From: a bacterium | GTDB taxonomy: Bacteria; Actinomycetota; Acidimicrobiia; Spongiisociales; Spongiisociaceae | Direction of reading: 5' to 3' | Length of the DNA stretch: 64,000 bases | NCBI GenBank assembly: GCA_028821575.1 | Contig: JAPPFW010000073.1 | Span: 11,434-75,433, forward strand | Shown: piece after piece, positions 1 to 64,000 of the stretch | Layout: every line of letters begins with the position of its first letter | Numbering within the stretch: position 1 is the stretch's first letter | Position numbers and translations under genes: made by a program | Notes under the pieces: generated by a model | Databases searched by the model: none | The model's input: only the letters and a program-made list of their open reading frames with translations | What the model was told of the DNA's origin: nothing

Positions 1-160
1 GAGAGACTCCTTGGTAGAAGCCTAGGAGTCCCTCACGGTGAGGGTCTCGTTCCTCGACTACTACCACAAGGTTGTCGATTCGCCTCGCGATCTCAACCGG
101 TAGCTCTTCGAGGGTAACATCCACGACCTTCTCGAAGTCTTCCCGCCCAAACAGGGGTAT
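1..160 (-). CDS. small metallopeptidase-family (DUF1025/zincin-like) protein, N-terminal part only (gene runs off the window start)
   Basis: Minus-strand translation of 160->2 reads IPLFGREDFEKVVDVTLEELPVEIARRIDNLVVVVEERDPHREGLLGFYQGVS. From memory this resembles the N-terminus of small actinobacterial 'metallopeptidase family' proteins. AAAAGGTGGG Shine-Dalgarno-like stretch at 161-170. There is no in-frame ATG or GTG, so the start codon is unresolved (CTG at 154-152 is possible). Absent from the ORF track because it is truncated. Confidence 0.4.
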   Translation of the reverse strand, partial: MPLFGREDFEKVVDVTLEELPVEIARRIDNLVVVVEERDPHREGLLGFYQGVS

Positions 161-300
161 CCCACCTTTTGTCCAAACACAACTCTGAGTGGATCTGAAG
201 GTAACATCTACGCAGCGATCGCGCCATCGCCTGAAGCGAGGCCGCTGGCTCCCTCCGACCGGATGCGAGGCTGAGAATGCCGACTAGGATCCCTGTGGCA

Positions 301-372
301 GGGCGCTTAGCTCAGCGGGAGAGCGCTGCCTTCACACGGCAGAGGTCACTGGTTCGATCCCAGTAGCGCCCA
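301..372 (+). tRNA. tRNA-Val (anticodon CAC)
   Basis: Hand-folded cloverleaf: acceptor GGGCGCT/AGCGCCC, D-arm GCTC-AGCGGGA-GAGC, anticodon arm CTGCC-TTCACAC-GGCAG (anticodon CAC), variable AGGTC, T-arm ACTGG-TTCGATC-CCAGT, discriminator A. The TTCGATC T-loop is canonical. Confidence 0.9.
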
Positions 373-497
373 CCGGGGGAACTACCCCTCCGTGCAGAAG
401 GTCAGGCGCTGGGCATCCACCAACCCCCCTTTGCAGGTGTTGCGCGTAACAGCTCCTGATGTGCTGAAACGGTTGAGACCCTTGGGGGAGCTACGAC

Positions 498-2768
498 ATG
501 ACCATTCAAGCGCCGACCTTCATCAGGTCCGATGGTCCCGACAAAGTGACGGGCACCGGGCGGTACACAGCCGACCTCACCGCGGCCGGGGTACTTGTCG
601 CCAAGTTCCGCTACGCGGAGGTTACGCATGCTCGCATCGTGGAGTTGGACACATCGGCTGCCCGGGCCATGCCAGGCGTGTTCGCCGTTCTGACCACCGA
701 CGACGTACCCGACGTGCTCTACGGTTCCATCAAGGACCGGCGGCTTTTCGCCAAGGATGTGGTGCGGTTCGAGGGGGAGGTGGTGGCCGCGGTTGCGGCG
801 AGCGACGAGGCGACGGCCGAGCGCGCCGTCGACGCCATTGTGGTGCGCTACGAGCCGATCCAGGCCGTTGCTGACATGGAGGAGGCCCTCGAACCCGGTG
901 CGCCGCTCATTCACGAGGAGTGGGAAACGTATGAAGCCCCGGGCGTGGAGAGGGAGGGCAACCTGGCCTCCTACACTTCGCTGTCGCGCGGTGATGCGGG
1001 CGCAGGTCTGGCCGAGGCGGACCTGGTCATCACCAGCCGCTATGTGGCCGACGCCTCGCACGCCGTCCCGATCGAGCCACGTGCGATCCTGGCGCAATGG
1101 GAAGGTCAAAAGGTCACGATCTGGTCGTCCACCCAGGTCCCGTTCCCGGCCAGGGACGGGGTCTGCGAGACCCTCGGGCTGCCCACCAACCGGGTGCGGG
1201 TCATCGTGCCGCATCTGGGCGGAGGCTTCGGCGGCAAGTGCGGGTTCCACTACGAAGCACACGTGGCGGCTCTGTCCAGGGCTGCCCGCCGCCCTGTGCG
1301 GTTGGTTTTCTCGCGCCGGGAGGAGTTCATCGCTCCCGACAGGCGCCGGGAAGGGATGATCGTCGAACTCACGAGCGGTGTCCGCAAGGACGGCACGCTC
1401 ACAGCCCGCAAGGCCAGGGTGATTGTTGACAACGGCGCCTATGCGGCCGACTCCGCTGGGTTTCCGCAGCTGGCCGCCATGCACGCGCTCGGACCGTACA
1501 AGGTGGACAACGTCGAGGTCGAGGCCTCTGCCGTATACACGAACTGCCAGCCCTCCGGTTCGGTGCGCGCACCCACGGCACCGCAGGGCTGCTGGGCGGT
1601 CGAGTCCCACACCGATGAGTTGGCGACCGCGATCGGCATGGATCCGGTGGAGTTCCGCAAAATCAACACGGTGGATAGCGGCGACGTCGGCGTCACCGGT
1701 CAGCTGTACGAGGAGATCGGGTTGCAGGAGTGCATCGACGCGGCCGTGGCCGGGATCGGGAGTCGCCATGATCTCCCGCCCGATGAGGCAGTTGGGGTAG
1801 CCGTGGGGTGGTGGCCCAGCTTCGCCATGGCGTCCGGCGCCTACGTCAAGATCGATCACGACGGCAAGGGAGTCATCGTCACCGGCGCCCAGGAGTGCGG
1901 GACCGGTGCGGTGATGACCCTTCCCTACCTGGTGGCGGGGGAACTCGGCATGCGACCCGAGGACTTCGAGCTGGTCTACCAGGACACCAGTGCCGCCCCG
2001 TTCGACGCGGGTGCCAGCGGGTCCCAAACCCTGTTCAACAACGGACGGGCCACGGTGGCCGCGGCCAGAGAAGTTGCCTCCCAACTCAAGGATCTGGCAG
2101 CGCAGGAGTTGGAGGCATCCACCGAGGACATAGTGCTGGCCGACGGCAAGGCCCACGTGGCCGGAGACCCGGCGTCCGCCGTGACGATCGAATGGCTGGC
2201 TGCAATCGCCGCCGAAGGTGCTCTCCTACTCGGTCGAGGATCGAACGATCCCCCCGAGTGGCCATCCATGTCGGGCGTGTCCTGCGTGGGCGATCACGGC
2301 CTCGGAGCCTGGGTAGCGCCGCAATTCTCCTGTCACGCGGTTCGCGTTCGCCTCGACAGGGAGACGGGGGTGGTGCGTGTCCTGGATGTCTCTACCGCCC
2401 ACGACTCCGGAACCATCATCAATAGCCGGGGGGCTCTCGGCCAGGTGGAGGGAGGCGTCATGATGGGGATCGGCCAGGCCCTCACCGAAGGAGTCACCTT
2501 CGATGATGAGGGCAGGCAGCTCAACCCGGCGCTCCTGGACTACAAGCTCCAGACCACCGCCGATGCTCCCGGCATCAGGACGCACTTCGCGCAGGTGCCG
2601 GCCGCGGTTGGTGGGCCCTACGGTTCGAAGGGAATCGCAGAGGCCCCCAACGTGCCCACGGCCGCCGCGATCTCCAATGCAATCGCCAAGCTCATCGGTG
2701 GGCCCGTCCGGCAACTGCCGATGACCGCTGAACGGGTCTGGCTCGCTATGGAGGAGGGGGCATCATGA
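498..2768 (+). CDS. xanthine dehydrogenase/CO dehydrogenase-family molybdenum hydroxylase, molybdopterin-binding large subunit
   Basis: 756-aa ORF. Has the VPHLGGGFGGK motif and the N-terminal a/b-hammerhead-like region typical of XDH/CoxL-family large subunits. ATGA stop/start overlap with the next gene. Substrate not inferable. Confidence 0.85.
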   Translation: MTIQAPTFIRSDGPDKVTGTGRYTADLTAAGVLVAKFRYAEVTHARIVELDTSAARAMPGVFAVLTTDDVPDVLYGSIKDRRLFAKDVVRFEGEVVAAVAASDEATAERAVDAIVVRYEPIQAVADMEEALEPGAPLIHEEWETYEAPGVEREGNLASYTSLSRGDAGAGLAEADLVITSRYVADASHAVPIEPRAILAQWEGQKVTIWSSTQVPFPARDGVCETLGLPTNRVRVIVPHLGGGFGGKCGFHYEAHVAALSRAARRPVRLVFSRREEFIAPDRRREGMIVELTSGVRKDGTLTARKARVIVDNGAYAADSAGFPQLAAMHALGPYKVDNVEVEASAVYTNCQPSGSVRAPTAPQGCWAVESHTDELATAIGMDPVEFRKINTVDSGDVGVTGQLYEEIGLQECIDAAVAGIGSRHDLPPDEAVGVAVGWWPSFAMASGAYVKIDHDGKGVIVTGAQECGTGAVMTLPYLVAGELGMRPEDFELVYQDTSAAPFDAGASGSQTLFNNGRATVAAAREVASQLKDLAAQELEASTEDIVLADGKAHVAGDPASAVTIEWLAAIAAEGALLLGRGSNDPPEWPSMSGVSCVGDHGLGAWVAPQFSCHAVRVRLDRETGVVRVLDVSTAHDSGTIINSRGALGQVEGGVMMGIGQALTEGVTFDDEGRQLNPALLDYKLQTTADAPGIRTHFAQVPAAVGGPYGSKGIAEAPNVPTAAAISNAIAKLIGGPVRQLPMTAERVWLAMEEGAS

Positions 2769-3664
2769 TCTTCGCGTCGGCGGCGACGATCGAGGAGGCG
2801 CTCGAAGCCATGGCGGACGGCGCGACGCCCATCGCGGGAGGAACGGACTTGGTGGTCGGGGCCCGGCAGGGTAAGGCGCCCCTCCCAACCTCGCTCGTGT
2901 CGATCGATCGGGTGTCTGGAATGTCTGGCATTGTCCAAGCAAGCGACGGAACGCGTGTGGGGGCTCTGGTCACGCATGGAGCGCTGATGACCGACGCCCG
3001 GGTGGTCGGACCCTACACAGCCTTGGCAGACGCCGCCGCCCTGGTGGGGTCACCGGCGACCCGGTACGTGGGAACCCTGGGAGGGAACATCATGAACGCC
3101 TCGCCGGCGATGGACACCGGTGCGCCGCTGGTGGTTTTCGGCGCCCTCGCCGAGCTACGGTGCCTGTCGGGGGCCCGTACGCTACCGGTCGCGGACCTGT
3201 GGACGGCTCCCGGCGTCACCAGTGCCCGTTCCGACGAATTGCTGGTGGCGGTGCATCTCGAACTGCGGCCGTCCCGGTCTGGCAGCGCCTACGTAAGGCT
3301 GGAGTACCGGCGCGCGATGGAGATCGCAGTGGTCGGGGCGGCAGCCTCGGTGGTCCTGGAGGTCGACGGCACGATCGCCACGGGTCGGGTGGCTCTCAGC
3401 GCCGTGGCTCCCACGATCATCGAGGTCGAAGGGGTAGCGGGCATGATCTCCGGGTTGCCCGTCGAGGAAGCCGGCTCGCTGGTCCAGGAGGTCGCTTCGC
3501 TGCAAGCCGTTCCCATCAGTGATCTGAGAGGCAGTGATCGCTACAGGCGTCATACAGTCGGGGTGATGGCAAAGCGGGCCTTGTCGGCGGCGGCGCGGCG
3601 GGCAGCCGGGGAGGTGATCGGGGTACCGGTGAACCGGGCGATCGGTGTAGGGTCCGAGTCATGA
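2765..3664 (+). CDS. molybdenum hydroxylase FAD-binding medium subunit (CoxM/XdhB-like)
   Basis: 299 aa. IAGGTDLVV and GTLGGNI motifs typical of FAD_binding_5 / CO-dehydrogenase flavoprotein subunits. ATGA overlaps on both sides. Confidence 0.85.
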   Translation: MIFASAATIEEALEAMADGATPIAGGTDLVVGARQGKAPLPTSLVSIDRVSGMSGIVQASDGTRVGALVTHGALMTDARVVGPYTALADAAALVGSPATRYVGTLGGNIMNASPAMDTGAPLVVFGALAELRCLSGARTLPVADLWTAPGVTSARSDELLVAVHLELRPSRSGSAYVRLEYRRAMEIAVVGAAASVVLEVDGTIATGRVALSAVAPTIIEVEGVAGMISGLPVEEAGSLVQEVASLQAVPISDLRGSDRYRRHTVGVMAKRALSAAARRAAGEVIGVPVNRAIGVGSES

Positions 3665-4125
3665 GAACAGCGCTTGTTCTCAGGATCAATGGCGTCGACT
3701 CTCCGGTCATGGTAGATCCCTCCCGCGATCTTCTCGGAGTCCTGCGCGACGAGTTGGGCCTGACAGGCACGAAAGAGGGATGCGACGACTGCGAGTGCGG
3801 TGCGTGCATGGTGCTCGTGGACGGGGGACCGGTGAACTCCTGCTCGTATCTTGCCGTGCAGGCGGTGGGTAGGTCCATTACGACGATCGAAGGAATCATG
3901 GAAGGCGACGAGTTGAGCGCGTTGCAGCGGAACATGATTGTCGAGGGGGGCGTCCAGTGCGGATTCTGCACGCCGGGGATGATCGTCTCCGCCCAGGCAC
4001 TCCTGGCTTCCAATCCGGTTCCGACCGAGGAGGAGATCCGGATTGGTCTGTCGGGGAACTTGTGTCGCTGCACCGGTTATGCGGGTATTCTCTCTGCGGT
4101 GACGCGGACGGTTTCTGAAGTCTGA
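3661..4125 (+). CDS. molybdenum hydroxylase [2Fe-2S] small subunit (CoxS/XdhC-iron-sulfur-like)
   Basis: 154 aa with both 2Fe-2S cysteine clusters (GCDDCECGAC...C and CGFCTPG...CRCTGY). Confidence 0.9.
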   Translation: MRTALVLRINGVDSPVMVDPSRDLLGVLRDELGLTGTKEGCDDCECGACMVLVDGGPVNSCSYLAVQAVGRSITTIEGIMEGDELSALQRNMIVEGGVQCGFCTPGMIVSAQALLASNPVPTEEEIRIGLSGNLCRCTGYAGILSAVTRTVSEV

Positions 4126-4291
4126 GCGCCACCTGGGTGCTCCCGATCACAGCGCGGCAGCAGTAAATCCTCGAAACTCCGCATGTCGTGCCGTAGGCTT
4201 GGGGATGCAGTGGATGTCGGCACGGATAGGCGGCGGAGGTTGATATCCTCGCAATGAGTCCGTGCGTTCGGTCGTCCGTGGAGGAGCTGCC

Positions 4292-5059
4292 ATGAGGAAA
4301 CTGGTATTGCTATTGGTGTGGTTTGCACTGGTGGTCGCCGCCTGCGGCGGGGGCGAGGAAGAACCGACCGAGACCGAACCTACTACGGAAACGGTGGGCG
4401 TCACTGCGGGCGCGACTACGGAGCCTACCGTTGCAACTCCGGACGATGCGATGACTGATGACGCGATGGCCGATGACGCGATGGCCGATGACGCCACGAC
4501 TGGTGACGCGATGGCCGATGACGCGACGGCAGATGGCGCGATGACCGACGATGGCGAAGCGGAGAGCCCTCCCGCCACCGAGCCGGAGCCCGAGCCGATC
4601 GATGCGGTGGTCACCCTCAGGGCGCTGGGTCCGGTGCGCATAGGCATGACGGTCGACGAAGCCACCAGCGAGACAGGCATCGAACTGCGGAGGGACTTCG
4701 GTAGGCAGTCGACCAGCACCTGCTACTACGTGACCGCGGGTGCAGCACTGCGGGGCGTGTCGATCATGGTGTTGGACGATCGGATCGCCCGCATCGACGT
4801 CGACTCTCCCAGCACCATCGCCACCAGGTCCGGCGTGAGGATCGGCACTCCTGCCGACGATCTGAGACAGGTCTACCCGAACAACATCCGGCAAGCCAAC
4901 GACGCGGTGGCGGAGGGCGAAGCATTGGCGTTCGTTCCCAACGACGACTTCGACGCCGACTATCGCATCTACTTCGAGATCGAAGACGGGCAGATAGCCC
5001 GATACCGATTGGGGACCAAGCCTGCGGTCGACTATCTCGGCGGCTGCCCAGATCAATAG
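4292..5059 (+). CDS. secreted lipoprotein of unknown function with acidic D-D-A-M-A pentapeptide repeats
   Basis: ATG at 4292 preceded by GGAGGAG. N-terminus [20 protein letters not shown] is a signal peptide plus lipobox Cys. Next comes a T/E/P-rich spacer, 7 pentapeptide repeats, then a roughly 150-aa C-terminal globular part. The upstream part of the tracked ORF (4262) is probably not translated. Confidence 0.65.
4442..4546 (+). repeat. 7 tandem copies of a 15-bp unit (consensus GATGACGCGATGGCC) inside the lipoprotein gene
   Basis: Read directly: gacgatgcgatgact / gatgacgcgatggcc / gatgacgcgatggcc / gatgacgccacgact / ggtgacgcgatggcc / gatgacgcgacggca / gatggcgcgatgacc. These encode [35 protein letters not shown]. 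Confidence 0.9.
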
Positions 5060-5063
5060 CGGC

Positions 5064-5102
5064 TAGTGGTTAGTGTTGGATTCTACTGACTACTGACCAC
5101 TA
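5064..5102. terminator. hairpin between convergent genes (putative bidirectional terminator)
   Basis: tagtggttagt (5064-5074) pairs with actgaccacta (5092-5102): 11 bp with one G-U. It lies between the lipoprotein stop (5057-5059) and the betA stop (5100-5102). No U-tract. Confidence 0.4.
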
Positions 5103-6737
5103 TCCACCATGGCGGTACCAGTCGACGTCTTCGCGGGGTAGTGGCTGGTTCCCCAGTACTAGGTCGGCGGCACGTTCCGCGATCATCATCACCGGGGCGT
5201 ATATGTTGCCATTGGTGATTGTCGGCATGACCGAGGCGTCGACCACCCGCAGGCCTTCCATGCCGTGAACGCGTAGCGATCCGGGATCCACCACCGACAT
5301 CGTGTCAGTGCCCATCCTCGCCGTACCGCAAGGGTGGAGAGCGGTCTCGGCATCCCTGGCCACCCAGGCGAGTATCTCCTCGTCGGTGCTCACCTCCGGA
5401 CCGGGCGACAACTCCCCTCCGTTGTAATCGTCGAACGCGGGCTGGTTCAGCAAGTAGCGGACGAAGCGGACCGCTTCGACCCAGTCCTGGCGATCCGCAG
5501 AGGTGGACAGGTAGTTGAACCGCAGCCCGGGTTTGTCGTAGGGGTCGGTTGACTTCAGGAATATGGAACCCCGGACGTCCGAGTACATAGGGCCGACATG
5601 TACCTGGTAGCCGTGCCCGCCGGCAGGCACCGATCCGTCATAGCGGATGGCGATCGGCAGGAAGTGGAGCATCAGGTTCGGGTAGGCCACCCGGTCGTTG
5701 CTGCGGACGAAGGCACCCCCCTCGAAATGGTTGCTGGTGCCCGGTCCCCGGCGGAGCAACCACTGGAGCCCGATCAACGGCTTGCGCCACGCCGCCAACT
5801 GCGGCTGCAGGGAGACCGGTAGCTTCGAGGCGTACTGGATGTAGACCTCCAGGTGATCCTGCAGGTTCCGGCCCACGCCCGGCAGGTCGTTCACCACGCC
5901 GACTCCCAGCTCCTCCAGGTGCTTTCGAGGGCCCAGACCTGAGAGCATCAACAGCTGCGGGGTGTTGATGGCGCCTCCTGAGACGATGACCTCCCGGGCC
6001 CCGGCCCGGTGCAGCTTCCGGCCTTTGCGGTACTCCGCCCCCACCGCACGGGTTCCCTCGAAGAGGATCCGGGTGGTATGCGCTCGGGTTACGACGGTAA
6101 GGTTCGGTCTTCCCATCGCCGGATGCAGGTACGCCCGGGCGGCGCTGAGTCGGCGACCGCGGTGCCGGTTGGCGTCGAAGGCGGCGAAGCCCTCCTGCCG
6201 GTAGCCATTCACGTCGCTCGTCAGTGGTATTCCTGCCTGCTGACCGGCCTCGAAGAAGGCTTGGAACAGTGGATTGGTCGCGGGTCCCCTCTCCAGGATC
6301 AGCGGCCCCTGCCCGCCCCGGTACTCATCCTCTCCGGCGAGGGTGGTCTCCAGCCGCTTGAAGTAGGGAAGGCAATGGGCATAGCTCCAGTCGCCCATGC
6401 CGGCGGCCGACGCCCACTTCTCGTAGTCCATCGGATTGCCCCGCTGGAAGATCATCCCGTTGATGGAGCTCGAACCACCCAGGACCTTCCCGCGTGCGTG
6501 GTATACGCGGCGCCCCCCCATATGGGGCTCCGGTTCCGACTCGTACTTCCAGTCATAGAACCGTGATCCGATCGGATAGGTGAGGGCGGCCGGCATGTGG
6601 ATGAAGACGTCCCAGCGGTAGTCCGGCCGGCCGGCTTCGAGCACGAGGACCCTGTTCGATGGGTCGGCGCTCAGCCGGGCGGCCATTGCACATCCGGCCG
6701 AGCCCCCGCCGACGATCACGAAGTCGTAGGCGGTCAT
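5100..6737 (-). CDS. betA: choline dehydrogenase (GMC oxidoreductase)
   Basis: 545 aa. N-terminal [15 protein letters not shown] fold. Long colinear similarity, from memory, to E. coli BetA ([46 protein letters not shown]). Confidence 0.85.
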
Positions 6738-8053
6738 GTTTCTCTCCCGGGCCGCACCGTATCCGTTCTCCGCCTATCTCTGGGACGGCGCCTTCTCCGG
6801 GCTGCTTGGAGGATGACCGTGCCGGCCCTGGCCGGGACCATGGTGAAGGCGCGGCGCTCCCTGGCCGCCACTCCCTCATGGGTGAGGATTCGCCACAGCG
6901 CGAAGCCGGTGATGCCGCCGTAGAGGACGGCTACGAACGAGTAGAGACCTGCCGGATCCGTGCCGTCCATGACGAGGGCGGCGATGATCGGCCCGATGAT
7001 GGCGCCTACCCCGGTGACGGATGAGACGACGCTGCTCACCCCCACGGCGGAACCCGGCGGGACGCGGTCGTTGATGTGGCTGAGCGCCAGCGGGTACATC
7101 GGGAGCGCCATACCCCCTACGAGGAAGGAGATGATCAGTGCCCACCAGCCTAGGGGCTCGACGTTGACCATTGCCAGGCATGATCCGGCGGTCAGGAGTC
7201 CTATCGCCATGATCACGCGGCGGCGCCCGATCCGGTCGGAGATCATTCCTATCGGTCCCTGCAACACCACGCTCCCGAGAATGGCGCAGGTCATGAACAC
7301 GGCGATCCGGTCCACACTCATACCAACCCGCGCTCCATACACGGCGCCCAGGCTCAACAAGGCGGCCACTCCAACACCCTGGCCGAAGGCGGCTACCAAT
7401 CCCGACGGCGCGGCTTCCCAAACCTTCCTGACGGGCAGCCTGTCAGGAACGGGCAGGCGGGGCCCTGGAGCGGTCGAGAGGGTGATCGGGATGACTGCCA
7501 CCGATACGAGTATGGATGCGAGGATGAACAGGATGACACCTGACGGATCTGCCAGCGTCAGCAACATCTGGCCGAGCGCCATTCCGCCCATCAGAACCAC
7601 CATATAGGCGCCGAGCAGGCGACCTCGGGTGCGATTCGTGGTCGCGTCGTTGAGCCAGCTCTCCGCCACGATGAACAGGCCCGACATGGAGAACCCGGTG
7701 ACGAGGCGGGCGCCACTCCAGACCACTGGGGACGAGGTGACGATGTAGATGAGGGTGGCGGTCGAGGCCAGCGAGGCGAGCGCCGCGTACACGCGGATGT
7801 GGCCCACGAGCACCACCAGGCGGGGCGCCACCGCGGCGCCGACCAGGAACCCTACGTAGTAGAAGGCAAGCACGAGCCCGGTCGTGGGGGTTGCGAACCC
7901 CTCCAGTTCGGCACGGACTCCGAGCAGGGGATTGAGCACGCCGTTGCCCAGCATCACGAGCAGGACCGCCGACAGCAGACCCCACGCTCCCAGCACCGTA
8001 CGAGTGGTCGAGCCGGGCGCGGAGGTGTCGCTGAACTTCGTAGGGGATTTCAT
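6734..8053 (-). CDS. MFS transporter (possibly choline or betaine-related by operon context)
   Basis: 439 aa with about 12 hydrophobic segments. ATGA overlap with the betA start (6737/6734) implies co-translation. Confidence 0.8.
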
Positions 8054-8220
8054 GGCATCACCAACTGTGAGGTAAGGATTTCGAGAGACCTATCGGGTTC
8101 CACCCCGAACGGTGGAAGAGACGGTGCAGCGGGCGTAGCCGCACTGCATCGTTGTCCTGACCATGGTAACAAGGCGGGCCTGCCAACCATTCCCTTCGCG
8201 TCCGAGCGCGGAGCTTTGGT

Positions 8221-9003
8221 TCAGCGTCCTTTCCAGACAGGGTCACGCTTCTCGGCGAAGGCGCGTGGGCCCTCCTCGGCATCTTCGGAGTGGAGCATGC
8301 GCCGGTACGACTCGATCTCGCCTGAACGCATGAGGGCCAGACCTTCCTCGGCGGTCCTGGCTTCGGTCCGGCGTAGGACGTCGAGAACCGCGGCGACCGC
8401 CAGCGGCGCCATGGTGGCGATTCGGTCGGCCATGGCCCGAGCCGCGCCAAGGAGTTCGGAAGGAGCCACCATCTGGTTGGCCAGCCCGAACTGCAGCGCT
8501 TCAGCGGCGCTGAGCCGGCGCCCGGCGATCAGCACCTCGGTGGCCACCTGCCGCGGTAACAGCTTCGGCAGCCTGACGGTTCCCGCGTCGGGGATCAGGC
8601 CCACAGCAGGCTCGGGGAGGGAGAACGATGCATGGTCGGCGGCCACGGCCAGGTCGGCAGCCATGACGAGTTCGAAGCCGCCGCCCACCGCCATTCCGTT
8701 GACGGCGGCGATCACGGGTTTGTTCAGACCCGGGAGTTCCGGAAAGCCGCCGAAGCCCCCCGCCCCGTAGTCACTCTCGTATCCTTCACCCTCGGCGGCG
8801 GCCTTCAGATCCCATCCGGCACAGAAGAACCGCTCTCCCGCTCCCGTGAATAGCGCCACCTTGAGCCTGGGATCGTCCCGGAATTCGGTGAACACCTCCC
8901 CCAGGGCTCGGCTCGTTGCAGCATCGATGGCGTTGGCCTTGGGGCGGTCCAGCACCACCTCCAGGGTCGACTCCCGCCGGGTCACCCGTATCGCTTTGCT
9001 CAT
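8221..9003 (-). CDS. caiD: crotonase-family carnitinyl-CoA dehydratase / crotonobetainyl-CoA hydratase
   Basis: 260 aa, strongly colinear from memory with E. coli CaiD (LDRPKANAID, FFCAGWDLKAAAEGE, KPVIAAVNG.A.GGGFEL, HSEDA.EGP.AFAEKRDPVWKGR). Confidence 0.8.
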   Translation of the reverse strand: MSKAIRVTRRESTLEVVLDRPKANAIDAATSRALGEVFTEFRDDPRLKVALFTGAGERFFCAGWDLKAAAEGEGYESDYGAGGFGGFPELPGLNKPVIAAVNGMAVGGGFELVMAADLAVAADHASFSLPEPAVGLIPDAGTVRLPKLLPRQVATEVLIAGRRLSAAEALQFGLANQMVAPSELLGAARAMADRIATMAPLAVAAVLDVLRRTEARTAEEGLALMRSGEIESYRRMLHSEDAEEGPRAFAEKRDPVWKGR

Positions 9004-9058
9004 CGCAACAGCATTCTAGCGACGGGCCGCATGGGGGCCATAGGACGTCAGCACCCTC

Positions 9059-11143
9059 CTACTGCGAGATGGTGATCAGGGCGTCGACGGCCCATGCCGC
9101 GTCGGAGGTTACGACCAGCGGGTTGATCTCGATCTCCACCAACTCGGGGTGTTCCCTCATCAGGTTGAGCATCCGGTGGGTTACCGAGTTCATCGTGTCC
9201 AACCTGGCGCGGGGTCCGTCCCCGGAACCCAGCAACCGCCGGCCGATCCGGATGCGTCCGAGGGCCCTGTGGAGGACGGGCGTCAGGGCGGGCAGCAGCA
9301 GGGTCGTGGTGTCGGCCAGCAGTTCCACCAGTGTGCCCCCGGCGCCGAGGGTGAGCACGTGCCCGATCGGTGCGTCGCGGCGGACCGACACGAGCAGTTC
9401 GACGACTCCTCCGGTCACCTGTTCCTCGACGAGAACCGGGCGGGCGCGATCACCCAATCGGTGGACGGCCGTCGCCAGCTCGTCCGGGGTACCGATGTCC
9501 GTGATGACACCGCCCAGATCGGTCTTGTGGTCTGGGCCCACCGCCTTGGCAACCAGCGGGAAGCGGAGCCTCGGGATTGGGGGGTTCCCACCGGCCAGGT
9601 CGGCGACGGTAAGTACCACACCACGAGGGACGTTCACCCCTGCCTCCCGCAGCAGGGTCTTGGCCGAGGGCTCGTCGATGGTCCGGTAGGACTCGGCAGG
9701 CTCCGGGTCACCGGCCGGAAGGTGTAGGGGTGGTGCCTCGCTCGCGAACCACTGCCCGACGGCCGCGGCGGCTGCGAGCCCGGCAAGCCCTTCGTCGATC
9801 GAGTAGGCGACGCCGAGACCCTGCCCGGTGGCGTATTTCCGGATCCGCGCCGGGAGGTTCTCCGCCAGGCCGGCCGCGATCAACGCCCGGGTTCCTGTAG
9901 TTGCGGAAGCCGAGGCGAAGCCTCGGAGGGTGGGCCACCACTCGGTGTCCTCACTCCCGGCCGAGGGCCAGTCGAGTACCAGCATGGCCGCGTCGACGGG
10001 GCCGGTCAGCACCTCTGTGAAGCATTGCTCCAGCGCCGCGATGTCTCCCCAGATGAATGTGTGGTAATCGAGCGGGTTGGTGATCGTCACCAGGTCGGAC
10101 AGGGTGGCCCTGACCCGCGCTGTATGCTCCGGGGCGAACGGCTCGAAGACCACCGGGTAGTGGACGGATCGGTCGGCTACCAGGGCCGCTTCGCCCCCCG
10201 AGCACGACAGGGACACCAAGCGGTTCCCGGGGAGAGGACCGATCGTACCGACTACGCCCAAGGTGGTCGTGAACTCGGGTAGCGAGTCGACGACCACGAC
10301 CCCGTAACGCTCGAAGAGTGCGTCATATGAGGCCGCCGGTGTCGCCAGGGCAGCGGTATGGGACGTGGTGATGAGTCCCGCCCGGTCCGTTCGCCCGGTC
10401 TTCAGGACGACTACCGGAGTACCGGTCTCGTGGCATGCGAGGGCCGCCCTTCCGAACTCGAGGGGATCGTTGATCGACTCGAGGTAGAGCCCCACCGCCG
10501 TCACCTCGGGCCGGCCGGCGAAGTAGAGCAGGCCCTCCTCGGCGGTGACTGACGCCTGGTTGCCCACCGAGACCACATGGGCGAAGTCCACCCCCCGGTT
10601 GTTCATGGTGAGGTTCAGGGCAATGTTTCCCGACTGGCTGATCAGGGCGGGTCCGTTGTCCACCCGGCAACAGCCGTGGACATCAGGCCACATGGCGGCG
10701 CCGTTCACCGCGTTGATCGTTCCGTAGCAGTTGGGGCCCACGAGGGGCATGTCGTGGCCGGTGAGCAGCCGCTGCTGCAGTTCCGCTCCCTCCGTCCCGG
10801 CCTCCGCGAACCCGGAGGCGTGGAGGACGGCGCCACCACATCCGATACGGGCCAGTTGATGCACTATCTCGACCGTTGCCCAGCGGTTCACCGCCACGAA
10901 GGCTGCATCGGGCACGCCGGGAAGCTCGTCCAGGGATCGGTACACGGCGTTTCCCGCCATGGATCGGCGGGTCGGGTGCACCGGCCAGATCGTCCCGTCG
11001 AAACCGAGCCGGTCGGACTGCCGGATGGCCTGTAGGGCTGGATTCCCTCCTATCACCGCGATGGTGCGAGGTTCGAGAAGGCGCCGCAGGCTACGGCCCA
11101 TGCCGGTGTCCCCTGCAGCCGGGCGGTCGGTGGCTGCCATCAT
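9059..11143 (-). CDS. ADP-forming (NDP-forming) acyl-CoA synthetase. Context suggests a betaine/gamma-butyrobetaine:CoA ligase
   Basis: 694 aa. N-terminal CoA-binding and succinyl-CoA-synthetase-like domains (IAVIGGNP, GPNCYG), C-terminal ATP-grasp part. ATGA overlap with the upstream acyl-CoA dehydrogenase gene. Confidence 0.75.
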   Translation of the reverse strand: MMAATDRPAAGDTGMGRSLRRLLEPRTIAVIGGNPALQAIRQSDRLGFDGTIWPVHPTRRSMAGNAVYRSLDELPGVPDAAFVAVNRWATVEIVHQLARIGCGGAVLHASGFAEAGTEGAELQQRLLTGHDMPLVGPNCYGTINAVNGAAMWPDVHGCCRVDNGPALISQSGNIALNLTMNNRGVDFAHVVSVGNQASVTAEEGLLYFAGRPEVTAVGLYLESINDPLEFGRAALACHETGTPVVVLKTGRTDRAGLITTSHTAALATPAASYDALFERYGVVVVDSLPEFTTTLGVVGTIGPLPGNRLVSLSCSGGEAALVADRSVHYPVVFEPFAPEHTARVRATLSDLVTITNPLDYHTFIWGDIAALEQCFTEVLTGPVDAAMLVLDWPSAGSEDTEWWPTLRGFASASATTGTRALIAAGLAENLPARIRKYATGQGLGVAYSIDEGLAGLAAAAAVGQWFASEAPPLHLPAGDPEPAESYRTIDEPSAKTLLREAGVNVPRGVVLTVADLAGGNPPIPRLRFPLVAKAVGPDHKTDLGGVITDIGTPDELATAVHRLGDRARPVLVEEQVTGGVVELLVSVRRDAPIGHVLTLGAGGTLVELLADTTTLLLPALTPVLHRALGRIRIGRRLLGSGDGPRARLDTMNSVTHRMLNLMREHPELVEIEINPLVVTSDAAWAVDALITISQ

Positions 11144-12300
11144 CCGCCCAACGGTCGGAGCATGCTCCGGGAGATGATGTGGCGCTGAATCTCGGAGGTG
11201 CCGTCCCAGATGCGGTCGACCCTGGTATCACGCCACAGGCGCTCCAGCGGAAGCTCGTCCATGAGGCCCATGCCTCCGAAGATCTGGATCGCTTCGTCGG
11301 TGACGAACTGGCACATCTCGCTGGCGTACAGCTTGGCCATCGCCGCGTCCGTGTCGCTCATGGTGCCCTCCCCTTCCTTCCAAGCGGCTCGGAGCGTGAG
11401 CAACTCGGCGGCCTCGTAGCGGGTCTGCATGTCCGCCAGCTTGAAGGACACCCCCTGGAACTTGCCGATCTGCTTACCGAACTGGGTGCGGTCCACCGCC
11501 CACGCGGTGGCCAGCCGTATGGCTCGCCGGGCCCTGCCGAGGCACACGGCTGCGACTTGGAGCCGGGTGGAGCCCAGCCACAGGTTGGCAACCGCGAAAC
11601 CCTGGTGCTCCTCTCCGAGGATCGCCGACTCCTGAACGCGGCAACCGTCGAAGTTCAGGATGAAGTTGTGGTAGCCGCGGTTGGACACCGCCCTGTATCC
11701 GGGTCGTACCTCGAAACCCGGGGTACCGATGTCCACCAGGAAGGCGGTGATCAGCTTGCGCGGACCCCTAGGGCCGGCCTCCTCGCCGGTGGCGGCGAAC
11801 AGGATCACGTAGTCGGCGAGGTCGGCGTGGCTGATGAAGTGCTTGGTGCCGTTGATCGTATAACCGGTCCCGTCGGGGACGGCGCTGCACTTCATACCCC
11901 GGAGGTCGGAACCCGCGTCCGGTTCGCTCATCGCCAGACATTCGACGCGGTCGCCCCGGATGGTCGGGAGCAGGTAGCGCTCGATCTGGTCCCCCTTGCA
12001 GGCCCGGAGGATGTTGGAAGGCCGGGCGACTATGTACTGGAGCGCGTAGGAAGCTGCGCCCAGTTCCCGCTCCACGAGCGCAAGAGTGACGGGATCCAGG
12101 CCGGCTCCACCGTACTCGACGGGCATGTTGGCGGCGTATATGCCGGCGGTAATGGCCCGTGACCTGATCTGGTCGACCAACTCGGGTGGTACCAGGCCGG
12201 AGCGGTCCACCTCCTCCTCGTAGGGGAAGAGTTCCCGCTCGGTGAACTCGCAGGCGACGTCCACGATCAGGCGCTGCTCGCCGGTGAGCCCGAAGTTCAT
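11140..12300 (-). CDS. acyl-CoA dehydrogenase (by context gamma-butyrobetainyl-CoA dehydrogenase-like)
   Basis: 386 aa with typical ACAD architecture (MSEPDAGSD, ...GGMG...ERLWRD.RV..I.DGTSEIQ). Confidence 0.85.
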   Translation of the reverse strand: MNFGLTGEQRLIVDVACEFTERELFPYEEEVDRSGLVPPELVDQIRSRAITAGIYAANMPVEYGGAGLDPVTLALVERELGAASYALQYIVARPSNILRACKGDQIERYLLPTIRGDRVECLAMSEPDAGSDLRGMKCSAVPDGTGYTINGTKHFISHADLADYVILFAATGEEAGPRGPRKLITAFLVDIGTPGFEVRPGYRAVSNRGYHNFILNFDGCRVQESAILGEEHQGFAVANLWLGSTRLQVAAVCLGRARRAIRLATAWAVDRTQFGKQIGKFQGVSFKLADMQTRYEAAELLTLRAAWKEGEGTMSDTDAAMAKLYASEMCQFVTDEAIQIFGGMGLMDELPLERLWRDTRVDRIWDGTSEIQRHIISRSMLRPLGG

Positions 12301-13784
12301 GACCCGCCCTTCGTGGCCATGATCCGTCCGAGGTACTCAGGGGCCGGTAGTCCCCGGTGCGCCTCCCGGATTGCCGCCAACGCATGGGCGGGAGTTCCCT
12401 CGATGGCCACCGGACGTCCGGTCACGGTGTTCATATGGAGCAACATTTGCTCGGTAGCAGCGACCAGGTCGCCGCTCGAGCCATCGAACATCTCGTGATA
12501 GAGGTGGAGTCGCTTGGGGTCGAGACCCACGACCCTGGTGGCGAAGCGCATCGATCCGTTGCCGCTCACCTCCCGCAGGTAGTTGATGTGCGTCTCCACC
12601 GTGTAGAACGAGTGTCCCTCCGCCCGGTACTCCTCGTCGTCGCCGATGTAACGGAAGAGTGCGTCCGTAGCCCATCCGAATGCGGTCAGGTAGGCCGCTT
12701 CGGTCACGTGGTTGTTGTAGTCGACCCAGTCGGGTTCCACGTCGCAACGGAACAACTCAAGGGGAGCGGGCACCTCCTCGTCCTCGGACCATGTGGCGGC
12801 CTCCTGGCCGTAGCGCCGGGCCTCCCGCCGAGTCAGGATGTCTCCCGCGCCCACACCGACCGAGCGAAGGGCCCTCATGGTGGCGACCAGGTAGTCGTCG
12901 CGAAGCCGTTCAAGGTTCTCGACCGACCTCCCCGCCGCCTGGTCGGCGGTTCCGTCCACCATGGTGTCGATCAGCGCGTCGCTGAGCTCGGGCGCCGCCG
13001 TCCTGGCCCAGGGGAGTCTGAGGGCAGGGCCGAACTGCTCCAGCATGTGGCGCATCCCTCCGCGGCCGCCTGCCAGATGGAAGGTGAGGTTGGTGCCCAT
13101 CCCGGCCCAGCGCAGCCCCGGCCCGTACATGATGGCGTCGTCGAGTTCTCCCGTGGTGGCGATGCCGTCGTTGACGAGGTGAAGGATCTCCCGCCACAGC
13201 GCCTCCTGCAGGCGGTCGGAGAGGTAGCCGGGGATCTCGTGGCGGACGACCAACGGGTACATGTCCAGGTAGTCGTACACCGCGGCTGCTCGTTCGACAG
13301 CACTCGTGGAGGTTCGTTCGCCGGCCACCACCTCGACAAGCGGGAGCAGGTACACGGGGTTGAAAGGATGCCCGATCACCACCCTCTCAGGCTGCGAACA
13401 ACCGGAGGCGATGCGGGTAGGCAGCAGCCCCGACGAACTTGAGGCGATCACCACCTCGGCCGGGGCGGCGGCATCGAGGCGTGTGAGCAGGTCACGCTTG
13501 AGCCGTTCGTCCTCCGGAGCCGATTCCTGTACGAAGTCGGCGAGGTCGCATACTGTCTCCGGGCTGTCCGCGAAGTGGACGCGATCGGGCCGCGCACCGG
13601 CATACAGGCCCAGTTGCTGGGCAGACGGCCAGGCCCGGTCGATTGCATCCCTGAGGCGTACTGCGGCGCCGGGCGCCGGATCCCAGGCCACCACGTCGAG
13701 GCCGCGGGCAAGCGCCCGGACGGCCCATCCGGATCCGATGACGCCGGTTCCGATCAAGCCGAATACGGCCGGCGGGAAGGTCAT
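12297..13784 (-). CDS. lcdH: L-carnitine dehydrogenase fused to a hotdog-fold (betainyl-CoA) thioesterase domain
   Basis: 495 aa. N-terminal 3-hydroxyacyl-CoA-dehydrogenase-type NAD fold (IGTGVIGSGWA). C-terminal roughly 150 aa is 4HBT/hotdog-like (VDYNNHVTEAAYL...ETHINYLRE). Adjacent to a BKACE gene, as in known carnitine loci. Confidence 0.75.
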   Translation of the reverse strand: MTFPPAVFGLIGTGVIGSGWAVRALARGLDVVAWDPAPGAAVRLRDAIDRAWPSAQQLGLYAGARPDRVHFADSPETVCDLADFVQESAPEDERLKRDLLTRLDAAAPAEVVIASSSSGLLPTRIASGCSQPERVVIGHPFNPVYLLPLVEVVAGERTSTSAVERAAAVYDYLDMYPLVVRHEIPGYLSDRLQEALWREILHLVNDGIATTGELDDAIMYGPGLRWAGMGTNLTFHLAGGRGGMRHMLEQFGPALRLPWARTAAPELSDALIDTMVDGTADQAAGRSVENLERLRDDYLVATMRALRSVGVGAGDILTRREARRYGQEAATWSEDEEVPAPLELFRCDVEPDWVDYNNHVTEAAYLTAFGWATDALFRYIGDDEEYRAEGHSFYTVETHINYLREVSGNGSMRFATRVVGLDPKRLHLYHEMFDGSSGDLVAATEQMLLHMNTVTGRPVAIEGTPAHALAAIREAHRGLPAPEYLGRIMATKGGS

Positions 13785-13844
13785 CTCCGGGAGGCGTCGG
13801 GCGAGGCTCGGTCCGTGACCGGATGAAACCGGACCGTCAGGGAG

Positions 13845-14774
13845 CTAGAAGGCAACGCGGTCCAGGCCTTTCAGCGCCAGGCGGTCCCGGGTCTCGGCCG
13901 GGGTTGCAGGCTCGCGGGATAGCTCGCGCAGGATGCGCACGATCTTGGCCACCTGCTCTGCGTTGGACTCGGCCAGCTTCCCCTTGCGCAGGTAGATGCC
14001 GTCCTCAAGGCCGACCCGGACGTTGCCCCCCAGCGTGGCGCCGGCAGTGACTATGTCGAACTGGTAGCGACCGCCTCCCAGGATCGACCATTCCAGGTCG
14101 TGACCGAACAGCCGGTTGGCGACCGTCTTCATCGCCACCACGTTCTCGATGTCCGGTCCTATGCCCCCGAACGTGCCCATGACGAACTGCATGAAGATCG
14201 GAGGCTGGATCAGGCCCCGGTCCGCGAAGTAGGCCAGCGTGTAGAGGTGGCCGACGTCGTAGGCCTCGAACTCAAAACGGCATCCGGTCTTCTCGGCGAG
14301 CACCGTCAGCATGTACTCGATGTCGGCGAACGTGTTTACGAAGGGTTCTCGCTTGGTGCTCTCGAGGTACGGCTCCTCCCAGTCGTACTTCCACCGGCCT
14401 TCGTAGCGAGGGATCATCTGGAAGAGCCCGTAGTTCATGGTTCCCAGATTGCAGGTGGCGAGTTCGGGTTTGAGGGTTTCGATCACCCGCAGGCGCTCTT
14501 CGATCGTCTGGCCGGTGGCGCCGCCGGTGGTGATCGAGATGACGGCGTCGCATTCGGCCTTGATGCCGGCACAGTATTCCCGGAAGATGCCCGGATCGGA
14601 GACGGGTCGCCCATCCACCGGGTCCCGGGCGTGGATGTGAATAACGCTCGCACCCTCACGGGCAGCGTCCACCGACTGGCGCACATGCTCGCCCACCGTC
14701 ACCGGGATGTCGCTGTTCATCGTGGGGGTATGGGAGGAACCCGTTACCGCGCAGGTGACTATCACGCCGCCCAT
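13845..14774 (-). CDS. beta-keto acid cleavage enzyme (BKACE/DUF849), likely dehydrocarnitine cleavage enzyme
   Basis: 309 aa. N-terminus VIVTCAVTGS...IHIHARDP...ISITTGG is typical of the 3-keto-5-aminohexanoate cleavage enzyme family. First gene of the carnitine operon. Confidence 0.8.
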   Translation of the reverse strand: MGGVIVTCAVTGSSHTPTMNSDIPVTVGEHVRQSVDAAREGASVIHIHARDPVDGRPVSDPGIFREYCAGIKAECDAVISITTGGATGQTIEERLRVIETLKPELATCNLGTMNYGLFQMIPRYEGRWKYDWEEPYLESTKREPFVNTFADIEYMLTVLAEKTGCRFEFEAYDVGHLYTLAYFADRGLIQPPIFMQFVMGTFGGIGPDIENVVAMKTVANRLFGHDLEWSILGGGRYQFDIVTAGATLGGNVRVGLEDGIYLRKGKLAESNAEQVAKIVRILRELSREPATPAETRDRLALKGLDRVAF

Positions 14775-14832
14775 TTCAGAAGCTCCTTGGTCGCTCGGTC
14801 TGTCCCGGTTAGGATCAGATCTGTTTCATAAT

Positions 14833-14856
14833 GCGGAACGTTCTGCTATACAGAAC
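14833..14856. promoter_or_regulatory. overlapping inverted repeats in the BKACE/iclR divergent promoter (putative operator)
   Basis: GCGGAAC|GTTCTGC (14833-14846, one mismatch) overlaps the perfect repeat GTTCTG-CTATA-CAGAAC (14840-14856). It contains ATGCGGAAC, the reverse complement of the GTTCCGCAT half-site seen in four other promoters. Confidence 0.5.
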
Positions 14857-14918
14857 TATCGAACCATAATCGGTCGCTATGCGGAGCGTCAACAGGTAAT
14901 GAGTATCAAGGAGCACCG

Positions 14919-15677
14919 ATGAGTCGATCCTCCACCATCCAATCGGTGGAGCGGGCTTTCGCGGTCCTGCGAGCCTTGGATCCGGCAGGCCAAGCGGTCT
15001 CGCTTGCGGCCATCGCGGGTAGCACGGGCTTGCCCAAGAGCACGGCAAGCCGACTTCTTTCAACCATGGTTGGTATAGGAGTGGTCGAGAAGATCTCGGA
15101 GGCTGGCTACGTCGTGGGCCGCGAGCTACGGGCCATCGCACATCCGGGGGTGGGTCCCTCGGAACTCGTAGGTGTGTCCGCAACCTACATGCGTGACCTC
15201 GTTGACGAGATAGGGGAGGACGCAGGATTGGGGGTACCGGACGGGGACCACGTCCTATACATCGACCAGGTACAGAAGAGCCGCCCGGTCCAGGTCCAGG
15301 ACTGGACGGGCGAGAGATTCGAGCATCACACCAACGCGGCCGGTTACGTATTCCTGGCAGCCCTGGACGATGAGGACCTGGACGCGTATCTGGCCCGCCC
15401 CCTTACCAAGCTCAGTCCTGCTACCGAGACCGATCCTTCCCGGCTGCGCGAACTGATCGAATCGACCAGGAGGAACGGCTATGCCTGGAGCTTTGAGGTT
15501 TGGGCGGAGGGCGTCAACGGAGTTGCCGCCCCGATCACTGATACGAGAGGCAAAGCGGTCGCCGCCGTCAACGTGTTCGGGCCTGCATATCGCTTTCCGG
15601 GTGACCGGGACCAACGCGCAATCGGCCGGCGTATGATCGAGACAGCAACACGTATCTCGCGATACTTGGGTGCCTAG
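14919..15677 (+). CDS. IclR-family transcriptional regulator
   Basis: 252 aa. N-terminal winged HTH (SVERAFAVLRAL...LAAIAGSTGLPKSTASRLL) and C-terminal IclR effector domain. Divergent from the carnitine operon. Confidence 0.85.
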   Translation: MSRSSTIQSVERAFAVLRALDPAGQAVSLAAIAGSTGLPKSTASRLLSTMVGIGVVEKISEAGYVVGRELRAIAHPGVGPSELVGVSATYMRDLVDEIGEDAGLGVPDGDHVLYIDQVQKSRPVQVQDWTGERFEHHTNAAGYVFLAALDDEDLDAYLARPLTKLSPATETDPSRLRELIESTRRNGYAWSFEVWAEGVNGVAAPITDTRGKAVAAVNVFGPAYRFPGDRDQRAIGRRMIETATRISRYLGA

Positions 15678-15776
15678 GAGGGTGTTCTCCTGCGCATGAT
15701 GCAGGGGCCACCGCATGCAGGATCGAGAGTACGACACCGCTCAGCTTCGAGACCACGCGCCGGGAGTCCGTGCCGG

Positions 15777-17003
15777 TCATGCCGGGAAGGCCTGTCCTCG
15801 GCGGGTGGCTACCGCCGAGGCGGCGAGTGTGATCGCCGCGCAAGCCATCACGACTATGCCGTAGGCCCTGGGGGTGCCGTCGTTGAACACGCCCACGGCG
15901 GCGCTACCGGCCGCCCCGATCGTGAAGCGGACGAAGGTGGAGAACGCCGAGGCGCTGCCGGCCAGGTCGGGGGGGAACTCGTCCAGCACCCCCGCTTGGG
16001 TGCCGGGGGTCACCAGATGGACCATCGCCAGGACGGCTGTGGAGGCGGTGACCACTCCGGCAAGACCCCACAGGTCGGTGCGGGTCAGCAACCACAGCAC
16101 CGCGGCCAGGCCGGTCAGGCAGATCGATCCTGCCAGGACCACCCTCGGATATCCGACAATCGGGATGTAGCGGATATTGACGCCTTGGGCTAGCCAGGCG
16201 CCGATCACGGCAACGCCGAACAGCGCGCCGAACCACTGCTCCTCCAAGCCGTAATAGTCGATGTATATGAACGGGGTGGCGGCCAGGTAGGCGAACAGGA
16301 CGCCGGCGGAGGCGCCGCCCGCGAACGCGTATGCGACCGCCGTCCGCGATCGGGCGATGGACACGTAACCGCGTGCGACGGTGCCGATGTCCATGGATCG
16401 CCGCAACTCCGGAGGGAGAGTCTCCGGTAGCCAGACGAATCCGGCCAGGAACATCAGACCGCTGATGCCCGCCAGTAGCACGAAGATGGCCCGCCAACTC
16501 CACGCGAGAAGCATGAGCCCGCCAATGAAAGGCGCCACGATGGGCGCACCGAGGATTACCACGGTCAGCACGGACATGGCGCGGGCCAGGGAGTCGCCCG
16601 ATAGAAGATCGCGGAACATGCTGCGCGTCAGCGCTATCGACGTACCACCGCAGGCTGCCTGGGCAAGCCGCAGGCCGATCAGCGCCTCGATCGAGTCGAC
16701 GGTGGCGATCAACAGGCTCATCAGGGCGTATACGACCAGCGAGGCCAGGATCAGGCGGCGCCTTCCCATGGCGTCGGAGATCGGTCCGAAGACCACAGGA
16801 CCCAGCACCATTCCGAACAGGAAGGCCGTGACGGACAATTGCGTCATCCCCGCGGACGCGCCGAGCGAAGAGGCCATCGAGGGAAGCGCCGGGAGGTACA
16901 TGTCGACGGAGAGTGGACCGAGCGACGCTATGAATCCCAGTAGCAGGTAGAGGCTGAGGCGCAGGTCGGACGACCGGGGCCGGACTCTGCCACCGGAACT
17001 CAC
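15777..17003 (-). CDS. MFS transporter (Bcr/CflA-like)
   Basis: 408 aa with 12 hydrophobic segments and the motif GPISDAMGRRRL typical of DHA1 MFS. Confidence 0.8.
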   Translation of the reverse strand: MSSGGRVRPRSSDLRLSLYLLLGFIASLGPLSVDMYLPALPSMASSLGASAGMTQLSVTAFLFGMVLGPVVFGPISDAMGRRRLILASLVVYALMSLLIATVDSIEALIGLRLAQAACGGTSIALTRSMFRDLLSGDSLARAMSVLTVVILGAPIVAPFIGGLMLLAWSWRAIFVLLAGISGLMFLAGFVWLPETLPPELRRSMDIGTVARGYVSIARSRTAVAYAFAGGASAGVLFAYLAATPFIYIDYYGLEEQWFGALFGVAVIGAWLAQGVNIRYIPIVGYPRVVLAGSICLTGLAAVLWLLTRTDLWGLAGVVTASTAVLAMVHLVTPGTQAGVLDEFPPDLAGSASAFSTFVRFTIGAAGSAAVGVFNDGTPRAYGIVVMACAAITLAASAVATRRGQAFPA

Positions 17004-17384
17004 GGGGCGTATCCGGGATGGAGAACTACGGGCCCGGCCGGTTCAGCAAGTGCCGGTTTGATCCCTCGACCCGGAGCCGACGGGCGGCTCGGATGAGCGG
17101 GATCCACCACGGGAGAGGTCCGCCGGTACTGTCAGATCTCATCCTGGCCAACTCCTAGCATGCTCGTGTCAACGCCCACCGCGACCGGATGGTACCCAAC
17201 GACACGATTAGAAGGAACAGGCCATTTGCTGTCCTCCCACGGAGAACGGCGTTGGTGGTTGGCTCGGCAGGGGTCCGCACTGATTAGGCACCTCAACGGA
17301 TTCGAGAGATACGAAAACGGTTGTCAGCTAGTGCTGGTTCGGTAGTAGAGTTGGAGTGCCCAAGCGACCGCCATCACTACGGAG

Positions 17385-17579
17385 GTGTCCGCCGTGGCCG
17401 ACGCTACCGAGGGCTACGTACAGGCTCAGACCGGGCGTTTGCGCGCCGAAGGTCAGGCTGACCTAGCCGAGCCGATGCTGAGGATTCACAAGGATCGGAA
17501 GTTCTTCGTGACTTGGATCGTCGGTACGGGCATGGCTGTGGCAGGTGTGGTCATCGCGTTTGTCGCGATCCTCAGCTGA
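17385..17579 (+). CDS. hypothetical small tail-anchored membrane protein
   Basis: 64-aa ORF (GTG start) with one C-terminal hydrophobic helix (FFVTWIVGTGMAVAGVVIAFVAIL). GGAGG-like stretch upstream. No recognisable family. May not be expressed. Confidence 0.25.
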   Translation: MSAVADATEGYVQAQTGRLRAEGQADLAEPMLRIHKDRKFFVTWIVGTGMAVAGVVIAFVAILS

Positions 17580-17631
17580 AGGGAGGTCGCGTGGGTACCG
17601 AGTGGAAGCGGAATCGGCGGCTGAGCGCCTG

Positions 17632-19197
17632 TTACCAGCGGGTGCCCTGGCCGGTTACCTCTTCGACGGGGAGCCTTATCGGGTAGCGGCTGCGGATCCA
17701 CTCGTCCTGGGCGCGGGTCACGTGGCCGGGGAAGTGGGTGCGCATGACCTTTCCTACGTGCTCATGGGCACGTTCGGCGGCGTTGGTGGCGCCCAGATCC
17801 CGCCAGTCGTCGGGGCTGTTGCGGTCACCGATCAGCGGGTACACGTACTCCCTCTGCATCAGGTGGAGGGTCTGGGCGCTTCCGAGGAAGTGGCCCGGGC
17901 CGGAGATCGTCTCCTGGATCACCTGGGCTGACAACGTGGAGTCATCGATGTCGATCCCCCGTATGGTGCGGTTGACCGACCCCAGCATGTCGTTGTCTAT
18001 CACCAGGGCTTCCAGCGAGAAGCCGAGCAGGGAAGCGAGCATTCCCGCCGATTCGTACACGAGGTTGGCCCCGGCCTGGCCCGCTAGGAGGGTGGTGATG
18101 CCCTTCTCGTAGCCGGCCTGGTTGTCGGGGAGCTTGGAGTCGGCCATACCGGCCGCCACTCCGGAGGGAAGGCCCAGCCAGTTGGCCAGCTGTGCGGCAG
18201 CCGCGTTCAGCACGGCTTCCTCTCCCGAGCCGCCGCTCATGGCGCCGGTACGCAGGTCAGACACGAACGGCCACAAGCCCATCACGCACGGATGGCCCGG
18301 ACTGATCAGATTCACGCTGGTGAGAGCGGCCAGGCACTCGGCGAGGGCTTGGACCAGCGAACCTCCCAGGGCGGCGGGGGAGGTGGCGCCGGCCTGGCCG
18401 GCCGAGAGCAGGTTGATGGGCATACCGGTCCGTATCTGGGCCACCATGCACTCGGTGGACTCGTAGGCGAAACGCAGGGGAGGTACCACGAAAGTGTTAT
18501 TGGCCGCTACGAAAGGACGGCGGCGGAACTCGCCTTCACCGCCCAGCACATAGTCGTACATCTCGACTACGTCGTAGACATGTTGCGGTCGGAAGAAGGA
18601 GGTTCCCTGCGGCTTGTCGGTGCCCATCATCGTCGCGTAGGCGGTGTTGATGTCTACCTCGCGGGACTCTTCAAGATCACGGGTGACGATGGTCCGCACG
18701 AAGAAGTGAATGTGTTCGAGGGTGTCGATCAGCCGAGCGGCGTCGTAGAGGTCGAGTGTGGTTGTGGGCCGGAACGTCCGGTCGTGGAAGTCAAGCATCA
18801 GGACGGCGGCGCCCGCCGTGCCGAAGTGCACCTTGGTGTCGGACAATTCGATGCTCTTGTCCTCGTCGATCCCGTGCCAGACCCAGGACTTGGCCGCTAC
18901 CTCTTCGACGATCCGCTGCACGACCGACCTCGGGTAGTGGAGCCTCCCCTTGTCGTCGAGGTGGCCTCCGGCTTCCGTGACCGCCTCCACGAACTCCGGG
19001 ATCGGGTCACCCATGCCGAGCTGTTCGATCAGATCGAGGGCCGTGTCGTACACCCGTTGCATGTCGGACTCGGTCAGCGGGGAGTAGGCGCCGCCTTTGA
19101 AGCCCGGACGGACGGCGCGCTCGTCGGCGGTGGGTCCTGCCGCCCGAGCCGCAACGCGCGCAGCCCGGCCTCCTGCTCTCCTGCGTCGGCGGGCCAT
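17632..19197 (-). CDS. MttB-superfamily (trimethylamine methyltransferase family) protein, non-pyrrolysine type. Quaternary-amine:corrinoid methyltransferase candidate
   Basis: 521 aa uninterrupted (no in-frame TAG). Arg-rich N-terminus (RRRRAGGRAARVAARAA) followed by ...LTESDMQRVYDTALDLIEQLG, typical of the family. Its start codon lies 1 nt after the stop of the upstream DMGDH-like gene. Confidence 0.8.
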   Translation of the reverse strand: MARRRRRAGGRAARVAARAAGPTADERAVRPGFKGGAYSPLTESDMQRVYDTALDLIEQLGMGDPIPEFVEAVTEAGGHLDDKGRLHYPRSVVQRIVEEVAAKSWVWHGIDEDKSIELSDTKVHFGTAGAAVLMLDFHDRTFRPTTTLDLYDAARLIDTLEHIHFFVRTIVTRDLEESREVDINTAYATMMGTDKPQGTSFFRPQHVYDVVEMYDYVLGGEGEFRRRPFVAANNTFVVPPLRFAYESTECMVAQIRTGMPINLLSAGQAGATSPAALGGSLVQALAECLAALTSVNLISPGHPCVMGLWPFVSDLRTGAMSGGSGEEAVLNAAAAQLANWLGLPSGVAAGMADSKLPDNQAGYEKGITTLLAGQAGANLVYESAGMLASLLGFSLEALVIDNDMLGSVNRTIRGIDIDDSTLSAQVIQETISGPGHFLGSAQTLHLMQREYVYPLIGDRNSPDDWRDLGATNAAERAHEHVGKVMRTHFPGHVTRAQDEWIRSRYPIRLPVEEVTGQGTRW

Positions 19198-19198
19198 G

Positions 19199-21616
19199 TC
19201 AGGCTCTCAGCCTTCGGCTCTTCGGGTCCCAGACCGCTTCGGACAACACGGTGGCGGTCCGGCGCCGGTTCATCACGTCGATCTCGAAGGTCGAGCCGGG
19301 AGCCTCGAGTTCCGGATCCACGTACGCGAACAGGATGCTCCGTCCTACCGAATGGGCCCAGGTTCCGCTGGTCGTGATCCCCATGATCCGGTCGCCGTCG
19401 TAGGTCGGCTCGTTGCCCAGGCAGTCGGCGTCGCCCTCGTCCAGCTCGGCGTAGACCAGGACCATGCTTAGCGGCTCGGCCTGGTCCCGCCGGGCTACGG
19501 TCGCTTCCTTGCCCTGGAAGTCCTTCCCGTAGTCGACGAAGCGGCCCAGGCGGGCCTCGACGGGGGTGATCTCGGTGGTGAGTTCGGAGCCGAACGCCTT
19601 GTATGCCTTCTCGATACGCATGGCGTTCATGGCTCGGCTGCCGAAGTCGACGATCCCGTGCGGGGCGCCGGCTTTGTGAATGGCCTCGTACGCCTCCACC
19701 ATGTGTTCCAAGGGTAGGTGCAGTTCCCAACCCAGCTCTCCCACGTAGGAGACGCGCAAGGCGATGCAGGGCGCTCCCGCCACCTCGGTCTCCTGGCCGG
19801 TCAGCCAAGGGAAGGCTTGGTTGGACAGGTCCGCCTCGGTGAGCCCGGCCAGCACGTCCCGGGAGCGGGGTCCGGTGACCGCCAGGATTCCGGTCCGGTC
19901 GGTGACGTCGGTGACGGTGACATCCTCGCCCTCGCGGATGTGAAAGGCCAGCCAGTCGAAGTCATGGGCCTGGCCGACGACCGCCGAGTTCAGGTAGAAG
20001 CGATCGGGTGCGAGCCGGGTGATGGTCATCTCCGTCTCGATGCCGCCCAGCGTGGTGAGCATGTGTACCAGGCGTATTCCCCCGTCCCGCACGGGTAGCC
20101 GGTTGGCCGACAGCCGGTCGAGCAGGGCTGCGGCGTCGGCCCCCGTGACCTCGAACTTGGCGAACGCGGTCAGGTCCGCGACGCCCACCCTCTCCCGGAT
20201 GGACCGCACCTCGATCCCCACCTCGTCGTGGGCCGAGGAGCGGCGGAAGGAGTAGATCTCGGGATCGGGGGAGAAGTACATGGCCCGCTCCCAGCCCCAG
20301 ACCTCCTGCCAGCGGGCCCCCTTGGCGTGGAGGATGTCGTAGAGGGGGGTCTTCTTCATGGGGCGGCCCGCGTCCCGGTACTCGTTGGGCATCCGCACCT
20401 GGTACATCTCGTGGAACTCGTCGATGGATCGTTCGTGGGTGTAGCGGCCGGGTGCGTACGGACCGAACCGGCGGGGATCCATGTTGGCCACGTTGATCTC
20501 GGTCTGGCCGTGGACCATCCACTGCGCCAGGTACTTGCCCGCGCCGGGTCCCTGGGTTATGCCGATAGAGGCGCCCGCGCAGTACCAGTAGTTGCGAAGC
20601 CCCGGCGCGGGTCCCATCAGGTAACCGGCGTCCGGTGTGTGGGTGATCGGTCCGGAGACCACCTGCTTGATCCCGGCGCCGGCGAAGCAGGGAAGTCGCT
20701 GGGCGGCGAACTCCAGCCAAGGCAGGAGGCGGTCCAACTCGACCGGCGTGAGGTGAAAGGTCAGGTCCCAGTCGATCCCTTCCACGCCGTACTCCTTGGC
20801 GTCCTCCCGCTCGTAGGGTCCGATGATGAGCCCATCGTGTTCCTGGCGGTAGTAGCACGATGCTCGCGGATCGCGGACAACGGGATGTTCGGTTTCCAGG
20901 GCCGCGACCTCCTCGATGCGCTCGGTGACCAGGTACTGGTGGATCACCGATTCGATCGGCACATCCAGGCCCACCATCGCACCGAGCTGCGGGGTGTAGG
21001 AACCGGCCGCGTTGACGACGTGCTCGGCCACCACGCGGCCCTTCTCGGTGATGACCTCCCAGCGCCCGTCCGGGAGTTGGTTCATGTCGGTGACCCGGTT
21101 CTTGCGGCTGATCTCGGCGCCGAGCTTGCGGGCCCCGATCGCCATCGTGTTTGTGGCTGCGGAGGGATCGGTCCATCCGTCGCCGGGCGTCCACAGACCC
21201 AGCTTGATATCCGGCTCCACGTCGAGCAAGGGGGCGACCTCGGTGATCTCTGAGGGACCAAGGAGGTGGCACTCCACGCCGATGTACTGCAGGATGCCCT
21301 TGACGTAGTAGAACCAGTCGACCTCATTGTCGTATCGGGCCAGGCGTACCGCTCCGCACCCGTGCCAGCCCGAGTGCATACCGGTTTCCTCTTCGATCAC
21401 CTTGTAGAGGTCGGCGGTGTCCCGGTGGACCTTGGCCACATTGAGGTCACCGATGAAGTGGGGGATCAGTCCTGCCGCGTGCCAAGTGGAGCCGGATGTG
21501 AGCTCGTCCTTCTCGATGAGGATGGTGTCGGTCCAGCCCTCGTGGGCGAGGAAGTACAACAGGCCGACGCCCATGGCGCCTCCGCCTACGATCGCAACTC
21601 GGACCTCATCGCGCAT
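19199..21616 (-). CDS. dimethylglycine/sarcosine dehydrogenase-family flavoenzyme (FAD domain plus GcvT-like THF-binding domain), paralog 1
   Basis: 805 aa. N-terminal VAIVGGGAMG and SGSTWHAAG. C-terminal aminomethyltransferase-fold region (VSYVGELGWELH). Confidence 0.85.
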   Translation of the reverse strand: MRDEVRVAIVGGGAMGVGLLYFLAHEGWTDTILIEKDELTSGSTWHAAGLIPHFIGDLNVAKVHRDTADLYKVIEEETGMHSGWHGCGAVRLARYDNEVDWFYYVKGILQYIGVECHLLGPSEITEVAPLLDVEPDIKLGLWTPGDGWTDPSAATNTMAIGARKLGAEISRKNRVTDMNQLPDGRWEVITEKGRVVAEHVVNAAGSYTPQLGAMVGLDVPIESVIHQYLVTERIEEVAALETEHPVVRDPRASCYYRQEHDGLIIGPYEREDAKEYGVEGIDWDLTFHLTPVELDRLLPWLEFAAQRLPCFAGAGIKQVVSGPITHTPDAGYLMGPAPGLRNYWYCAGASIGITQGPGAGKYLAQWMVHGQTEINVANMDPRRFGPYAPGRYTHERSIDEFHEMYQVRMPNEYRDAGRPMKKTPLYDILHAKGARWQEVWGWERAMYFSPDPEIYSFRRSSAHDEVGIEVRSIRERVGVADLTAFAKFEVTGADAAALLDRLSANRLPVRDGGIRLVHMLTTLGGIETEMTITRLAPDRFYLNSAVVGQAHDFDWLAFHIREGEDVTVTDVTDRTGILAVTGPRSRDVLAGLTEADLSNQAFPWLTGQETEVAGAPCIALRVSYVGELGWELHLPLEHMVEAYEAIHKAGAPHGIVDFGSRAMNAMRIEKAYKAFGSELTTEITPVEARLGRFVDYGKDFQGKEATVARRDQAEPLSMVLVYAELDEGDADCLGNEPTYDGDRIMGITTSGTWAHSVGRSILFAYVDPELEAPGSTFEIDVMNRRRTATVLSEAVWDPKSRRLRA

Positions 21617-21748
21617 GGTCGTCCTCCGGCGACTTCGGGTGCGGGGCTTCCTTCACTCTGGTTGGTGCGGGTGATGATCCCCGGACAAGACGAGGATAGT
21701 GCGTCGGCGAAGGCCTGTAGCTTCCAGCGTGGCGATGTCCGGCTCGAC

Positions 21749-22687
21749 TCAGAGTCTTGTAAGAAGGTATTGGGCGGCCATCAGGTCCAGGTGGCCGCCG
21801 CCGGCGTTCTTGAACAAGGTAATGTCGTCGTGGCCGGTCCGACCATGAACTGTGCCTGTGGCCAGTTGGTAGTGGTCGCCGATGATGTCCTCGGCTTCGA
21901 TGACTCCGGACGCGATGGGGATACCGATCTCGCCGGTGTCGAAGGCCGATTGGCGCGAGTCCACGAACACCCGGGATCGAGAGATCGCGTTGTCGTCGAC
22001 CTCTCGCATGTGGGGAAGGTAGGAGCCGACCAGGTCGAGGTGGGTGCCGGGACGCAACCAGGAGCCCCTGATGAGCGGCTCCACCGCCATGGTCGCACAC
22101 GACACGATGTCGGCTGTCCCGACCGCTGCCTCGAGAGCGGTGGTCACTGTCGGATCGAGGTCTGCCAACTCGGCTGCCAGGGCTTCCGCTCGGGCAGCAG
22201 TCCGGTTCCAGATGGTTACCTCCCGGACCGACGGGCAAGCTGCCAGATGTGCCCGGATGAGATGCGGCGCCATGGAGCCCGCCCCTACCATCAGCAGGCT
22301 CGTGGCGCCGGGTCGGACGAGGTACCTGGATGCGAGAGCGGAGTCGCAAGCGGTCTTGAACCAGGTGAGGGCGTTGCCGACTATCACGGCGCGTTCCTGG
22401 CCGGTGGTCGGGTCGAACGCTACGTAGACGGTGTGAATGGAGGGGAGTTCGGTGTTACCCGGGAAGATGGTGGCCAGCTTGATGCCCAAGCCGGCTCCGG
22501 TGGCGAATCCGGCTCTGGCCAGCAGCCCGTTGCCGCTGCCGTCATCCGTGTAGAGGTCGGTCACCTGAGCCGGGGTCACTCGATGACAGGCCTCGAAGAA
22601 GTCGATCAGCGGTTCGTAGTCCAGCCACTCCAAGGCGTCTTGATGGGACACGACCTGCATGGCAGGCAGGCTAGTGCCAGCCACCAA
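21749..22687 (-). CDS. ornithine cyclodeaminase / mu-crystallin family protein
   Basis: 312 aa. Central Rossmann motif (LLMVGAGSMAP) and overall length typical of the OCD/mu-crystallin family. Confidence 0.7.
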   Translation of the reverse strand: MVAGTSLPAMQVVSHQDALEWLDYEPLIDFFEACHRVTPAQVTDLYTDDGSGNGLLARAGFATGAGLGIKLATIFPGNTELPSIHTVYVAFDPTTGQERAVIVGNALTWFKTACDSALASRYLVRPGATSLLMVGAGSMAPHLIRAHLAACPSVREVTIWNRTAARAEALAAELADLDPTVTTALEAAVGTADIVSCATMAVEPLIRGSWLRPGTHLDLVGSYLPHMREVDDNAISRSRVFVDSRQSAFDTGEIGIPIASGVIEAEDIIGDHYQLATGTVHGRTGHDDITLFKNAGGGHLDLMAAQYLLTRL

Positions 22688-22694
22688 CCACCAG

Positions 22695-25460
22695 TCACCC
22701 CGTATTGCGCATGCCTGCTGCGATCCCGTTGATGGTCAGGAGGAGGCCGCGCTGGTACCTGTCCGGATCGCCTGAGCGGGACCGTTGGAGCAACTCGACC
22801 TGCAGGAGGTTGAGCGGGTCGAGGTAGGCGTCCCTCACGGCGAGAGTGCGGCGCAGGATAGGGCGGTCCGCCAGCAGGTCTGCCTGTGTGACCCGACCGA
22901 GAGCCGTGATGGTACGGCCGTACTCCGTGCTGATCATGTCGAACATGCCGTGGTGTTCGGCGGATACCAGGTGATCTACGTATTGGCGGGCGATCGACAG
23001 GTCCGTCTTGACCAAGGTCATCTCCACATTCGAGACAAAAGTCCGGAAAAAGGGCCATTCCCGGTACATCCGGGCCAGTTCCTCGCTGTCTCCGGATCTG
23101 AACGCCGCCTCGAGGCCGCTGCCCACTCCGTACCAGCCCGGAATGATCTGGCGTGACTGTGTCCAACCGAATACCCACGGGATTGCCCGCAGGTTGCTCA
23201 AGCCGATCCTCTGGCGGGTCCTCCTGGCGGGGCGGGATCCGATGTTGAGGAGGCTCAACTCCTCCACCGGAGTGGACGTGGTGAAGTACTCGACCATGCC
23301 GGGGTTTTCGATGAACTGCCGGTAGGCTCTGAACGCGGCGGCGGACACGAGGTCCATGACGCGGTACCACCGCTTAACGTCCTCTATGGCATGGTCGGGA
23401 GTACGGCGGGCCAGGGAGGCCTCTACCAGCGCCGAGAGGGCCAGTTCGAGATTCTGCGAAGCGAGAGCCGGAAGTCCGTACTTGTCGGCGATGACCTCAC
23501 CCTGCTCGGTGAGCTTCATGACGCCGTCCAGTGCTCCGTACGGCTGGCTGAGTATGGCGGCATGGGTGGGTCCCCCGCCCCTGCCGATGGATCCGCCCCG
23601 CCCATGGAAGACCTCGATCCGGATCCCGGTGCGTTGCGAGAGGTCGCGGATGGCGACCAACGACTTGTGGATCTCCCATTGGGAGGTGGTGATTCCCCCG
23701 TCCTTGTTCGAGTCGGAGTACCCGACCATCACTTCCTGGGTGTTGTCTCGAAGTGCAAGGAGCTGGCGGTAGGCGGGTACCTCGAACAGTTCCTCGAGGA
23801 TGGGACCGATCGACCTCAGGTCGTCGATGGTCTCGAACAGAGGGACGAACCCAAGGCGGGCCACAGCCCGGGTCGGGTCGACCAGACCTACCTCGCGGGC
23901 CAGGACCACCGGCGCCAGGATGTCGTCGACGCCCCGGGTCATGGAGACGATGTAAGACTCGACGACCTGGTCCCCGTGTTGGTCCAGCAGGGTGCGGAGC
24001 AGCCCGAACAACTCCAGCGTCTCGTCGACGGATCCGTTGGCCGGCGGGGCCAGCGGACGGGATCCTGATAGTTCACCGGCGAGGAACAGGGTTCGGTCGC
24101 CGCGGCCGAGCTCACGGTACTCGGTGTCCAGAAAGGCCGTCAGCCTGGCGATGGCGCGATGGTGGTGATCGGCGTGCTGGCGTATGTCGAGCGCGGCTAG
24201 GTGGAACCCGACCGTCGCGGCCATACTCCTGATCCGGGCCAGCTTCCCTCGGGCGATCAGCAGGCCTCGGTTCGCGCGCAAGGATGCGTCGATCAGAGCC
24301 AGGTCGGCGAGCAGTTCCGGCGGACCCGTATAGGCATGAGGACCCCCAGCAAGCGTGTCCGCCAGTCGCAAGCTGATAATCATCAACGCTTGGCGGTAAG
24401 GCTCGAGGTCCCTCGTCTCCCTCAAACAGTCGTGGTGGGACTCCCGGTACCGGTCTATAAAGCCTGCGAGGGCACCCGACGCGTGGGCAACACGGGTACT
24501 GATGCTCAACTCGGCTGCCAGGCCTTCCACCTCAGCTTTCAGCAGTTCCAGAGCCGCCCTCCGTTGCTGTTGCAGAACGGTCCGGGTCATCGACAGCGTG
24601 ACGTTGGGGTTTCCGTCCCGGTCGCCGCCAACCCACGAGCCGAACCGGATCGGGCTGTGGTCCCCGTCGAGTTCCCCCCCGATCAACCCCACTGCGGCAG
24701 CGATGTCATCCAGCAACCCCGGTACCGCTTCGCGGATCGTCTGTTCCAGGTAGTGGCGCACGAAGCGAGCCTCGTCGATGGGCGTAGGTCGTTGGTTCCG
24801 GATCTCGTCTGTCTGCCAGATGGCTTCGATCAACTCGGCGACCCTCCGGTCGATCCTTGCCCGGTCGGCCCGGGAGGCCCGGGGATTGCCCCGCGATGCC
24901 GTAGCCTGTGCGATTTCGGTCAGCTTCTCGAGGATGGTGCGTCGGGTCGCCTCGGTCGGGTGGGCGGTGAAGACCGGCTTCAGCGTCACCCGGTTCAGCA
25001 AGGTGACCACCTCGTTGGGGGAGATACCGGTTTCCACCAGGCCGATCAGGCACTCCTCGATCCCCTGTTCCGGCGTGTGTCCCTCGACGTTCAGGTCTTC
25101 GACACGATGCACCTGCTCGATGATGTTGGCCAGATGGAAGTAGACGGTGAAGGCCCGAACCACCTGCACGGCGAATCCGAGGTCCATGTTCTGGAGGAGA
25201 GAGGACAGTTCACGGGATACGTCAGCCTGTTCGTGCCGCAGTCGGCGCGAAAGGGTGCGGACCCGTTCCACGGAGTCGAGCAATTCGGGGCCATGCTGGC
25301 TGACCAGGGTGGCGCCCAACTGCCGGCCGAGTCGCCGGATATCCGAGCGCAGGCCGGCATCTATCAGATCCGAGGGGTCGATGCGGGTGACAACATCCGT
25401 CATGGATCTCGGAGGGTACTGAAACCCGGGCAAGATTCCTTCTTCGGCATCCCTGTCCAT
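22695..25460 (-). CDS. ppc: phosphoenolpyruvate carboxylase
   Basis: Motifs VGYSDSNKDGG, FHGRGGSIGRGGGP and the C-terminal NGIAAGMRNTG. The tracked 998-aa ORF is over-extended. ATG at 25460 (MDRDAEEG) or 25403 (MTDVVTRID) is the probable start. Confidence 0.9.
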   Translation of the reverse strand: MDRDAEEGILPGFQYPPRSMTDVVTRIDPSDLIDAGLRSDIRRLGRQLGATLVSQHGPELLDSVERVRTLSRRLRHEQADVSRELSSLLQNMDLGFAVQVVRAFTVYFHLANIIEQVHRVEDLNVEGHTPEQGIEECLIGLVETGISPNEVVTLLNRVTLKPVFTAHPTEATRRTILEKLTEIAQATASRGNPRASRADRARIDRRVAELIEAIWQTDEIRNQRPTPIDEARFVRHYLEQTIREAVPGLLDDIAAAVGLIGGELDGDHSPIRFGSWVGGDRDGNPNVTLSMTRTVLQQQRRAALELLKAEVEGLAAELSISTRVAHASGALAGFIDRYRESHHDCLRETRDLEPYRQALMIISLRLADTLAGGPHAYTGPPELLADLALIDASLRANRGLLIARGKLARIRSMAATVGFHLAALDIRQHADHHHRAIARLTAFLDTEYRELGRGDRTLFLAGELSGSRPLAPPANGSVDETLELFGLLRTLLDQHGDQVVESYIVSMTRGVDDILAPVVLAREVGLVDPTRAVARLGFVPLFETIDDLRSIGPILEELFEVPAYRQLLALRDNTQEVMVGYSDSNKDGGITTSQWEIHKSLVAIRDLSQRTGIRIEVFHGRGGSIGRGGGPTHAAILSQPYGALDGVMKLTEQGEVIADKYGLPALASQNLELALSALVEASLARRTPDHAIEDVKRWYRVMDLVSAAAFRAYRQFIENPGMVEYFTTSTPVEELSLLNIGSRPARRTRQRIGLSNLRAIPWVFGWTQSRQIIPGWYGVGSGLEAAFRSGDSEELARMYREWPFFRTFVSNVEMTLVKTDLSIARQYVDHLVSAEHHGMFDMISTEYGRTITALGRVTQADLLADRPILRRTLAVRDAYLDPLNLLQVELLQRSRSGDPDRYQRGLLLTINGIAAGMRNTG

Positions 25461-25679
25461 GGGTGATCCGGACCCGCGGGTCGGTCTTCCACCTATATAT
25501 TCCAACCTATACGGGCACACGGCCTTACCGATAGCAACCGCAACGAGGGGTCGGGAGGGGATATGCGGGCATGCCGGACGCTGATTGATCTCGTGGCGGA
25601 GATCGAGGAAGGCGGAGGAGGCCGGGGATCCCCGCGGCGTACCTCCGGGACAGGACGGACCACCGGCGGGCCGAGCGCC

Positions 25680-25928
25680 ATGGAGGCGCATTCGCTGCGA
25701 GGCCTACGGCTCTCGCGCGAGGTTACCCAGACCGAGCTTGCTCGCCGTCTGGGCCGCGCCCAATCGGCGGTGTCGATCATGGAGAGCAGCGAGGACCATC
25801 TGATGTCCACTGTGAGATCGGTCGTAGAGGGTCTGGGCGGATGCATCGAGGTGGTTGCCGTGTTCGCTGATGAAAGTGTTCCGCTGGTGGTACCTGCCCG
25901 GCCACCCCGCTCGTCGGGGGACGGCTGA
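25680..25928 (+). CDS. XRE-family helix-turn-helix protein
   Basis: 83 aa from the ATG at 25680. LRGLRLSREVTQTELARRLGRAQSAVSIMES is a classic HTH_3 motif. The part of the tracked ORF upstream of 25680 is G/R-rich and probably untranslated. Confidence 0.6.
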   Translation: MEAHSLRGLRLSREVTQTELARRLGRAQSAVSIMESSEDHLMSTVRSVVEGLGGCIEVVAVFADESVPLVVPARPPRSSGDG

Positions 25929-25939
25929 TCTCAGCGAAA

Positions 25940-25970
25940 CCTTGAGGGCGCCGTATCGGCGCCCTCAAGG
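25940..25970. terminator. perfect 14-bp-stem hairpin between convergent genes (bidirectional terminator candidate)
   Basis: ccttgagggcgccg-tat-cggcgccctcaagg, lying between the XRE stop (25928) and the proX1 stop (25999). Confidence 0.7.
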
Positions 25971-25998
25971 TGTGTAGTCGGGTTGTGACGGGATCGGA

Positions 25999-27426
25999 CT
26001 AGGCGGCGGCCTTCGCCTCCGCGATCCAGGCGTCCACTTGGGCCTGGTTGGTGGCGATCCACTCTGCAACGAGGGTGGCGACATCCTCGCCGGCATCTTG
26101 CCGGACGATCTGGAGCGACACGTCGACGACGTTGAGCTTCACGATCTCGAGCAGCTTGGCTGCGGCCGGGTGGTTGGCCAGCATGTCGTGGCGTGCCGAA
26201 GCGATCACGTCGGCTGCCACCCAACCGATGTCGCAGACACCGTCGTCCGCCGCGCTCGGGCAGGACTCGGGGCCGATCGCAGAAGTGGTGCCGGGCCTCT
26301 GGTCCCACTCCTCGCCGCCTTCACGGCCGAGCGGGTTCGAGTCATCGATCGGGCTCTCGACCCCTATCCATACGACGTTGTCGCCCGGACGCAGAGCCGT
26401 GATGTACGAACTCGGGGTCCACGTATACGCGACCATCGGCTCGCCCGCATCCGCCTTGGCCGTAGCCTCGGCGAACATGGCGTCGTAGCCGGCGAGCACC
26501 TGGTCGATGTTCTCCCAGCCCGAGTGGGCAATCTGGCTCTGGATGATGTCATCACAGGTCCAACTCTCGGGGCATCCGTAGATATCGGCTATGCCGTTGC
26601 CCGGGTTCGGGTCCTGAGCGTCATAGGCGGCAATGGCATCGGGATTGTTGTTCAGATCGTCGAGGGTATTGATGCCGTAGTCCTCCGCGAAGGACTTGGT
26701 GACAAGGTAACCCTGCAGGCCGCCGGCGAGCATCAACTCGCCTACCCGCCTCACATGCTCACCGACCAGGGAGCCGTCCGGCATCTCGGCCGCCAGCCAG
26801 CTGTTGTGACCGGGATACCAGCTGTTGACCCAGAAGTCGGCCTCGCCCTGGGCCATTGCCAGGTAGGCCAGGTTGGGGCCCAACTCGAGATCGGCCGGGT
26901 CGCTCACCTCGTAGCCCAGCATCTGCATCATTTGGCGCATCAACTCGGCCTGGAAGTAGCCGGTAGACCAGTTGGCGCGTGCCATCGTCAAGCTGACACC
27001 CTCACCGGGGAGCCTCATGGCCTCCGCTTCCATCCTGGCCTGCTCCGCGGCGGCCTCCTCCGCGGCCGCCGCCTCCATGGCTTCGGCCTCTTCCAGCGCA
27101 GCTTGAGCCTCTGCCATCATGGCCTCGGCCTCGGCCTGCGCCTCATCGGCCATGGCCCGCTCTTCGTCCGACATGGCTTCGGCCTCTTGCGCCATGGATT
27201 CGGCATTCGCCGCTGCGGCTTCGGCCTCCTCCATCATGGCTTCGGCATTGTCCATCATGGCTTGAGCCTCAGCCAGCGCTTCCTCGTCCACCACAACCTC
27301 TGTCACGGTCACCGTCGCCGGGGGTGCCGTCGTAGCAGGTTCATCAGCGGTGTCATCTCCACAGGCAGCTGCCACGAGAGCGAGAACAGCCAAGACTGCG
27401 GTGACTCTGATACTGAGTTTCATCAT
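25999..27426 (-). CDS. proX: glycine betaine/quaternary-amine ABC transporter substrate-binding lipoprotein with a long Ala/Glu/Met-rich spacer
   Basis: 475 aa. Signal peptide plus lipobox (LALVAAACGDD), a roughly 90-aa A/E/M-rich low-complexity helix, then an OpuAC-type domain (SLTMARANWSTGYFQAEL..., FWVNSWYPGH). Confidence 0.8.
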   Translation of the reverse strand: MMKLSIRVTAVLAVLALVAAACGDDTADEPATTAPPATVTVTEVVVDEEALAEAQAMMDNAEAMMEEAEAAAANAESMAQEAEAMSDEERAMADEAQAEAEAMMAEAQAALEEAEAMEAAAAEEAAAEQARMEAEAMRLPGEGVSLTMARANWSTGYFQAELMRQMMQMLGYEVSDPADLELGPNLAYLAMAQGEADFWVNSWYPGHNSWLAAEMPDGSLVGEHVRRVGELMLAGGLQGYLVTKSFAEDYGINTLDDLNNNPDAIAAYDAQDPNPGNGIADIYGCPESWTCDDIIQSQIAHSGWENIDQVLAGYDAMFAEATAKADAGEPMVAYTWTPSSYITALRPGDNVVWIGVESPIDDSNPLGREGGEEWDQRPGTTSAIGPESCPSAADDGVCDIGWVAADVIASARHDMLANHPAAAKLLEIVKLNVVDVSLQIVRQDAGEDVATLVAEWIATNQAQVDAWIAEAKAAA

Positions 27427-27492
27427 GCTCCTTTCTTGTTCGTTTCTTGAATTCGGTTTGGCGGGAGTCCCTGCTCCCGCGTGGGTGGGGGT

Positions 27493-29661
27493 TCACATAC
27501 GGGCTCCGACCGTGGCCGCCGCTGCGGTGTCGGGCTCGGCCTTCGAGTCCGACGGGTCTCCGTAGACCTTGGAACGCCGGAACTCCTTCAGCACGGCCAT
27601 GGTGGAAGCCAGTATCAAGAGTCCGCTGACCATGGTGATGAAGGCTCCGACTCCAGATAGGAACTGGAGGTCACCGGAGCGGACATGGGTGATGATCCAT
27701 GCAAAGGCGATACACGTCACACCGCTCCCCAACCCGGCTGTCACGGTGCTCCACCGCCATCTCCATTGCTCGTCGCCGCCGAATACTCCCGCGGCGGGAA
27801 GGCCGGCCAACATGGCGAGCAGTCCGGCAATAAGCGCCCAGAGGCCCAGTTGCGGGCCGCTATCAGCGATACCGTTGGTGAATGACGCTTGCCTGGCCTG
27901 GGCCTCCAAGACAAGGAGATCGGCCGCGTACACGGCCTGGTTCTCCGGATCCTCATCGGCTCTACGCTTGAGTTCCTCGATCTCCATGACCCGCGCTTCG
28001 GCTTCCGCCAGGGCCTCAGGTGTAAGGGCTCGATCTGGTCGGCTGTCGGCACTCCAACCAGAGAAAATCCCGAGAACGAGCGTGAGGATCGCGATCCCCA
28101 AGCCTATGATCCTCCCCCAGTTCGTTCCCAGCGGGAGCGGGTGGAGTGGGGAGTGTTTCGCGACCCTCATCCACAGAATCGTTCCGACCGAGGCGATTAG
28201 CCCTCCTGCAATCGCAAGGTACACACCGATGCCGTGGCCGGGATCCACCGCGCCCGCCGCGATTCCGGCATCCGTCACCGACTGAGCCAGCAAGTAGGCG
28301 AAAGATACGACCAGTGCGGAGATTGCAGCAATGACTGCCCCGTCTGCTGCCAGCCATCGGGGTGCTCGGCCCGGTCGGGCACCGAAGGCCATCACTGCAA
28401 CGACTACGAACAGACCCAGCGCCAACACCGTGATACCGAACCAGGATCCTCCTGAGGCAGCTAGTCCGTTGAAGACCTGACCATCGAGTTCACCGTTGAG
28501 AGAAGCGTCGGCCCACCTTCCCCAAGCGCTGATCTTTCCGGCACTCGATGTCCACGGAAGGAGGGTACTAACGACCGCTACCAAGCCCCCGATAAGCGCC
28601 AGCAACATCGGAAGACGCTCGCGGACGGCGATCGGCGCATACTCCTCGGTCTCCTGGTATTCGACGATGGCCGTTGCTTCCGTATCGGGGATCAGCATCT
28701 CCGGATCCCGGCGGTGCTTCCAAGCCAGTTGGACCCGCTTGAACAAGTTGGTGGACTCGGTGCCCTGGCGCTGCGACATCCGGTCGAGCACGACCGCTAC
28801 CAGAAAGAATGCCAGGCCTCCCGCTGCGCCTTCGCCGACATCCTGGTTGTTTATTGCCCGCAACAGCACGCGCCCGAGGCCGAACGAGCCCATGAGCGCG
28901 GCGATCCCGAGCATCGAGATTGCCAGCAGGAGGGTCTGGTTGATGCCCGTCATGATGGCGGGTCGTGCCAGAGGGATCTGAACATCGAAGAGGACGCGGG
29001 CCTCCGAGGCGCCATACGCGCGGGAAGCCTCGACCACGTCCGGGGGTACCTGCCGTATCCCCAAGTTGGTAAGGCGGATCAATGGAGGGAGCGCGTAGAC
29101 CATCGTCACCATCGTGGCTGAAACCTCTCCCAATCCGAAGAACCAGATGAAAGGCAACATGTAGACGAAGGAATGGACGACCTGCATAGCATCGAGAATC
29201 GGTCTGGTCACCTGCCAGATACTGTCCACCCGGCCACAGGCGATACCGACCGGGATCCCTATCACCACGCAGAGGATGACCGCCACGCCGATGAGACCGA
29301 TCGTGGCAGCCGTCTCCTTCCAGTATTCGGTGTCCAGCAAACCGCAGAGTGTCAAGGCCACGGCTACGAAGACAGCAACCTTCACGTTGCGTGTGAGCCA
29401 CGCCACCAGCGCCATCGCCAGAACGATCCATACCCACGAGATCTCGATGAGGAAGTCACGGACCAGATTGCGAACCATGATCTCGAAAGGCCAGGCGAAG
29501 ATATCGAGCATCGTCGTGAGATTGACCGCGATCCACCGGGCGGCCTGTTCCATCCACTCCCCGAAGGGGACCGTCCACTCGTCGAGTAGAGCATTGTCCC
29601 AGATCGGGATGCGCTCCGAAGCTTGAGCGAGGACTGCCGTCATGGGAGCCAGCACGGTCAT
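27493..29661 (-). CDS. proW: betaine ABC transporter permease (ProW/OpuAB-type) fused to a roughly 400-residue C-terminal polytopic membrane domain of unknown function
   Basis: 722 aa. The first roughly 300 aa carry the BPD-transporter core and EAA-type loop (VVEASRAYGASEARVLFDVQIPLARPAIMTGINQT). The remainder has multiple hydrophobic helices and a charged helical linker. ATGA overlap with proV. Confidence 0.8.
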   Translation of the reverse strand: MTVLAPMTAVLAQASERIPIWDNALLDEWTVPFGEWMEQAARWIAVNLTTMLDIFAWPFEIMVRNLVRDFLIEISWVWIVLAMALVAWLTRNVKVAVFVAVALTLCGLLDTEYWKETAATIGLIGVAVILCVVIGIPVGIACGRVDSIWQVTRPILDAMQVVHSFVYMLPFIWFFGLGEVSATMVTMVYALPPLIRLTNLGIRQVPPDVVEASRAYGASEARVLFDVQIPLARPAIMTGINQTLLLAISMLGIAALMGSFGLGRVLLRAINNQDVGEGAAGGLAFFLVAVVLDRMSQRQGTESTNLFKRVQLAWKHRRDPEMLIPDTEATAIVEYQETEEYAPIAVRERLPMLLALIGGLVAVVSTLLPWTSSAGKISAWGRWADASLNGELDGQVFNGLAASGGSWFGITVLALGLFVVVAVMAFGARPGRAPRWLAADGAVIAAISALVVSFAYLLAQSVTDAGIAAGAVDPGHGIGVYLAIAGGLIASVGTILWMRVAKHSPLHPLPLGTNWGRIIGLGIAILTLVLGIFSGWSADSRPDRALTPEALAEAEARVMEIEELKRRADEDPENQAVYAADLLVLEAQARQASFTNGIADSGPQLGLWALIAGLLAMLAGLPAAGVFGGDEQWRWRWSTVTAGLGSGVTCIAFAWIITHVRSGDLQFLSGVGAFITMVSGLLILASTMAVLKEFRRSKVYGDPSDSKAEPDTAAAATVGARM

Positions 29662-30881
29662 AGGTAGGTTTCCCGTTCGAATCCGTCGATGAGTTGTTCG
29701 ACCCGGCCCATTTCTTCCATGATGTGGCGGGGATCGAGGTTGCCGATGAGGCGGCCTCCGGTGTCCACGACTGCTATCGGGAGCCCTCGGCCGGCTGCCG
29801 CGTATACGCTGTTGAGGGTTGTTTCGGGAGTGGTGGTGTCGAAGTCGTCTCGGAGAGCCACCGACATGTTGACCGAACCCATGCTTGCCACCCTGACGCA
29901 GTCCCCGATGGTCAGCAGTCCCGTGGGGCGCCCCCGGCTGTCACATGCGAAGGCCCCGCTCCGATCGCCGATGTGGTCCAGGGCTTCGGCCAGGGAGAGG
30001 TCAGGATCGACGGGTTTGGGCTCCAGCATGACCTCCCGACACTCGATCACCCGGCCCTGGTCGACGTCTTGGACGAACTCGGCAACATAGGCGGTGGCGG
30101 GTTCGGTGAGTATCTCTTCGGGCGTTCCGATCTGGACCACGGCCCCGTCCCGCATGATGCACACCCGGTCCCCGATCCGCAACGCCTCGTTCAGGTCGTG
30201 GGTGATGAACAGGATCGTCTTGCGCAACTCGTTCTGGATGTCCATCAACTCGTCCTGCATCTGGCGCCGGATGAGAGGATCGAGCGCCGAGAACGCCTCG
30301 TCCATCAACAAGATGTCCGGATCCGAAGCCAGCGCCCGGGCCAAGCCGACCCGCTGCTGCATGCCGCCTGAGAGTTCACGCGGGACGTTGCGGGCGTACG
30401 GTTCGAGACCCACCAACGAAAGGGCCTTCATCGCGGCCTTGTCCCGTTCTTCTTTGTCCACTCCCTGCACCTTGAGTCCGTACCCGACGTTGTCTATCAC
30501 GCTCCGATGGGGGAACAGGGCGAAGTGTTGGAAGACCATCCCCATTTTCTCGCGGCGGAACGCCTGCAACCGGGTGCCGCTGAGCTTCTGTACGTCGGTC
30601 CCGTCGACCCACACCTGGCCGGCCGTGGCCTCGAAGAGCTTGTTGACGGTTCGCAGCGCGGTGGACTTGCCGGATCCCGAAAGGCCCATCACCACGAAGA
30701 TCTCACCTGTGGAGACGGAGAAGTTGACATCCCTGATCCCGATCACATGGCCCGACTGCCGCAGTACCTCGTCCTTGCTCACCCCGGCCTGAGCGAGATC
30801 GAACGCCCGACCATGCGGCTGCGGACCGAAAATCTTATATACGCTCTCCAAACGTATCAGTTCGTCAACGGACTCCGCCAC
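29658..30881 (-). CDS. proV: betaine ABC transporter ATP-binding protein with tandem CBS domains (ProV/OpuAA-type)
   Basis: Walker A GLSGSGKST, signature LSGGMQQRV, C-terminal CBS pair. The start is reassigned to the GTG at 30881 (VAESVDELIRL...), preceded by GAAGGAG. This gives 407 aa, the same length and N-terminus as the paralog at 35826-37049. The tracked ORF extension (to 31055) reads through a DNA tandem repeat. Confidence 0.85.
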   Translation of the reverse strand: MAESVDELIRLESVYKIFGPQPHGRAFDLAQAGVSKDEVLRQSGHVIGIRDVNFSVSTGEIFVVMGLSGSGKSTALRTVNKLFEATAGQVWVDGTDVQKLSGTRLQAFRREKMGMVFQHFALFPHRSVIDNVGYGLKVQGVDKEERDKAAMKALSLVGLEPYARNVPRELSGGMQQRVGLARALASDPDILLMDEAFSALDPLIRRQMQDELMDIQNELRKTILFITHDLNEALRIGDRVCIMRDGAVVQIGTPEEILTEPATAYVAEFVQDVDQGRVIECREVMLEPKPVDPDLSLAEALDHIGDRSGAFACDSRGRPTGLLTIGDCVRVASMGSVNMSVALRDDFDTTTPETTLNSVYAAAGRGLPIAVVDTGGRLIGNLDPRHIMEEMGRVEQLIDGFERETYL

Positions 30882-30990
30882 TGGTACTCCTTCAGGGCCT
30901 GTTCCTTCTGCGAGCCGTGCTGTGGCAACGTCGGATCGCCGGAATGCCCTCCAACCGACCGGACTAGGGGTTGGGCGAACCGCCGGACGA

Positions 30991-31029
30991 CTCGCGATTC
31001 TCTGTCTCGCGATTCTCTGTCTCGCGATA
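30991..31029. repeat. 15-bp direct repeat x2.6 (CTCGCGATTCTCTGT) abutting the operator palindrome
   Basis: ctcgcgattctctgt / ctcgcgattctctgt / ctcgcgata. It is present upstream of proV1 only and absent from the otherwise identical proV2 promoter. Confidence 0.8.
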
Positions 31030-31047
31030 CGGTACCGTTCCGCATCG
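31025..31047. promoter_or_regulatory. 23-bp imperfect palindrome CGATACGGTAC-C-GTTCCGCATCG (putative operator, proVWX-1)
   Basis: Identical to the 23-mer at 37176-37198. About 145 nt upstream of the proV1 GTG. Confidence 0.6.
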
Positions 31048-31149
31048 TAGCACACAGGCAGGTAGGCACTCTCGGTCGCTCGGCTAGTTTTTCCCTCTGC
31101 CCGGGCCTCGGGGATCAGGGATTCGAAGATGCAGGAAGAGCCTTGGAGG

Positions 31150-31187
31150 AAGTGAGGAGGGTGCCGCTCAGGGCACCCTCCTCACTT
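31150..31187 (-). terminator. perfect 16-bp-stem hairpin downstream of proX2 (terminator separating the two ABC operons)
   Basis: aagtgaggagggtgcc-gctcag-ggcaccctcctcactt, about 20 nt after the proX2 stop (31209). No U-tract, which is common in high-GC genomes. Confidence 0.65.
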
Positions 31188-31208
31188 ATCACCGCTCCGT
31201 GGCCGTGG

Positions 31209-33585
31209 TCAGCCGGTCAAGCGCGCGGCGCGTAGCCACGAATCCGCGAGACCGCGGTTCTCGGCGATCCAATCGGCGGCGTGGCGCTTGATGTCGTCCT
31301 CGGTGTTCTCACCGGCTTGCATGCGGACGTTCTGCAGAGCCACGTCGACCGGGTTGATGGTGAACAACTCGAACAGTCTGGCCGCGGCCGGGTTAGCAGC
31401 CAGGAAGTCGTTGTTGGCGACCACCCGTATGTCGGCCGCGTCCCAACCCAGCAGGCACGGGTCGGTGGTGCACCGGTCACCGATGGACGTCGGACCTTCG
31501 ATCTGGGTGGGCGAGACCGACGGATTGTTATGGATGGAGACCCACACGGCGTTGTCGCCGGGGCGCAGATCGCTCACGTAGTGAGACGGTGCCCAGGTGT
31601 AGACCAGGTAGGGCTCCCCGGCTGCGTCCTTGGCGATGGCGTCGGCGATCATCGCGTCGTAGCCACCGATGTCGAACTGCTCGACGTTGTCCCATCCGGC
31701 ATTCTCGAGCCAGGCGTTGATGTTGGCATGGCATCCCCATCCTTCCGGACAGCCGTATATCTGGAGGACGCCGTCGCCCGGCGAAGCGTCAGCCGACTCG
31801 TAGGCGGCGAACTGATCGGGATCCGACAGGAGGGCATCGAGAGTGGTCAGCCCGTTCGCGTCGGCGAAGGCCTTGTTGGTGATCAACCCTTGCACGCCCG
31901 CTCGGGCCATCTCCCGGCCCAGACGGGAGACGTGGTCGCTCACCACCGACCCGTCGGGCATCGTGGCGGCCAGGAACTGGTCGTGGTTCGGGAGCCACGC
32001 GTTGACCCAGAAGTCGAACTCACCGGTGGCCATCGACACATACGCGTTGGACGGCGCCAACTCCAGATCTGCGGGATCAGTCACCTCGTAGCCAAGCTCT
32101 GCCAGCAGCGCCGCATAGATAGCAGCCTGCATGTAGCCGGTCGACCAGTTAGCCCGCGCCATCGTCACCGAAACCCCCGAACCAGGCGTTTCGTCAACCG
32201 GCAGGGCGGCTATCGCCAGCCACTCATCGACCCTGGTGCGGTTTTCGGCGATCCAATCGGCGGCGTGGCGCTTGATGTCGTCCTCGGTGTTCTCACCGGC
32301 TTGCATGCGGACGTTCTGCAGAGCCACGTCGACCGGGTTGATGGTGAACAACTCGAACAGTCTGGCCGCGGCCGGGTTAGCAGCCAGGAAGTCGTTGTTG
32401 GCGACCACCCGTATGTCGGCCGCGTCCCAACCCAGCAGGCACGGGTCGGTGGTGCACCGGTCACCGATGGACGTCGGACCTTCGATCTGGGTGGGCGAGA
32501 CCGACGGATTGTTATGGATGGAGACCCACACGGCGTTGTCGCCGGGGCGCAGATCGCTCACGTAGTGAGACGGTGCCCAGGTGTAGACCAGGTAGGGCTC
32601 CCCGGCTGCGTCCTTGGCGATGGCGTCGGCGATCATCGCGTCGTAGCCACCGATGTCGAACTGCTCGACGTTGTCCCATCCGGCATTCTCGAGCCAGGCG
32701 TTGATGTTGGCGTGGCATCCCCATCCCTCGGGGCAGCCGTATATCTGGAGGACACCGTCGCCCGGCGAAGCGTCAGCCGACTCGTAGGCGGCGAACTGAT
32801 CGGGATCGGACAGCATGGCATCGAGGGTGGTCAGCCCGTTCGCGTCGGCGAAGGCCTTGTTGGTGATCAGCCCTTGCACGCCTGATCTGGCCATCTCCTT
32901 GCCCAGACGGGTGACGTGGTCGCTCACCAGCGAGCCGTCGGGCATCGAGGCGGCCAGGAACTGGTCGTGGTTCGGTAGCCACGCGTTGACCCAGAAGTCG
33001 AACTCACCGTTGGCCATCGCCACATACGCGTTGGACGGCGCCAACTCCAGATCGGCGGGATCAGTCACCTCGTAACCCAGCTCGGCCAGCAGCGCCGCAT
33101 AGATGGCAGCCTGCATGTAGCCGGTCGACCAGTTAGCCCGCGCCATCGTCACCGAAACCCCGGCTCCCGGGCCTTTGCCGGCCTCTTCCAGTGCCATTTG
33201 GGCTTCTTCTGCGGCCATTTGGGCTTCTTCTGCGGCCATCTCGGCCTCTTCTGCGGTCTTTTGGGCCTCGTTCAAGTTCCATCTGGGCTTCTTCTGCGGC
33301 CTTTTGAGCCTCTTCCAGCGCCATCTGGGCCTCTTCGCCGCCTTCCGCAGCCGCGGCCTCGGCTTCCGCCAGCGCGGCCTGAGCGGCCTCCAAATCGGCT
33401 TCGGCTTCGGCCAGTGCGGCGTTGGCCGCCGCTTCCGCGGCCTCGGCGGCCTCCTGAGCGGCGGTATCGATGACGGTGGCGGGAGGCTGCGTCTCTGCCG
33501 GAGCCTCCGGTTCGTCATCCCCACAGGACACAGCCAGCATCGCGAACACGGCTATCAGGGCGAGGGCCTTCTTCGCTCTAGTCAT
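31209..33585 (-). CDS. proX: tandem-domain (2 x OpuAC) betaine-binding lipoprotein, reading frame interrupted by a 1-nt frameshift near 33270
   Basis: Signal peptide, lipobox and A/E-rich spacer (MTRAKKALALIAVFAMLAVSCGDD...) are in the frame of ORF 33133-33585. The two OpuAC domains are in the frame of ORF 31209-33524. Deleting the plus-strand g at 33270 joins them seamlessly (...EEAQMELE|EAQKTAEEAEM...). The total span of 2377 nt is 3n+1. Confidence 0.75.
31261..33161. repeat. head-to-tail tandem duplication, period 984 bp (328 codons), two roughly 917-bp near-identical copies
   Basis: 31261-32177 versus 32245-33161. The first roughly 460 bp of each copy are identical by eye, with scattered SNPs after that. 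Out-of-frame ORF pairs in the track recur at exactly +984 (31528/32512, 31649/32633, 31789/32773). Confidence 0.9.
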
Positions 33586-33657
33586 TTCTATCCTCCTTTT
33601 CTCTCCGGTTCTCGGTCCCGGTCGCTGTCCCGTCTATCGGGTGGGCGGGTTTCACTG

Positions 33658-35829
33658 CTACCCCCTCGGCGTAACCACTTCATCCGCTTCGGCCTTCGGG
33701 TTTTCTCCTCGGCCTGCTGGATCGGACTCATGTTCCCCCTCGTACACCTTTGTCCTCTGGAACTGCCTCAAGACCCCTCGCGCGGACGCGAAGAGCAAGA
33801 ACCCGGCCAGCAGGCACAGGAACGAACCCGGCCCGCTCACAAAGTTGGGATCGGAGACGCGAACCAGCGAAGCGATCCATCCGGCTGCCACCAGCATCAC
33901 TCCCACCCCCAGGGCGGCGACCGCGACGCTCCACCTCCAGCGCCGCTGCTCGTCGGTGCCGAACAACCCGGCTGCCGGAAGGGTGAGCAAGAGTGCCGCT
34001 ACCCCCAGCCCCAAGGTCAGGTGCCCGAGGCGGGGCCCCGCCTCGACGAAGCCATCGGTCCGGAGGGCTTCCCTCTCTTCGGCCTTGGCGTACAGCGCGG
34101 CGATCTCGGAGGCGTTCTGCCCGGCTATGGAGGGATCGTCCCGCGCTTCCTGTTCCAAGCGGTCGATCTCGGCCTGCAATTCGGGGGTGATGATCAATTC
34201 TGCCCGCTCGTCGACGGACCAAGCCGCCAGTCCGGCCACCGCCAACATCCCGACAATCCCCGCCGAGATGAGGATTCGGCTGATGGACACGGTGGATCTC
34301 AATGGACGCATCGGACTGTAGGGAGCGTTCCGGATCCATACGCCGGCCCCGGCCACGGCGATGATCCCGCTACCCAGCGCCACCCACGCCCCGATCCCGT
34401 GGCTGTAGGATACGGCCCCGGCCGGCGAACCGATCCACAGGTAGCCGGCCGGAGCTGCCAGCAGGCCCGCGGCGGCCATCAGGGCGCCGTCTGCTCCGAA
34501 CCAGCGGGCCACGCGGCCCGGTTTGGTCAGTGTGGTCAGCGCCGAGCCCAGAATCACCAGGCTGGTGGCCAGCACGGCAACCCCGAAGAAGCTCCCCCCC
34601 TCGGCGGCCAAGCCGTTGAAGCTCAACCCGCCCAGGTCCAGATCGGCGTTCCGGCCGTACCCCGAGACGTGGCCCGAGTCGTGTCCCCACGGTAGGAAGA
34701 CTGATACCAGTGCCAGCACGGAAGCTACTAGGCCGATGAGTACCCCCCTCCGCTCTGAGGTCCCCACGAGCGCAGGAGTTCCTTCCGAGGCTGCATCGGT
34801 GGCCATCTCCTCGGAGGGGACCTCCTCCAGCAATGCCTCCGGATCACGTCGGTGCGCCCATGCCCTGCGAATGCGGGCGAACAGGTTCGTGCCCTCTCCC
34901 GCCTCGGTCTGGGTGAGGCGGTCCAAGACCACCGCGACGACGAACAGAGCGAGCCCGGAAGAGGTCGACAAGGGGGTGTCGAGGTTCAGGACCGCTCTGT
35001 ACACCAGGAGGCCCAGCCCACTGGCGCCCATTATCGCGGCGATGCCGATCATCGAGATGGCCAGGAGGAGGGTTTGGTTGATGCCGGTCATGATGGCTGC
35101 ACGGGCCAGCGGTAGCTGGACGTCGAAGAGAACGCGGACTTCCGAGGCGCCGTAGGCGCGGGAGGCTTCGACCACGTCGGCGGGAACCTGTCGGATCCCG
35201 AGGTTGGTGAGCCGGATCAACGGGGGTACCGCGAACACCATGGTCACTATCGTGGCCGGTTCGGGCCCGAGGCCGAAGAAGAAGATGAAGGGGATGATGT
35301 AGACGAAGGCGTGGACGACTTGCATGGCGTCGAGGACAGGTCGCACCACCTTCCAGACACCGTCTATCCGACCGCACAGAATGCCGGTGGGGATCCCGAT
35401 CACCACGCAGAGGACGACGGCCACACCGATCAGCCCTATGGTAGTGGTGGTCTCCTCCCAGAACTCGTTGCCCAACAGCCCGCATAGCGCTAGCAGCACC
35501 GCAAGACCGAATCCCACCCTCAGGTTGCGGGTGATCACGCCCACGACCAACACCCCTCCACACACCAGCACCCACGACATATCAGTGATTTCCCACCACG
35601 GGTGGTATTCGGGTCCGTCCACGAAGTTACGGAAAAGGAATGAGAACGGCCACTCGATGATGTCGAACACGGTTCCCAAGTTGAGTATGACCCAGTTGAT
35701 CATCTCTTCCATCCAGGATCCGAACGGTATCTCCCAGGAATCGAGGATCTTGTTGTCCCAGAACGGGGTTGTCTCCTCCGCCGGCGGATCTTGGGCTAGA
35801 ACCATCGAAGATCCGGCATCGAGCTTCAT
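33658..35829 (-). CDS. proW: betaine ABC transporter permease (ProW-type) with roughly 400-residue C-terminal membrane extension, paralog 2
   Basis: 723 aa with the same architecture as 27493-29661. Islands in the extension are conserved between paralogs (LPW...FNGLAA.GGS.FG, PGR..RW..ADGA, LPAAG.FG.DEQ.RWRWS, F.R.KVY). ATGA overlap with proV2. Confidence 0.8.
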   Translation of the reverse strand: MKLDAGSSMVLAQDPPAEETTPFWDNKILDSWEIPFGSWMEEMINWVILNLGTVFDIIEWPFSFLFRNFVDGPEYHPWWEITDMSWVLVCGGVLVVGVITRNLRVGFGLAVLLALCGLLGNEFWEETTTTIGLIGVAVVLCVVIGIPTGILCGRIDGVWKVVRPVLDAMQVVHAFVYIIPFIFFFGLGPEPATIVTMVFAVPPLIRLTNLGIRQVPADVVEASRAYGASEVRVLFDVQLPLARAAIMTGINQTLLLAISMIGIAAIMGASGLGLLVYRAVLNLDTPLSTSSGLALFVVAVVLDRLTQTEAGEGTNLFARIRRAWAHRRDPEALLEEVPSEEMATDAASEGTPALVGTSERRGVLIGLVASVLALVSVFLPWGHDSGHVSGYGRNADLDLGGLSFNGLAAEGGSFFGVAVLATSLVILGSALTTLTKPGRVARWFGADGALMAAAGLLAAPAGYLWIGSPAGAVSYSHGIGAWVALGSGIIAVAGAGVWIRNAPYSPMRPLRSTVSISRILISAGIVGMLAVAGLAAWSVDERAELIITPELQAEIDRLEQEARDDPSIAGQNASEIAALYAKAEEREALRTDGFVEAGPRLGHLTLGLGVAALLLTLPAAGLFGTDEQRRWRWSVAVAALGVGVMLVAAGWIASLVRVSDPNFVSGPGSFLCLLAGFLLFASARGVLRQFQRTKVYEGEHESDPAGRGENPKAEADEVVTPRG

Positions 35830-37049
35830 AGGTAGGTCTCCCGTTCGAACCCGTCGATGAGTTGTTCGACTCGTCCCATCTCTTCCATGACGAGGCGGGG
35901 GTCGAGGTTCCCGATGAGGCGGCCTCCGGTGTCCACGACTGCTATCGGTAACCCTCGGCCGGCTGCCGCGTAGACAGCGTTAAGTGTTGTGTCGGGGGTT
36001 GCCGTGTCGAAGTCGTCCCTGAGAGCGACTGACATGTTGACCGAGCCCATGCTTGCCACCCTGACGCAGTCGCCTATGGTCAGCAGTCCGGTCGGGCGTC
36101 CCCGGTCGTCACACGCGAAGGCCCCGCTACGGTCGCCGATGTGGTCCAGCGCCTCGGCGAGGGACATGTCGGGGTCGATGGGCTTGGGGTCCAGCATGAC
36201 TTCGCGGCACTCGATGACCCGTCCCTGGTCGACGTCCTGGACGAACTCGGCGACATACGCGGTGGCGGGTTCCGTCAGGATCTCTTCCGGGGTACCGATC
36301 TGGACCACGGCCCCATCCCGCATGATGCACACCTGGTCCCCGATCCGCAGGGCCTCGTTGAGGTCATGGGTGATGAACAGGATGGTCTTTCGGAGTTCGT
36401 CTTGGATGTCCATCAACTCGTCCTGCATCTGGCGACGGATGAGGGGATCGAGGGCGGAGAAGGCTTCGTCCATCAGCAGGATGTCGGGATCGGAGGCCAG
36501 AGCCCTCGCCAGTCCGACCCGCTGCTGCATACCGCCCGAAAGCTCGCGGGGGAGGTTGCGGGCGTACGGTTCGAGACCCACCAACGAAAGGGCCTTCATC
36601 GCGGCCTTGTCCCGTTCTTCCTTGGCGACTCCCTGGACTTTGAGTCCGTAGCCGACGTTGTCTATCACGTTGCGGTGGGGGAACAGGGCGAAGTGCTGGA
36701 AGACCATCCCCATCTTCTCGCGCCGGAATGCCTGGAGTTGGGTGCCGCTAAGGGCTTGTACGTCGGTCCCGTCCACCCACACCTGGCCGGCAGTGGCGTC
36801 GAAGAGCTTGTTGACGGTGCGCAGGGCCGTGGACTTGCCGGATCCAGAAAGGCCCATGACCACGAAGATCTCACCTGGGGCGACCGAGAAGTTGACATCC
36901 CTGATGCCGATGACATGACCGGACTGTCGCAGTACCTCGTCCTTGCTCACTCCGGCACGGGCGAGATCGAACGCCCGGCCGTGGGGCTGGGGACCGAAGA
37001 TCTTGTAGACGCCCTGCAGCCGTATCAGTTCGTTAACGGCCTCCGCCAC
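35826..37049 (-). CDS. proV: betaine ABC transporter ATP-binding protein with CBS domains, paralog 2
   Basis: 407 aa. Differs from the 29658-30881 product at only a few dozen positions. Confidence 0.9.
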   Translation of the reverse strand: MAEAVNELIRLQGVYKIFGPQPHGRAFDLARAGVSKDEVLRQSGHVIGIRDVNFSVAPGEIFVVMGLSGSGKSTALRTVNKLFDATAGQVWVDGTDVQALSGTQLQAFRREKMGMVFQHFALFPHRNVIDNVGYGLKVQGVAKEERDKAAMKALSLVGLEPYARNLPRELSGGMQQRVGLARALASDPDILLMDEAFSALDPLIRRQMQDELMDIQDELRKTILFITHDLNEALRIGDQVCIMRDGAVVQIGTPEEILTEPATAYVAEFVQDVDQGRVIECREVMLDPKPIDPDMSLAEALDHIGDRSGAFACDDRGRPTGLLTIGDCVRVASMGSVNMSVALRDDFDTATPDTTLNAVYAAAGRGLPIAVVDTGGRLIGNLDPRLVMEEMGRVEQLIDGFERETYL

Positions 37050-37175
37050 TGCCGCTCCTCCCGGGCTGGCCTACCGCGCTATCTCATACGCGAACTGAGC
37101 GCTAGCAGGTAGCTCGCGTTTGACCTTAGTGCGCGGGTAGCTGGTCCGCCCCCCCAAAACGGGCTTTTTGTTTCA

Positions 37176-37198
37176 CGATACGGTACCGTTCCGCATCG
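37176..37198. promoter_or_regulatory. 23-bp imperfect palindrome CGATACGGTAC-C-GTTCCGCATCG (putative operator shared by divergent proVWX-2 and fhs)
   Basis: Exact copy of 31025-31047, with flanks also conserved (about 33 nt). Lies about 127 nt from the proV2 start and about 61 nt from the fhs start. Confidence 0.6.
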
Positions 37199-37258
37199 TA
37201 GTACACAGCGGGTTAGCATGGTCCTTTGAAAGTACCTAGAAGCTCTCGCGGAGTTGCT

Positions 37259-39028
37259 ATGAGCGTCACCGCCGGTTTTCCCTCCGATCTGGAGATCGCG
37301 CAAGCCGCCACCCCTAGACCCATCGCCGAGATCGCCGACGCGATCGGCATCCGACCCGACGAGTTGATTCCGTACGGCTCCACCAAGGCCAAGGTCCACT
37401 TGGACATCCTCAAACGAGTTAGGAGTCGTCCGAGGGGCAAGTACGTGGATGTTACGGCTGTCACGCCCACCCCTCTCGGTGAGGGAAAGACCACCACGAC
37501 CATAGGCCTGGTGCAGGGTTTGGGCCTCCTGGGGAAGCGGCCCATCGCCACCATCCGGCAACCCTCCATGGGTCCCACCTTCGGGATCAAGGGGGGCGCG
37601 GCCGGAGGTGGTCACAGCCAAGTCATTCCCATGGATGAGTTCAACCTGCACCTCACGGGCGACATGCACGCGATCAGCGTCGCCCACAACCTGGTGGCTG
37701 CCGCCATCGACGCTCGCTGGTATCACGAGCGGAGACTCACCGACGGTCAGTTGGAGGCGCTCGGCATCGACCGGGTGAACATAGACATCTACCAGACCCG
37801 CTGGCGCCGGGTGGTAGATGTCAACGATCGGGCTCTACGCAACGTCGTCGTGGGGTTGGGTGGTCGATTCGACGGTCGGCCGCGGGAGACCGGCTACGAC
37901 ATCACGGTGGCCTCGGAGCTGATGGCGATACTGGCCCTCACCGACGGCGCCGACTATGCCTCGGCGCTGCGGAACCTGCGGCGCCGCTGCGCTCGGGTGG
38001 TCATTGGCAATGACCAGAGTGGTAGACCCATCACTCTGGAGGATCTCGGGGTCGCCGGAGCGGTGACGGTCCTGATGCGGGACACCCTGCACCCGACCTT
38101 GATGCAGACCCTCGAGGGCCAGGCTGCCTTCGTGCACGCCGGACCCTTCGCCAACATCGCGCACGGCAATTCCTCGATCCTGGCCGACCGGGTCGCCCTG
38201 CAACTGGGCGACTACGTGATCACCGAGTCCGGATTCGGTTCTGACATGGGAATGGAGAAGTTCTTCGACATCAAGTGCCGCGTCTCCGGACTGGTTCCCG
38301 ACGCGGTGGTGATGGTGGCAACCATCCGGGCCTTGAAGACGCACGGTGGTGGTCCCAAAGTGGTTCCGGGCCGGCCCCTCGCCGAAGCGTATACCGGCGA
38401 GAATCTGCCGTTGCTCGAGGCGGGCCTCACGAACCTGGCTGCACACATCGACGGCGCTCGCCGATTCGGTGTCCGGGTGGTGGTGGTCGTCAACGCGTTC
38501 CCCACCGATACCGCCAACGAGATCGAGACCGTAAGGAGGGCCGCGCTCGATGCGGGCGCGGCCGCGGCGGTTACCTCCACCCACTGGGCCGATGGGGGTA
38601 GGGGAGCGACCGAGCTTGCACGAGCTGTCATCGACGCTTGCGAGGAGCCCACCGACTTCCGGTTCCTCTACCCGCTTGAGGAGTCGATCAAGGGCAAGAT
38701 CGAAGCCATTGCCACCCGGCTCTACGGTGCCGATGGGGTGGAGTATTCGCCGAGGGCCGAGCGTGACATAGCCGGTTACGAGAAGGACGGCTACGGCAAC
38801 CTGCCTGTATGCATGGCGAAGACCCCGCTCTCGCTCTCCCACGATCCAAACCTGAAAGGCCGGCCCACCGGGTTCCGCCTTCCTGTTCGCGAGGTGCGTG
38901 CATCGGTGGGCGCCGGGTTCCTGGTTCCCATCCTCGGGGCGATCAACACCATGCCGGGCCTAGGCACCAAGCCTGCCTACATGAACGTCGACATCGACGA
39001 GGACGGCAAGATTGTCGGGTTGTTCTGA
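37259..39028 (+). CDS. fhs: formate--tetrahydrofolate ligase
   Basis: N-terminus MSVTAGFPSDLEIAQAA... and the nucleotide-binding motif TPTPLGEGKTTTTIGL are canonical FTHFS. The ATG at 37259 is preferred over the tracked 37226 by alignment, from memory, with Moorella FTHFS. Confidence 0.9.
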   Translation: MSVTAGFPSDLEIAQAATPRPIAEIADAIGIRPDELIPYGSTKAKVHLDILKRVRSRPRGKYVDVTAVTPTPLGEGKTTTTIGLVQGLGLLGKRPIATIRQPSMGPTFGIKGGAAGGGHSQVIPMDEFNLHLTGDMHAISVAHNLVAAAIDARWYHERRLTDGQLEALGIDRVNIDIYQTRWRRVVDVNDRALRNVVVGLGGRFDGRPRETGYDITVASELMAILALTDGADYASALRNLRRRCARVVIGNDQSGRPITLEDLGVAGAVTVLMRDTLHPTLMQTLEGQAAFVHAGPFANIAHGNSSILADRVALQLGDYVITESGFGSDMGMEKFFDIKCRVSGLVPDAVVMVATIRALKTHGGGPKVVPGRPLAEAYTGENLPLLEAGLTNLAAHIDGARRFGVRVVVVVNAFPTDTANEIETVRRAALDAGAAAAVTSTHWADGGRGATELARAVIDACEEPTDFRFLYPLEESIKGKIEAIATRLYGADGVEYSPRAERDIAGYEKDGYGNLPVCMAKTPLSLSHDPNLKGRPTGFRLPVREVRASVGAGFLVPILGAINTMPGLGTKPAYMNVDIDEDGKIVGLF

Positions 39029-39437
39029 CGCGTCCGCCCTAGCCCCAGGTGAATCGGTCGTATCGATCCGGTATCTGGTGGTCGACTGCATCGACCTCGA
39101 TCGGTCCGCCGGGTTCTGGGGTCCGCTGCTCGGCTTGGCGCCCGAGCGGCGGCTCGACAACTACCTGTTCATGGGCTCGGCGCTTCCGGGGTGCGAGTTG
39201 GTCCTGCAGCGCGTGGACCGGGTGACGGCGGACAAGAGCCCCATCCACTTCGATGTCCAGGGGTCCAATACGGAGGATTTCGACAAGATCGTGGCCCGAG
39301 CGGAGCGGCTCGGTGGCAAAATCGTGGCAACGGTTACCGAGGACGAGTACGAATTGGCTGTCATGGCCGATCCCGACGGCAACGAGTTCTGCGTGAACCG
39401 GGTGCCGTCGGGCCTTCCCGTCGACCGGGATGCGTAG
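39012..39437 (+). CDS. VOC/glyoxalase-family protein
   Basis: About 140 aa. IRYLVVDCIDLDRSAGFWGPLLGL...ADPDGNEFCV is a typical glyoxalase/bleomycin-resistance fold signature. The start is uncertain: TTG at 39012 overlaps the fhs end, and there is no in-frame ATG. Confidence 0.6.
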   Translation: MSGCSDASALAPGESVVSIRYLVVDCIDLDRSAGFWGPLLGLAPERRLDNYLFMGSALPGCELVLQRVDRVTADKSPIHFDVQGSNTEDFDKIVARAERLGGKIVATVTEDEYELAVMADPDGNEFCVNRVPSGLPVDRDA

Positions 39438-39484
39438 TCGACGGAGTACAAACGCTCACGAGAGCGAGGAAAGGAGGTGATCGA

Positions 39485-41368
39485 ATGCCGAAAGTAAAGC
39501 TTCCCCGCCTTACCACCCCGTACGTGAGGCGTAATGGCGAGTTGGTGCCGACCGACTGGGACGAAGCGCTGACCGTCGCCGCGTCCGGGCTTGCTGCTCA
39601 CGCCGGACGTTCGTACGGGATGTTCTCGTGTTCAAAGGCGACCAACGAGATGAACTTCCTCGCCCAGAAGTTCTCGCGATTGGTGATGGGGTCCAACAAC
39701 ATCGACTCGTGCAACCGCACCTGACACGCTCCCTCCGTCGCCGGTCTGGCGGCAGTGCTGGGAGTAGGAGGGGGGACATCCTCCTACCAGGAAATCGAGA
39801 CCACCGACGCGATCCTCCTATGGGGATCCAACGCACGCGAGGCGCACCCGATCTTCTTCCACCACCTCATGAAGGGAGTACGCAACGGCGCCACCCTGTA
39901 CACGGTCGATCCCCGACGGACCACTTCTGCCATGTGGGCGGATGTCTGGCTGGGCATCGACGTGGGTTCCGACATAGCGCTGGCCAACACCCTCGGGCGG
40001 GAGATCATCGTCTCCGGACTGCACAACCGGGCCTTCATCGACCATGCCACCTTCGGCTTCGACGACTACGCCGAGGCAGTTGAACCCTGGACTCTGGAGC
40101 GGGGCGCCGAGGTCACCGGCGTTCCGGCCGCGGTCATCCGCCGGATGGCTCACGACTACGCAACCGCTGAGCAGGCGCAGATATGTTGGACCCTGGGGAT
40201 CACGGAGCACCACAACGCAACCGACAACGTCCTGGCGCTTATCAACCTGGCGCTGCTTACGGGCCATGTGGGCCGTTACGGCTCGGGCCTGGTGCCGATC
40301 AGAGGCCAGAACAACGTCCAGGGCGGGGGTGACATGGGCGCATTGCCCAACAAGCTTCCGGGCTTCCAGGATGTCGCCGACCCAGTCTCAAGAGGCAAGT
40401 TCGAGGCGCTCTGGGGCAGGTCCGTACCCCAACAACCGGGCAAGCACATCTCCTTGATGCTCGAGGCCATGGAGACCGGGGAGATCACCGCGCTATACGT
40501 GATCGGCGAGAACCCGGCCCAGTCCGAGGCCCGGTCCGACCATGTGCGAGGGATCCTGTCGGGGCTCGAATTCATGCTCGTCCAGGACATGTTCATGACG
40601 AGGACCGCCGAGTTGGCCGACGTGGTGTTTCCCGCCGCGGCCGGATGGGCGGAGTCGGAGGGCACGGTCACCTCATCGGAGAGGCGGGTTCAGCGAGTTC
40701 GTAAGGCGCTCGACCCCCCCGGATCCGCCAGGGACGATCTCGACATCATCTCGGCCCTCGCTGACCAGATGGGCCACGGCTGGGGATACCCGACCGCCGA
40801 GGAGTTGTGGGACGAGTTGAGAAGCCTCTCACCGCTGCACGCAGGCATGTCGTACCGGCGTCTGGATGAGTCGGGTGGTCTTCAGTGGCCCTGTCCGGAC
40901 GAGGATCATCCGGGGACCCTGTTCCTCCATGGCGGCCTCTGGGAGGACCCCATGCCCCGCGATCAGGTCCCGTTCATGCCCACCCCGTGGGTCCCGCCGG
41001 TTGACGAGTTGACAGACGACTATCCGATCCGGCTCACCACAGGTCGCCGTCTCGACTCCTACAACACCGGCGTCCAGTCCGGCGGGTACGGCTCCCCGCT
41101 GCGCGCCAAGGTGGCCGTCGAGGTCGCTCCGGAAGACGGTGCGACCCTCGGGTTGTCGGAGGGTCAGCAGGTCAGCGTCACCTCACGGCGGGGATCGATC
41201 GACGTACCTGTGTACTTCCACCGCTCACTCCGGCCTGGCTTGGCCTTCATGGCCGTGCACGATCCCGACGAAGCCGATGTGAACCTGCTAACTGTCGATG
41301 TCTGGGATCCAAAGTCGGGCACGGCGGAGTTCAAGGCAACTGCGGTCCGCATCGGACCCGTGGTCTAG
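39485..41368 (+). CDS. fdhA: formate dehydrogenase catalytic (molybdopterin) subunit, selenocysteine-containing (TGA at 39722-39724 read as Sec), lacking the N-terminal Fe-S part
   Basis: ATG at 39485 preceded by AAAGGAGGTGA. ...NNIDSCNRT-TGA-HAPSVAGL... is colinear with E. coli FdhF ...NNVDCCARV-U-HGPSVAGL... The downstream ORF 39755-41368 is in the same frame (offset 33 nt) and continues the MopB fold (RGQNNVQGGGDMGALP). A SECIS-like hairpin follows the TGA. Confidence 0.85.
39725..39764 (+). other. bacterial SECIS-like hairpin immediately 3' of the in-frame UGA
   Basis: Upper stem GUCGCC (39737-39742) pairs with GGCGGC (39748-39753) with one G-U. Apical loop GGUCU (39743-39747). Lower stem CUCCC (39729-33) pairs with GGGAG (39760-64). 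Same codon register (V-A-G-L) and same GGUCU apex as the E. coli fdhF SECIS as I recall it, with compensatory changes in both stem arms. Confidence 0.7.
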
Positions 41369-41406
41369 TGGTCTGGTAGTAGGAGGACCTCATCGACCTG
41401 CGTCTG

Positions 41407-43188
41407 ATGTCCGCGGTGCCGACCCCTGCCGAAAGGGAGGCGGTGGATGACCTGCTCGGACCTCCCGGCTCGTCGTGGGAGGGTGGCACGATCCGGTCCG
41501 GGGATCTCCGTGTCGCCTTCGGCGGTTACCGGCGCTCGGTCGAGAACCGCCACATGCTGCTACCGGCACTACACGCCGTGCAGGCCCGGGTCGGGTGGAT
41601 AAGCAAGGGCGCCCTTAACTACGTGTGCGAACGCCTGGGCGTTCCCCCCGCCGAGGCGTACGGAGTAGCGGGCTTCTACGCACTGCTGGCCCTCGAGGAG
41701 CGTCCTCCCAGGGTGGCCCATGTGTGTGATGACGTGGCCTGTGGCCCCGTCGGCGGAGTGGCCATGCTCGAGGAACTGGGAGACCGTCCGGATGTTCATG
41801 CGAGCCCCTGTCTGGGACAGTGTGATCGGGCGCCGGCGGTGTTCGTCCAGCGGGCCCCAGAGGGGGATACCGTTCTCGTAGGGGCGACACCCGACCAGGT
41901 CATGGAGGCGTTGGGAGGTGATGCTCCGCACCAACCGGAGGTGGCGGTACCGCAGTCGGGGGACCCCTCCCTTCGCTTGCTCCGCCGGGTCGGTGTGGTC
42001 AACCCGACCTCTCTGGACGAATACCGAGCTACCGGCGGGTACCAAGCCCTGCGCAAGGCCTTGGAGCTTGGTTCCGATGGGGTCATTGCCGAGATAAGGA
42101 CGGCCAACCTGCGGGGGCGGGGGGGTGCGGCCTTCCCGATGGGCATCAAGTGGGACGGAGTCGCCCGCTCCCCGGTGAATCCCCGCTACCTCATCTGCAA
42201 CGCGGACGAGTCCGAGCCGGGAACCTTCAAGGATCGGGTGCTGATGGAAGGTGATCCATTCGCACTGATCGAGTCGATGACCATTGCCGGCTTGACGATC
42301 GGTGCGGAGCTTGGCTTCCTCTACATCCGTGCCGAGTACCCCCTGGCCATGGCCTGTCTCGAAGAGGCCGCCGCCGCGGCGCGTGCTGCGGGTCTGCTGG
42401 GTGAGGACGTGGCCGGTTCGGGCCGGTCGTTCGATATCGAGATTCGCCGCGGGGGTGGCGCGTACATTTGCGGCGAGGAGACCGCCCTGATGAACTCGAT
42501 CGAGGGTAAGCGGGGCGAGCCCCGCAACAAGCCGCCTTTCCCCACCCAGGTCGGCCTCTTCGGACGCCCGACGGTGATCAACAACGTGGAGACGCTGGTC
42601 AACGTGCTCGACATCGTGCTCACAGGGGGCGATGCCTTCGCAAGGATCGGGACCGCGGAGTCGACCGGACCGAAGCTGTTCTGCCTGGCGGGAGCCGTGG
42701 CGCGGCCCGGCGTCTACGAGGTGGACTTCGGAGAGACGCTGGGTGGTCTGATCGAACTGGCCGGAGGGATCACCGGGACGGGAGAACTCGGCGCGGTGAT
42801 GCTGGGAGGAGCGGCCGGGGTCTTCGTGGGGGAGGAGCATCTCGACATGCCCCTTACATTCGAGGACTCCCGGGTCCGCAACGCCACCCTTGGTTCCGGC
42901 GTGATCCTTGTCTTCGACCATGCCACCGACTTCCGCTCTGTAGCCCGCCGGATCGCCCGATTCTTCCGGGACGAGTCGTGCGGTCAGTGCGTACCGTGCC
43001 GGGTCGGTACGGTACGCCAGGAGGAGTTGCTGGCCCGGCACCTGGGCGGCGGGCCGTTCGAGGAGGAACTCTTCGATGATATAGCCCGGGTGATGATGGA
43101 CGCTTCCATTTGCGGGCTCGGGCACACCGCCTCGACCGCCATCCGGTCGGCGGTCGACCTGGGGCTGTTGGGGAACGGTCATGGCTGA
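41407..43188 (+). CDS. NAD-reducing diaphorase subunit: NuoE-like [2Fe-2S] domain fused to NuoF-like FMN/NAD/[4Fe-4S] domain (FdsG-FdsB type)
   Basis: 593 aa. N-terminal thioredoxin-like 2Fe-2S part (CDDVAC...CLGQCDRAP). Then GRGGAAFP, GGGAYICGEETAL and ESCGQCVPCR motifs typical of NuoF/HoxF. Confidence 0.85.
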   Translation: MSAVPTPAEREAVDDLLGPPGSSWEGGTIRSGDLRVAFGGYRRSVENRHMLLPALHAVQARVGWISKGALNYVCERLGVPPAEAYGVAGFYALLALEERPPRVAHVCDDVACGPVGGVAMLEELGDRPDVHASPCLGQCDRAPAVFVQRAPEGDTVLVGATPDQVMEALGGDAPHQPEVAVPQSGDPSLRLLRRVGVVNPTSLDEYRATGGYQALRKALELGSDGVIAEIRTANLRGRGGAAFPMGIKWDGVARSPVNPRYLICNADESEPGTFKDRVLMEGDPFALIESMTIAGLTIGAELGFLYIRAEYPLAMACLEEAAAAARAAGLLGEDVAGSGRSFDIEIRRGGGAYICGEETALMNSIEGKRGEPRNKPPFPTQVGLFGRPTVINNVETLVNVLDIVLTGGDAFARIGTAESTGPKLFCLAGAVARPGVYEVDFGETLGGLIELAGGITGTGELGAVMLGGAAGVFVGEEHLDMPLTFEDSRVRNATLGSGVILVFDHATDFRSVARRIARFFRDESCGQCVPCRVGTVRQEELLARHLGGGPFEEELFDDIARVMMDASICGLGHTASTAIRSAVDLGLLGNGHG

Positions 43189-44164
43189 AGTCACGCTCAG
43201 CATCGACGGGCGCCCTGTGTCGGTACCGCCCGGGTCCACCATCCTCGATGCCTGCCGGGCGATGGGCAGCGATCAACCCACCCTGTGCTACCTCGACAAC
43301 CTCACGCCGGTCAACGTATGCCGCGTGTGCGTGGTGGAGGTGGAGGGAAGCCGCATCCTCGTCCCGTCCTGCAGCCGGATGGCCGAGCAGGGAATGGTCG
43401 TGTCCACGGACACCGAGCGGGTGCGCCACTCCCGGAGGATGGTCTACGAGTTTCTCGCTTCGTCGGTGGATCTCGGTCTGGTAGACGAGCCGACCGTTCG
43501 GTGGATGACCGAATACGGGTGCGATGCGGATCGCTACGGATCTCCGGCGGAGCCGGTGGAGGATCGTGACCAACGGGTGGCCGGTCATCATCACGTGGGT
43601 GACGGGGCCGAGGCCGAGACAGTTCACCAGCCGGTCAAGGTGGACAACGAACTGTACGTGCGGGACTACTCCCGGTGCATCCTCTGCTACAAGTGCGTCG
43701 AGGCCTGTGGCGAGGACGCCCAGAACACCTTCGCCATAGCGGTGGCGGGCCGCGGCTTCGATGCCCGGATCTCAACCGAGTACGACACAGGGTTGACCGA
43801 GTCGGCCTGCGTGTTCTGTGGCAACTGCATCGGTGTCTGCCCCACCGGCGCATTGATGTTCCGGAGCGAATTCGAATTGCGCCGAGCCGGCCTGTGGAAG
43901 GAGGACCGCCAGGCCGTCACGCGCACCGTCTGCTCCTACTGCGGCGTCGGGTGCAACCTGGAACTGCACGTCCAGGACAACCGGATAGTGAAGGTGACCT
44001 CACCGATCGACCACTCGGTGACGTCCGGCCACCTGTGCATCAAGGGCCGTTTCGGCTACGAGTACGTCCAGGAACTGGGGGACCTCGCGGTTACTCCCAT
44101 CGACGAGGTCCTCAGGAGGGCGCGGGTCGCCGACTCGGGAAAGTCGGGGCGCGACACCGGATGA
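43181..44164 (+). CDS. Fe-S subunit equal to the N-terminal part of a NuoG/FdsA-type formate dehydrogenase alpha chain, ending with the MopB Fe4S4 sub-domain
   Basis: 327 aa. 2Fe-2S ferredoxin start (LSIDGRPVSVPPGSTILDA...C..L..V..CRVCVVEV), two 4Fe-4S ferredoxin motifs (CILCYKCVEAC, CVFCGNCIGVCP), then TVCSYCGVGCNLELHV...GHLCIKGRFGY. That last stretch aligns with the first roughly 60 residues of E. coli FdhF. Confidence 0.85.
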   Translation: MAEVTLSIDGRPVSVPPGSTILDACRAMGSDQPTLCYLDNLTPVNVCRVCVVEVEGSRILVPSCSRMAEQGMVVSTDTERVRHSRRMVYEFLASSVDLGLVDEPTVRWMTEYGCDADRYGSPAEPVEDRDQRVAGHHHVGDGAEAETVHQPVKVDNELYVRDYSRCILCYKCVEACGEDAQNTFAIAVAGRGFDARISTEYDTGLTESACVFCGNCIGVCPTGALMFRSEFELRRAGLWKEDRQAVTRTVCSYCGVGCNLELHVQDNRIVKVTSPIDHSVTSGHLCIKGRFGYEYVQELGDLAVTPIDEVLRRARVADSGKSGRDTG

Positions 44165-44206
44165 GCACGCCCCGTCCGCCATCCCCCGGCTCAGGCCTCA
44201 CTGCCG

Positions 44207-45544
44207 GTGCCCGCAGCCAGTGCGGGTCTTGACACTCACCTACCAGATTCCATCCCGCTGATGCTCCGCTCGGGGCGGTTCCCTTCCGCGTCGGCGGACG
44301 AGCAGTTAATCCCTCCTGCAGCCGCCGTGGCGCTGTTCGGGGTTGTCATCGTGGTCACGCACGGCATGGGCAACAGCCTCGTCCCGGCCTTGCTACCGCG
44401 GATCTCGGAGTCCTTCCAGGCGGGATACGGCGTTCTCGGGCTGACCGTTGCCGCCGGCCTTCTCTCCTACGGCGCGGGGGCGGTGGTCGGGATAAGGGTC
44501 GTAGACCGAGTCCCTTCACGGGGCTTGCTCGTGCTGTGCCTACTAGTCTGCGGCGCCGGGCTGCTGGCCGTCTCGGTGTCCGGGTCGCCGGCAACGATGG
44601 CTGTATGCGCCGTAGTCATCGGCTTGTCCTCGCCCATCAGTTGGTCCGTTTCCGTCTACCTCATCAGCCGGGTGGTCCGATCCGGTGCCCACGGCAGGGT
44701 GCTGGCCGTTGCCGCGGCCGGCGCCGGGGTGGGCAACGGCGTGAACGGTGTCTTCGTGCAGCTACTGACCGCGCCGGACCAGTGGAGGTGGGCCTTCGTG
44801 ATCGCAGGAGGCTTGGCGGTCGGCGCGGCGGTTGCGACACGGCTGGTTCTCAGGCACCCGATCGAGCCGCCGTCGAGGGTCGATGCCGGCCGGCAGCGTC
44901 GGATCTGGCGGCGGATATGGTCGGTACCCGCCGGTCGGCTCGTGCTCGGCTTGAGCATGGTGGCGGGCATCGGGACGTTCACGTTCGGCGGCTACATCTC
45001 CGAGATTGCGCTCGACGAACTTTCGGTGAGTTCCCCGGCGGCTGCCGTCCCGTGGTGGCTGGCCTCGGGGGTCGGAGTGTCGGCGGCCTTTCTGGCAGGT
45101 CTGAAGAGCGACCGGGGTTCCCCGGTCGGCGTCATGTCGATCACATCCCTCACCTACGCCGCCGCACTGACGGTACTGGCGCTCACCTGGTCCTACCCGG
45201 CTCTCTTGATAGCCACCTTCGGGTTCGCCGTGTTCAACTTCCCGATCTGGGGACTGTTCGGGCTGGTCGCCCACCGGGGTCTCCCACCGGAGTTGGCGGT
45301 CCGGTCCGTGTCGGGGGGTCTGGCCCTGGGTGCTTGCTCGGCGATGTGCGGTGTAACCGCAGCCGGATGGTGGATCGATCGGACCGGTAGCTTTCGCGGG
45401 CCTGCGATCCTGCTGGCAGTGATGATCGCGACTGTCGCGATATGGCTGGGTTCCAAGTACCGGACCGAATCGACGCCCCACTCGCAAGATCCTGCGAGAG
45501 GTGGCGACAAACCTGCTTACATCATCGATGGTGGCACCGGATAA
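44207..45544 (+). CDS. MFS transporter
   Basis: 445-aa ORF with about 12 hydrophobic segments. Start uncertain (an alternative ATG at 44261 gives MLRSGRF...). Substrate unknown. Its position after the FDH genes makes formate or oxalate-type transport only a guess. Confidence 0.7.
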   Translation: MPAASAGLDTHLPDSIPLMLRSGRFPSASADEQLIPPAAAVALFGVVIVVTHGMGNSLVPALLPRISESFQAGYGVLGLTVAAGLLSYGAGAVVGIRVVDRVPSRGLLVLCLLVCGAGLLAVSVSGSPATMAVCAVVIGLSSPISWSVSVYLISRVVRSGAHGRVLAVAAAGAGVGNGVNGVFVQLLTAPDQWRWAFVIAGGLAVGAAVATRLVLRHPIEPPSRVDAGRQRRIWRRIWSVPAGRLVLGLSMVAGIGTFTFGGYISEIALDELSVSSPAAAVPWWLASGVGVSAAFLAGLKSDRGSPVGVMSITSLTYAAALTVLALTWSYPALLIATFGFAVFNFPIWGLFGLVAHRGLPPELAVRSVSGGLALGACSAMCGVTAAGWWIDRTGSFRGPAILLAVMIATVAIWLGSKYRTESTPHSQDPARGGDKPAYIIDGGTG

Positions 45545-45547
45545 CAG

Positions 45548-45563
45548 CAACTGACCACTGACC
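45548..45563. repeat. 16-mer CAACTGACCACTGACC (tandem CTGACCA-type heptads), copy 1
   Basis: Exact reverse complement occurs at 54418-54433. A related ACTGACTACTGACCAC is at 5085-5100. All three sit directly after stop codons of convergent gene pairs. Confidence 0.7.
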
Positions 45564-46126
45564 TATTTACTCTTCTTCTCGAGGGTGATAACCAGCTTCC
45601 GGACGAGGTCCAGGAGGATGTCGTGCTCTTTGGGATCCAGATGTCTTGTGATCCTCTCGTCCGCCTCGATCGCCGCGCTGAGGAGTTCCTCTCTCAGAAT
45701 GCATGCTTCATCCGTCAGGCTCAGGTGCACGACTCGACGGTCCTCTTTGTTGCGATGCCTGTTCAACAGCCCCTTTTTGTACAGGTTGTCCACTTGGCGG
45801 CTTATCACGGAGGGGTCGTAGTGGGCGAGTTTTGCGATGGATCCGGCGGTGTTCGCTTCCCGTCGGAAGCACATGTCAAGGATGATGAATTGGCTCTCGC
45901 TGATTCCGAACTCCTTGAGCGACTGTTTCATACTTCTGAGGATCGCCGCTTCCAGGAGGATGACCCAGTACGAGAGCACCCTCGGGCGATGGATCATTCC
46001 CACTTCCGGCTTGTCTTCCGGCATCTCCTCGCTCAACAATCTTCGGGGCGGCATTCCAAGACCAGAGATACATGCAAATGCATCTTCTTTCGAGACTAGA
46101 ATAGTTGGTTCCAGGGCCGCTATCAA
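45563..46126 (-). CDS. MarR-family transcriptional regulator (low-GC gene)
   Basis: Winged-HTH core ...FGISESQFIILDMCFRREANTAGSIAKLAHYDPSVISRQVDNLYKKGLLNRHRNKEDRRVVHLSLT. The true start is probably an internal ATG (46024 or 45997). The gene is visibly AT-richer than all its neighbours. Confidence 0.75.
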   Translation of the reverse strand: MIAALEPTILVSKEDAFACISGLGMPPRRLLSEEMPEDKPEVGMIHRPRVLSYWVILLEAAILRSMKQSLKEFGISESQFIILDMCFRREANTAGSIAKLAHYDPSVISRQVDNLYKKGLLNRHRNKEDRRVVHLSLTDEACILREELLSAAIEADERITRHLDPKEHDILLDLVRKLVITLEKKSK

Positions 46127-46295
46127 TCACCGGCAGGGTGCGACGCTCACCGTACCGCCAGTCCTGCTACCGCCCAGGGGGTCTGCTATGTGTTGAATGG
46201 TCGCCTGTACGAGGGAACGTGCGCCTGTCTGTGGAAGAGAGAACGTCAGGCTGGGACCGAGCCGTCTTGCCGACCTGGTCGGTGACCAACCGACC

Positions 46296-47399
46296 CTACT
46301 GGTACACCGCCATCGGATCCGCGAGAAACTCCGGGTCGGGCTCGGCGCCAAGGCCGGGAGTTGCGGGAGCTCTGGTCATGCCGCCGAGGTTGCGGGCTCC
46401 TCCGATGATCGGGTCCACTGTGATCATCTCGTGGCAGAACCAGGTGCCCCGCCGGTACCGAGCCGGCGTCGACTGGGCGAGATGGACCGCGCCGGTGTCG
46501 GCCAAGGCGGTGCCGCCGGTGTCCTCGATGTTCAGTATCAGGCCCGTTTGAACGCAGAAGTCGCGTATCCGCCTGGCCTTGGTCAAGCCGCCCACCCGGT
46601 TCGGCTTGAGACCGATCCCCTCGCAGGCCCGGTCCCGGTGCGCCCGTAACAGGTCGCCGTAGGTGTGGATGATCTCGTCGAGGATGATGGGTTGGCGGGT
46701 AGCGCGCCGGACCTGGAAGGACTCTTCGTAGGTATCGCAGGGCTCCTCGAAGTAGGCGTCGACCGCCTCCGTCGCACGCATCACCCGGATCGCCCGGTCG
46801 GGTGTCCAGGCACGGTTGGCGTCGATAGTCAGGGAACATCCTGGCGGCATCCGTTCTGCCAGGTACTCGATACGCTCGATGTCCGACGCAACGTCCGATC
46901 CGACCTTGGCCGAGTGGATGGTGTAGCCCATGGCGTGGTATCGCTCGATGGTCCTCAACATCTCCGGAGGGTCGTCGCTGGGGATGGAGGACTGGATCGC
47001 CACCGCGCCGGGTCTGCGGCCCCCGAGCAGATCGCAAACGGGCAGGCCGGTGGCCTTCCCAAGGATGTCCCAGCAGGCAATGTCGACTGGCGACTTCACG
47101 TAGGGATGCCCCGGCAGAGCGATGTCCATCGCCGAGTTGACCACCTCGGTTCGCCGCGGGTCCTGCCCGAGCAGGACCGGCGCCAGTTCCTCGATGCCGG
47201 CGCGTATCCCCCTGGCAAAGGCGGGCAGATATGTCGATCCCCAAGGGCATCCTTCACCCCAGCCGGTTACTCCCTCGTCCGTGTCGAGCCTGATGAAGGT
47301 CGAGTCGAGTTCCTCGAAACGGAGGCGCCCGCCCTGTAGCTCGTAGGGCCGTCGCAGGGGTAGCGTCTGCGCGAAGACAGAGATCCGGACGATCTTCAC
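46296..47399 (-). CDS. enolase-superfamily enzyme (mandelate racemase/muconate lactonizing enzyme family). Racemase, epimerase or dehydratase of unknown substrate
   Basis: 367 aa from the GTG at 47399 (VKIVRISVFAQTLPLRRPYE...), which overlaps the upstream stop as GTGA. Metal-ligand positions TIDANRAW / YFEEPC / ILDEII. The tracked 628-aa ORF is an artefactual extension over the upstream gene. Confidence 0.8.
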   Translation of the reverse strand: MKIVRISVFAQTLPLRRPYELQGGRLRFEELDSTFIRLDTDEGVTGWGEGCPWGSTYLPAFARGIRAGIEELAPVLLGQDPRRTEVVNSAMDIALPGHPYVKSPVDIACWDILGKATGLPVCDLLGGRRPGAVAIQSSIPSDDPPEMLRTIERYHAMGYTIHSAKVGSDVASDIERIEYLAERMPPGCSLTIDANRAWTPDRAIRVMRATEAVDAYFEEPCDTYEESFQVRRATRQPIILDEIIHTYGDLLRAHRDRACEGIGLKPNRVGGLTKARRIRDFCVQTGLILNIEDTGGTALADTGAVHLAQSTPARYRRGTWFCHEMITVDPIIGGARNLGGMTRAPATPGLGAEPDPEFLADPMAVYQ

Positions 47400-48541
47400 G
47401 GGTCCAGCCGGCTGGCCGGGCCGTCCATTGCCGAGCGGGCGTGATCCGGGGGCTTGACCTCGATCACGATGGCTCCCACGTGTTCCTTGCGTAGGAAGGT
47501 GGCTTGCGCCGAGCGGAGCCGGTCCAGCGGGTAGGTGCAGGCCACCACGGGACGGACCTCCCCTCGCTCGATGTAGCCGACAAGGTTGGTGAAGACCCTG
47601 GGTGGCAGCACCGTGCACCCGTGCATCGTGATGTCCCTGAGGTAGAGGATGCGGAGGTCCAGGTCGACCATCGGGCCACCGATCGCGCCCGCCACCGTGT
47701 AATTGCCGCCCCGACGGATGGTGTCGAACAAGGCCGGGAACAGAGGGCCTCCGACTACGTCGGCAAGAGTGTCCACCCCACCCCCGCTGAGATCGAGGAT
47801 CTCGGTCGGCAGCGATGGAGACCCTCTGTCGAGTACATGATCCGCTCCGGTCAACGCCCGGATGTCGGCCGACTTGGAGGGCGATGAGATCCCGATTGTG
47901 GTCGCCCCGCGCCGGCGGGCCAGCTGGATCAGGGCGCTTCCCACCCCTCCCGAAGCACCGGTGACCAGCACGCAATCGCGTTCCTTGACTCCGGCTCGTT
48001 CCAGCATATGCTCTGCGGTCGAGTACGAGCAGGGGAATCCGGCCAGCTCGACATCGGTCAGGCGGCTCCGTACCGGGTGGGCGTTGGCGGCGGGCACCGT
48101 CACGTACTCGGCGTATCCCCCGTCGCGCTCCGAACCGAGGTATCGCGCTCCGGCCAGGTCCCCGTGCGGATCGCGCAGCCACGCATCGATCATCACCCGC
48201 TCACCTACCCGCCCACGATCCACCGATGCTCCCACCTCGGATATCCGCCCGACCGGATCAGCGCCCTGGATGCGCGGGAACGTGACGGCTCCCGTCCACG
48301 AACCGTCCGTGTCCGTGGTTGCGGTCTCTTCCCCGGTGGCGGTGTTGACCGACCTCGAGTACCAACCGATCCTGGTATTGATGTCCGTGTTGTTCATCCC
48401 GCACGCGCCCACCTCCACCAGCACCTCCTCCGGTCCCGGGGTGGGGATCGGAGCGTTGGTGACGTATTCCAGTTGGTCCAGACCTCCATGGCCTCTCAGC
48501 ACGACGGCGCTCATCCGACCGCGATGCCGCCTCAAGGTCAT
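47396..48541 (-). CDS. zinc-type/MDR-superfamily NAD(P)-dependent oxidoreductase
   Basis: 381 aa. VLVEVGACGMNNTD (catalytic domain) and VLVTGASGGVGSALIQLA (Rossmann). ATGA overlap with the upstream aminotransferase stop. Confidence 0.8.
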   Translation of the reverse strand: MTLRRHRGRMSAVVLRGHGGLDQLEYVTNAPIPTPGPEEVLVEVGACGMNNTDINTRIGWYSRSVNTATGEETATTDTDGSWTGAVTFPRIQGADPVGRISEVGASVDRGRVGERVMIDAWLRDPHGDLAGARYLGSERDGGYAEYVTVPAANAHPVRSRLTDVELAGFPCSYSTAEHMLERAGVKERDCVLVTGASGGVGSALIQLARRRGATTIGISSPSKSADIRALTGADHVLDRGSPSLPTEILDLSGGGVDTLADVVGGPLFPALFDTIRRGGNYTVAGAIGGPMVDLDLRILYLRDITMHGCTVLPPRVFTNLVGYIERGEVRPVVACTYPLDRLRSAQATFLRKEHVGAIVIEVKPPDHARSAMDGPASRLDP

Positions 48542-49875
48542 CCGCCGTCCCCCGCGCCCGGCCCGGACCCCCTGCCCTGCCCTCCGCCGAGTTGGCGGCA
48601 GGTGCGGTCCAGAGCCCGGGCTGTGGTGTCGAAGTGATCATCCGAGTGGGCCAGGCTCACGAAGCGCCGCAGCCCGGGTATGACGTTGATCCGGTTAGCG
48701 ACCAACGCCCGGTCGAGTTCGAGGTTGGCGGGCTGATCGGATTCCAAGAGATCTGCGTAGCGCTCCGGAGGTCGATCGATGTGGAGGATCTGCCACAGGG
48801 AACCGGCTGTCGCCACCAGGGCCCGGCGGCCGTGGGCGGCGAGCACCCGGGTCATCCGGCTGGACAGACGCTGCGCCCGGTCGGCCAGATCTTTGTAGAC
48901 GCCCGGTCGGCGGAGTTGTTCCAGTGTGGCCAGCCCGGCGGCCGCGGCCAGGGGGTTGCCGTGGAAGGTTCCCGAGGTGTACACGAACCGAGGGGTTCCC
49001 TTCAAGCGGGGGCTGGTCCGGTCGATGAGATCCGCCCGGCCTGCGACGCATGACAGCGAGCCACCTCCGCCGATGACCTTGCCGAAGGCGGCGAGGTCCG
49101 GAGTAACGCCGAAGTAGCCCTGGGCGCCCTGGTAGGACAGCCGGAAGCCGGTTACCACCTCGTCGAATATCAGGAGCAGTCCGTGCCGGTCGCAGAACCT
49201 GCGGAGACCTTCGAGGAATCCGGGTAGGGGCCGGATGATCCGCTGCACAGGCTCGACGATGATCCCTGCGACCCGGTCCACCACGGGGATCACCAGTCGT
49301 TCGAGTGCCTCCAGGTCGTTATAGGGGACCACCAGCACGGTGTCCCTCACCGCTCCGGGGGTGCCGGCAGTGAAGGGGCGGCCGGCTGGATAGTCGGCTG
49401 TGGTCGGGGCGGCCACTGCGATCCCGGCGTAGTCATGGTTGCCGTGGAATCCTCCCTCGAACTTGACGATCAGGTCACGCCCGGTAACTGCTCGTGCCAG
49501 ACGGAGGGAGTACGCGGTGGCCTCGGAACCCGTGGTGGCGAAGACTATGCGCTCTGCACACGGGATGGCGTCGACCAGTTGAGAGGCCAGTTCTATGGCC
49601 ACGTCGGTCAGGGTTCCGTACTGGTGCATGGTGCGTCCTGCCTGCCTGACGACGGCCTCCACCACCGCCGGATGCTGGTGCCCCAGGATGAGTGCCCCCG
49701 CACCGGTGACGTAGTCCAGGTAGCGGTTGCCGTCGGTGTCGGTTATGTACGCACCCGACGCGGAGGCAACGGCGAAGCGGGGGCCTGCCAGGTTGGTGTT
49801 GGCACCCAGTGCTCCGCCGGGAAGTAACGACTCCGCCCGGGCCGGGTCGGTCGGAGACCGGAGCCGCGCGTTCAT
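48538..49875 (-). CDS. class-III (omega/GSA-aminomutase-like) PLP-dependent aminotransferase
   Basis: 445 aa from the ATG at 49875 (MNARLRSPT...), with ATGA overlap with the upstream gene. Motifs YLDYVTGAGALILGH, FDEVVTGFR and the PLP-lysine context AAFGKVIGGG. The tracked 644-aa ORF is over-extended. Confidence 0.8.
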   Translation of the reverse strand: MNARLRSPTDPARAESLLPGGALGANTNLAGPRFAVASASGAYITDTDGNRYLDYVTGAGALILGHQHPAVVEAVVRQAGRTMHQYGTLTDVAIELASQLVDAIPCAERIVFATTGSEATAYSLRLARAVTGRDLIVKFEGGFHGNHDYAGIAVAAPTTADYPAGRPFTAGTPGAVRDTVLVVPYNDLEALERLVIPVVDRVAGIIVEPVQRIIRPLPGFLEGLRRFCDRHGLLLIFDEVVTGFRLSYQGAQGYFGVTPDLAAFGKVIGGGGSLSCVAGRADLIDRTSPRLKGTPRFVYTSGTFHGNPLAAAAGLATLEQLRRPGVYKDLADRAQRLSSRMTRVLAAHGRRALVATAGSLWQILHIDRPPERYADLLESDQPANLELDRALVANRINVIPGLRRFVSLAHSDDHFDTTARALDRTCRQLGGGQGRGSGPGAGDGG

Positions 49876-52328
49876 CTGCGGGGCCTCACCGAGTCCGGGT
49901 CCCATACGGGACCGTCCAGGACCTTCGCCGGGGCGAGCCTGCCCAGCACCATCACCTCGAGGCAGGTTCCCGGAACGTCGAGTCCGGGATCCACGTACGC
50001 CCACGCAAGGCTGCGGCCCGTGGCGTGTCCGTAGCCGGTCGTGGTCACCACCCCTACTCTTCTGCCGTCCATGAAGACACCTTCCCCGCCGAGTGGATCC
50101 ACATCCGTAACATCCACGTCCAGTAAAGCTAGCTTCCATCGGGGCCTGCACATGCTGGCAACGAGGGCCTCGTAGCCGATGTAGCCCTTCTTGACCGGAT
50201 CGACGAACCTCATCAAACCGGCCTCGTACGCGCTCACCTCCTGGGTCATGTCTCCGGAGACCCGGTATGCCTTCTCCATCCGCATGGAGTTGAGAGCGAG
50301 CGATCCGAATACCCCCAGTCCGAGCGTTGCGCCCGAGTCGGCGACAGCATCGAACACGGTGGGCAGGTCCTCCATCGGCATGTGGAGTTCCCAACCGAGT
50401 TCCCCGGTGAAGGACAGGCGCAGAGCGAGGGCCCGCGCTGTGGCGATGTCGACCGATCGCGCCGACAGCCATCCTCCGCCGGTGTTAGACAGGTCGGCGC
50501 CGGTGAGCGGTTGGAGCACTTCCCGGCTCCTTGGTCCTGCCACCGCCAGTACGCCCAGATCGGACGAGCGATTGGCGATCCTCACCCTTTCCGGGCCCTC
50601 CGGGCCGGCATCCCGGCCCTCCCGGCCGTCGAGAACGTGGGAACGCATCCAATCGAGGAACCGTACTTCCCCGACCGCGGCGCCCACCAGGTAGAAGCGA
50701 TCCTCCGCCAGGCGGGTGGCGGTGAACTCGGCCTCCACCATCCCCTGCTCGGTGAGCATGTAGACGAGGCCGATCCGACCCGGTTGAGGCAGGCGGCCCG
50801 GTGTGAGGCGGTCGAGGAATGAGGCGGCATCGGCGCCTGTCACCTCGAACTTGGAGAAGGCGGTCAGGTCGGCCACTCCGGCCCGTTGCCGCACCGCCCT
50901 GACCTCTCCGGCCACGGCGGCGAACCAGCGAGCTCTGCGGAACGAGTGGTGATGTCGAGCGGCTTCCCCGTAGGTGGCGAACCAGCGGGGTCGCTCCCAC
51001 CCGAAGACCTCCTCGAACACCGCACCGCGCCGAGCCATCCGGTGATGGAGGGTCGAAGTCTTGTGAGGGCGCCCGGCGGGACGGTCCAGGTCGGGAAACG
51101 GGACCTCGTGCCGCAGCAGGTAGTCCTCGTGGGCCTTGGTCCGGTTGTAGTCGGGTGTTGCGAACTCGCCGAACCGGGAAGGATCGAAGGCGCGCAAGTT
51201 GAGGGTGGGGGCGCCCCGCACCATCCAGATGGCGAGCTGTCGCGTGGCGCCCGGACCCCAGGAGATGCCGACCTGGCTTCCGGTGCAGTACCAGTAGTTG
51301 GCGAGGCCGGGCGCCGGGCCGAGCAGCATGTTGCCGTCGGGGGGATGGGTGATCGCCCCGTGGATCTCCTTGACGATGCCGGCGTCTGCCAGTACCGGGA
51401 CCCGCTCGAAGGCCGCTTCTAGCCACGGCGCCACCCGGTCGTACTCGGGGGCGAACAGGTGATGGTCTGCATCCCAAGGAGTGCCGTTCTCCCACACCGA
51501 GCGCGGATCCGCCTTCTCGTAGATGCCGATGAGACCCGCCCGCCTCTCCATCCGGATGTATCCCGACACGTGGGTGTCCTCGCGCAGCACGGGGAGTTCC
51601 CTGTCCAGGTCGGCGAAGGCCGGAACCTCCTCCGTCACGAAGTACTGGTGGGTCATGGGAATGATCGGCAGGTCCACGGAGGGTCCGGCCCAAGCAGCCA
51701 CCTGGCGGGCGTACGTGCCGGCGGCGTTGACCACCCGGTCACAGACGTACGATCCCGCCTCGGTCTCCACCCTCCAACGACCGTCGGGCAAGGCGACCGT
51801 TCCGGTGACCCTGGTGTTGCGCCTGATGGTGGCCCCTCTCATGCGGGCGCCTTCCGCGAAGGCGAATACCGCCCCGGCCGGATCCACATGACCGTCGTCC
51901 GGCGTGTGGAGGGCGCCGAGCACACCATCGAGGTTGCACAAGGGATGGAGTTCAGCGATCCGCTCGGGATCGACCGATTCCATGCGGTTTCCCACCCCGC
52001 GGCCCACCGAAACCGTGTAGTTCAGCCAGTCCATCTCGTCCTCCCGGACGGCCAGGCGCAACGAACCGGGCTGGTGCCAGCTCACCGACCGGCCGGTCTC
52101 CGCTTCCAGCTCTGCGTACTTGCGGGTTCCGTATCCGGTCATCCACGCCAGGCCGTAGCTCGAGGTCGAATGGGTTATCTGGCCGGCGGCGTGCCAAGTC
52201 GATCCCGAGGCCAGTTCTCCCTTCTCCAGTAGCAGGCAGTCGTTCCAGCCCTCGGCTGCCAGGTGGTACAGGAGCGAGACCCCCATGATTCCCCCTCCGA
52301 TGATGACCACCCGGGCGTCAGGGGTCAT
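49872..52328 (-). CDS. dimethylglycine/sarcosine dehydrogenase-family flavoenzyme with GcvT-like domain, paralog 2
   Basis: 818 aa. VVIIGGGIMG, SGSTWHAAG, C-terminal LSFTGELGWELH. First gene of a four-gene overlapping operon. Confidence 0.85.
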   Translation of the reverse strand: MTPDARVVIIGGGIMGVSLLYHLAAEGWNDCLLLEKGELASGSTWHAAGQITHSTSSYGLAWMTGYGTRKYAELEAETGRSVSWHQPGSLRLAVREDEMDWLNYTVSVGRGVGNRMESVDPERIAELHPLCNLDGVLGALHTPDDGHVDPAGAVFAFAEGARMRGATIRRNTRVTGTVALPDGRWRVETEAGSYVCDRVVNAAGTYARQVAAWAGPSVDLPIIPMTHQYFVTEEVPAFADLDRELPVLREDTHVSGYIRMERRAGLIGIYEKADPRSVWENGTPWDADHHLFAPEYDRVAPWLEAAFERVPVLADAGIVKEIHGAITHPPDGNMLLGPAPGLANYWYCTGSQVGISWGPGATRQLAIWMVRGAPTLNLRAFDPSRFGEFATPDYNRTKAHEDYLLRHEVPFPDLDRPAGRPHKTSTLHHRMARRGAVFEEVFGWERPRWFATYGEAARHHHSFRRARWFAAVAGEVRAVRQRAGVADLTAFSKFEVTGADAASFLDRLTPGRLPQPGRIGLVYMLTEQGMVEAEFTATRLAEDRFYLVGAAVGEVRFLDWMRSHVLDGREGRDAGPEGPERVRIANRSSDLGVLAVAGPRSREVLQPLTGADLSNTGGGWLSARSVDIATARALALRLSFTGELGWELHMPMEDLPTVFDAVADSGATLGLGVFGSLALNSMRMEKAYRVSGDMTQEVSAYEAGLMRFVDPVKKGYIGYEALVASMCRPRWKLALLDVDVTDVDPLGGEGVFMDGRRVGVVTTTGYGHATGRSLAWAYVDPGLDVPGTCLEVMVLGRLAPAKVLDGPVWDPDSVRPRR

Positions 52329-52390
52329 GCCTGGTCCGTATGCCGGGAACGCGGCCGGCGACAGGTTGCGTGGGACCGGAAGGGCGGTCT

Positions 52391-52434
52391 GGTACGCTTG
52401 TACGGATAATCATGATGAATCGTACAACTGTACC
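52391..52434. promoter_or_regulatory. 44-bp palindromic element in the dmgdh2/rpiR divergent region (putative operator)
   Basis: GGTACGCTTGTACG (52391-52404) and CGTACAACTGTACC (52421-52434) match at 12 of 14 as inverted repeats. The inner 7 bp are perfect (TTGTACG/CGTACAA). They flank an AT-rich core GATAATCATGATGAAT. Confidence 0.5.
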
Positions 52435-53326
52435 AAACCCTGACTCCGGTCTCGACATGCTCCTGGAGCACATGAGTTCGGTGATCGGCGGTATGGCCCC
52501 GCAGGTCCGAAAGGCGACCGCGTTCGTGCTCGACAACCCTGAAGAGGTCGGGTTCGCCACCGTGCGGGAGCTGGCTGGGTTGGCGGGCGTGCACCCCAAC
52601 ACCATGGTCCGCATGGCCCGGGTGGTGGGCTTCGAGGGCTTCGAGGACTTTCGCGAACGGTTCCGCACCGAGATGCGGAACCGAAGCTCGTTCCACGACC
52701 GGGCCGTGTCGCTGCAGCTGATCTCGTCGGGTGAGCGGCTTCCCGCCCTCTACGGGGAGATAGCGACGGTCACGCTCCACAATCTGGAACGTATGTTCGG
52801 CACTACCTCCGCCGCGGAGATGCAGGCGATCGCCGATCACATCGTGTGTTCGCGGCGTACCTACGTCATCGGGGTCGGCGCCAACTACGCGCTGGCTCAC
52901 AACTTCGCCTATCTGGCCGGTATGGCCGTGGACAACGTGGTGGCGGTACCCGGCGACGGGAACGTGCCGATGGACGGTGTCGTGAAGGCCGGGTCCGCCG
53001 ACGTGGTGGTGGCCATGACCTTCGCCCCCTACCGGGCGGAGGTCGTGGAGGCAACCGGCGCCGCTCGCCGGCAGGGAGCCCGGGTGGTGGGCATCACCGA
53101 CAGTCACGGCTCACCCCTCGCGCTCGACGCGGACCATCTGATCCTCGCCCCGAGCGCCACCCCGCAGTTCTTCCCCTCCACGCTGGCGGCGGCCGCTGCG
53201 CTCGAGACGCTGGTCTCGTTCATCGTGGCCGACGCCCCTCCGGAGGTGGTAGCCGCCATCGACCTCATGCACCAACGTAGATACGATCTCGGTGTGTACT
53301 GGAAACCAGAACGTGGAAACCACTGA
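52412..53326 (+). CDS. RpiR/MurR-family transcriptional regulator (HTH_6 plus SIS domain)
   Basis: ...VRKATAFVLDNPEEVGFATVRELAGLAGVHPNTMVRMARVVGFEGFEDF is an RpiR-type HTH, followed by a SIS-like region (YVIGVGANYALA). The start is ambiguous: 52412, 52415 or 52457 (MLLEH..., which best matches the E. coli RpiR N-terminus from memory). The tracked start at 52340 is unlikely. Confidence 0.75.
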   Translation: MMNRTTVPNPDSGLDMLLEHMSSVIGGMAPQVRKATAFVLDNPEEVGFATVRELAGLAGVHPNTMVRMARVVGFEGFEDFRERFRTEMRNRSSFHDRAVSLQLISSGERLPALYGEIATVTLHNLERMFGTTSAAEMQAIADHIVCSRRTYVIGVGANYALAHNFAYLAGMAVDNVVAVPGDGNVPMDGVVKAGSADVVVAMTFAPYRAEVVEATGAARRQGARVVGITDSHGSPLALDADHLILAPSATPQFFPSTLAAAAALETLVSFIVADAPPEVVAAIDLMHQRRYDLGVYWKPERGNH

Positions 53327-54416
53327 CTGCTCCGCCTACACCCGACCCCAGCGGGTCATGGATCCGCACGTCTACCTCGATGCGGATCTGTTCGCCCGCG
53401 AGCAGCGAAGCGTCCTCTCGGCCACCTGGCAGTACGCCTGCCACAGGTCGGATCTCGGACGGCCGGGAAGCTATGTCACGTTCGAGATAGCCGGGGAGTC
53501 GCTCTTCACGGTCAGGGACCGGCGAGGGACGATCCGCACGTTCTACAACGTCTGCATGCATCGCGGCCACCGTCTGCTCGAAGGCCGGGGCGCCCGCCCT
53601 AAGCTGGTCTGTCCCTACCATTCCTGGACCTACCGCTTGGACGGGCGCCTCGACCATGCACCGTACGCGGAGGGGCGGCCCGGATTCGAGCCTGGTGGGA
53701 TATGCCTCACCGAGGTTCCGACGGAGGATCTGTGGGGTTTCCTGTTCGTGAACCTCGACTGCGACGCGGCCTCGATGGATGTGGCCTATCCCGGCGTTCG
53801 GGGGTCGCTCCGTGAGTTCCTCCCTTCAATCGAACGGATGCGACCGCTCGAACGTCGGTGGTTCACTGCCGAGTCGAACTGGAAGGTAGCGATCGAGAAC
53901 TACAACGAGTGCTACCACTGCCGAACCGCTCATCCGTCTTTCTCCAGGGGAGTGGTGCTACCGGACACCTATACGATCCGGCCGGTCGGCCGATCCCTGC
54001 AGCACCGGGCCGAGAGTTCTCCCGAGCAGTACTACGAGATCGACCACCAAGCCTCCCCGCACGCCGCCGACTACCGGTCCTTCTACCTGTGGCCGCTGTT
54101 CTCGTTCCAGATCTATCCCGGGCCGGTGTTGAACACCTTCTGCTGGCGGCCCGAGACGGTGGACCGGACTGTATTCTTCCGCGAGTGGTTCAGCGTCGAC
54201 GGGGAAGACTCGCCGACCGTTCGCCGTGTGGCTGAGGAGGACGCCCGCACCACGGTGGCAGAGGATCTGGCCCTGATGCGTTCGGTGCAGGGGGGTCTTT
54301 CGAGCCGGGGCTACCGTCCGGGCCCCCTGGTCATCGACCCCGACATGGGCCTCAACAGCGAGCACACCGTGGCCGCGATCAAGGCCTGGTACCAGGACGC
54401 GATGGGGGACGTCTAG
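53292..54416 (+). CDS. Rieske [2Fe-2S] non-heme-iron oxygenase alpha subunit (candidate N- or O-demethylase)
   Basis: Rieske motif CMHRGH...CPYHSW. Mononuclear-iron motif NECYHCRTAHP. Start is 53292 (overlaps the rpiR end) or the ATG at 53358. No cognate reductase or ferredoxin gene is adjacent. Confidence 0.8.
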   Translation: MCTGNQNVETTDCSAYTRPQRVMDPHVYLDADLFAREQRSVLSATWQYACHRSDLGRPGSYVTFEIAGESLFTVRDRRGTIRTFYNVCMHRGHRLLEGRGARPKLVCPYHSWTYRLDGRLDHAPYAEGRPGFEPGGICLTEVPTEDLWGFLFVNLDCDAASMDVAYPGVRGSLREFLPSIERMRPLERRWFTAESNWKVAIENYNECYHCRTAHPSFSRGVVLPDTYTIRPVGRSLQHRAESSPEQYYEIDHQASPHAADYRSFYLWPLFSFQIYPGPVLNTFCWRPETVDRTVFFREWFSVDGEDSPTVRRVAEEDARTTVAEDLALMRSVQGGLSSRGYRPGPLVIDPDMGLNSEHTVAAIKAWYQDAMGDV

Positions 54417-54417
54417 G

Positions 54418-54471
54418 GGTCAGTGGTCAGTTGTCAGCGTAATCCAATGGCCACAAGCCACAAGCCACAAG
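54418..54471. repeat. intergenic heptad repeats: GGTCAGTGGTCAGTTGTCAG (reverse complement of CTGACAA-CTGACCA-CTGACC) followed by CCACAAG x3
   Basis: 54418-54433 is the exact reverse complement of 45548-45563. 54451-54471 is ccacaag ccacaag ccacaag. Located between the convergent Rieske and etfA stops. Confidence 0.7.
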
Positions 54472-54474
54472 CCC

Positions 54475-55470
54475 CTAGCCCCTCTCCCTCGCCAGGCCGC
54501 GGCGGCGGGTTATCTCGGCGGAGATCGCCGGCACCACTTCGTGGAGGTCGGCGATGACCGCCCAGTCGGCCTTCGTCACCATCGGGGCGTCGGGGTCGAT
54601 GTTGATGGCGAGGATGTTCTTGGCACTCATCATCCCTACCCAGTGCTGGATGGCTCCGGAGATGCCGCAGGCGATGTAGAGGTCAGGTGCAACCACCGTT
54701 CCCGTCTGGCCCACCTGGAACTTGTGGTTCTTCCAACCGTTGTTGGTCACCACCCGCGAGCAGCCCACCGCGCCCCCGAGCAGGTCCGCCAGTTCCTCGA
54801 TGATGGCGAAGCCCTCGACACTTCCCACCCCGCGCCCGCCGCTGACCACCACCGGCGCGGTAGCGAGTGTGATTCCCTCCGAGACGGTCACCCGGTCCTT
54901 GACCATCGTGACCGCAGCAGAGTCGTCCAGCACCGGAACGAACTCCGCCACGTGCCCGGCGCCCCGGTCGGCGGCACGGGCCGCCTCGGTGCTGTGCGGG
55001 GCGAGCGTCACCAGCTTGGTGTGCGCCGCGAGCCGGGCCCGTTCGTGGAGGCTGCCTCCCCAGCGCACCCGGGTCATCAGCCAGTCATCCCCTTCGGACT
55101 CGATCTCCAGGCAGTTGGCGACCATTGCCAGATCCATCCTCGCTCCCACATGGGCCATGACCTCGTTGCCCCGGTCGGTCCCGGTTGCCACAACGGCCGT
55201 GGCACCAACCGAGCCGGCCAACTGCGCCAGGCTGTCGGCCCAAGCGTCGGGCCCGTAGTCGGTGAGCAACCCGTGGCGGACGAGATGGATCGCTTCGGCC
55301 CCGTAGGCAGCGAGTCCTCCCGCCGATCGGTCCGCTCCCTCCCCGATCACCGCGGTGTGGAGCTGTGCTCCCATGGTCTCGGCCAGGTGCCTGGCCCCGG
55401 TGAGGCCGCCCATCGTCGTCTCCTCGATCAGGCCACGGTCGTGCTCGACCAGGTACAGGAAGACGCTCAT
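54475..55470 (-). CDS. etfA: electron transfer flavoprotein alpha subunit
   Basis: 331 aa. C-terminal FAD-binding signature PDLYIACGISGAIQHWVGM. ATGA overlap with etfB. Confidence 0.9.
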   Translation of the reverse strand: MSVFLYLVEHDRGLIEETTMGGLTGARHLAETMGAQLHTAVIGEGADRSAGGLAAYGAEAIHLVRHGLLTDYGPDAWADSLAQLAGSVGATAVVATGTDRGNEVMAHVGARMDLAMVANCLEIESEGDDWLMTRVRWGGSLHERARLAAHTKLVTLAPHSTEAARAADRGAGHVAEFVPVLDDSAAVTMVKDRVTVSEGITLATAPVVVSGGRGVGSVEGFAIIEELADLLGGAVGCSRVVTNNGWKNHKFQVGQTGTVVAPDLYIACGISGAIQHWVGMMSAKNILAINIDPDAPMVTKADWAVIADLHEVVPAISAEITRRRGLARERG

Positions 55471-56234
55471 ACGAGACCTAACTCCTCCAGGATGTCGACG
55501 ATGGCCGGCGCTGCCTCCGCGCCCTCGCCAAGGATGTCGACCGTCGTCCCGACCGCCGGGGGCGTTGCCAGCACCACCTTCGACTGCCCGCTCGTGCCCG
55601 GGGTCGGCTCGATCCTCGACACCGGGGCCCGTCGAGCGGCCATCCGTCCTCTCAGCGTCGGGTACCGAGGCAGGTTGATGCCCTCCCTGACCCCCACCAC
55701 AGCCGGCAGCGGGAGTTGGTAGACCTCCGAGCCGGAAGCCGTCTCCCGGCGAGCGATGATCCGGTCGCCCGCGGTGTCTATCCCCTTGATGCCGCTGACC
55801 ATGGGCCGGCCCAGGGCCCGGGCCGCCCGGATCCCCACCTGGTAGCCACCCGAGTCGGCCGACTCGTTACCGAACAGGATCAGATCGTATGGTTCCCCCT
55901 GGTCGGACTCCGACTCGCGAATGGCGGCCACCAGGGCTTCGGAAGTCGAGACCGGCTCCCAGTCGGGGATGACGGTCGGTAGCAACACCGCCGAGTGGGC
56001 ACCCACCGCGATGGCCGAACGAAGCTGTTCCTCGGCTTCCGGCGGACCTAGGGTCATCACGGTCACGGATCCGCCCTCTCGCTCCACAATCTGCACCGCC
56101 TCTTCGACCGCGCACTCCTCGTGGGGGCTCACGGTGAACCCCAGCAATGAGGCGTCGATGTCCTGGCCGTCGGCGGTTAGGACGATCTTGGCCCCCGGCG
56201 CGGGGACCCTCTTGACGCAAACGAGGATCCGCAT
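55467..56234 (-). CDS. etfB: electron transfer flavoprotein beta subunit
   Basis: 255 aa. MRILVCVKRVP... N-terminus typical of EtfB. Confidence 0.9.
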   Translation of the reverse strand: MRILVCVKRVPAPGAKIVLTADGQDIDASLLGFTVSPHEECAVEEAVQIVEREGGSVTVMTLGPPEAEEQLRSAIAVGAHSAVLLPTVIPDWEPVSTSEALVAAIRESESDQGEPYDLILFGNESADSGGYQVGIRAARALGRPMVSGIKGIDTAGDRIIARRETASGSEVYQLPLPAVVGVREGINLPRYPTLRGRMAARRAPVSRIEPTPGTSGQSKVVLATPPAVGTTVDILGEGAEAAPAIVDILEELGLV

Positions 56235-56254
56235 CGTCTAGCGCGCCGCGCCCA

Positions 56255-58765
56255 TCAGCGCTTCATCCGGCTGTCGTCCGGATCGAAGAGCGGTTTCGAT
56301 CCGACTCGGGCCACCTTCACCGGGAACAGCTCGTTCTGATACATGATCCGGAGTTCGCTGCCTTCCTCCGCCATATCCGCGGGGAGGTACCCGAGCAGGA
56401 TGTAGGTGTCCAGGGATGGCGCCGCGCCCGCCGAGGTGACCCGGGACACGCGGCCCTTCGAGTCCACGATCCGATCTCCGTCCACGGTGAGGATCGGCTC
56501 GTTGCCGCCCATCGGGAACCGGGCTATGCCTGAGGTGGACACATGGCTCTCCATCGTCAGGGTGCAACAGACAGCCGCGGGGCCCGCTTCCCGCGCGGCC
56601 AGGTAGGCCTCCTTGCCGATGAAGTCGGCGGACTTGACCCTGGGCCGGGCCAGTCCGGCCTCGACCGGGTTGTACTCCGACTCCAGTTCGGCGCCCATGA
56701 GCCGGTAGCCCTTCTCCAACCGGGCCGTGGTTCCGTAGACGCCGGCTCCGACCGGGAGGACCCCGAACTCCCGGCCTGCCTCCCAGAGGGCCTTCCACAG
56801 CATGGGGGCGTGCTCCATGCCGGTGTATATCTCCCAACCGAGGTCGCCCACATAGGAGATCCGGAACATGGTCACGGGTGTCGAGTCGATGGTGGCGTGC
56901 TTGAAGGTTCCGTACGGAAATCCTTCGTGAGAGATGTCGTCGGAGGTGACCTTGCGGACCAGGCTTCGAGCGGAGGGACCCCATACCCCGATGGTGGACA
57001 ACGAGGAGGTCATGTCGGTGAACACCACGGATCCGTCCTCGGGGAGCCACTTGCGGAACCAGTAGGCGTCCCGGCCGCCGTCGAAGCCCCCGGTGACGAC
57101 GCGGAAGTGGTCCTCGCCCATGCGCAGGACCGTCAGGTCGGAACGGAAGCCGCCCTCCTCGGTCAGGAGGGGGGTGTAAACACCTCGCCCTGGCCGGTAG
57201 TCGAGTTGGTTCACCGTCATACGCTGCATGTAGTCGAGGGCGCCGGGTCCGCTGACGTCGAAGATGGCGAACGCGCTCAGGTCGATCATTCCCACCCGGT
57301 CCCGGAGGGCCAGGTGCTCGGCATTCTGGATTGGTGACCACCAACGGGAGTCCCACTCGTGGGGACGGTCGGGAATCCGATCGGCGTACTCCTCGAGGAG
57401 GGGGGCGTTCGACTCGTACCAGTGGGGCCGTTCCCATCCGCCCGCCTCGAAGTACACTGCCCCGAGTGCCGACGTGGTGCTGTGCAGGGTGCTGACGCGG
57501 CTGTCGCGCCGGCTGTCCCACTGCTCCCGCGGGTGGACGATGCCGTAGGTCTTGTTGAAGTGCTCCGCGCAGCGGGAGAGGATGTGGCTCTCTGTCTTCA
57601 TGTAGGGGTAGAACCGGGCGATATCGGAGGCATGAGGGTCGATCTCCGGGTATCCCTGGGTCATCCACTCGGCCAGCGCTCGTCCCGTGCCCGGTCCTTC
57701 CTTGATCCAGATCGCCGCGCACGACCACAGGTTCCTGACCTCCGGGGTCTCACCCACCAGGGGCATCGCGTCGGGAGTGAGCGAGAGCAGCCCGTTGATC
57801 CCGTACTTGATCTCGGCGTCTCCGAGGAAGGGCATGAGCTCCAAGGCCTCTTCGAGCTGGGGATCGAAGTCGTCCATGGTTAGAGGAAGCTCGGTGGGCG
57901 ACAGGCGGGCCTCATCGATCGAGGGGATGGTGTCCGGGTGATGGAAGATCGGCCGGTGGGCGTATGAACCGACCTCCATGGACCCGCCCGTCTGGCGCTC
58001 GTAGCAGAAAGTGTCCATGTCCCGGACTATCGGGTAGCCGATCTCGCTGTTGGTGGCGGACAGGATCTCGAGGGGTCCCACATCGATCATCTGGTGAACG
58101 GCGGGGGTTAAAGGGATGGAGGCGCCCGCCATCCGTGCCAGGCGGGGCGACCAGACGCCACAGGCGATCACCACGTACTCGCAGGCGATCCTTCCCTTGT
58201 CCGTGACCACCGCATCGATACGTCCCCGCTTCGTCTCGATGTCCAGGACCTCGGTCAGCGGGTGAACCGACAGGGCGCCCTTGGACTGCGCGTACTCGCG
58301 CATGAGGGTTCCTGCCCGCAGGGAGTCGACCACCGAGACGCCGGGCGTGTACCAGCCGCCCAGTATCACCGACTCGTCGAGGTAGGGGACCAGCTCCGTC
58401 GCTTCGGCGGGGCTCACGAGCCAACTGTCGATGCCCCAGCACTTGGCGGAGGTCATCCGGCGGCTGAGTTCGTGGAGCCGCTCAGCGGTCCGCGCTACCT
58501 CGATCCCGCCCGAGGTGACGCTGACCTCCATCTCCTCGTACTGTTCCTGGCTGTCGAGAGTGAGGTGGGCCATCTCCTTGTTGTGGTCGACCGGAAAGAT
58601 GAAGTTCGAGGCGTGGCCGGTCGATCCACCCGGGTTGGGCAGAGGTCCCTTGTCCAACTGGACGATGTCTCGCCACCCGAGAGCGGCGAGGTGCTTGACT
58701 ACTGAATTACCGACGATGCCTGCGCCGATCACTACGACCCGGGCGCTGGTTGGCAGGTCGCTCAT
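56255..58765 (-). CDS. dimethylglycine/sarcosine dehydrogenase or oxidase-family flavoenzyme with GcvT-like domain, paralog 3 (divergent)
   Basis: 836 aa. VVVIGAGIVG FAD fold, GGSTGHASNF in place of the STWHAAG motif of paralogs 1 and 2, and C-terminal ISYVGDLGWEIY. Heads the dmgdh3-etfB-etfA operon. Confidence 0.85.
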   Translation of the reverse strand: MSDLPTSARVVVIGAGIVGNSVVKHLAALGWRDIVQLDKGPLPNPGGSTGHASNFIFPVDHNKEMAHLTLDSQEQYEEMEVSVTSGGIEVARTAERLHELSRRMTSAKCWGIDSWLVSPAEATELVPYLDESVILGGWYTPGVSVVDSLRAGTLMREYAQSKGALSVHPLTEVLDIETKRGRIDAVVTDKGRIACEYVVIACGVWSPRLARMAGASIPLTPAVHQMIDVGPLEILSATNSEIGYPIVRDMDTFCYERQTGGSMEVGSYAHRPIFHHPDTIPSIDEARLSPTELPLTMDDFDPQLEEALELMPFLGDAEIKYGINGLLSLTPDAMPLVGETPEVRNLWSCAAIWIKEGPGTGRALAEWMTQGYPEIDPHASDIARFYPYMKTESHILSRCAEHFNKTYGIVHPREQWDSRRDSRVSTLHSTTSALGAVYFEAGGWERPHWYESNAPLLEEYADRIPDRPHEWDSRWWSPIQNAEHLALRDRVGMIDLSAFAIFDVSGPGALDYMQRMTVNQLDYRPGRGVYTPLLTEEGGFRSDLTVLRMGEDHFRVVTGGFDGGRDAYWFRKWLPEDGSVVFTDMTSSLSTIGVWGPSARSLVRKVTSDDISHEGFPYGTFKHATIDSTPVTMFRISYVGDLGWEIYTGMEHAPMLWKALWEAGREFGVLPVGAGVYGTTARLEKGYRLMGAELESEYNPVEAGLARPRVKSADFIGKEAYLAAREAGPAAVCCTLTMESHVSTSGIARFPMGGNEPILTVDGDRIVDSKGRVSRVTSAGAAPSLDTYILLGYLPADMAEEGSELRIMYQNELFPVKVARVGSKPLFDPDDSRMKR

Positions 58766-58789
58766 CCCCGGCTCCTGTTCCTACCCCAT

Positions 58790-58832
58790 GTTCCGCATCG
58801 CGGAACCTTCTTACGATACGGAACAGCATACC
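58790..58832. promoter_or_regulatory. cluster of GTTCCGCATCG-type half-sites (dmgdh3-proximal side of the divergent promoter)
   Basis: Perfect palindrome GTTCCGC-ATC-GCGGAAC (58790-58806). CGATACGGAAC (58814-58824). GGAACAGCATACC (58820-58832) is the exact inverted partner of 58944-58956. Confidence 0.55.
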
Positions 58833-58943
58833 TAGCGATCGGCGGGATTTCATCGGCTGCCGGGAGGTTTGGTGCGGGATGCGAGACCATGGGGAGGAGT
58901 CGGACACAAAACCGTTATTCTGTAGCCTGTCGACGGCGGTTGA

Positions 58944-58980
58944 GGTATGCTGTTCCACGATGTAGGACTGTTCCGCATCA
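58944..58980. promoter_or_regulatory. cluster of GTTCC(G/A)C(A/G)ATC half-sites (corrinoid-operon-proximal side)
   Basis: GGTATGCTGTTCC (58944-58956), GTTCCACGATG (58952-58962) and GTTCCGCATCA (58970-58980). About 55 nt upstream of the corrinoid-protein ATG. Confidence 0.55.
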
Positions 58981-59034
58981 TGAGACACAAACATCAGGCT
59001 TCCCGCTGGCGGGGGAAGGGTTCTATCTGCTCTC

Positions 59035-59742
59035 ATGGACATGTTCGACGACGAACTCGACCTCCGAACGCTTCCCGACGATGAACTCGTCGAGCAGATG
59101 CACGACGATCTGTATGACGGCCTGGCCGAGGAAATCGACGAGGGCACGCGCATCCTGCTGGAGAGGGGGTGGAGCGCTTCAGATGTCCTGAACGACGCCC
59201 TGGTGGAGGGTATGCGGATCGTCGGTATCGACTTCCGCGACGGCATCCTCTTCGTTCCCGAGGTCCTCCTGGCCGCCAACGCGATGAAGGCGGGCATGGC
59301 TGTTCTCCGGCCCCTCCTGGCCGAGACAGGCGCCGAGACCGTCGGGAAGGTGGTCATCGGTACCGTCAAGGGGGACATTCACGACATCGGCAAGAACCTC
59401 GTGGCGATGATGATGGAGGGGGCCGGTTTCGAGGTCGTCGATCTGGGGATCAACACCGATGTGGACGAGTTCCTGGAAGCCATCGAGTTGTACCAACCGG
59501 ACATTCTCGGGATGTCCGCCCTGCTCACAACCACGATGCCCTACATGAAGGTGGTGGTCGACACCCTCGTTGCCAAAGGGTTGCGGGATCGCTACATCGT
59601 CATGGTGGGCGGCGCGCCCCTCAATGAGGAGTTCGGGCGGGCGGTAGGCGCCGATGCCTACTGCCGGGACGCCGCGGTTGCTGCCGAGACCGCCAAGGAC
59701 CTGGTCATGAAGCAGCGCATCCTCATGAGCGAGCATGTCTGA
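59035..59742 (+). CDS. cobalamin-binding corrinoid protein (MtbC/MttC/MtgC-like)
   Basis: 235 aa. N-terminal helical cap, then a B12-binding Rossmann domain with the His-on ligand motif GDIHDIGKN (DxHxxG) and ...GMSALLTTT. Confidence 0.85.
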   Translation: MDMFDDELDLRTLPDDELVEQMHDDLYDGLAEEIDEGTRILLERGWSASDVLNDALVEGMRIVGIDFRDGILFVPEVLLAANAMKAGMAVLRPLLAETGAETVGKVVIGTVKGDIHDIGKNLVAMMMEGAGFEVVDLGINTDVDEFLEAIELYQPDILGMSALLTTTMPYMKVVVDTLVAKGLRDRYIVMVGGAPLNEEFGRAVGADAYCRDAAVAAETAKDLVMKQRILMSEHV

Positions 59743-60352
59743 GCAGAGGGATGGGATGCCTCGCCTGCTCGTCCTGGCGTGTGGGGCGCTGGCGTCGGAG
59801 ATCCGGCACATAGTCCGGATCAACGGCTTGAGCCACATCACCCTTATGTGCCTGCCCGCCCGCTTCCACAACACACCGGAACGTATCGTTCCCGAACTCG
59901 AGACCCGGCTCGAGCGTTTGGCGCCCATGTACGAGAGGATCCTCATCGGGTACGCCGACTGCGGTACCGGGGGCCGGCTTGATTCGCTGGTCGACCGCTG
60001 GGAGAACGTCGAGCGCCTCCCCGGGGCCCACTGCTACGAGTTCTTCGCGACCTCGCCCAGGTTCATGGAACTCCACGAGGCGGAGCTGGGGACCTTCTAC
60101 CTGACCGACTTCCTGACCCGGCATTTCGACCGCCTGGTCTGGGATACTCTCGGGCTGTCCCGTCACCCCCAGCTGCGCGACATGTACTTCGGTAACTATC
60201 GCAAGCTCGTCTACCTATCGCAGTTCGACGATCCGGAACTCTACGAGATGGCCGAGGAGGCAGCTGACCGCCTAGGCCTCGAGTTCCATCATCATCCGGT
60301 CGGTCTGGGAGATCTCGGCACGAGCTTGGAGAGATTCGCGGCGGCGGGTTGA
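59735..60352 (+). CDS. DUF1638-like protein (recurrent, uncharacterised partner of corrinoid methyltransferase operons)
   Basis: 205 aa. LLVLACGALASEI...IGYADCGTGG pattern as recalled for DUF1638. 8-nt overlap with the corrinoid protein gene. Confidence 0.55.
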   Translation: MSEQRDGMPRLLVLACGALASEIRHIVRINGLSHITLMCLPARFHNTPERIVPELETRLERLAPMYERILIGYADCGTGGRLDSLVDRWENVERLPGAHCYEFFATSPRFMELHEAELGTFYLTDFLTRHFDRLVWDTLGLSRHPQLRDMYFGNYRKLVYLSQFDDPELYEMAEEAADRLGLEFHHHPVGLGDLGTSLERFAAAG

Positions 60353-60397
60353 TCCGCTCATGCCTGGCGAACGGTCATCGACAGATCCTCGCGGCTC

Positions 60398-60784
60398 ATG
60401 ACCGGGCGACGTACCAGCGCGCGCAACCAGAGAGCGCGCTCGGAGTTGATCACGATCCTTTGGCGTGACATACCTGCGCAGGTCACAGCGCGATCGGGAA
60501 GGAACAAGATGGCGGTCGAGTTACCGGGACGGTTCCAGACCGCTATTGACCGAGCGGCGATGGTGGCGGGTTGCCACACCTATAGCGACTACATCGAGGA
60601 GTGGCGCCGGACCGCCACGCCTTGCAGCCAGGACGTGGAGGCAGAGGCGAAGGCGGCAGCCGCCCGAATCGAGCAGGACTTTCCCAACGAGAGATTGTTT
60701 CGCATTGCCGCAAACGGGGGATTCGACGAATCCGCGATGTTCCCGGAGACCATGCGGCACGGGAGCAAGGACGGCGAGCCGTGA
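60398..60784 (+). CDS. small 'virulence factor'-domain-like protein of unknown function
   Basis: About 100-128 aa. The core LITILWRDIPAQVTAR...LPGRFQTAIDRAAM resembles, from memory, the Pfam Virulence_fact-type proteins that accompany MttB/corrinoid clusters in alphaproteobacteria. Start uncertain. GTGA overlap with the next gene. Confidence 0.5.
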   Translation: MTGRRTSARNQRARSELITILWRDIPAQVTARSGRNKMAVELPGRFQTAIDRAAMVAGCHTYSDYIEEWRRTATPCSQDVEAEAKAAAARIEQDFPNERLFRIAANGGFDESAMFPETMRHGSKDGEP

Positions 60785-61689
60785 CGCGCACCGTCGTCAG
60801 TTCGGCAACCAGGGAGGTGGTCATCGGTCCGGATCGCCCCTTCGTGGTCATCGGGGAACGGATCAACCCGACCGGCCGCAAGCTGTTGGCGGCCGAGATG
60901 CGCGAGGGTGACTACCACCGTGTAGAGGCGGACGCCCTAGCCCAGGTGGCGGCCGGCGCCCACATGCTGGACGTGAATGCCGGTATACCGCTGGCCGACG
61001 AGCCGGCCATCCTGGCCGAGGCCATCCGACTGGTCCAATCCCTCGTGGATGTTCCCCTGGCCATCGATTCGTCGATCGTCGAGGCGTTGGAAGCAGGTCT
61101 GGCCGTGTACGAGGGCAAGGCTCTGGTCAACTCGGTCACGGGCGAGGAGGAACGTCTGGAGCGAGTCCTCCCGCTGGTGGCCAGATACGGCGCGGCCGTG
61201 GTGGCTATCTCCAACGACGAATCCGGCATCTCCGAGGACCCCGACGTCAGGTTCGAAGTCGCCGCCAAGATCGTGCGACGGGCAGCCGACCACGGGATAC
61301 CGGCAAGCGACGTGGTGGTCGATCCCCTGGTGATGCCGGTGGGCGCGATGCGCTTTGCGGGGGCTCAGGTCTTCCACATCCTGCGCCGGTTGCGCGAGGA
61401 ACTCGGGGTCAACTCCACCTGTGGCGCCTCGAACATCAGCTTCGGTCTGCCGAACCGTCACGGGATCAACAGCGCCTTCCTTGCCATGGCGATCTCGAAC
61501 GGCCTCACCTCGGCCATAACGAACCCGCTCGAGCGGGAGATCGTTACCGCGATCAAGGCTGCCGACGTGCTGACCGGTAATGACCGCGATTGTGTCGCCT
61601 GGATCAGGACATTCCGTGAAACGGGAGCGGCAGCCGGCGGCCGTGGTCGGCGCCGCGGCCGCAGGCGACGGGCTGTCAGAGCCGGGTAG
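60781..61689 (+). CDS. methyltetrahydrofolate:corrinoid methyltransferase (pterin-binding, MetH/AcsE/MtgA-like)
   Basis: 302 aa from the GTG at 60781. VIGERINPTGRK, LDVNAG, ALVNSV and VVDPLV motifs of the pterin-binding (DHPS-like TIM barrel) domain. The tracked start at 60601 overlaps the previous gene. Confidence 0.8.
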   Translation: MTRTVVSSATREVVIGPDRPFVVIGERINPTGRKLLAAEMREGDYHRVEADALAQVAAGAHMLDVNAGIPLADEPAILAEAIRLVQSLVDVPLAIDSSIVEALEAGLAVYEGKALVNSVTGEEERLERVLPLVARYGAAVVAISNDESGISEDPDVRFEVAAKIVRRAADHGIPASDVVVDPLVMPVGAMRFAGAQVFHILRRLREELGVNSTCGASNISFGLPNRHGINSAFLAMAISNGLTSAITNPLEREIVTAIKAADVLTGNDRDCVAWIRTFRETGAAAGGRGRRRGRRRRAVRAG

Positions 61690-61699
61690 GAGTCGATCC

Positions 61700-63724
61700 A
61701 TGGCCGCTTGCCCGGTTCAGGTCATCTTCACCCCCTCCGGTAGGAGGGGAACGGTCGAGGCGGGGACAACCGTCCTCGAGGCTGCGCGGCACCTGGGTGT
61801 CGACATCGACTCGGTGTGCGGCGGGAGGGGCTTGTGCGGTCGCTGCCAGGTGACGCTCGGCTCGTCGGTGAGCATTCCGGGCACAGAGGATCGCCTGTCG
61901 GCCCGGGATGCCGTCGAACTGGGTTTCCGGAACCGGCGCCGTCCCCTGCGTGAAGGTCATCGGCTCTCGTGCGCCGCCCGCCTGCGGGCCGACGCCGTAA
62001 TCGATGTCCCGCCATACAGCCAGGTGCGAAAGCAGGTGGTCCGGAAACGCGCCGAGGTGGTGGACATCCCGGTAGACCCCGTCGTGCGCCTCCACTACCT
62101 CGAGGTCGAGCCTCCCGACATGCACCGCCAAGCCTCGGATCTGGCGCGGGTGCTGCGGGCCCTGGAAGCCCAGTGGGGCATCATCGGGGTGGAGGTCGAC
62201 CACCACGTTCTGGTGGAACTACAGGACGCGCTGCGGGCCGGTGATTGGACGATCACCCTCGCGGTGCACGATGGAGCGGTAGTCACCGGAGTCTGGCCCG
62301 GTTTCCATGACGGGCCGGCGGGTGTGGCGATCGATGTGGGATCGACGACGGTGGCGGGCCATCTCTGCGATCTTTCGACGGGCTCGATCCTTGCATCAAC
62401 CGGGATGATGAATCCCCAGATCCGTTTCGGCGAAGACCTCATGAGCCGTGTCTCCTACGTGATGATGAACGACGGAGGCGAACAGGAGTTGACGGGAGCC
62501 ATCCGCGCCGCCCTGGACCAGTTGGTCGGCGAACTGGTGCAGGCGGCCGGGCTGGAACGGAGCGCAGTGCTGGAGGTGGCGCTGGTCGGCAACCCGATCA
62601 TGCACCACCTGGTTCTCGGAATCGATCCGCGCAGGCTGGGGGTGGCGCCCTTCGCCCTGGCCACCGACGGACCGGTCAGGACACCGGTCTCCACGATCGG
62701 AGTCCGGGCTCACCCGGGTGCCCGGCTGTACGTCCTGCCCTGCGTCGCGGGTCACGTCGGCGCCGACGCGGCCGGCGCGGTGCTGTCGGAGGGCCCTCAC
62801 CGCGGGCAGGACATCCAGTTGCTGGTCGACGTGGGCACCAATGCCGAGATCGTCCTGGGAAGCGCCGGACGCCTGCTCGCCGCCTCTAGTCCCACCGGTC
62901 CTGCCTTCGAGGGTGCCGAGATCAGTTCCGGTCAGCGAGCCACCCCGGGCGCTATCGAGAGGGTCCGGATCGATCGAACCACACTGGAGCCGCGCTTCAA
63001 GGTGATCGGAGCCACGATGTGGTCGGACGAGGAAGGTTTCGAAGAGGCGACGGTCGGCACCGGGGTCATCGGCATCTGCGGCTCCGGGATCATCGAAGCG
63101 GTCGCGGAGCTTGCCCTCGCAGGCGTGGTGTCATCGGACGGGCTCATCGTCGACTCGGGGCGCACGGGCCGGGTCACGACGGAAGGCCGGTCTGCCACGT
63201 TCCTGCTCCATGACGGGTCGTCCTCGGGTGCGGCCCGCATCGCGATAACCCAGAACGACGTCAGATCCATCCAGCTTGCCAAGGCCGCCCTGTACGCGGG
63301 CATCCGCTTGCTCATGGACCACCTGGGAGTGGATAGGGTGGATGAGATCAGGCTGGCGGGTGCATTCGGCAGCCACATCGATCCGGTCTACGCCATGGTC
63401 CTGGGCATGATTCCCGACTGCGACCTGGACCGTGTCTCGGCCGCGGGCAATGCTGCCGGTACCGGCGCCACGATGGCCCTGCTCAGCGGCGCCGCGCGGG
63501 GTGAGATAGAGGGCCTCGTGCGGAAGGTGGAGAAGATCGAGACCGCGGTGGCCCCGGGCTTCCAGCAGCACTTCGTGGAGGCGATGGCCATTCCCCATGC
63601 CACGGCGGCCTTCGAGCAACTGGCCCGGCGGGTGGATCTGGCGGGTATCGCGTCGGTCGAGCCGACCGGCCATCGCCGGAGAGTCGGACGTAGGAACCGC
63701 AGGAGACGGGTAGGAAGGACATGA
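61700..63724 (+). CDS. corrinoid reductive activase (N-terminal [2Fe-2S] ferredoxin plus ASKHA/DUF4445 ATPase, RACo/RamA-like)
   Basis: 674 aa from the ATG at 61700 (GTAGGAG upstream). SVCGGRGLCGRCQV ferredoxin motif. ASKHA phosphate motifs AIDVGSTTV and LLVDVGTNAEIVLG. Confidence 0.8.
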   Translation: MAACPVQVIFTPSGRRGTVEAGTTVLEAARHLGVDIDSVCGGRGLCGRCQVTLGSSVSIPGTEDRLSARDAVELGFRNRRRPLREGHRLSCAARLRADAVIDVPPYSQVRKQVVRKRAEVVDIPVDPVVRLHYLEVEPPDMHRQASDLARVLRALEAQWGIIGVEVDHHVLVELQDALRAGDWTITLAVHDGAVVTGVWPGFHDGPAGVAIDVGSTTVAGHLCDLSTGSILASTGMMNPQIRFGEDLMSRVSYVMMNDGGEQELTGAIRAALDQLVGELVQAAGLERSAVLEVALVGNPIMHHLVLGIDPRRLGVAPFALATDGPVRTPVSTIGVRAHPGARLYVLPCVAGHVGADAAGAVLSEGPHRGQDIQLLVDVGTNAEIVLGSAGRLLAASSPTGPAFEGAEISSGQRATPGAIERVRIDRTTLEPRFKVIGATMWSDEEGFEEATVGTGVIGICGSGIIEAVAELALAGVVSSDGLIVDSGRTGRVTTEGRSATFLLHDGSSSGAARIAITQNDVRSIQLAKAALYAGIRLLMDHLGVDRVDEIRLAGAFGSHIDPVYAMVLGMIPDCDLDRVSAAGNAAGTGATMALLSGAARGEIEGLVRKVEKIETAVAPGFQQHFVEAMAIPHATAAFEQLARRVDLAGIASVEPTGHRRRVGRRNRRRRVGRT

Positions 63725-64000
63725 ACATGCGAACGCGGCGAAGACGGAGAACCGGGGGGCGGGCAGCACGCCAGGCCATGCGGACAGCCCGGGTCATCGA
63801 TCAGCAACCGTTCCTCACCCGCGCCCTCGGCCGCACCGAGGTGCTCTCCCAAGAGGGCATGGAGCTCATCGAGCACAATGCCGACACGCTCCTCGAGGAG
63901 GTGGGAATCGAGATGATGAACTTCCCCGAGGCTCTCTCGATCTACGCGGACGCGGGTGCCGACGTCAACGGTACGCGGGTCCGGTTCCCTAGGGGAATGT
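63721..64000 (+). CDS. second MttB-superfamily methyltransferase, N-terminal 93 codons only (runs off the window)
   Basis: Own translation: MNMRTRRRRRTGGRAARQAMRTARVIDQQPFLTRALGRTEVLSQEGMELIEHNADTLLEEVGIEMMNFPEALSIYADAGADVNGTRVRFPRG. This is the typical Arg-rich MttB-family N-terminus. ATGA overlap with the activase stop. Not in the ORF track because no stop is reached. Confidence 0.7.
   Translation, partial: MNMRTRRRRRTGGRAARQAMRTARVIDQQPFLTRALGRTEVLSQEGMELIEHNADTLLEEVGIEMMNFPEALSIYADAGADVNGTRVRFPRGM

Follow-up and report, generated by a model that had tools for sequence, protein, structure and literature searches.

The locus described here raises the question of whether two adjacent open reading frames are the remains of a broken gene, two separate genes, or one gene whose internal TGA is read as selenocysteine (Sec). 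The original prediction had taken the last view, with a formate dehydrogenase (FDH) cut in two by the TGA. Both of its premises were verified in the window, the whole 64,000-nucleotide stretch of DNA that was analysed: ORFs 39191-39724 and 39755-41368 of the ORF list share one reading frame, and the 30-nt gap between them, CAC GCT CCC TCC GTC GCC GGT CTG GCG GCA, encodes HAPSVAGLAA. Translation with TGA as U from the ATG at 39485 leaves 627 codons open with a single TGA, at codon 80. The position of the start Met is common to the relatives, some of which have stop codons just upstream. The gene model comprises the following features.

39485-41368, + strand: fdhA, predicted catalytic Mo/W-bis-pterin subunit of formate dehydrogenase, FdhA3-like; 627 aa, ~68 kDa, putative Sec at residue 80
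39470-39477, + strand: Shine-Dalgarno sequence AAAGGAGG, 7 nt upstream of the ATG
39722-39724, + strand: UGA, predicted selenocysteine codon (U80), followed by His81; aligned to Sec140 of FdhF

When fdhA was aligned with E. coli FdhF (1aa6) by phmmer, the TGA codon paired with the X (Sec140) of CCARVxHGPSVAGL, and residues 4-626 matched FdhF 57-688 (E 1.5e-134) in an alignment that is continuous across the TGA junction. The FdhF residues His141 and Arg333 are kept as H81 and R273 (the latter in PIRGQNNVQG), so that the proposed colinearity of the junction with the FdhF active site was borne out. In addition, conservation along the protein is highest in the residues flanking the TGA on both sides. 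We are highly confident, from these comparisons and from those presented below, that TGA 39722-39724 specifies Sec in the catalytic subunit of a three-subunit FDH; the predicted tryptic peptide spanning Sec80 would be T-U-HAPSVAGLAAVLGVGGGTSSYQEIETTDAILLWGSNAR. The recoding of an internal TGA as Sec is of a well-known kind, and such genes are routinely cut in two by gene callers.

The ORF list and the public annotations would both be matched if translation ended at the UGA after a peptide of 79 aa and began anew at GTG 39755 to give a second protein of 537 aa. However, the invariant HAPSVAGLA(A), including the catalytic His, would then go untranslated although it is conserved as protein, and the 537-aa product would be left without the metal ligand and His81. 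No Shine-Dalgarno sequence was found ahead of 39755, and the unbroken FdhF alignment over the junction also argues against two products, which we consider extremely unlikely.

The TGA stands at the same codon in 80/80 fetched related loci, in which the frame is otherwise open at 65-96% protein identity, and it is invariant in 81/81 aligned sequences. These 80 loci are labelled Acidimicrobiia, Thermoleophilia, Nitriliruptoraceae, Acidobacteriota and others. Among 41 relatives of the same order, 34 orthologues were found and all 34 keep the TGA. No Cys variant was observed at the Sec position among the 80 loci or the 34 same-order orthologues. One metagenomic homologue, P0080, has Arg at the Sec position of its protein sequence.

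A nonsense mutation in a pseudogene, or an assembly error, would agree with the way in which the gene has been handled so far: gene callers treat it as broken, 119/120 of the best database homologues are deposited as fragments of 490-558 aa (78-86% of the query covered), and the source genome is a draft metagenome-assembled genome (MAG). On the other hand, the TGA recurs in every one of the loci and orthologues counted above, closed genomes included, the frame is free of other disruptions, and the strongest conservation of the protein falls on the residues beside the TGA. The original prediction had named relatives with TGC/TGT, together with extra disruptions at this locus, as the mark of a pseudogene; neither was seen, and among the 80 loci and the 34 orthologues from the 41 relatives no sequence combined TGC/TGT with additional disruptions. 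The probability that we assign to a pseudogene or an error is vanishingly small.

Sec decoding would require a dedicated machinery, and the original prediction that selA, selB, selC and selD lie elsewhere in the genome was confirmed for all four. selA and selB are adjacent on contig C53 of the source genome (G000:C53:4661-7770), selD is located on C78, and a tRNA-Sec with anticodon UCA is found at C97:12486-12576 (77 bits; ARAGORN SeC tca). The profile scores of selA (431 bits), selB (317 bits) and selD (370 bits) each exceed the cut-off, and selD is itself a selenoprotein gene, with U in GAG-U-ASK. The source genome is a MAG of 100 contigs (96% complete, contamination estimated at 5.7%), in which the Sec genes are on contigs other than that of the window. 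The possibility that they are binning contaminants is countered by their contigs having ~65% G+C, like the window's contig, and by closed genomes from the same genus, each of one contig, in which selB and tRNA-Sec, both genes that were searched for there, occur together with the TGA-containing FDH gene. selB was found in 39/41 genomes sampled from the order, so that the patchy use of selenoproteins supposed earlier does not apply to this order; a match to selB at E <= 1e-65 was absent from G035, a 98% complete genome in which the TGA gene is present. The co-occurrence of selB and the TGA gene was also compared across the same-order genomes, and it is uninformative because selB is almost universal there.

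Downstream of the UGA, a hairpin with the following features is the predicted SECIS element.

39737-39753, + strand: apical SECIS hairpin with a GGUCU loop (39743-39747) on a 6-bp stem, GUCGCC/GGCGGC; also codes V85-A86-G87-L88-A89
39728-39765, + strand: extended SECIS with lower helix GCUCCC (39728-39733)/GGGAGU (39760-39765); minimum free energy (MFE) structure of the 75-nt fold

The stem begins 12 nt after the UGA, and, with numbering from the U of UGA, the loop carries G23/U24 in a register identical to that of the E. coli fdhF sequence. In the alignment of related loci, 471/474 cells of the apical stem are paired, and double compensatory changes from G-C to A-U (L089, L093) and from C-G to G-C (L118) were found, each of which also alters the amino acids. 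Covariation in the apical stem is 0.160, compared with 0.125 in shuffles, and 0/500 shuffles reach 0.160. Synonymous sites are frozen as well: over 68 conserved degenerate codons in a 170-codon stretch synonymous entropy averages 1.42 bits (sd 0.51), and the only five codons with zero entropy are the hairpin codons GTC GCC GGT CTG GCG (+5 to +9). The covariation check proposed with the hairpin thus came out in its favour. The lower helix is retained in the RNAalifold consensus (columns 19-23/52-56), and its pair 21/54 is UA in 45 sequences, CG in 8, GC in 3 and AU in 2, with 15 unpaired; its support is weaker than that for the apical stem.

Folding energy does not single out the hairpin. The predicted elements, GUCGCC/GGUCU/GGCGGC on a CUCCC/GGGAG base, are present at 39737-39753 and below it as described, but the folding energy is no better than that of shuffles (z -0.33, -1.06 and -0.65), and in a 57-nt fold the MFE favours a helix that competes with the hairpin. 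Because the genuine E. coli fdhF SECIS also fails this test (z +0.55), the z-score was set aside as uninformative, and the hairpin is supported by the comparison of relatives, not by energy. Similarly, a search of the window against Rfam at the gathering score returned no SECIS; at E <= 10, SECIS_3 reached 13.7 bits at the hairpin site, short of its cut-off of 63, and SECIS_2 gave no match, whereas E. coli fdhF itself scored 87.1 bits on SECIS_2. The Rfam SECIS models are narrow.

The likeness to the E. coli fdhF SECIS (RF01988) is therefore one of register and not of pair-for-pair compensation. Both elements lie within the coding region with the loop G23/U24 equally far from the UGA, which upholds part of the original claim, but the apex differs: the E. 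coli loop is a 4-nt GGUC closed by A-U above a stem with a bulged U, and here a 5-nt loop stands on a perfect, G+C-rich 6-bp stem that lacks the bulged U. The suggestion that both stem arms had changed in a compensatory way relative to E. coli fdhF was not sustained, since loop and stem architecture differ. In the Moorella thermoacetica fdhA SECIS, for which co-structures with SelB exist, the stem is likewise regular and the loop is of the GGUCU type.

An open frame under TGA as sense does not reveal which residue is inserted, and the UGA at codon 80 could in principle be read through outside the Sec system, by near-cognate insertion of Trp or Cys or after a lineage-wide reassignment of TGA. 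Against reassignment, TGA ends 20/32 long ORFs in the window and is the commonest stop there, and it is therefore not reassigned. The genome has the complete selABCD set, the hairpin is under selection at the RNA level at the distance that SelB requires, and the codon falls where the family has its metal ligand, Sec or Cys. Formate removal in the related FDH3 system is, moreover, selenium-dependent (PMC7176365). Read-through with a residue other than Sec is very unlikely in our assessment, and decoding as Sec is the reading followed below.

The enzyme itself departs from the expectation of an FdhF-like protein. Pfam finds only Molybdopterin (PF00384, 1.3e-63) and Molydop_binding (PF01568, 2.2e-21) in fdhA, with no PF04879 (Molybdop_Fe4S4, the N-terminal 4Fe-4S domain). 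TIGR01591 matches fdhA from profile position 52 with 610.8 bits; the score falls below the cut-off of 666.25 since the start of the profile matches another gene, with positions 1-51 found on the gene 43181-44164 and positions 51-672 on fdhA. Two partner genes follow fdhA.

41407-43188, + strand: NuoE-NuoF fusion, FdhB3-like diaphorase, 593 aa; 2Fe-2S, FMN/NAD site, 4Fe-4S
43181-44164, + strand: separate Fe-S subunit, FdhC3-like, 327 aa; 2Fe-2S, two 4Fe-4S and a C-terminal Molybdop_Fe4S4 domain (Pfam)

The fusion protein contains 2Fe-2S_thioredx, Complex1_51K, SLBB and NADH_4Fe-4S (Pfam) and matches NuoF, HydB and FdsB chains in the PDB; its gene comes after fdhA in 79/80 loci and is overlapped by the Fe-S subunit gene by 8 nt. 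The order fdhA, NuoEF, Fe-S was found in 69/69 loci of sufficient length. Residues 2-298 of the Fe-S subunit align to FdsA 23-305 (6tg9), and fdhA 23-624 aligns to FdsA 325-932; the Molybdop_Fe4S4 domain of the Fe-S subunit would thus provide the cluster beside the pterin/metal site. Judged by its domains and partners, fdhA encodes the catalytic chain of an FDH with three subunits, probably NAD-linked, and not a single-chain enzyme of the FdhF type. The predicted Sec FDH was accordingly recovered as a catalytic subunit, but its supposed FdhF/FDH-H-like architecture was not, as the N-terminal 4Fe-4S domain is missing.

Three further genes were annotated around the FDH genes.

37226-39028, + strand: fhs, formate-tetrahydrofolate ligase (Pfam FTHFS, 821 bits); the start is possibly downstream of 37226
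39012-39437, + strand: VOC/glyoxalase-like protein of 141 aa, encoded between fhs and fdhA (Pfam Glyoxalase_6)
44207-45544, + strand: MFS transporter downstream of the FDH genes (Pfam MFS_1)

In 37/80 related loci fhs lies less than 7 kb from fdhA; the VOC/glyoxalase-like gene is beside fdhA only in nearer relatives, and the MFS transporter gene is kept downstream of the FDH genes in closer relatives. Betaine transporters and an MttB-family methyltransferase are also encoded near the FDH genes. A PYLIS_3 Rfam match at 18048-18147 was rejected as a pyrrolysine site: the UAG of the model corresponds to AUG, and the match lies inside an uninterrupted 521-aa MttB-family ORF.

A mechanism may be outlined from homology and context. 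When the ribosome meets UGA80, SelB carrying Sec-tRNA(UCA) would bind the hairpin at 39737-39753 with the GGUCU loop; Sec would be inserted, and the ribosome would proceed through the hairpin, translating V85-A89. The resulting 627-aa protein would be the catalytic subunit of a cytoplasmic FDH of three subunits, probably NAD+-linked; its Sec80 is expected to ligate the metal (Mo or W) in the bis-pterin cofactor, and its His81 and Arg273 to complete the active site. By homology, electrons would pass from the pterin to a 4Fe-4S cluster on the Fe-S subunit (43181-44164) and its further clusters, and then to the NuoE/F fusion (41407-43188), FMN and NAD+. Because fhs is upstream and the betaine transporters and the MttB-family methyltransferase are nearby, the enzyme likely oxidizes formate to CO2 as the last step of tetrahydrofolate-linked methyl-group oxidation.

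The main value of this analysis is the correction of a systematically truncated gene model. The family is represented in databases almost only by 3' fragments, and reconstructions of metabolism in sponge and marine Acidimicrobiia will therefore leave the enzyme out or call it a pseudogene, and will overlook the selenium requirement. The corrected model places a complete formate-oxidising module beside fhs and betaine uptake, and selenium is a likely trace-element need of these symbionts. A broader proposal, to which we give less than even weight, is that Sec is irreplaceable in this split FDH3-type enzyme, that betaine methyl oxidation is selenium-dependent, and that the SECIS RNA shapes the protein sequence. 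fdhA is the only recognisable formate dehydrogenase in the 96%-complete genome; if this and the lack of a Cys variant both hold, the final step of methyl-group (betaine) oxidation in these Acidimicrobiia of sponges would be strictly selenium-dependent. Beside the active site, amino-acid changes are coupled via the SECIS (A86T together with A89V), by which the RNA structure would shape the protein.

Literature searches on Acidimicrobiia with selenocysteine and FDH, and on phrases for a split formate dehydrogenase, returned nothing, and papers naming the candidate genera are silent on a Sec FDH. The location of the 4Fe-4S cluster closest to the metal on a separate polypeptide has been noted in print.

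Among known systems, the comparison begins with FDH3 of Actinomycetospora chiangmaiensis DSM 45062 (WP_084681743.1, WP_018332443.1 and WP_018332444.1), in which FdhA3 has 640 aa with U80, FdhB3 is a 614-aa NuoE/F fusion and FdhC3 is a separate Fe-S protein of 316 aa (Rohwerder et al. 2020, PMC7176365). All three subunits were found in the proteome of that strain, and its formate removal depends on selenium (PMC7176365). Both enzymes are actinobacterial and cytoplasmic with NAD+ as predicted acceptor, and they share an alpha subunit without an Fe-S domain and with Sec at U80, a NuoE/NuoF fusion as beta, and as gamma an Fe-S protein on a chain of its own that corresponds by homology to the N-terminal part of FdsA; the subunits of 640/614/316 aa there correspond to 627/593/327 aa here. 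By architecture, subunit sizes and Sec position, not by sequence identity, the window enzyme is assigned to the FDH3 type. The two differ in source, which is of another class and habitat, a cultured Pseudonocardiales strain there and a sponge-associated Acidimicrobiia MAG here, and in context, which is 2-hydroxyisobutyrate degradation there and fhs with betaine uptake here.

E. coli FdhF (1aa6/1fdo) resembles fdhA in the Sec with His as the next residue, the Arg within RGQNNVQG and the domains for the Mo-bis-pterin. However, FdhF has its N-terminal 4Fe-4S domain on the same, single polypeptide and operates in the formate-hydrogen lyase complex, in contrast to the NuoE/F-like partners here. The NAD+-dependent FdsABG(D) enzymes of Rhodobacter capsulatus and Cupriavidus necator (6tg9, 6tga) have the same domain set and the same presumed electron path: the window Fe-S subunit and fdhA jointly tile FdsA 23-305 and 325-932, and the beta subunit here is related to the NuoF part. 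On the other hand, FdsA is a continuous chain of 958 aa, the counterparts of FdsG and FdsB, individual proteins there, are fused here, the gene order here starts with the catalytic part and ends with the Fe-S part, and the metal ligand of FdsA is Cys, not Sec (PMC7176365 supplement). The tungsten FDH1 of Methylorubrum extorquens AM1 (7vw6, 7e5z) likewise has a NuoE/NuoF fusion as beta; its alpha subunit is homologous to both window proteins, but it is unsplit (989 aa), tungsten-containing and without Sec. Work on mycobacteria shows that Actinobacteria employ selABCD with an FDH as selenoprotein, often the sole one (PMC13449736), and that the gene is missed by annotation because UGA is their commonest stop (PMC13449736). 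The mycobacterial Sec FDH is of the ~1064-aa membrane-associated FdoG/FdnG type, whereas the enzyme described here is of the cytoplasmic three-subunit type.

The open reading frames 39191-39724 and 39755-41368 (both +) share one frame in the ORF list (bacterial code), and the junction in the raw sequence reads AAC CGC ACC TGA CAC GCT CCC TCC GTC GCC GGT CTG GCG GCA GTG, with the TGA at 39722-39724; the coordinates and peptide strings of the original prediction, which had joined the two frames into one gene, are correct. When TGA is read as U from the ATG at 39485, 627 codons are open up to the TAG at 41366-41368, and the single TGA is codon 80. The same start Met is found in the proteins of relatives, several of which carry stop codons just 5' of it, so the true start of this gene (fdhA) is 39485 and not GTG 39191. 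The ribosome-binding site is as follows:

39470-39477 (+), Shine-Dalgarno sequence AAAGGAGG, upstream of ATG 39485

By phmmer against solved structures, residues 4-626 of the fdhA product align with residues 57-688 of E. coli FdhF (1aa6; E 1.5e-134). Residue 80 falls on the X (Sec140) of FdhF 'NNVDCCARVxHGPSVAGL', as expected from the proposed colinearity of the TGA with the active-site Sec. Similarly, FdhF His141 corresponds to His81 and FdhF Arg333 to Arg273, within PIRGQNNVQG, and Pfam assigns Molybdopterin and Molydop_binding domains.

The internal TGA is confirmed as an observation, and its interpretation as a selenocysteine codon with a SECIS, the RNA hairpin recognised by SelB, is supported. 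An fdhA orthologue (66-96% identity) occurs in 34 of 41 genomes drawn from the same genus, family and order, and all 34 have the TGA within an otherwise open frame, with one TGA in 33 and two in genome G009, whose match is shorter (residues 7-590). In a scan with one genome per species, the TGA stands at the same codon in 80 of the best 80 loci (65-96% identity), in the shared context DSCNRT-TGA-HAPSV; these loci are labelled Acidimicrobiia, Ca. Spongiisociaceae, Thermoleophilia, Nitriliruptoraceae, Vicinamibacteria and other Acidobacteriota, with some 'Spirochaetia' and proteobacterial MAGs. A pseudogene was to be recognised by TGC or TGT in relatives and extra disruptions at this locus; the TGA is kept in every one of these loci and orthologues. 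Reassignment of TGA was also rejected, with TGA being the terminator of 20 of the 32 long ORFs in the window.

In public protein databases, the family appears almost only as 3' fragments of 490-558 aa (119 of the 120 best matches span 78-86% of the query), and this pattern is the signature of gene callers halting at the Sec codon. The sole full-length entry among these 120, the metagenomic protein P0080 (645 aa, 65% identity, full coverage, contig of 2183 bases), carries Arg in place of Sec (CNRT-R-HAPSV), which may reflect either an error or a TGA codon changed to CGA/AGA.

Comparison of sequences among relatives is decisive in settling the following hairpin as a real RNA element:

39737-39753 (+), apical hairpin GUCGCC-GGUCU-GGCGGC, on a GCUCCC/GGGAGU base in the 75-nt fold

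In an ungapped alignment of 81 sequences, base pairing holds in 471 of the 474 cells of the six apical pairs. One-sided changes of the apical stem are U-G to U-A and C-G to U-G, in 19 sequences each, and double compensatory changes are G-C to A-U (loci L089 and L093) and C-G to G-C (L118), in which the encoded residues are altered too. The observed covariation score was matched by 0 of 500 shuffles, and every slid register scored lower; the lower helix shows weaker, partial covariation (columns 21/54). Synonymous entropy was calculated for a 170-codon stretch in 46 distinct sequences; the 68 conserved codons with four- or six-fold degeneracy average 1.42 bits (sd 0.51). Only five of these have 0 bits, +5 to +9 (GTC GCC GGT CTG GCG), and they coincide exactly with the hairpin; the flanking codons are free to vary. 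Covariation and synonymously frozen codons together uphold the earlier argument for a conserved structure. Loop bases G23 and U24, numbered from the U of UGA, coincide in position with those of E. coli fdhF and are the bases recognised by SelB. The proposed agreement with the fdhF SECIS stands in register and not in shape: unlike that of E. coli, the window hairpin has a loop of 5 nt and a perfect G+C-rich stem that lacks the bulged U.

The fold itself bore out the original prediction in part. The predicted stem-loop and base are present in the 75-nt fold; the hairpin energy there does not improve on shuffled sequence (z -0.33). Since the established E. coli fdhF SECIS, run as a control, does not pass the shuffle test either (z +0.55), fold energy is unhelpful as a criterion here. 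In a 57-nt fold, a competing helix of CUCCCUCC (39729-39736) with GGAGGGGG (39767-39774) is preferred over the apical hairpin; it draws on downstream Gly-Gly-Gly codons and is not kept in relatives. The Rfam model SECIS_3 gave 13.7 bits on the hairpin (39719-39777) against a cut-off of 63, and SECIS_2, on which the E. coli control scored 87.1 bits, gave no match.

The selA, selB, selC and selD genes foreseen elsewhere in the genome were all found in this MAG (100 contigs, 96% complete, 5.7% estimated contamination), on contigs C53, C78 and C97:

C53:4661-5989, selA (431 bits), selB directly next
C53:6001-7770, selB (317 bits)
C78:225676-226599 (-), selD (370 bits), outside the window, one in-frame TGA
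C97:12486-12576, tRNA-Sec (77 bits; ARAGORN: SeC, anticodon UCA)

The selD TGA lies within MRLTSFSPGAG-U-ASKLGP, at the active-site Cys/Sec position, so selD is a second selenoprotein of the genome. The G+C content of all four contigs, these three and that of the window, is 64-66%. The worry over binning is removed by congeneric genomes closed into a single contig, in which selB, tRNA-Sec and the TGA gene share a chromosome. As selB occurs in 39 of the 41 sampled genomes, Sec use is general in this order and not patchy as had been supposed; genome G035 (98% complete) has the TGA gene and no selB match at E <= 1e-65.

Two genes follow fdhA:

41407-43188, NuoE-NuoF fusion, 593 aa, first gene after fdhA
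43181-44164, Fe-S protein, 327 aa (Pfam: Fer2_4, two 4Fe-4S motifs, C-terminal Molybdop_Fe4S4)

A single-chain FdhF identity was rejected, the fdhA protein being without the N-terminal 4Fe-4S domain. Its TIGR01591 score (610.8 bits) lies under the cut-off of 666.25 because the match begins only at profile position 52. Genome-wide, this profile matches the Fe-S gene with its positions 1-51 and fdhA with its positions 51-672; on Rhodobacter capsulatus FdsA, an FDH large subunit (6tg9), the Fe-S protein spans 23-305 and the catalytic protein 325-932. Since the two genes tile both FdsA and the profile, the FdsA-type large subunit here is encoded by two separate genes, the one for the catalytic piece coming first. 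All 69 related loci of sufficient length have the order fdhA, NuoEF, Fe-S. In L060, L070, L092, L106 and L107, 1.2-5.2 kb of other DNA lies between fdhA and the NuoE/F gene, and the order is otherwise the same. The NuoE/F-fusion and Fe-S genes overlap by 8 nt (43181-43188), and translational coupling of the two subunits is suggested; their matches overlap or abut in 9 of the 69 loci showing both. The genome-wide TIGR01591 search found no other strong FDH alpha, and the genome search gave no metal-free NAD-FDH above cut-off; the fdhA locus is the sole recognisable formate dehydrogenase in the assembly.

The surroundings include the following genes:

37226-39028 (+), fhs, formate-tetrahydrofolate ligase, upstream of fdhA
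39012-39437 (+), VOC/glyoxalase-like gene between fhs and fdhA, 17-nt overlap with the fhs end
17632-19197 (-), MttB-family methyltransferase, 521 aa

In 37 of 80 related loci, fhs and fdhA are at most 7 kb apart; in the window, the ATPase of a glycine-betaine-type ABC transporter is encoded divergently from fhs. The VOC/glyoxalase-like gene is found in nearer relatives only and has no NCBIfam match. Judged from gene content and homology, the enzyme may carry out NAD+-linked oxidation of formate from 10-formyl-tetrahydrofolate in methyl-group catabolism. The Rfam model PYLIS_3 (mttB pyrrolysine insertion sequence) matches 18048-18147 (-) with 64.4 bits, over its gathering score. A pyrrolysine site there was rejected: where the model has UAG, the sequence here reads AUG, and no stop interrupts the MttB-family ORF. 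This ORF is a non-pyrrolysine MttB homologue, and the match reflects coding-sequence conservation.

A published enzyme resembles this locus. FDH3 of Actinomycetospora chiangmaiensis is cytoplasmic and has three subunits (Rohwerder et al. 2020, PMC7176365): FdhA3 (640 aa, 'U80'), whose homology to FdsA is confined to the C-terminal metallopterin part; FdhB3 (614 aa), in which NuoE and NuoF are fused; and the Fe-S protein FdhC3 (316 aa), described as 'a separate but homologous' one. SECIS elements were predicted by bSECISearch, all three subunits were in the proteome, and selenite was needed for formate removal (PMC7176365). Likened by this published description, FDH3 and the window locus agree in subunit sizes, architecture and Sec position. 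For Actinobacteria, a 2026 paper on mycobacteria (PMC13449736) describes Sec machinery accompanied by a different type of FDH selenoprotein, and names UGA, as the commonest stop, as the cause of the annotation problem for Sec genes there. A Sec codon with a SECIS in an FDH3-type catalytic subunit is therefore of a kind already known, and the member added here is from a sponge-associated Acidimicrobiia MAG.

Follow-up and report, generated by a model that had tools for sequence, protein, structure and literature searches.

An enolase-superfamily gene module, shared across bacterial phyla, that may serve the catabolism of an N-methylated compound of the amino-acid type

Background

Among the closest described counterparts of the gene cluster analysed here is the hydroxyproline-betaine/proline-betaine (Hpb) pathway of Paracoccus denitrificans and Pelagibaca bermudensis, with the proteins HpbD, HpbB1C1 and HpbA (PMC3950512). 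Two residues of HpbD, W321 and D293, are named as substrate-binding, the tryptophan being the residue that binds quaternary ammonium (PMC3950512), and an equivalent tryptophan is kept in the enolase-superfamily enzyme (ENOL) of the present cluster. Like the Hpb genes, this cluster, which lies in a 64-kb stretch of DNA (the window), brings an MLE-subgroup enolase-superfamily enzyme together with two putative demethylases, one a Rieske and one a flavin enzyme, in what is probably a betaine cluster.

The gene cluster and its regulator

Four genes on the minus strand are joined by three 4-nt overlaps, as read from the ORFs, their translations and the junction sequences. They encode DMGDH2 (49872..52328), an N-demethylating dehydrogenase of 818 aa of the FAD plus folate (GcvT-fold) type with DAO, FAO_M, GCV_T and GCV_T_C domains; AT3 (48538..49875), a class-III PLP aminotransferase of 445 aa (Aminotran_3) in the glutamate-1-semialdehyde-aminomutase-like branch; MDR (47396..48541), a zinc-less medium-chain reductase of 381 aa (ADH_N and ADH_zinc_N) of the quinone-oxidoreductase/ene-reductase type; and ENOL (46296..47399), a 367-aa protein with a GTG start and MR_MLE_N and MR_MLE_C domains. 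The DMGDH2/AT3 junction at 49872-49875 is CAGATGAAC (ATGA), the AT3/MDR junction at 48538-48541 is GGATGACC (ATGA) and the MDR/ENOL junction at 47396-47399 is CCGTGAAG (GTGA), all three at the positions given in the original prediction of a four-gene chain. Divergently, the plus strand encodes an RpiR/MurR-family regulator (52413..53326; HTH_6 and SIS in Pfam) and the alpha subunit of a Rieske non-haem-iron oxygenase of the quaternary-amine (CntA/GbcA/Stc2) type (53292..54416; Rieske and Ring_hydroxyl_A). Pfam/NCBIfam domain content bears out all six families that had been assigned, and the gene set proposed for 46296-54416 stands; its end does not, as the genes for ETF alpha (54475-55470), ETF beta (55467-56234; both ETF/ETF_alpha in Pfam) and DMGDH3 (56255..58765), a divergent third DMGDH/sarcosine-dehydrogenase-like enzyme of 836 aa (DAO, FAO_M, GCV_T, GCV_T_C), follow on the minus strand. 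The fixed stoichiometry that had been read from the 4-nt overlaps is an over-reading, the overlaps alone being insufficient for such a claim. On the other side, the sequence 3' of ENOL contains no convincing terminator, and ENOL is flanked by genes for a MarR regulator (45563-46126, minus strand; Pfam MarR) and an MFS transporter (44207-45544, plus strand; Pfam MFS_1). Both also adjoin ENOL in locus L001 (MFS 92%, MarR 70%), as does the MFS gene in L007 (55%). The transporter is a possible uptake component, the membership of both genes in the module being uncertain.

The start of RpiR is most likely at 52413 (ATGATGAAT), for a protein of 303 aa beside homologues of 289-301 aa; a start at 52340 is less likely, since that at 52413 gives the homologue-like length. 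An operator-like inverted pair of GGTAC-N4-GTACS boxes (52391..52434; one box at 52391-52404 on the plus strand, the other at 52421-52434 on the minus strand) spans this start inside the DMGDH2/RpiR divergent region, where an inverted repeat of 39 nt has its centre at 52412/52413. The two boxes are the only matches to the motif in the window, against 0.06 expected. The box also lies directly upstream of DMGDH2-type genes in L001, L003, L005, L006, L008, L012, L016, L060, L063, L068 and L080, and the RpiR gene adjoins the Rieske gene in L081, L082, L084 and L085. At least 21 loci in all carry RpiR, and no other extra neighbour is as frequent (21 of the 119 neighbour ORFs scanned), so that a regulator once thought not to fit proves to belong to the conserved core of the module. 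Its predicted role is probably that of local regulator of the divergon.

The enzymes

Against PDB structures, ENOL scores 423 bits with 2QDD, 372 with 3EEZ, 308 with 4MGG, a cis-3-hydroxyproline (c3LHyp) dehydratase, and 191 with HpbD (4E8G); its best curated model is c3LHyp dehydratase, at 360 bits versus an equivalog cut-off of 500. In an alignment, residues K165, D193, E218, D241, K265, E292 and W320 of ENOL correspond to K164, D194, E219, D242, K266, D293 and W321 of HpbD, and the first five are invariant among 103 family members. The link to HpbD made in the original prediction is therefore real at the level of residues, since the catalytic acid/base residues, the metal ligands and the ammonium-binding tryptophan are all present and aligned, but it does not extend to membership of one group: ENOL falls in a separate clade together with 2QDD and 3EEZ, with the signature R25/H162/G295/W320. 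Tryptophan at the W320 position is absent from 4MGG and its clade, and ENOL does not have the second tryptophan (position 295) that is common to HpbD and the dehydratase clade. ENOL is predicted to be an epimerase rather than a dehydratase, although its catalytic residues would suit a dehydratase equally well.

The best NCBIfam matches of MDR are PIG3-type quinone oxidoreductase and the crotonyl- and acryloyl-CoA reductases, all far under their cut-offs, and its best PDB match is 4J6F (318 bits), titled 'putative alcohol dehydrogenase'. QGADPVG (residues 92-98) replaces the GHE of zinc-dependent alcohol dehydrogenases, the nucleotide motif is GASGGVGS, and the sequence contains no structural-zinc cysteine cluster. 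AT3 carries its PLP lysine, K266, within FGKVIGGG. It scores 339 bits with the hemL model TIGR00713, 260 with GntE, 268 with the GSAM structure and 165 with that of D-phenylglycine aminotransferase; the hemL score lies below the cut-off of 527, and AT3 is not the housekeeping HemL.

DMGDH2 matches mammalian DMGDH in the PDB (567 bits), has the motif SGSTWH46AAG, and is 45% identical to its paralogue DMGDH1 and 28% to DMGDH3. DMGDH genes that adjoin ENOL orthologues are always nearer to DMGDH2 than to DMGDH1. In L002 and L004, an 87%-identical orthologue of DMGDH3 and ETF genes come directly after ENOL, and ETF genes also adjoin the module in L001 and on the Mesorhizobium plasmid L084. ETF and DMGDH3 belong in the picture of the module, ETF as the probable electron acceptor of the DMGDH-type dehydrogenases and DMGDH3 as a candidate enzyme for one more N-demethylation step.

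Depending on which of its ambiguous starts is taken (GTG 53292, GTG 53313 or ATG 53355), the Rieske gene overlaps the end of RpiR, whose stop is at 53326, or directly adjoins it. Its product matches carnitine monooxygenase CntA over its full length (192 bits) and Stc2 in the N-terminal part only (101 bits); its best NCBIfam match is GbcA, at 139 bits versus a cut-off of 670. Residues C88/H90/C107/H110 and E206-x2-H209-x4-H214 are present, E206 being a glutamate in place of the usual bridging aspartate, as in CntA. That the oxygenase comes without a partner reductase was correctly noted before: no reductase gene lies beside it, and FNR-type Fer2 reductases are found only elsewhere in the genome.

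Conservation of the module

Among the 42 non-cyanobacterial loci that have an ENOL orthologue and enough flank, a DMGDH2-type gene is present in 37, MDR in 29, the Rieske gene in 26, an aminotransferase of any class in 31 (class III in 21, class I/II in 10) and an aldehyde dehydrogenase in nine. Hundreds of bacterial species from sea and soil have the module, whose genes are co-localised in Acidimicrobiia, Alphaproteobacteria and Gammaproteobacteria; cultured carriers include Sulfitobacter sp. SK012, Mesorhizobium sp. 131-2-5, Ruegeria pomeroyi and Roseovarius nubinhibens. Gene order is permuted between loci, yet the genes remain overlapping or closely spaced; annotated Mesorhizobium and Sulfitobacter plasmids, and metagenomic contigs likewise, hold all six families in shuffled order with overlaps of 4-8 nt. 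The cluster is a real, tightly packed gene group, and its conservation despite shuffling makes it a conserved module rather than a chance neighbourhood. This co-localisation, together with an operator conserved in the divergent promoter, favours the single pathway put forward in the original prediction, which had also allowed for a route not yet described; no function or pathway is assigned to the orthologues in NCBI/JGI names, PDB titles, plasmid annotation or the literature searched. ENOL and MDR are the pair kept most widely, and cyanobacteria have both, in clusters that include gamma-butyrobetaine-hydroxylase-like genes. In many proteobacterial loci a further enolase, which belongs to the 4MGG/2RDX clade, stands in tandem. 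L002-L006, the closest relatives, lack MDR at the operon position, and the MDR step may therefore be peripheral.

Predicted pathway and alternatives

The reading tentatively preferred here, and quite possibly the right one, is that the module directs self-regulated catabolism of an N-methylated compound of the alpha-amino-acid type, most likely a chiral amino-acid betaine with a quaternary or tertiary ammonium at C-alpha; this substrate class and the order of the steps are predicted from sequence. The Rieske oxygenase, supplied with electrons by a reductase whose gene lies at another site in the genome, would hydroxylate a carbon beside the charged nitrogen, so that the first methyl leaves as formaldehyde; DMGDH2 would move the next methyl onto tetrahydrofolate and pass electrons to the neighbouring ETF, and DMGDH3 would probably take off another. 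Acting on the betaine or N-methyl amino acid, with the carboxylate bound to Mg2+, the two lysines of ENOL would abstract the proton at C-alpha and epimerise the substrate as in HpbD to give the correct stereoisomer for the downstream enzymes. The HemL-like aminotransferase would remove the freed primary amino group, and the zinc-less MDR may use NAD(P)H to reduce what this leaves, whether a 2-oxo, an imine or an unsaturated acid. RpiR would control both arms through the operator pair. The use of two aminotransferase classes in alternative versions of the module points to a primary alpha-amino product, that is, to an acyclic nitrogen. For a betaine speak the nearest Rieske relatives (CntA, GbcA, Stc2), which act on quaternary amines, the ETF genes beside the module in this window and in relatives, and the surrounding island with its betaine genes. 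Against it, a single tryptophan argues only weakly for a substrate with a quaternary ammonium, the usual ligands of RpiR SIS domains are sugar phosphates, and the neighbour-ORF scan across the wider set of ENOL loci found no conserved transporter that might hint at the substrate.

An unlikely alternative is that two N-demethylations yield a beta-hydroxy imino or amino acid of the 3-hydroxyproline type, that MDR reduces the cyclic imine or enamine as a new type of pyrroline-2-carboxylate reductase, and that a ring-opened amino-keto acid goes to the aminotransferase. The c3LHyp dehydratase model is the top curated match of ENOL and 4MGG outscores HpbD, which also counts against a betaine; the wide retention of the ENOL and MDR pair, cyanobacteria included, and the tandem second enolase point the same way, and the aldehyde dehydrogenase of the nine loci would suit 2-oxoglutarate semialdehyde. 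However, ENOL scores below the equivalog cut-off and differs in clade and in the pocket residues R25, H162, G295 and W320, genes of the proline-racemase family and for known pyrroline-2-carboxylate reductases are absent, MDR is missing from the nearest relatives, and without ring opening the amine would be secondary and leave an aminotransferase no purpose.

It is more doubtful that the substrate is an omega-betaine resembling carnitine or gamma-butyrobetaine, with ENOL dehydrating a beta-hydroxy acid such as carnitine, MDR then reducing the enoate, the CntA-like Rieske and DMGDH-type enzymes stripping methyls or the whole amine, and the aminotransferase turning the omega-amine into a semialdehyde. 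Among solved structures CntA matches the Rieske enzyme best over the full length, MDR is of the zinc-less ene-reductase type, omega-amines are typical class-III aminotransferase substrates, and the cyanobacterial hydroxylase-like genes would fit; but the window already has a dedicated set for conversion of carnitine or gamma-butyrobetaine to glycine betaine (BKACE, 3HCDH-thioesterase, acyl-CoA dehydrogenase and acyl-CoA synthetase), those relatives of ENOL that have been characterised all use alpha-ammonio or imino acids as substrates, and one variant of the module has instead a class I/II aminotransferase, of the alpha-amino-acid type.

Improbable, too, is an ordinary glycine-betaine pathway in which the Rieske protein is a GbcA-type betaine monooxygenase, DMGDH2 and DMGDH3 work with ETF as dehydrogenases of dimethylglycine and sarcosine, and AT3, MDR and ENOL are unrelated passengers. 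DMGDH2 could simply be a dimethylglycine enzyme, its resemblance to mammalian DMGDH being about the closest that a bacterial DMGDH can reach, a further point against the preferred reading; GbcA is the top NCBIfam match of the Rieske protein, and glycine betaine is the theme of the island, which contains the carnitine-to-glycine-betaine genes, MttB-type methyltransferases, OpuAC ABC systems and formate dehydrogenase. Yet for the demethylation of betaine the island already contains other genes (an MttB gene coupled with DMGDH1, plus a corrinoid operon), the GbcA score is far under its cut-off, and the divergon is equipped with a separate operator. Glycine betaine is achiral, and its breakdown calls for neither an enolase-superfamily enzyme nor an aminotransferase or a reductase, yet ENOL, the aminotransferase and MDR remain linked to DMGDH2-type and Rieske genes across phyla in shuffled order. 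Least credible of all is an N-methylated amino sugar or aminocyclitol, suggested by the SIS-domain regulator at the core of the module, by the resemblance of AT3 to aminoglycoside aminotransferases (about 140-150 bits with the C-6' aminotransferase and with ForI) and by a weak match of MDR to scyllo-inosose dehydrogenase, since ENOL belongs to the MLE subgroup near enzymes of proline derivatives and outside the acid-sugar dehydratase subgroups, the neighbourhood has no conserved kinase, sugar transporter or glycosidase, and the Rieske relatives act on quaternary amines.

Comparison with known systems

With HpbD, ENOL has in common the two catalytic lysines, three metal ligands, the acidic residue and the ammonium-binding tryptophan, whereas its score is only 191 bits, its clade is separate and glycine replaces W296 of HpbD. 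Unlike the Hpb pathway, the module has a second demethylase of the DMGDH type (FAD plus folate, ETF-linked) rather than of the HpbA/StcD type, an RpiR rather than a LysR regulator and no reductase gene adjacent to the Rieske gene; it adds an aminotransferase and MDR, and is without the D-hydroxyproline oxidase, deaminase and semialdehyde dehydrogenase steps. c3LHyp dehydratase, the nearest curated family, shares the fold and the K/D/E/D/K set with ENOL, which differs in its score below the 500-bit cut-off, its clade, W320 where that family has T/D, G295 where it has W, the ENOL-specific R25 and H162, and the lack of proline-racemase-family neighbours. CntAB resembles the module in its Rieske subunit, at an identity of only about a third, and differs in having an adjacent CntB-type reductase and entirely different cluster content.

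The orphan structures 2QDD and 3EEZ of the ENOL clade and 4J6F of the MDR clade bear generic titles only ('mandelate racemase/muconate lactonizing enzyme', 'putative alcohol dehydrogenase') and supply a fold, not a function; ENOL from the Sulfitobacter plasmid shares 89% identity with 3EEZ and that from Mesorhizobium 72% with 2QDD, both inside the same six-family module. DMGDH2 shares with dimethylglycine/sarcosine dehydrogenases (mammalian DMGDH, 5L46/4PAB) the four-domain architecture and the flavinylation-type histidine motif, with an ETF partner encoded next door, but forms a distinct orthologous group tied to ENOL, apart from the MttB-coupled DMGDH1. The same logic, demethylation followed by transamination of the freed amine, is known from gamma-N-methylaminobutyrate oxidase in nicotine catabolism.

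Gene organization and regulation

Four minus-strand genes of the window (GC content approximately 66%) form a chain, each overlapping the next by 4 nt, just where the original prediction had placed them, and encode in order a DMGDH-like protein (DMGDH2, 52328 to 49872), a class-III aminotransferase (AT3, 49875 to 48538), an MDR oxidoreductase (48541 to 47396) and an enolase-superfamily protein (ENOL, 47399 to 46296). Pfam and NCBIfam upheld the predicted families of all six products, including those of the RpiR regulator (52413 to 53326) and the Rieske oxygenase (ending at 54416) on the plus strand. The regulator gene is divergent, as predicted; its start is best corrected to 52413, so that the divergent spacer is 84 nt long. 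The start of the Rieske gene is ambiguous (53292 to 53355). The chain of four genes was confirmed but the predicted end of the unit was not, as genes for ETF alpha and ETF beta (54475-56234, identified by Pfam), the partner expected of a DMGDH-family enzyme, and for another DMGDH paralogue (DMGDH3, 56255-58765) continue on the minus strand to 58765. No terminator was found 3' of ENOL by a consensus scan, and the hairpin there is no better than those of shuffled sequences (z = -1.1). Between formate dehydrogenase genes and ENOL lie a MarR gene (45563-46126, minus strand) and an MFS transporter gene (44207-45544, plus strand), both of which are still beside ENOL in L001, the locus of a 95% relative; an MFS gene is also kept in L007.

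The start of the RpiR gene is the centre of a 39-nt inverted repeat, whose core, GGTAC-N4-GTACS, has two matches in the 64-kb window, both at the RpiR start, where 0.06 would be expected. The same box, as GGTACA..TGTAC, immediately precedes DMGDH2-type genes in near and far relatives. This is what would be expected of the footprint of a local regulator, and the pair of sites is a putative operator, presumably bound by the RpiR protein.

The enolase-superfamily protein

ENOL scored above the cut-offs of both Pfam models that test for the MLE subgroup (MR_MLE_N for the capping domain, 61 bits; MR_MLE_C for the barrel domain, 126 bits). Its closest structures are the orphans 2QDD (423 bits) and 3EEZ (372 bits), with structures of HpbD, the 4-hydroxyproline betaine 2-epimerase, at 191 bits (4E8G) and 180 bits (2PMQ); no tie between SPO2414 (PMC3390766) and 3EEZ was established. 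The catalytic residues were compared with those of HpbD, as had been proposed earlier, by rebuilding most of the Paracoccus denitrificans HpbD sequence from the HMMER alignment to PDB 4E8G and aligning it with ENOL by MAFFT. All of the acid/base and metal residues are present: the carboxylate metal ligands D193, E218 and D241 and the acid/base lysines K165 and K265, which belong to the ends of strands 2 and 6, correspond in ENOL to D194, E219, D242, K164 and K266 of HpbD, and this K/D/E/D/K set is invariant in all 103 family members of the tree. The substrate-binding residues of HpbD that hold the quaternary ammonium group are a tryptophan and an aspartate (PMC3950512); in the alignment the tryptophan (W321) is matched by W320 of ENOL and the aspartate (D293) is conservatively replaced by E292. 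The numbering of the rebuilt HpbD sequence (K164, D194, E219, D242, K266, D293) agrees with the residues in that paper, of which one figure legend prints "Trp312"; the single matching tryptophan of the rebuilt sequence is 321, and the printed number is probably a transposition.

In the tree of 103 members, the ENOL clade, with 2QDD and 3EEZ among its members, stands well apart from the branch of 4MGG, 2RDX, the "ENOL2" proteins encoded in tandem with some ENOL orthologues, and HpbD, and has the signature R25/H162/G295/W320. Members of the dehydratase clade have tryptophan at position 295 and threonine or aspartate at 320; 4MGG, which we take to be a cis-3-hydroxyproline (c3LHyp) dehydratase, has N/F/W/T at the four positions. 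G295 of ENOL is aligned with W296 of HpbD. As the catalytic set is kept but the clade is separate and has its own signature, ENOL is predicted to be catalytically intact, and it is an orthologue of neither HpbD nor c3LHyp dehydratase. Enolase paralogues on another contig of the same genome (C81) were rejected as an HpbD-like comparator, being similar to acid-sugar dehydratases.

The other enzymes

DMGDH2 consists of DAO, FAO_M, GCV_T and GCV_T_C domains (Pfam) and carries the motif SGSTWH46AAG, in which H46 is presumably the histidine flavinylated by covalent attachment of FAD. The DMGDH genes at ENOL loci are always nearer to DMGDH2 than to DMGDH1, another paralogue in the window, so the DMGDH2 type forms a distinct orthologous group; its tie to ENOL hints at a substrate other than dimethylglycine or sarcosine.

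The Rieske protein has all of its ligands (C88/H90/C107/H110, and H209/H214 for the mononuclear iron), in agreement with Pfam, and a bridging glutamate that we assume to be of the type of carnitine monooxygenase CntA. The original prediction that it lacks a partner reductase was borne out, there being none anywhere in the window. The only FNR-type Fer2 reductases of the genome are encoded on two other contigs (C81:14411-15079 and C75:23509-24138). The FNR-type reductase on C81 has a plant-type ferredoxin domain fused to it, and its gene comes after that of a second Rieske paralogue (32% identical; C81:12930-15079 for the two). As a donor of electrons that could be shared, it is a candidate to serve the reductase-less Rieske enzyme of the window.

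AT3 has the class-III fold and the PLP lysine (K266). Its score against the HemL model TIGR00713 is 339 bits with a cut-off of 527, and so it was rejected as a glutamate-1-semialdehyde 2,1-aminomutase and placed only on a HemL-like branch. The MDR protein has A94 at the position expected for the histidine of the GHE motif and only five cysteines, with no structural-zinc cysteine cluster; at the zinc-ligand positions as we assume them (catalytic Cys, His, Cys and the structural Cys cluster), it is not a zinc-dependent alcohol dehydrogenase. Its best models are of the quinone oxidoreductase (QOR) and enoyl-reductase types, and its best structure, 4J6F, is likewise an orphan.

Conservation and variants of the module

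Orthologues of ENOL with 55-95% identity were confirmed at no fewer than 590 places in a one-genome-per-species collection, which puts the number of species-level genomes with the module at several hundred or more. The best 80 of these loci and two annotated plasmids were compared with the proteins of the window, and gene content was counted at the 42 loci outside the cyanobacteria that have 6 kb or more of upstream and 2 kb or more of downstream sequence. A DMGDH gene is present in 37 of the 42 loci, an aminotransferase in 31 (class III in 21, class I/II in 10), MDR in 29, Rieske in 26, a small CMD-family protein in 17 and an aldehyde dehydrogenase in 9. When 119 additional neighbour ORFs were sorted by Pfam, RpiR (HTH_6 plus SIS) led all other extra neighbours by a wide margin, at 21 hits; a conserved transporter, which might have given a clue to the substrate, was not found. 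All six families are found together, in permuted order and with overlaps of 4-8 nt kept, on an Acidimicrobiia chromosome, a Pseudomonadota contig and two plasmids, those of Mesorhizobium sp. 131-2-5 and Sulfitobacter sp. SK012 (the latter conjugative). These occurrences, as read from gene order, are those of a conserved module rather than a chance neighbourhood. The gene-called or annotated examples have only generic product names for the module genes (a match on Sinorhizobium pSymA is poorly annotated), and no function for the module was assigned in product names, structure titles or the literature searched.

Among the matches listed, the closest relatives (L002-L006, 81-87% ENOL identity) are without MDR, and ENOL directly follows the aminotransferase; the MDR step therefore looks peripheral. 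Two of these loci (L002 and L004) have an orthologue of DMGDH3 and ETF genes directly after ENOL, an arrangement that connects both DMGDH3 and ETF with the pathway. A second Acidimicrobiia version (L040, L044, L046, L051, L054, L059, L064, L070, L076, L078) has a class I/II aminotransferase in place of the class-III enzyme and, inserted between DMGDH and ENOL, genes for an Amdase-like protein (arylmalonate decarboxylase family), a Sulfotransfer_5 protein and an FrhB/FdhB-like iron-sulfur flavoprotein. In proteobacterial versions (L068:8559-12332, L057:7788-11107, L082:8889-11122), enolase-superfamily genes stand in tandem, two or three to a locus: one is of the ENOL/2QDD type, another is of the dehydratase-like 4MGG/2RDX type, and the third enolase of L068 groups with HpbD. 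On the Sulfitobacter plasmid (L085:12864-20398), two sulfatase-like hydrolases, an MBL-fold hydrolase and a tripartite tricarboxylate transporter adjoin the module; taken with the Sulfotransfer_5 genes elsewhere, this set of neighbours hints at the possible involvement of a sulfate ester.

ENOL (60% identical) and MDR (42-46% identical) also occur in marine cyanobacteria, at L010, L019, L026, L035, L037, L083 and 12 other loci, the carriers including Moorena, Okeania, Prochloron, Hormoscilla, Leptolyngbya PCC 7375 and Richelia. The cyanobacterial clusters contain no demethylases; they encode SAM methyltransferases, oxygenases of the GBBH/TauD-like, PhyH-like and IPNS-like kinds, NAD_binding_2 dehydrogenases, a Sulfotransfer_5 protein and, in one case, an NRPS. 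From this gene content, they look like the biosynthetic counterpart of the compound degraded by the heterotrophs.

Predicted pathway and alternatives

The reading of the module that has the best support is catabolism of an N-methylated compound of the alpha-amino-acid type. The first methyl group would be removed by Rieske-type oxidation, and further methyl groups would be transferred to folate by DMGDH-type, ETF-linked enzymes. ENOL would then carry out proton chemistry at C-alpha, for which epimerization like that of HpbD is favoured because of W320, with beta-elimination as the alternative. The primary amine thus freed would be transaminated, and MDR would catalyze a reduction with NAD(P)H.

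Four other routes were considered. One was a dehydratase/reductase route of the 3-hydroxyproline type. The assignment of ENOL itself as a bona fide c3LHyp dehydratase was rejected, as its score against the curated equivalog is 360 bits with a cut-off of 500 and its clade is a separate one. That the module draws on two classes of aminotransferase, depending on the version, speaks for an alpha-amino product that is acyclic and against a ring of the proline type. A carnitine-like omega-betaine route would accord with CntA being the best full-length solved relative of the Rieske protein, but carnitine was downgraded as a substrate since the window has a dedicated set for conversion of carnitine and gamma-butyrobetaine to glycine betaine (9059-14774, minus strand), in which four co-directional genes matching the known route encode an NDP-forming acyl-CoA synthetase, an acyl-CoA dehydrogenase, a 3-hydroxyacyl-CoA dehydrogenase-thioesterase fusion and a BKACE beta-keto-acid cleavage enzyme. 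A plain glycine betaine pathway with passenger genes was also weighed: DMGDH2 matches human DMGDH with 567 bits, and the Rieske protein has no equivalog-level match to GbcA (139 bits, cut-off 670). The window as a whole is a methylated-amine island that also contains OpuAC-type ABC systems, a formate-tetrahydrofolate ligase, a formate dehydrogenase, a corrinoid methyltransferase operon and a non-pyrrolysine MttB-family methyltransferase gene (17632-19197, minus strand) one base from DMGDH1 (19199-21616, minus strand), a pair that may serve separately to demethylate some betaine; by this gene content, carnitine and glycine betaine already have dedicated genes here. The fourth was a route for an N-methyl amino sugar, the regulator having an N-terminal HTH_6 domain (31 bits) and a C-terminal SIS domain (59 bits).

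Catabolism of an N-methylated alpha-amino acid can be extended to a more specific proposal, which is tentative and on balance doubtful: that the module is a phylum-spanning, undescribed pathway for an acyclic chiral amino-acid betaine that originates in algae, cyanobacteria or sponges (homoserine betaine, for example, or a hydroxylated compound related to it), in which enzymes of the 2QDD/3EEZ clade form a new family of betaine racemases acting with three N-demethylations, a HemL-like aminotransferase and a zinc-less MDR enzyme, the RpiR/SIS regulator senses a non-sugar ligand, and the marine cyanobacteria with ENOL, MDR, methyltransferases and hydroxylases are perhaps the makers of the compound.

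Comparison with known betaine pathways

In the sea and in the tissue of sponges, betaines rank among the main osmolytes and the main currencies of nitrogen and carbon. To our knowledge, their breakdown has been described in few cases, namely those of glycine betaine, proline and hydroxyproline betaine, carnitine, trigonelline and homarine. By kind, the module would be a betaine catabolic cluster, its particular gene set being without an assigned function in the literature searched, and it may link a marine cyanobacterial compound to its consumers. Three of its proteins have relatives solved by structural genomics, none with an assigned function; with crystal structures and cultured carriers (Sulfitobacter sp. 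SK012, Mesorhizobium sp. 131-2-5, Ruegeria pomeroyi DSS-3 and Roseovarius nubinhibens ISM) at hand, the module is worth experimental follow-up, and its substrate, if found, would give functions at once to an orphan family of the enolase superfamily, a subgroup of the DMGDH enzymes and one of the RpiR regulators.

The module is not the homarine operon homABCDER, which encodes different enzymes, namely TgnAB-like flavoenzymes, a peptidase and an aldehyde dehydrogenase (PMC13236597). The genome context of HpbD, with an HpbA-type demethylase, HpbB1C1 and a LysR regulator, also differs from that of ENOL, with a DMGDH-type enzyme, an RpiR regulator and a Rieske protein without a reductase. What ENOL and HpbD would have in common is the tryptophan that contacts the quaternary ammonium group, a role taken from one published statement and the alignment.

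Follow-up and report, generated by a model that had tools for sequence, protein, structure and literature searches.

The operon at positions 59035–64000 of the window (the whole 64,000-nucleotide stretch of DNA analysed here) most probably represents, with a probability of about 0.7, the Acidimicrobiia form of the MtgBCD-type cobalamin-dependent glycine betaine demethylation system. The host is a sponge-associated member of the Acidimicrobiia, Candidatus Spongiisociaceae (Actinomycetota), known from metagenome-assembled genomes (MAGs) only. Since this system is already known from aerobic marine bacteria, for which it was reported in 2025, what the operon adds is a new host, a sponge-associated actinobacterium, and not a new mechanism.

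ORF reading identified six genes in the region, all on the + strand and some of them overlapping. The gene mtgC (59035–59742; PF02607, PF02310) encodes a corrinoid (cobalamin-binding) protein of 235 aa. It is followed by the genes for a DUF1638 protein (59735–60352, 205 aa; PF07796), a PF13769 ("Virulence_fact") protein (60398–60784, 128 aa), the methyl-THF:corrinoid methyltransferase MtgD, of the MeTr/AcsE type (60781–61689, 302 aa, GTG start; PF00809, PRK07535), a RACo-type ATP-dependent reductive activase (61700–63724, 674 aa; PF00111, PF17650, PF17651, PF14574), and the mtgB-like MttB2 (PF06253). The sixth ORF runs from 63721 to the window end (64000) and includes the first 93 codons of 514 aa; the remainder was taken from positions 13987–15531 of locus L001, the MAG contig JAPPIO010000111.1, which matches the window at 99.965% identity over 14,266 bp. 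The extension adds to the operon metF2, coding for an MTHFR of the methyl-THF-oxidising type, and the full gene order is mtgC, DUF1638, PF13769, mtgD, the RACo gene, mtgB (MttB2), metF2. Genes overlap by 8, 4 and 4 bp (59735/59742, 60781/60784, 63721/63724), and the other gaps measure 45 and 10 nt. Both the layout and the overlaps given in the first-pass annotation were exact, and its assignments of the corrinoid protein, DUF1638, Virulence_fact, pterin methyltransferase, activase and MttB families were all correct in HMM searches, the Pfam matches of the operon proteins being all far beyond the curated cut-offs. Synteny of the cassette extends to about 30 species-level MAGs of Acidimicrobiia, most of which also have the divergent DMGDH and ETF genes.

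The mtgC product matches the Pfam models B12-binding_2 (63 bits) and B12-binding (98 bits), and features the DIHDIG motif at residues 114–119 (window 59374–59391). Its top NCBIfam match is MtgC_2 (212 bits, under the 370-bit cut-off), and the corrinoid protein in PDB 1Y80 scores 206 bits. MtgD matches Pterin_bind (PF00809, 100 bits), the methyl-THF:corrinoid methyltransferase model PRK07535 (362 bits, cut-off 259) and the MeTr in PDB 2YCK (152 bits). In the activase, an N-terminal 2Fe-2S domain with a C-x5-C-x2-C...C motif is followed by linker, middle and ASKHA domains and an Arg-rich C-terminal tail (Fer2 30, RACo_linker 90, Raco_middle 159, RACo_C_ter 291 bits). The protein aligns over its full length with RACo (PDB 3ZYY, 302 bits), and scores 368 bits with the NCBIfam model AcsV versus 105 with RamA, both under their cut-offs. 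The ATG at 61700 has a GGAG 8 nt upstream; an alternative GTG start is found at 61616.

The two small proteins had been regarded as uncharacterised, which is true of one only. The DUF1638 protein (PF07796, 98 bits) features residues C16, C76, C100, H45, H99 and D75 conserved as far as Azoarcus and S. meliloti, and its AF2 model (pLDDT 86) had no match in PDB fold comparison. In P. inhibens, mutants in this family require methionine to grow (Price et al. 2018, PMC5764234), and the protein is presumed to be an accessory of corrinoid reactivation. The PF13769 protein (67 bits in Pfam) carries a WRDIPAQV motif, invariant in the alignment, and its gene resides in 28 of 31 fetched cassette loci spanning the DUF1638-to-mtgD junction; locus L002 is another copy of the same population. 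Its AF2 model (pLDDT 81.5) has neither fold nor sequence match in the PDB. On the basis of gene fusions (DUF1638+PF13769 and PF13769+Fer2+RACo_linker) the protein is placed with the reactivation module. It is the sole operon family for which no described role was found in the literature search.

The complete MttB2 ORF, 512–514 aa, is uninterrupted, and its 93 residues inside the window match the Pfam model MTTB at 73 bits. No in-frame stop is present and no amber codon occurs beyond 64000, in agreement with the non-pyrrolysine type proposed earlier; the pyrrolysine position is occupied by Leu. MttB2 scores 654 bits with S. meliloti MttB (PDB 4YYC, 59% identity), 379 bits with the biochemically characterised D. 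hafniense MtgB (2QNE/9YCE, 41% identity), and 110 bits with the pyrrolysine-containing TMA methyltransferase MttB (7XCL, 25% identity), values which set it apart from true TMA methyltransferases, as had been anticipated. Glycine betaine is bound in D. hafniense MtgB by Y97, R312, H348 and F356, according to mutagenesis and crystallography (PMC13080624). MttB2 retains the first three, as do all 14 orthologues examined. At the F356 position MttB2 and its entire clade have Gly, and an invariant Trp four residues before it may take the place of the Phe.

The substrate had been held not to be readable from the sequence. It is readable to a useful degree: orthology, binding residues, synteny and a common promoter motif make glycine betaine the most likely one. 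With the machinery unchanged, MttB2 could act on another methylated amine (proline betaine, carnitine, gamma-butyrobetaine, choline, phosphocholine), an option judged unlikely. It is favored by the replacement of F356, one of the four glycine betaine residues, and by the view of Picking et al. that the four residues are a minimum set, specificity being set by other determinants. Eubacterium MttB paralogues of differing specificity use one corrinoid protein, and an Aminobacter plasmid carries a 43%-identical MttB beside proline-betaine-type neighbours. Carnitine and choline genes reside in the window as well, but are of a kind converging on glycine betaine. Against other amines, an aromatic pair separates MtgB from MtcB, MtpB, MthB and MtyB, and MttB2 retains Y97; of the solved members, MtgB is clearly the nearest to MttB2; and the neighbour conserved from one phylum to another, a DMGDH-type enzyme with ETF, fits a dimethylglycine product. 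MttB2 orthologues of Gammaproteobacteria also adjoin DMGDH and ETF genes.

The flanking genes named in the first-pass annotation were all found. The divergent partner unit (54475–58765, – strand) includes the DMGDH-type flavoenzyme (56255–58765), ETF beta (55467–56234) and ETF alpha (54475–55470), which would oxidise the dimethylglycine made by the operon; its Pfam matches are DAO, FAO_M, GCV_T, GCV_T_C, ETF and ETF_alpha. A Rieske oxygenase is encoded at 53292–54416, a BetA-type GMC choline dehydrogenase at 5100–6737 (851 bits) and an acyl-CoA dehydrogenase at 11140–12300. BetA and a carnitine dehydrogenase exceed their NCBIfam cut-offs, and two OpuA-type (betaine-type) ABC systems, FTHFS and formate-dehydrogenase-like genes are also encoded in the window. 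A second, divergent MttB paralogue is present.

Between the divergent DMGDH-type and mtgC genes (58766–59034) lie three exact copies of the operator-like sequence GTTCCG(C/T)ATC, at 58790–58799 (+), 58815–58824 (–) and 58970–58979 (+). Its count in the window is 10 versus 1.7 expected, and 0 of 100 shuffles attain 10. Palindromic pairs precede FTHFS and each of the two betaine-type ABC ATPase genes, and many related MAG loci retain the motif in the corresponding intergenic region. GTTCCGYATC is shared by the mtgC promoter, the two betaine ABC operons and FTHFS.

The earlier view of the context as one of O2-dependent and ETF-linked enzymes is correct, though no respiratory chain is encoded in the window, and the host is considered aerobic from the genomic context and general knowledge of sponge Acidimicrobiia. 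Sponge tissue can turn anoxic once pumping stops, and Co(I) is sensitive to oxygen. The system might therefore work only in hypoxic or anoxic sponge tissue, leaving oxic conditions to an oxygenase route such as the Rieske enzyme of the same window might provide, and the pathway would not be truly aerobic. This is improbable. At 139 bits versus a 670-bit cut-off, the Rieske protein is a distant relative of GbcA and not its orthologue, and could provide another way of demethylating this betaine or a different one. The DMGDH/ETF unit and the downstream C1 oxidation require a respiratory acceptor. The homologous system functions in R. pomeroyi and P. inhibens under aerobic growth (PMC12478193, PMC5764234), and mtgC transcription is high in the oxic surface ocean (PMC12478193).

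The families assigned to the genes, which are observed, suggest the following chemistry for glycine betaine demethylation. Betaine would enter via the two OpuA-type ABC systems, or derive from choline (BetA) or carnitine (carnitine dehydrogenase and BKACE). MttB2 would transfer one N-methyl of glycine betaine to Co(I) of MtgC, yielding methyl-Co(III)-MtgC and dimethylglycine, and MtgD would pass the methyl from MtgC to tetrahydrofolate; the operon is complete, as had been claimed, for the path from quaternary amine to methyl-Co(III) to methyl-THF. MetF2, whose closest solved relative is S6MTHFR (7XG9, 113 bits versus 31 for canonical MTHFR), would convert methyl-THF to methylene-THF, the oxidising direction in which S6MTHFR runs (PMC11868366). 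Methylene-THF would feed C1 oxidation by FTHFS and the formate-dehydrogenase-like genes. MtgC oxidised to Co(II), expected often in an oxic cell, would be re-reduced by the activase using ATP, probably helped by the DUF1638 and PF13769 proteins, and the DMGDH-family enzyme and ETF would take the oxidation of dimethylglycine further.

MtgC, MtgD, a RamA-like protein and DUF1638 are needed for methionine prototrophy in P. inhibens and R. pomeroyi (PMC5764234, PMC12478193), and about 70% of marine MtgBCD genomes lack MetH (PMC12478193). The cassette might accordingly be mainly an anabolic split methionine synthase, in which MtgD moves the methyl of methyl-THF to cobalt, a separate homocysteine methyltransferase finishes the reaction, and MttB2 is an accessory methyl source. 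This is most doubtful: a PF02574 homocysteine methyltransferase is absent from the approximately 50 scanned window ORFs and the genes called on the extension, the operon encodes an MttB and an MTHFR of the oxidising type, and its divergent promoter is shared with the DMGDH/ETF unit. Moreover, mtgE is usually not co-located, while catabolic genes are (Mausz et al., PMC12478193). A dual role is compatible with glycine betaine demethylation. As in R. pomeroyi, MtgC and MtgD may in addition take part in methionine synthesis, partnered by a homocysteine methyltransferase encoded at another locus.

Non-pyrrolysine MttB systems had been taken as characterised in strict anaerobes only, and the present arrangement as uncharacterised; this was outdated by work on aerobic R. 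pomeroyi (Mausz et al. PNAS 2025, PMC12478193). In this organism, strains with mtgC or mtgD knocked out neither grow on glycine betaine nor consume it, and proteomics showed MtgB, RamA, DUF1638 and MetF2 induced on betaine, choline and carnitine; the MtgB assignment relies on proteomics and homology. Many aerobic marine bacteria have co-located operons, and mtgC reads from Actinomycetota were reported (PMC12478193). All six genes, together with bmt, are found in an S. meliloti locus which appears, judged by the text description of that paper, to be the mtgBCDE of Mausz et al. Identities of the window proteins to their counterparts in this locus are 78% for MtgC, 64% for MtgD, 59% for MttB, 54% for RACo, 51% for DUF1638 and 42% for PF13769. 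The systems of R. pomeroyi, P. inhibens and S. meliloti comprise like families, and are likewise tied to demethylation of DMG and sarcosine and THF-linked C1 oxidation, without pyrrolysine. Their hosts are Proteobacteria, in contrast to the sponge actinobacterium. The parts are scattered in R. pomeroyi, and form one operon here. MetF2 is a single S6MTHFR-like protein, whereas its counterpart in S. meliloti and Azoarcus is a MetV/MetF pair, and no mtgE is found near the operon.

MtgB/MtgC/MtgA of the strict anaerobe D. hafniense (2QNE, 9YCE; PMC13080624) share the same type of two-domain corrinoid protein, and the methyl ends on THF. The THF methyltransferase here is MeTr/AcsE-like (PF00809), and MttB2 differs by the Gly for F356 and the clade-specific Trp. 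Methanosarcina Pyl-MttB/MttC/RamA (7XCL, 7XCN) have in common the PF06253 fold family and the logic of corrinoid carrier and ATP-dependent activase, but their methyl acceptor is coenzyme M rather than THF, MttB2 has Leu for pyrrolysine without UAG, and the activase is of the RACo type with an N-terminal 2Fe-2S domain, unlike the RamA system. Sphingobium lignivorans SYK-6 S6MTHFR (7XG9; PMC11868366), the best solved relative of MetF2 by score, oxidises methyl-THF and works with THF-dependent demethylases; it is coupled to O-demethylases (LigM, DesA), while MetF2 would be coupled to a corrinoid system. RACo of Carboxydothermus hydrogenoformans (3ZYY) has the same full-length order of Fer2, linker, middle and ASKHA domains. 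Its client is CoFeSP, that of the present activase a small MtgC-type corrinoid protein, and the latter activase has about 40 extra C-terminal residues with an Arg-rich end.

Compared to solved anaerobe homologues, the proteins bear additional charged terminal tails. The N-terminus of MtgC is strongly acidic (kept in 35/35 orthologues), that of MttB2 Arg-rich. MtgD ends with an Arg-rich tail (RRR in 32 of 34 orthologues), and the Arg-rich activase tail is found in 28 of 36. The Arg-rich tails of MttB, MtgD and RACo are conserved, and are set opposite the acidic N-terminus of MtgC.

The gene order and coordinates proposed for the end of the window in the first-pass annotation are borne out by ORF listing and translation. 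All six genes are on the + strand: mtgC, encoding a corrinoid protein (59035-59742), a DUF1638 gene (59735-60352), a PF13769 gene (60398-60784), mtgD (60781-61689, with a GTG start), the gene for the reductive activase RACo (61700-63724), and the gene for the MttB-family protein MttB2, which runs from 63721 to the window end. Where the ORFs overlap, they do so by 8, 4 and 4 bp. The starts of the last two genes are preceded by Shine-Dalgarno-like sequences. The domains assigned at first reading were likewise all recovered, in Pfam above the curated cut-offs and, for the PRK07535 model, in NCBIfam. MtgC matches B12-binding_2 (PF02607) and B12-binding (PF02310), is of the stand-alone cap plus Rossmann type, and carries the DxHxxG motif as DIHDIG. 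DUF1638, Virulence_fact (PF13769) and MTTB (PF06253) were each detected in the expected products. The mtgD product matches Pterin_bind (PF00809), and scores 362 bits against PRK07535 (methyl-THF:corrinoid methyltransferase; cut-off 259). RACo features Fer2, RACo_linker, Raco_middle and RACo_C_ter domains in this order, has plant-type 2Fe-2S cysteines at Cys40, Cys46, Cys49 and Cys91, and matches PDB 3ZYY over its full length (302 bits). Both reactivation proteins, the RACo-like activase and DUF1638, are thus encoded inside the operon. Residence on a known plasmid was rejected, because megablast of region 56000-64000 against plasmids returned short matches only, at 71-77% identity.

The missing part of MttB2 was read from L001, a MAG contig (NCBI JAPPIO010000111.1) retrieved by exact look-up of the DUF1638 protein, which is 99.965% identical to window 49735-64000 and continues beyond the window end. 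On this contig MttB2 is an ORF of 512-514 aa without interruption, immediately followed by a gene for a 287-aa MTHFR, MetF2. The latter is weakly similar to the canonical MetF model TIGR00676 (56 bits vs a cut-off of 294). Among solved structures its best match is 7XG9 (S6MTHFR, 113 bits), the canonical enzymes 1V93 and 3APT scoring 31 bits. S6MTHFR oxidises methyl-THF, scarcely binds NAD(H), and is a partner of THF-dependent demethylases (PMC11868366). By these scores MetF2 is closer to S6MTHFR than to the canonical NADH-dependent MetF, and a catabolic direction fits, since the nearest solved relative is a methyl-THF oxidiser. MetF2 is followed by a fusion of chorismate-binding and aminotransferase-IV domains (L001:16467-18218), PabB/PabC-like and related to folate precursor synthesis, which is syntenic among Spongiisociaceae-type loci.

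The first-pass annotation started from the premise that characterised non-pyrrolysine MttB enzymes are found only in strict anaerobes. This central premise is outdated by the work of Price et al. 2018 and Mausz et al. 2025. In aerobically grown P. inhibens, methionine synthesis needs corrinoid, pterin-binding, RamA-like DUF4445 and DUF1638 proteins (Price et al. 2018, PMC5764234). PF06253 proteins (MtgB), RamA, DUF1638 and a MetF paralogue are induced in the study of Mausz et al. (PMC12478193), which also describes operons of SAR116, SAR324, SUP05 and S. meliloti where such genes are co-located, and assigns five percent of marine mtgC reads to Actinomycetota. Gene functions in the window correspond to the set that betaine, choline and carnitine induce in R. 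pomeroyi (Mausz et al., PMC12478193). The anatomy read at first pass stands, its novelty does not, as an aerobic MtgBCD system was published in 2025. Judged by sequence, the operon is a member of that system; what is new is the phylum, and the tidy arrangement in one operon. A literature search combining MtgB, glycine betaine and sponge gave no match.

The S. meliloti locus includes PF13769, metV, metF, mtgD, a hypothetical gene, an ASKHA gene, DUF1638, a gene for a cobalamin-binding protein, a divergent MttB gene and bmt. Identity to the S. meliloti counterparts is highest for MtgC (78%) and decreases through MtgD (64%), MttB2 (59%), RACo (54%) and DUF1638 (51%) to PF13769 (42%). The S. meliloti MttB is the protein of PDB 4YYC (100% identical over 487 residues), and we read the locus as the mtgBCDE of Mausz et al., following the description in their text. 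A similar cassette, made by genes for a corrinoid protein, DUF1638, a "virulence factor", MetV, MetF, a pterin methyltransferase and an ASKHA protein, adjoins a glycine betaine ABC transporter in plasmid pAZKH of Azoarcus sp. KH32C. A further cluster resides in plasmid pAA02 of the aerobe Aminobacter aminovorans (204547-212737). Its MttB-family gene product is 43% identical to MttB2, its corrinoid protein ~75% identical to MtgC; further genes are for a substrate-binding protein of the ABC type, an enzyme of the mandelate racemase family, an FAD oxidoreductase and a protein resembling P5C reductase. The pAA02 cluster appears to be the same scheme, directed at proline or hydroxyproline betaine.

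MttB2 was placed by pairwise scores against solved structures, and by its binding-site residues. It is closest to 4YYC (654 bits, 59% identity), followed by the D. hafniense MtgB structures 2QNE and 9YCE (379 bits, 41% identity), and is distant from the pyrrolysine-containing MttB 7XCL (110 bits, 25% identity). The score against TIGR02369 is 256 bits, vs a cut-off of 525. According to mutagenesis and a ligand-bound structure, MtgB binds glycine betaine through Y97, R312, H348 and F356 (Picking et al. 2026, PMC13080624); numbering was anchored on the 9YCE sequence, in which all four were matched. Y97, R312 and H348 are kept in MttB2, in 4YYC and in 14 orthologues from three phyla. In the same proteins the F356 position is always occupied by Gly, and the I352 position by an invariant Trp, within the motif HxAGWLEGG. 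Taken together, the binding-site residues and the conserved DMGDH/ETF neighbour make glycine betaine the most likely substrate of MttB2. That MttB2 could be a pyrrolysine-dependent MttB was rejected: the complete gene was checked for an in-frame TAG and no stop codon occurs in the ORF, and the residue aligned to pyrrolysine is Leu (codon CTN).

In a scan limited to one genome per species, MttB2 is 97% identical in 'Candidatus Spongiisociaceae bacterium', and 70-94% identical in many MAGs of the Acidimicrobiia, the class of the phylum Actinomycetota in which the Spongiisociaceae are placed. Judged by their names, these MAGs appear to be of sponge, soil and sediment origin. The host of the window itself is uncultured, and MAGs are its sole record. 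Orthologues sharing 52-63% identity are found on replicons of Paracoccus, Sinorhizobium, Shinella, Mesorhizobium and Rhizobium. Searching 84 fetched loci by tblastn with the window proteins, the full cassette order was found in ~30 Acidimicrobiia loci, as a rule together with the divergently oriented DMGDH and ETF genes; most Proteobacteria have their MttB2 orthologue apart from the cassette. Within these Acidimicrobiia lineages, the operon for the route is compact and vertically conserved. Aerobic B12-dependent demethylation of glycine betaine would in this way be extended from marine Proteobacteria to Actinomycetota, to sponge-symbiotic and, by MAG names, apparently also to soil and sediment Acidimicrobiia. 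For sponge holobionts this points to host betaine, choline and carnitine as sources of methyl groups, carbon and nitrogen, and also to cobalamin being needed. With its parts in one operon, the system further offers a convenient template for reconstitution.

Several products of the operon feature charged termini. Arg-rich segments of the RRR-GG-RR type are located at the C-terminus of MtgD (61624-61686) and RACo (63652-63721), and at the N-terminus of MttB2 (63721-63800), of the PF13769 protein in Acidimicrobiia (60398-60442), and of MttB1, the divergent MttB paralogue encoded elsewhere in the window (19135-19197, - strand). The N-terminus of MtgC (59035-59125) is acidic. An RRR triplet lies within the last 25 residues in 32/34 MtgD and 28/36 RACo orthologues, vs 0/22, 1/31 and 0/35 proteins in the control sets. 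An N-terminal RRR-GG-R-AR motif is present in all 86 proteins of the MttB2 clade (86/86), and Asp and Glu make up 37% of the first ~30 residues of MtgC, a feature found in 35/35 proteins. Alpha-, Beta- and Gammaproteobacteria share the pattern with Acidimicrobiia; the solved homologues from anaerobes, in contrast, are devoid of these charged segments. The tails could form a docking code not described in the papers searched, in which Arg-rich MttB, MtgD and RACo termini and the acidic MtgC terminus hold the cassette together, the PF13769 protein being a further required subunit for reactivation. The proposal is tentative, and we would give it about three chances in ten. MttB, MtgD and RACo would have to alternate on MtgC, and the tails would tether these partners to MtgC electrostatically. 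MetH has covalent linkers, the work of which would here be done by the tails. The extra N-terminal domain of MtaC, which stabilises the complex of MtaC with MtaB, may be cited as a precedent. The term "arginine-rich" does not occur in the top-ranked MttB and corrinoid literature searched.

PF13769 genes were found in 28 of 31 fetched cassette loci which span the DUF1638-to-mtgD junction, always between DUF1638 and the folate-branch genes; the exceptions are three Acidimicrobiaceae loci. An invariant motif of the protein is WRDIPAQV. Among 1.84 billion cluster representatives searched by profile, 1,309 members were detected. Two gene fusions were also found. In one (P0400), 344 aa in length, of metagenomic origin and identical in two sequencing runs, DUF1638 is joined to PF13769. 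In the other (P0418), an incomplete protein from a single 977-bp metagenomic contig, PF13769 is joined to Fer2 and RACo_linker. These two fusions, thin as evidence, place PF13769 with the reactivation module, and hint that it acts with the reactivation proteins. The AF2 model of PF13769 is confident (pLDDT 81.5) and has no significant match among PDB folds (best E-value 0.15, TM-score <=0.4). The same is true of the DUF1638 model (pLDDT 86; best E-value 0.005, TM-score <=0.4), and sequence searches of PDB with either protein were empty or returned noise. A literature search on PF13769 found no paper. Residues C16, C76, C100, H45, H99 and D75 are conserved in DUF1638, and suggest a metal site. 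PF13769, the Cys/His-rich DUF1638 and the complementary charged tails are the conserved features highlighted by this analysis, and bear on the way in which several partners share, and repair, an oxygen-sensitive Co(I) carrier in oxic cells.

MttB1 (521 aa, 17632-19197, - strand; listed with 19199-21616 and 21749-22687, both on the - strand) is 26% identical to MttB2, and scores 190 bits with 7XCL, 170 bits with MtgB and 135 bits with 4YYC. By sequence comparison it belongs to a clade separate from MttB2. All four glycine-betaine-binding residues are missing, among them R312, a residue that all characterised quaternary-amine members share. The gene follows a DMGDH-family gene, and has no corrinoid protein gene of its own; in other Actinomycetota its orthologues are flanked on either side by a DMGDH-family gene, stops and starts overlapping. 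An Rfam PYLIS_3 match is found within MttB1 (18048-18147, - strand), at 64 bits vs a gathering score of 38 bits, and its start coincides exactly with the codon that aligns with pyrrolysine. It was rejected as a sign of pyrrolysine decoding. This codon is ATG, coding for Met, base pairs are few and several are non-canonical, and MttB2 scores 37 bits at the equivalent site, which argues that the match reflects homology of coding sequences.

Pfam and NCBIfam scans over ~50 ORFs delineate the window as a predicted methylated-amine catabolic island, and the neighbours named at first reading (a DMGDH-type enzyme with ETF alpha/beta, a Rieske oxygenase, BetA, an acyl-CoA dehydrogenase) were all found again. 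The window encodes three DMGDH-family enzymes and one ETF, and DMGDH-family and ETF genes adjoin the operon divergently. Genes predicted to funnel choline and carnitine to glycine betaine are located at 5100-6737, 12297-13784 and 13845-14774, all on the - strand. The BetA match reaches 851 bits, and that of an L-carnitine dehydrogenase, to which a thioesterase domain is fused, 429 bits (cut-off 414). A BKACE-family enzyme is also encoded; from known family roles, we take the latter two to be a route from carnitine to betaine. At 25999-37049 (- strand) lie two OpuA-type ABC transporter operons, paralogous and in tandem, with near-identical promoter elements. Each encodes a CBS-domain ATPase, an OpuAC binding protein and a permease, the ORF of which is unusually long (~720 aa as listed). 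A gene for FTHFS (formate-THF ligase) lies 5' of a glyoxalase-like gene and of a formate-dehydrogenase-like set, made by Mo, Nuo51-like and Fe-S subunits (37226-44164, + strand); FTHFS and the formate-dehydrogenase-like products would finish C1 oxidation to CO2. The scanned window ORFs and the L001 extension yielded no PF02574 gene, the homocysteine methyltransferase family of interest for a dual role in methionine synthesis with MtgE. The alpha subunit of the Rieske oxygenase is encoded at 53292-54416 (+ strand), next to an RpiR gene (52340-53326), and no reductase gene adjoins it. Its best NCBIfam match is GbcA, yet at 139 bits vs a 670-bit cut-off, and identification as a GbcA orthologue was rejected.

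Promoters in the window share an operator-like motif, GTTCCG(C/T)ATC, present in 10 copies vs 1.7 expected, about six-fold over shuffled sequences. Sites are found at 58790-58979, 31024-31050 and 37176-37200. Three copies mark the divergent promoter between mtgC and the DMGDH gene, and both ABC operons, as well as FTHFS, are preceded by palindromic pairs. At two sites the motif makes the palindrome CGATACGGTACCGTTCCGCATCG. As the same element is shared by these promoters and conserved in related MAGs, it points to mtgC/DMGDH, the OpuA-type ABC operons and FTHFS forming one regulon. Genes for RpiR, IclR and MarR regulators are present in the window. An Rfam scan of the whole window detected no cobalamin, THF or glycine riboswitches. 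A GC-rich hairpin, CTTCCC-N8-GGGAAG, is located at 58999-59018, 17 nt 5' of the mtgC start, and its 3' arm overlaps the sole Shine-Dalgarno-like sequence preceding mtgC; it may either mask the ribosome-binding site or serve in bidirectional termination.
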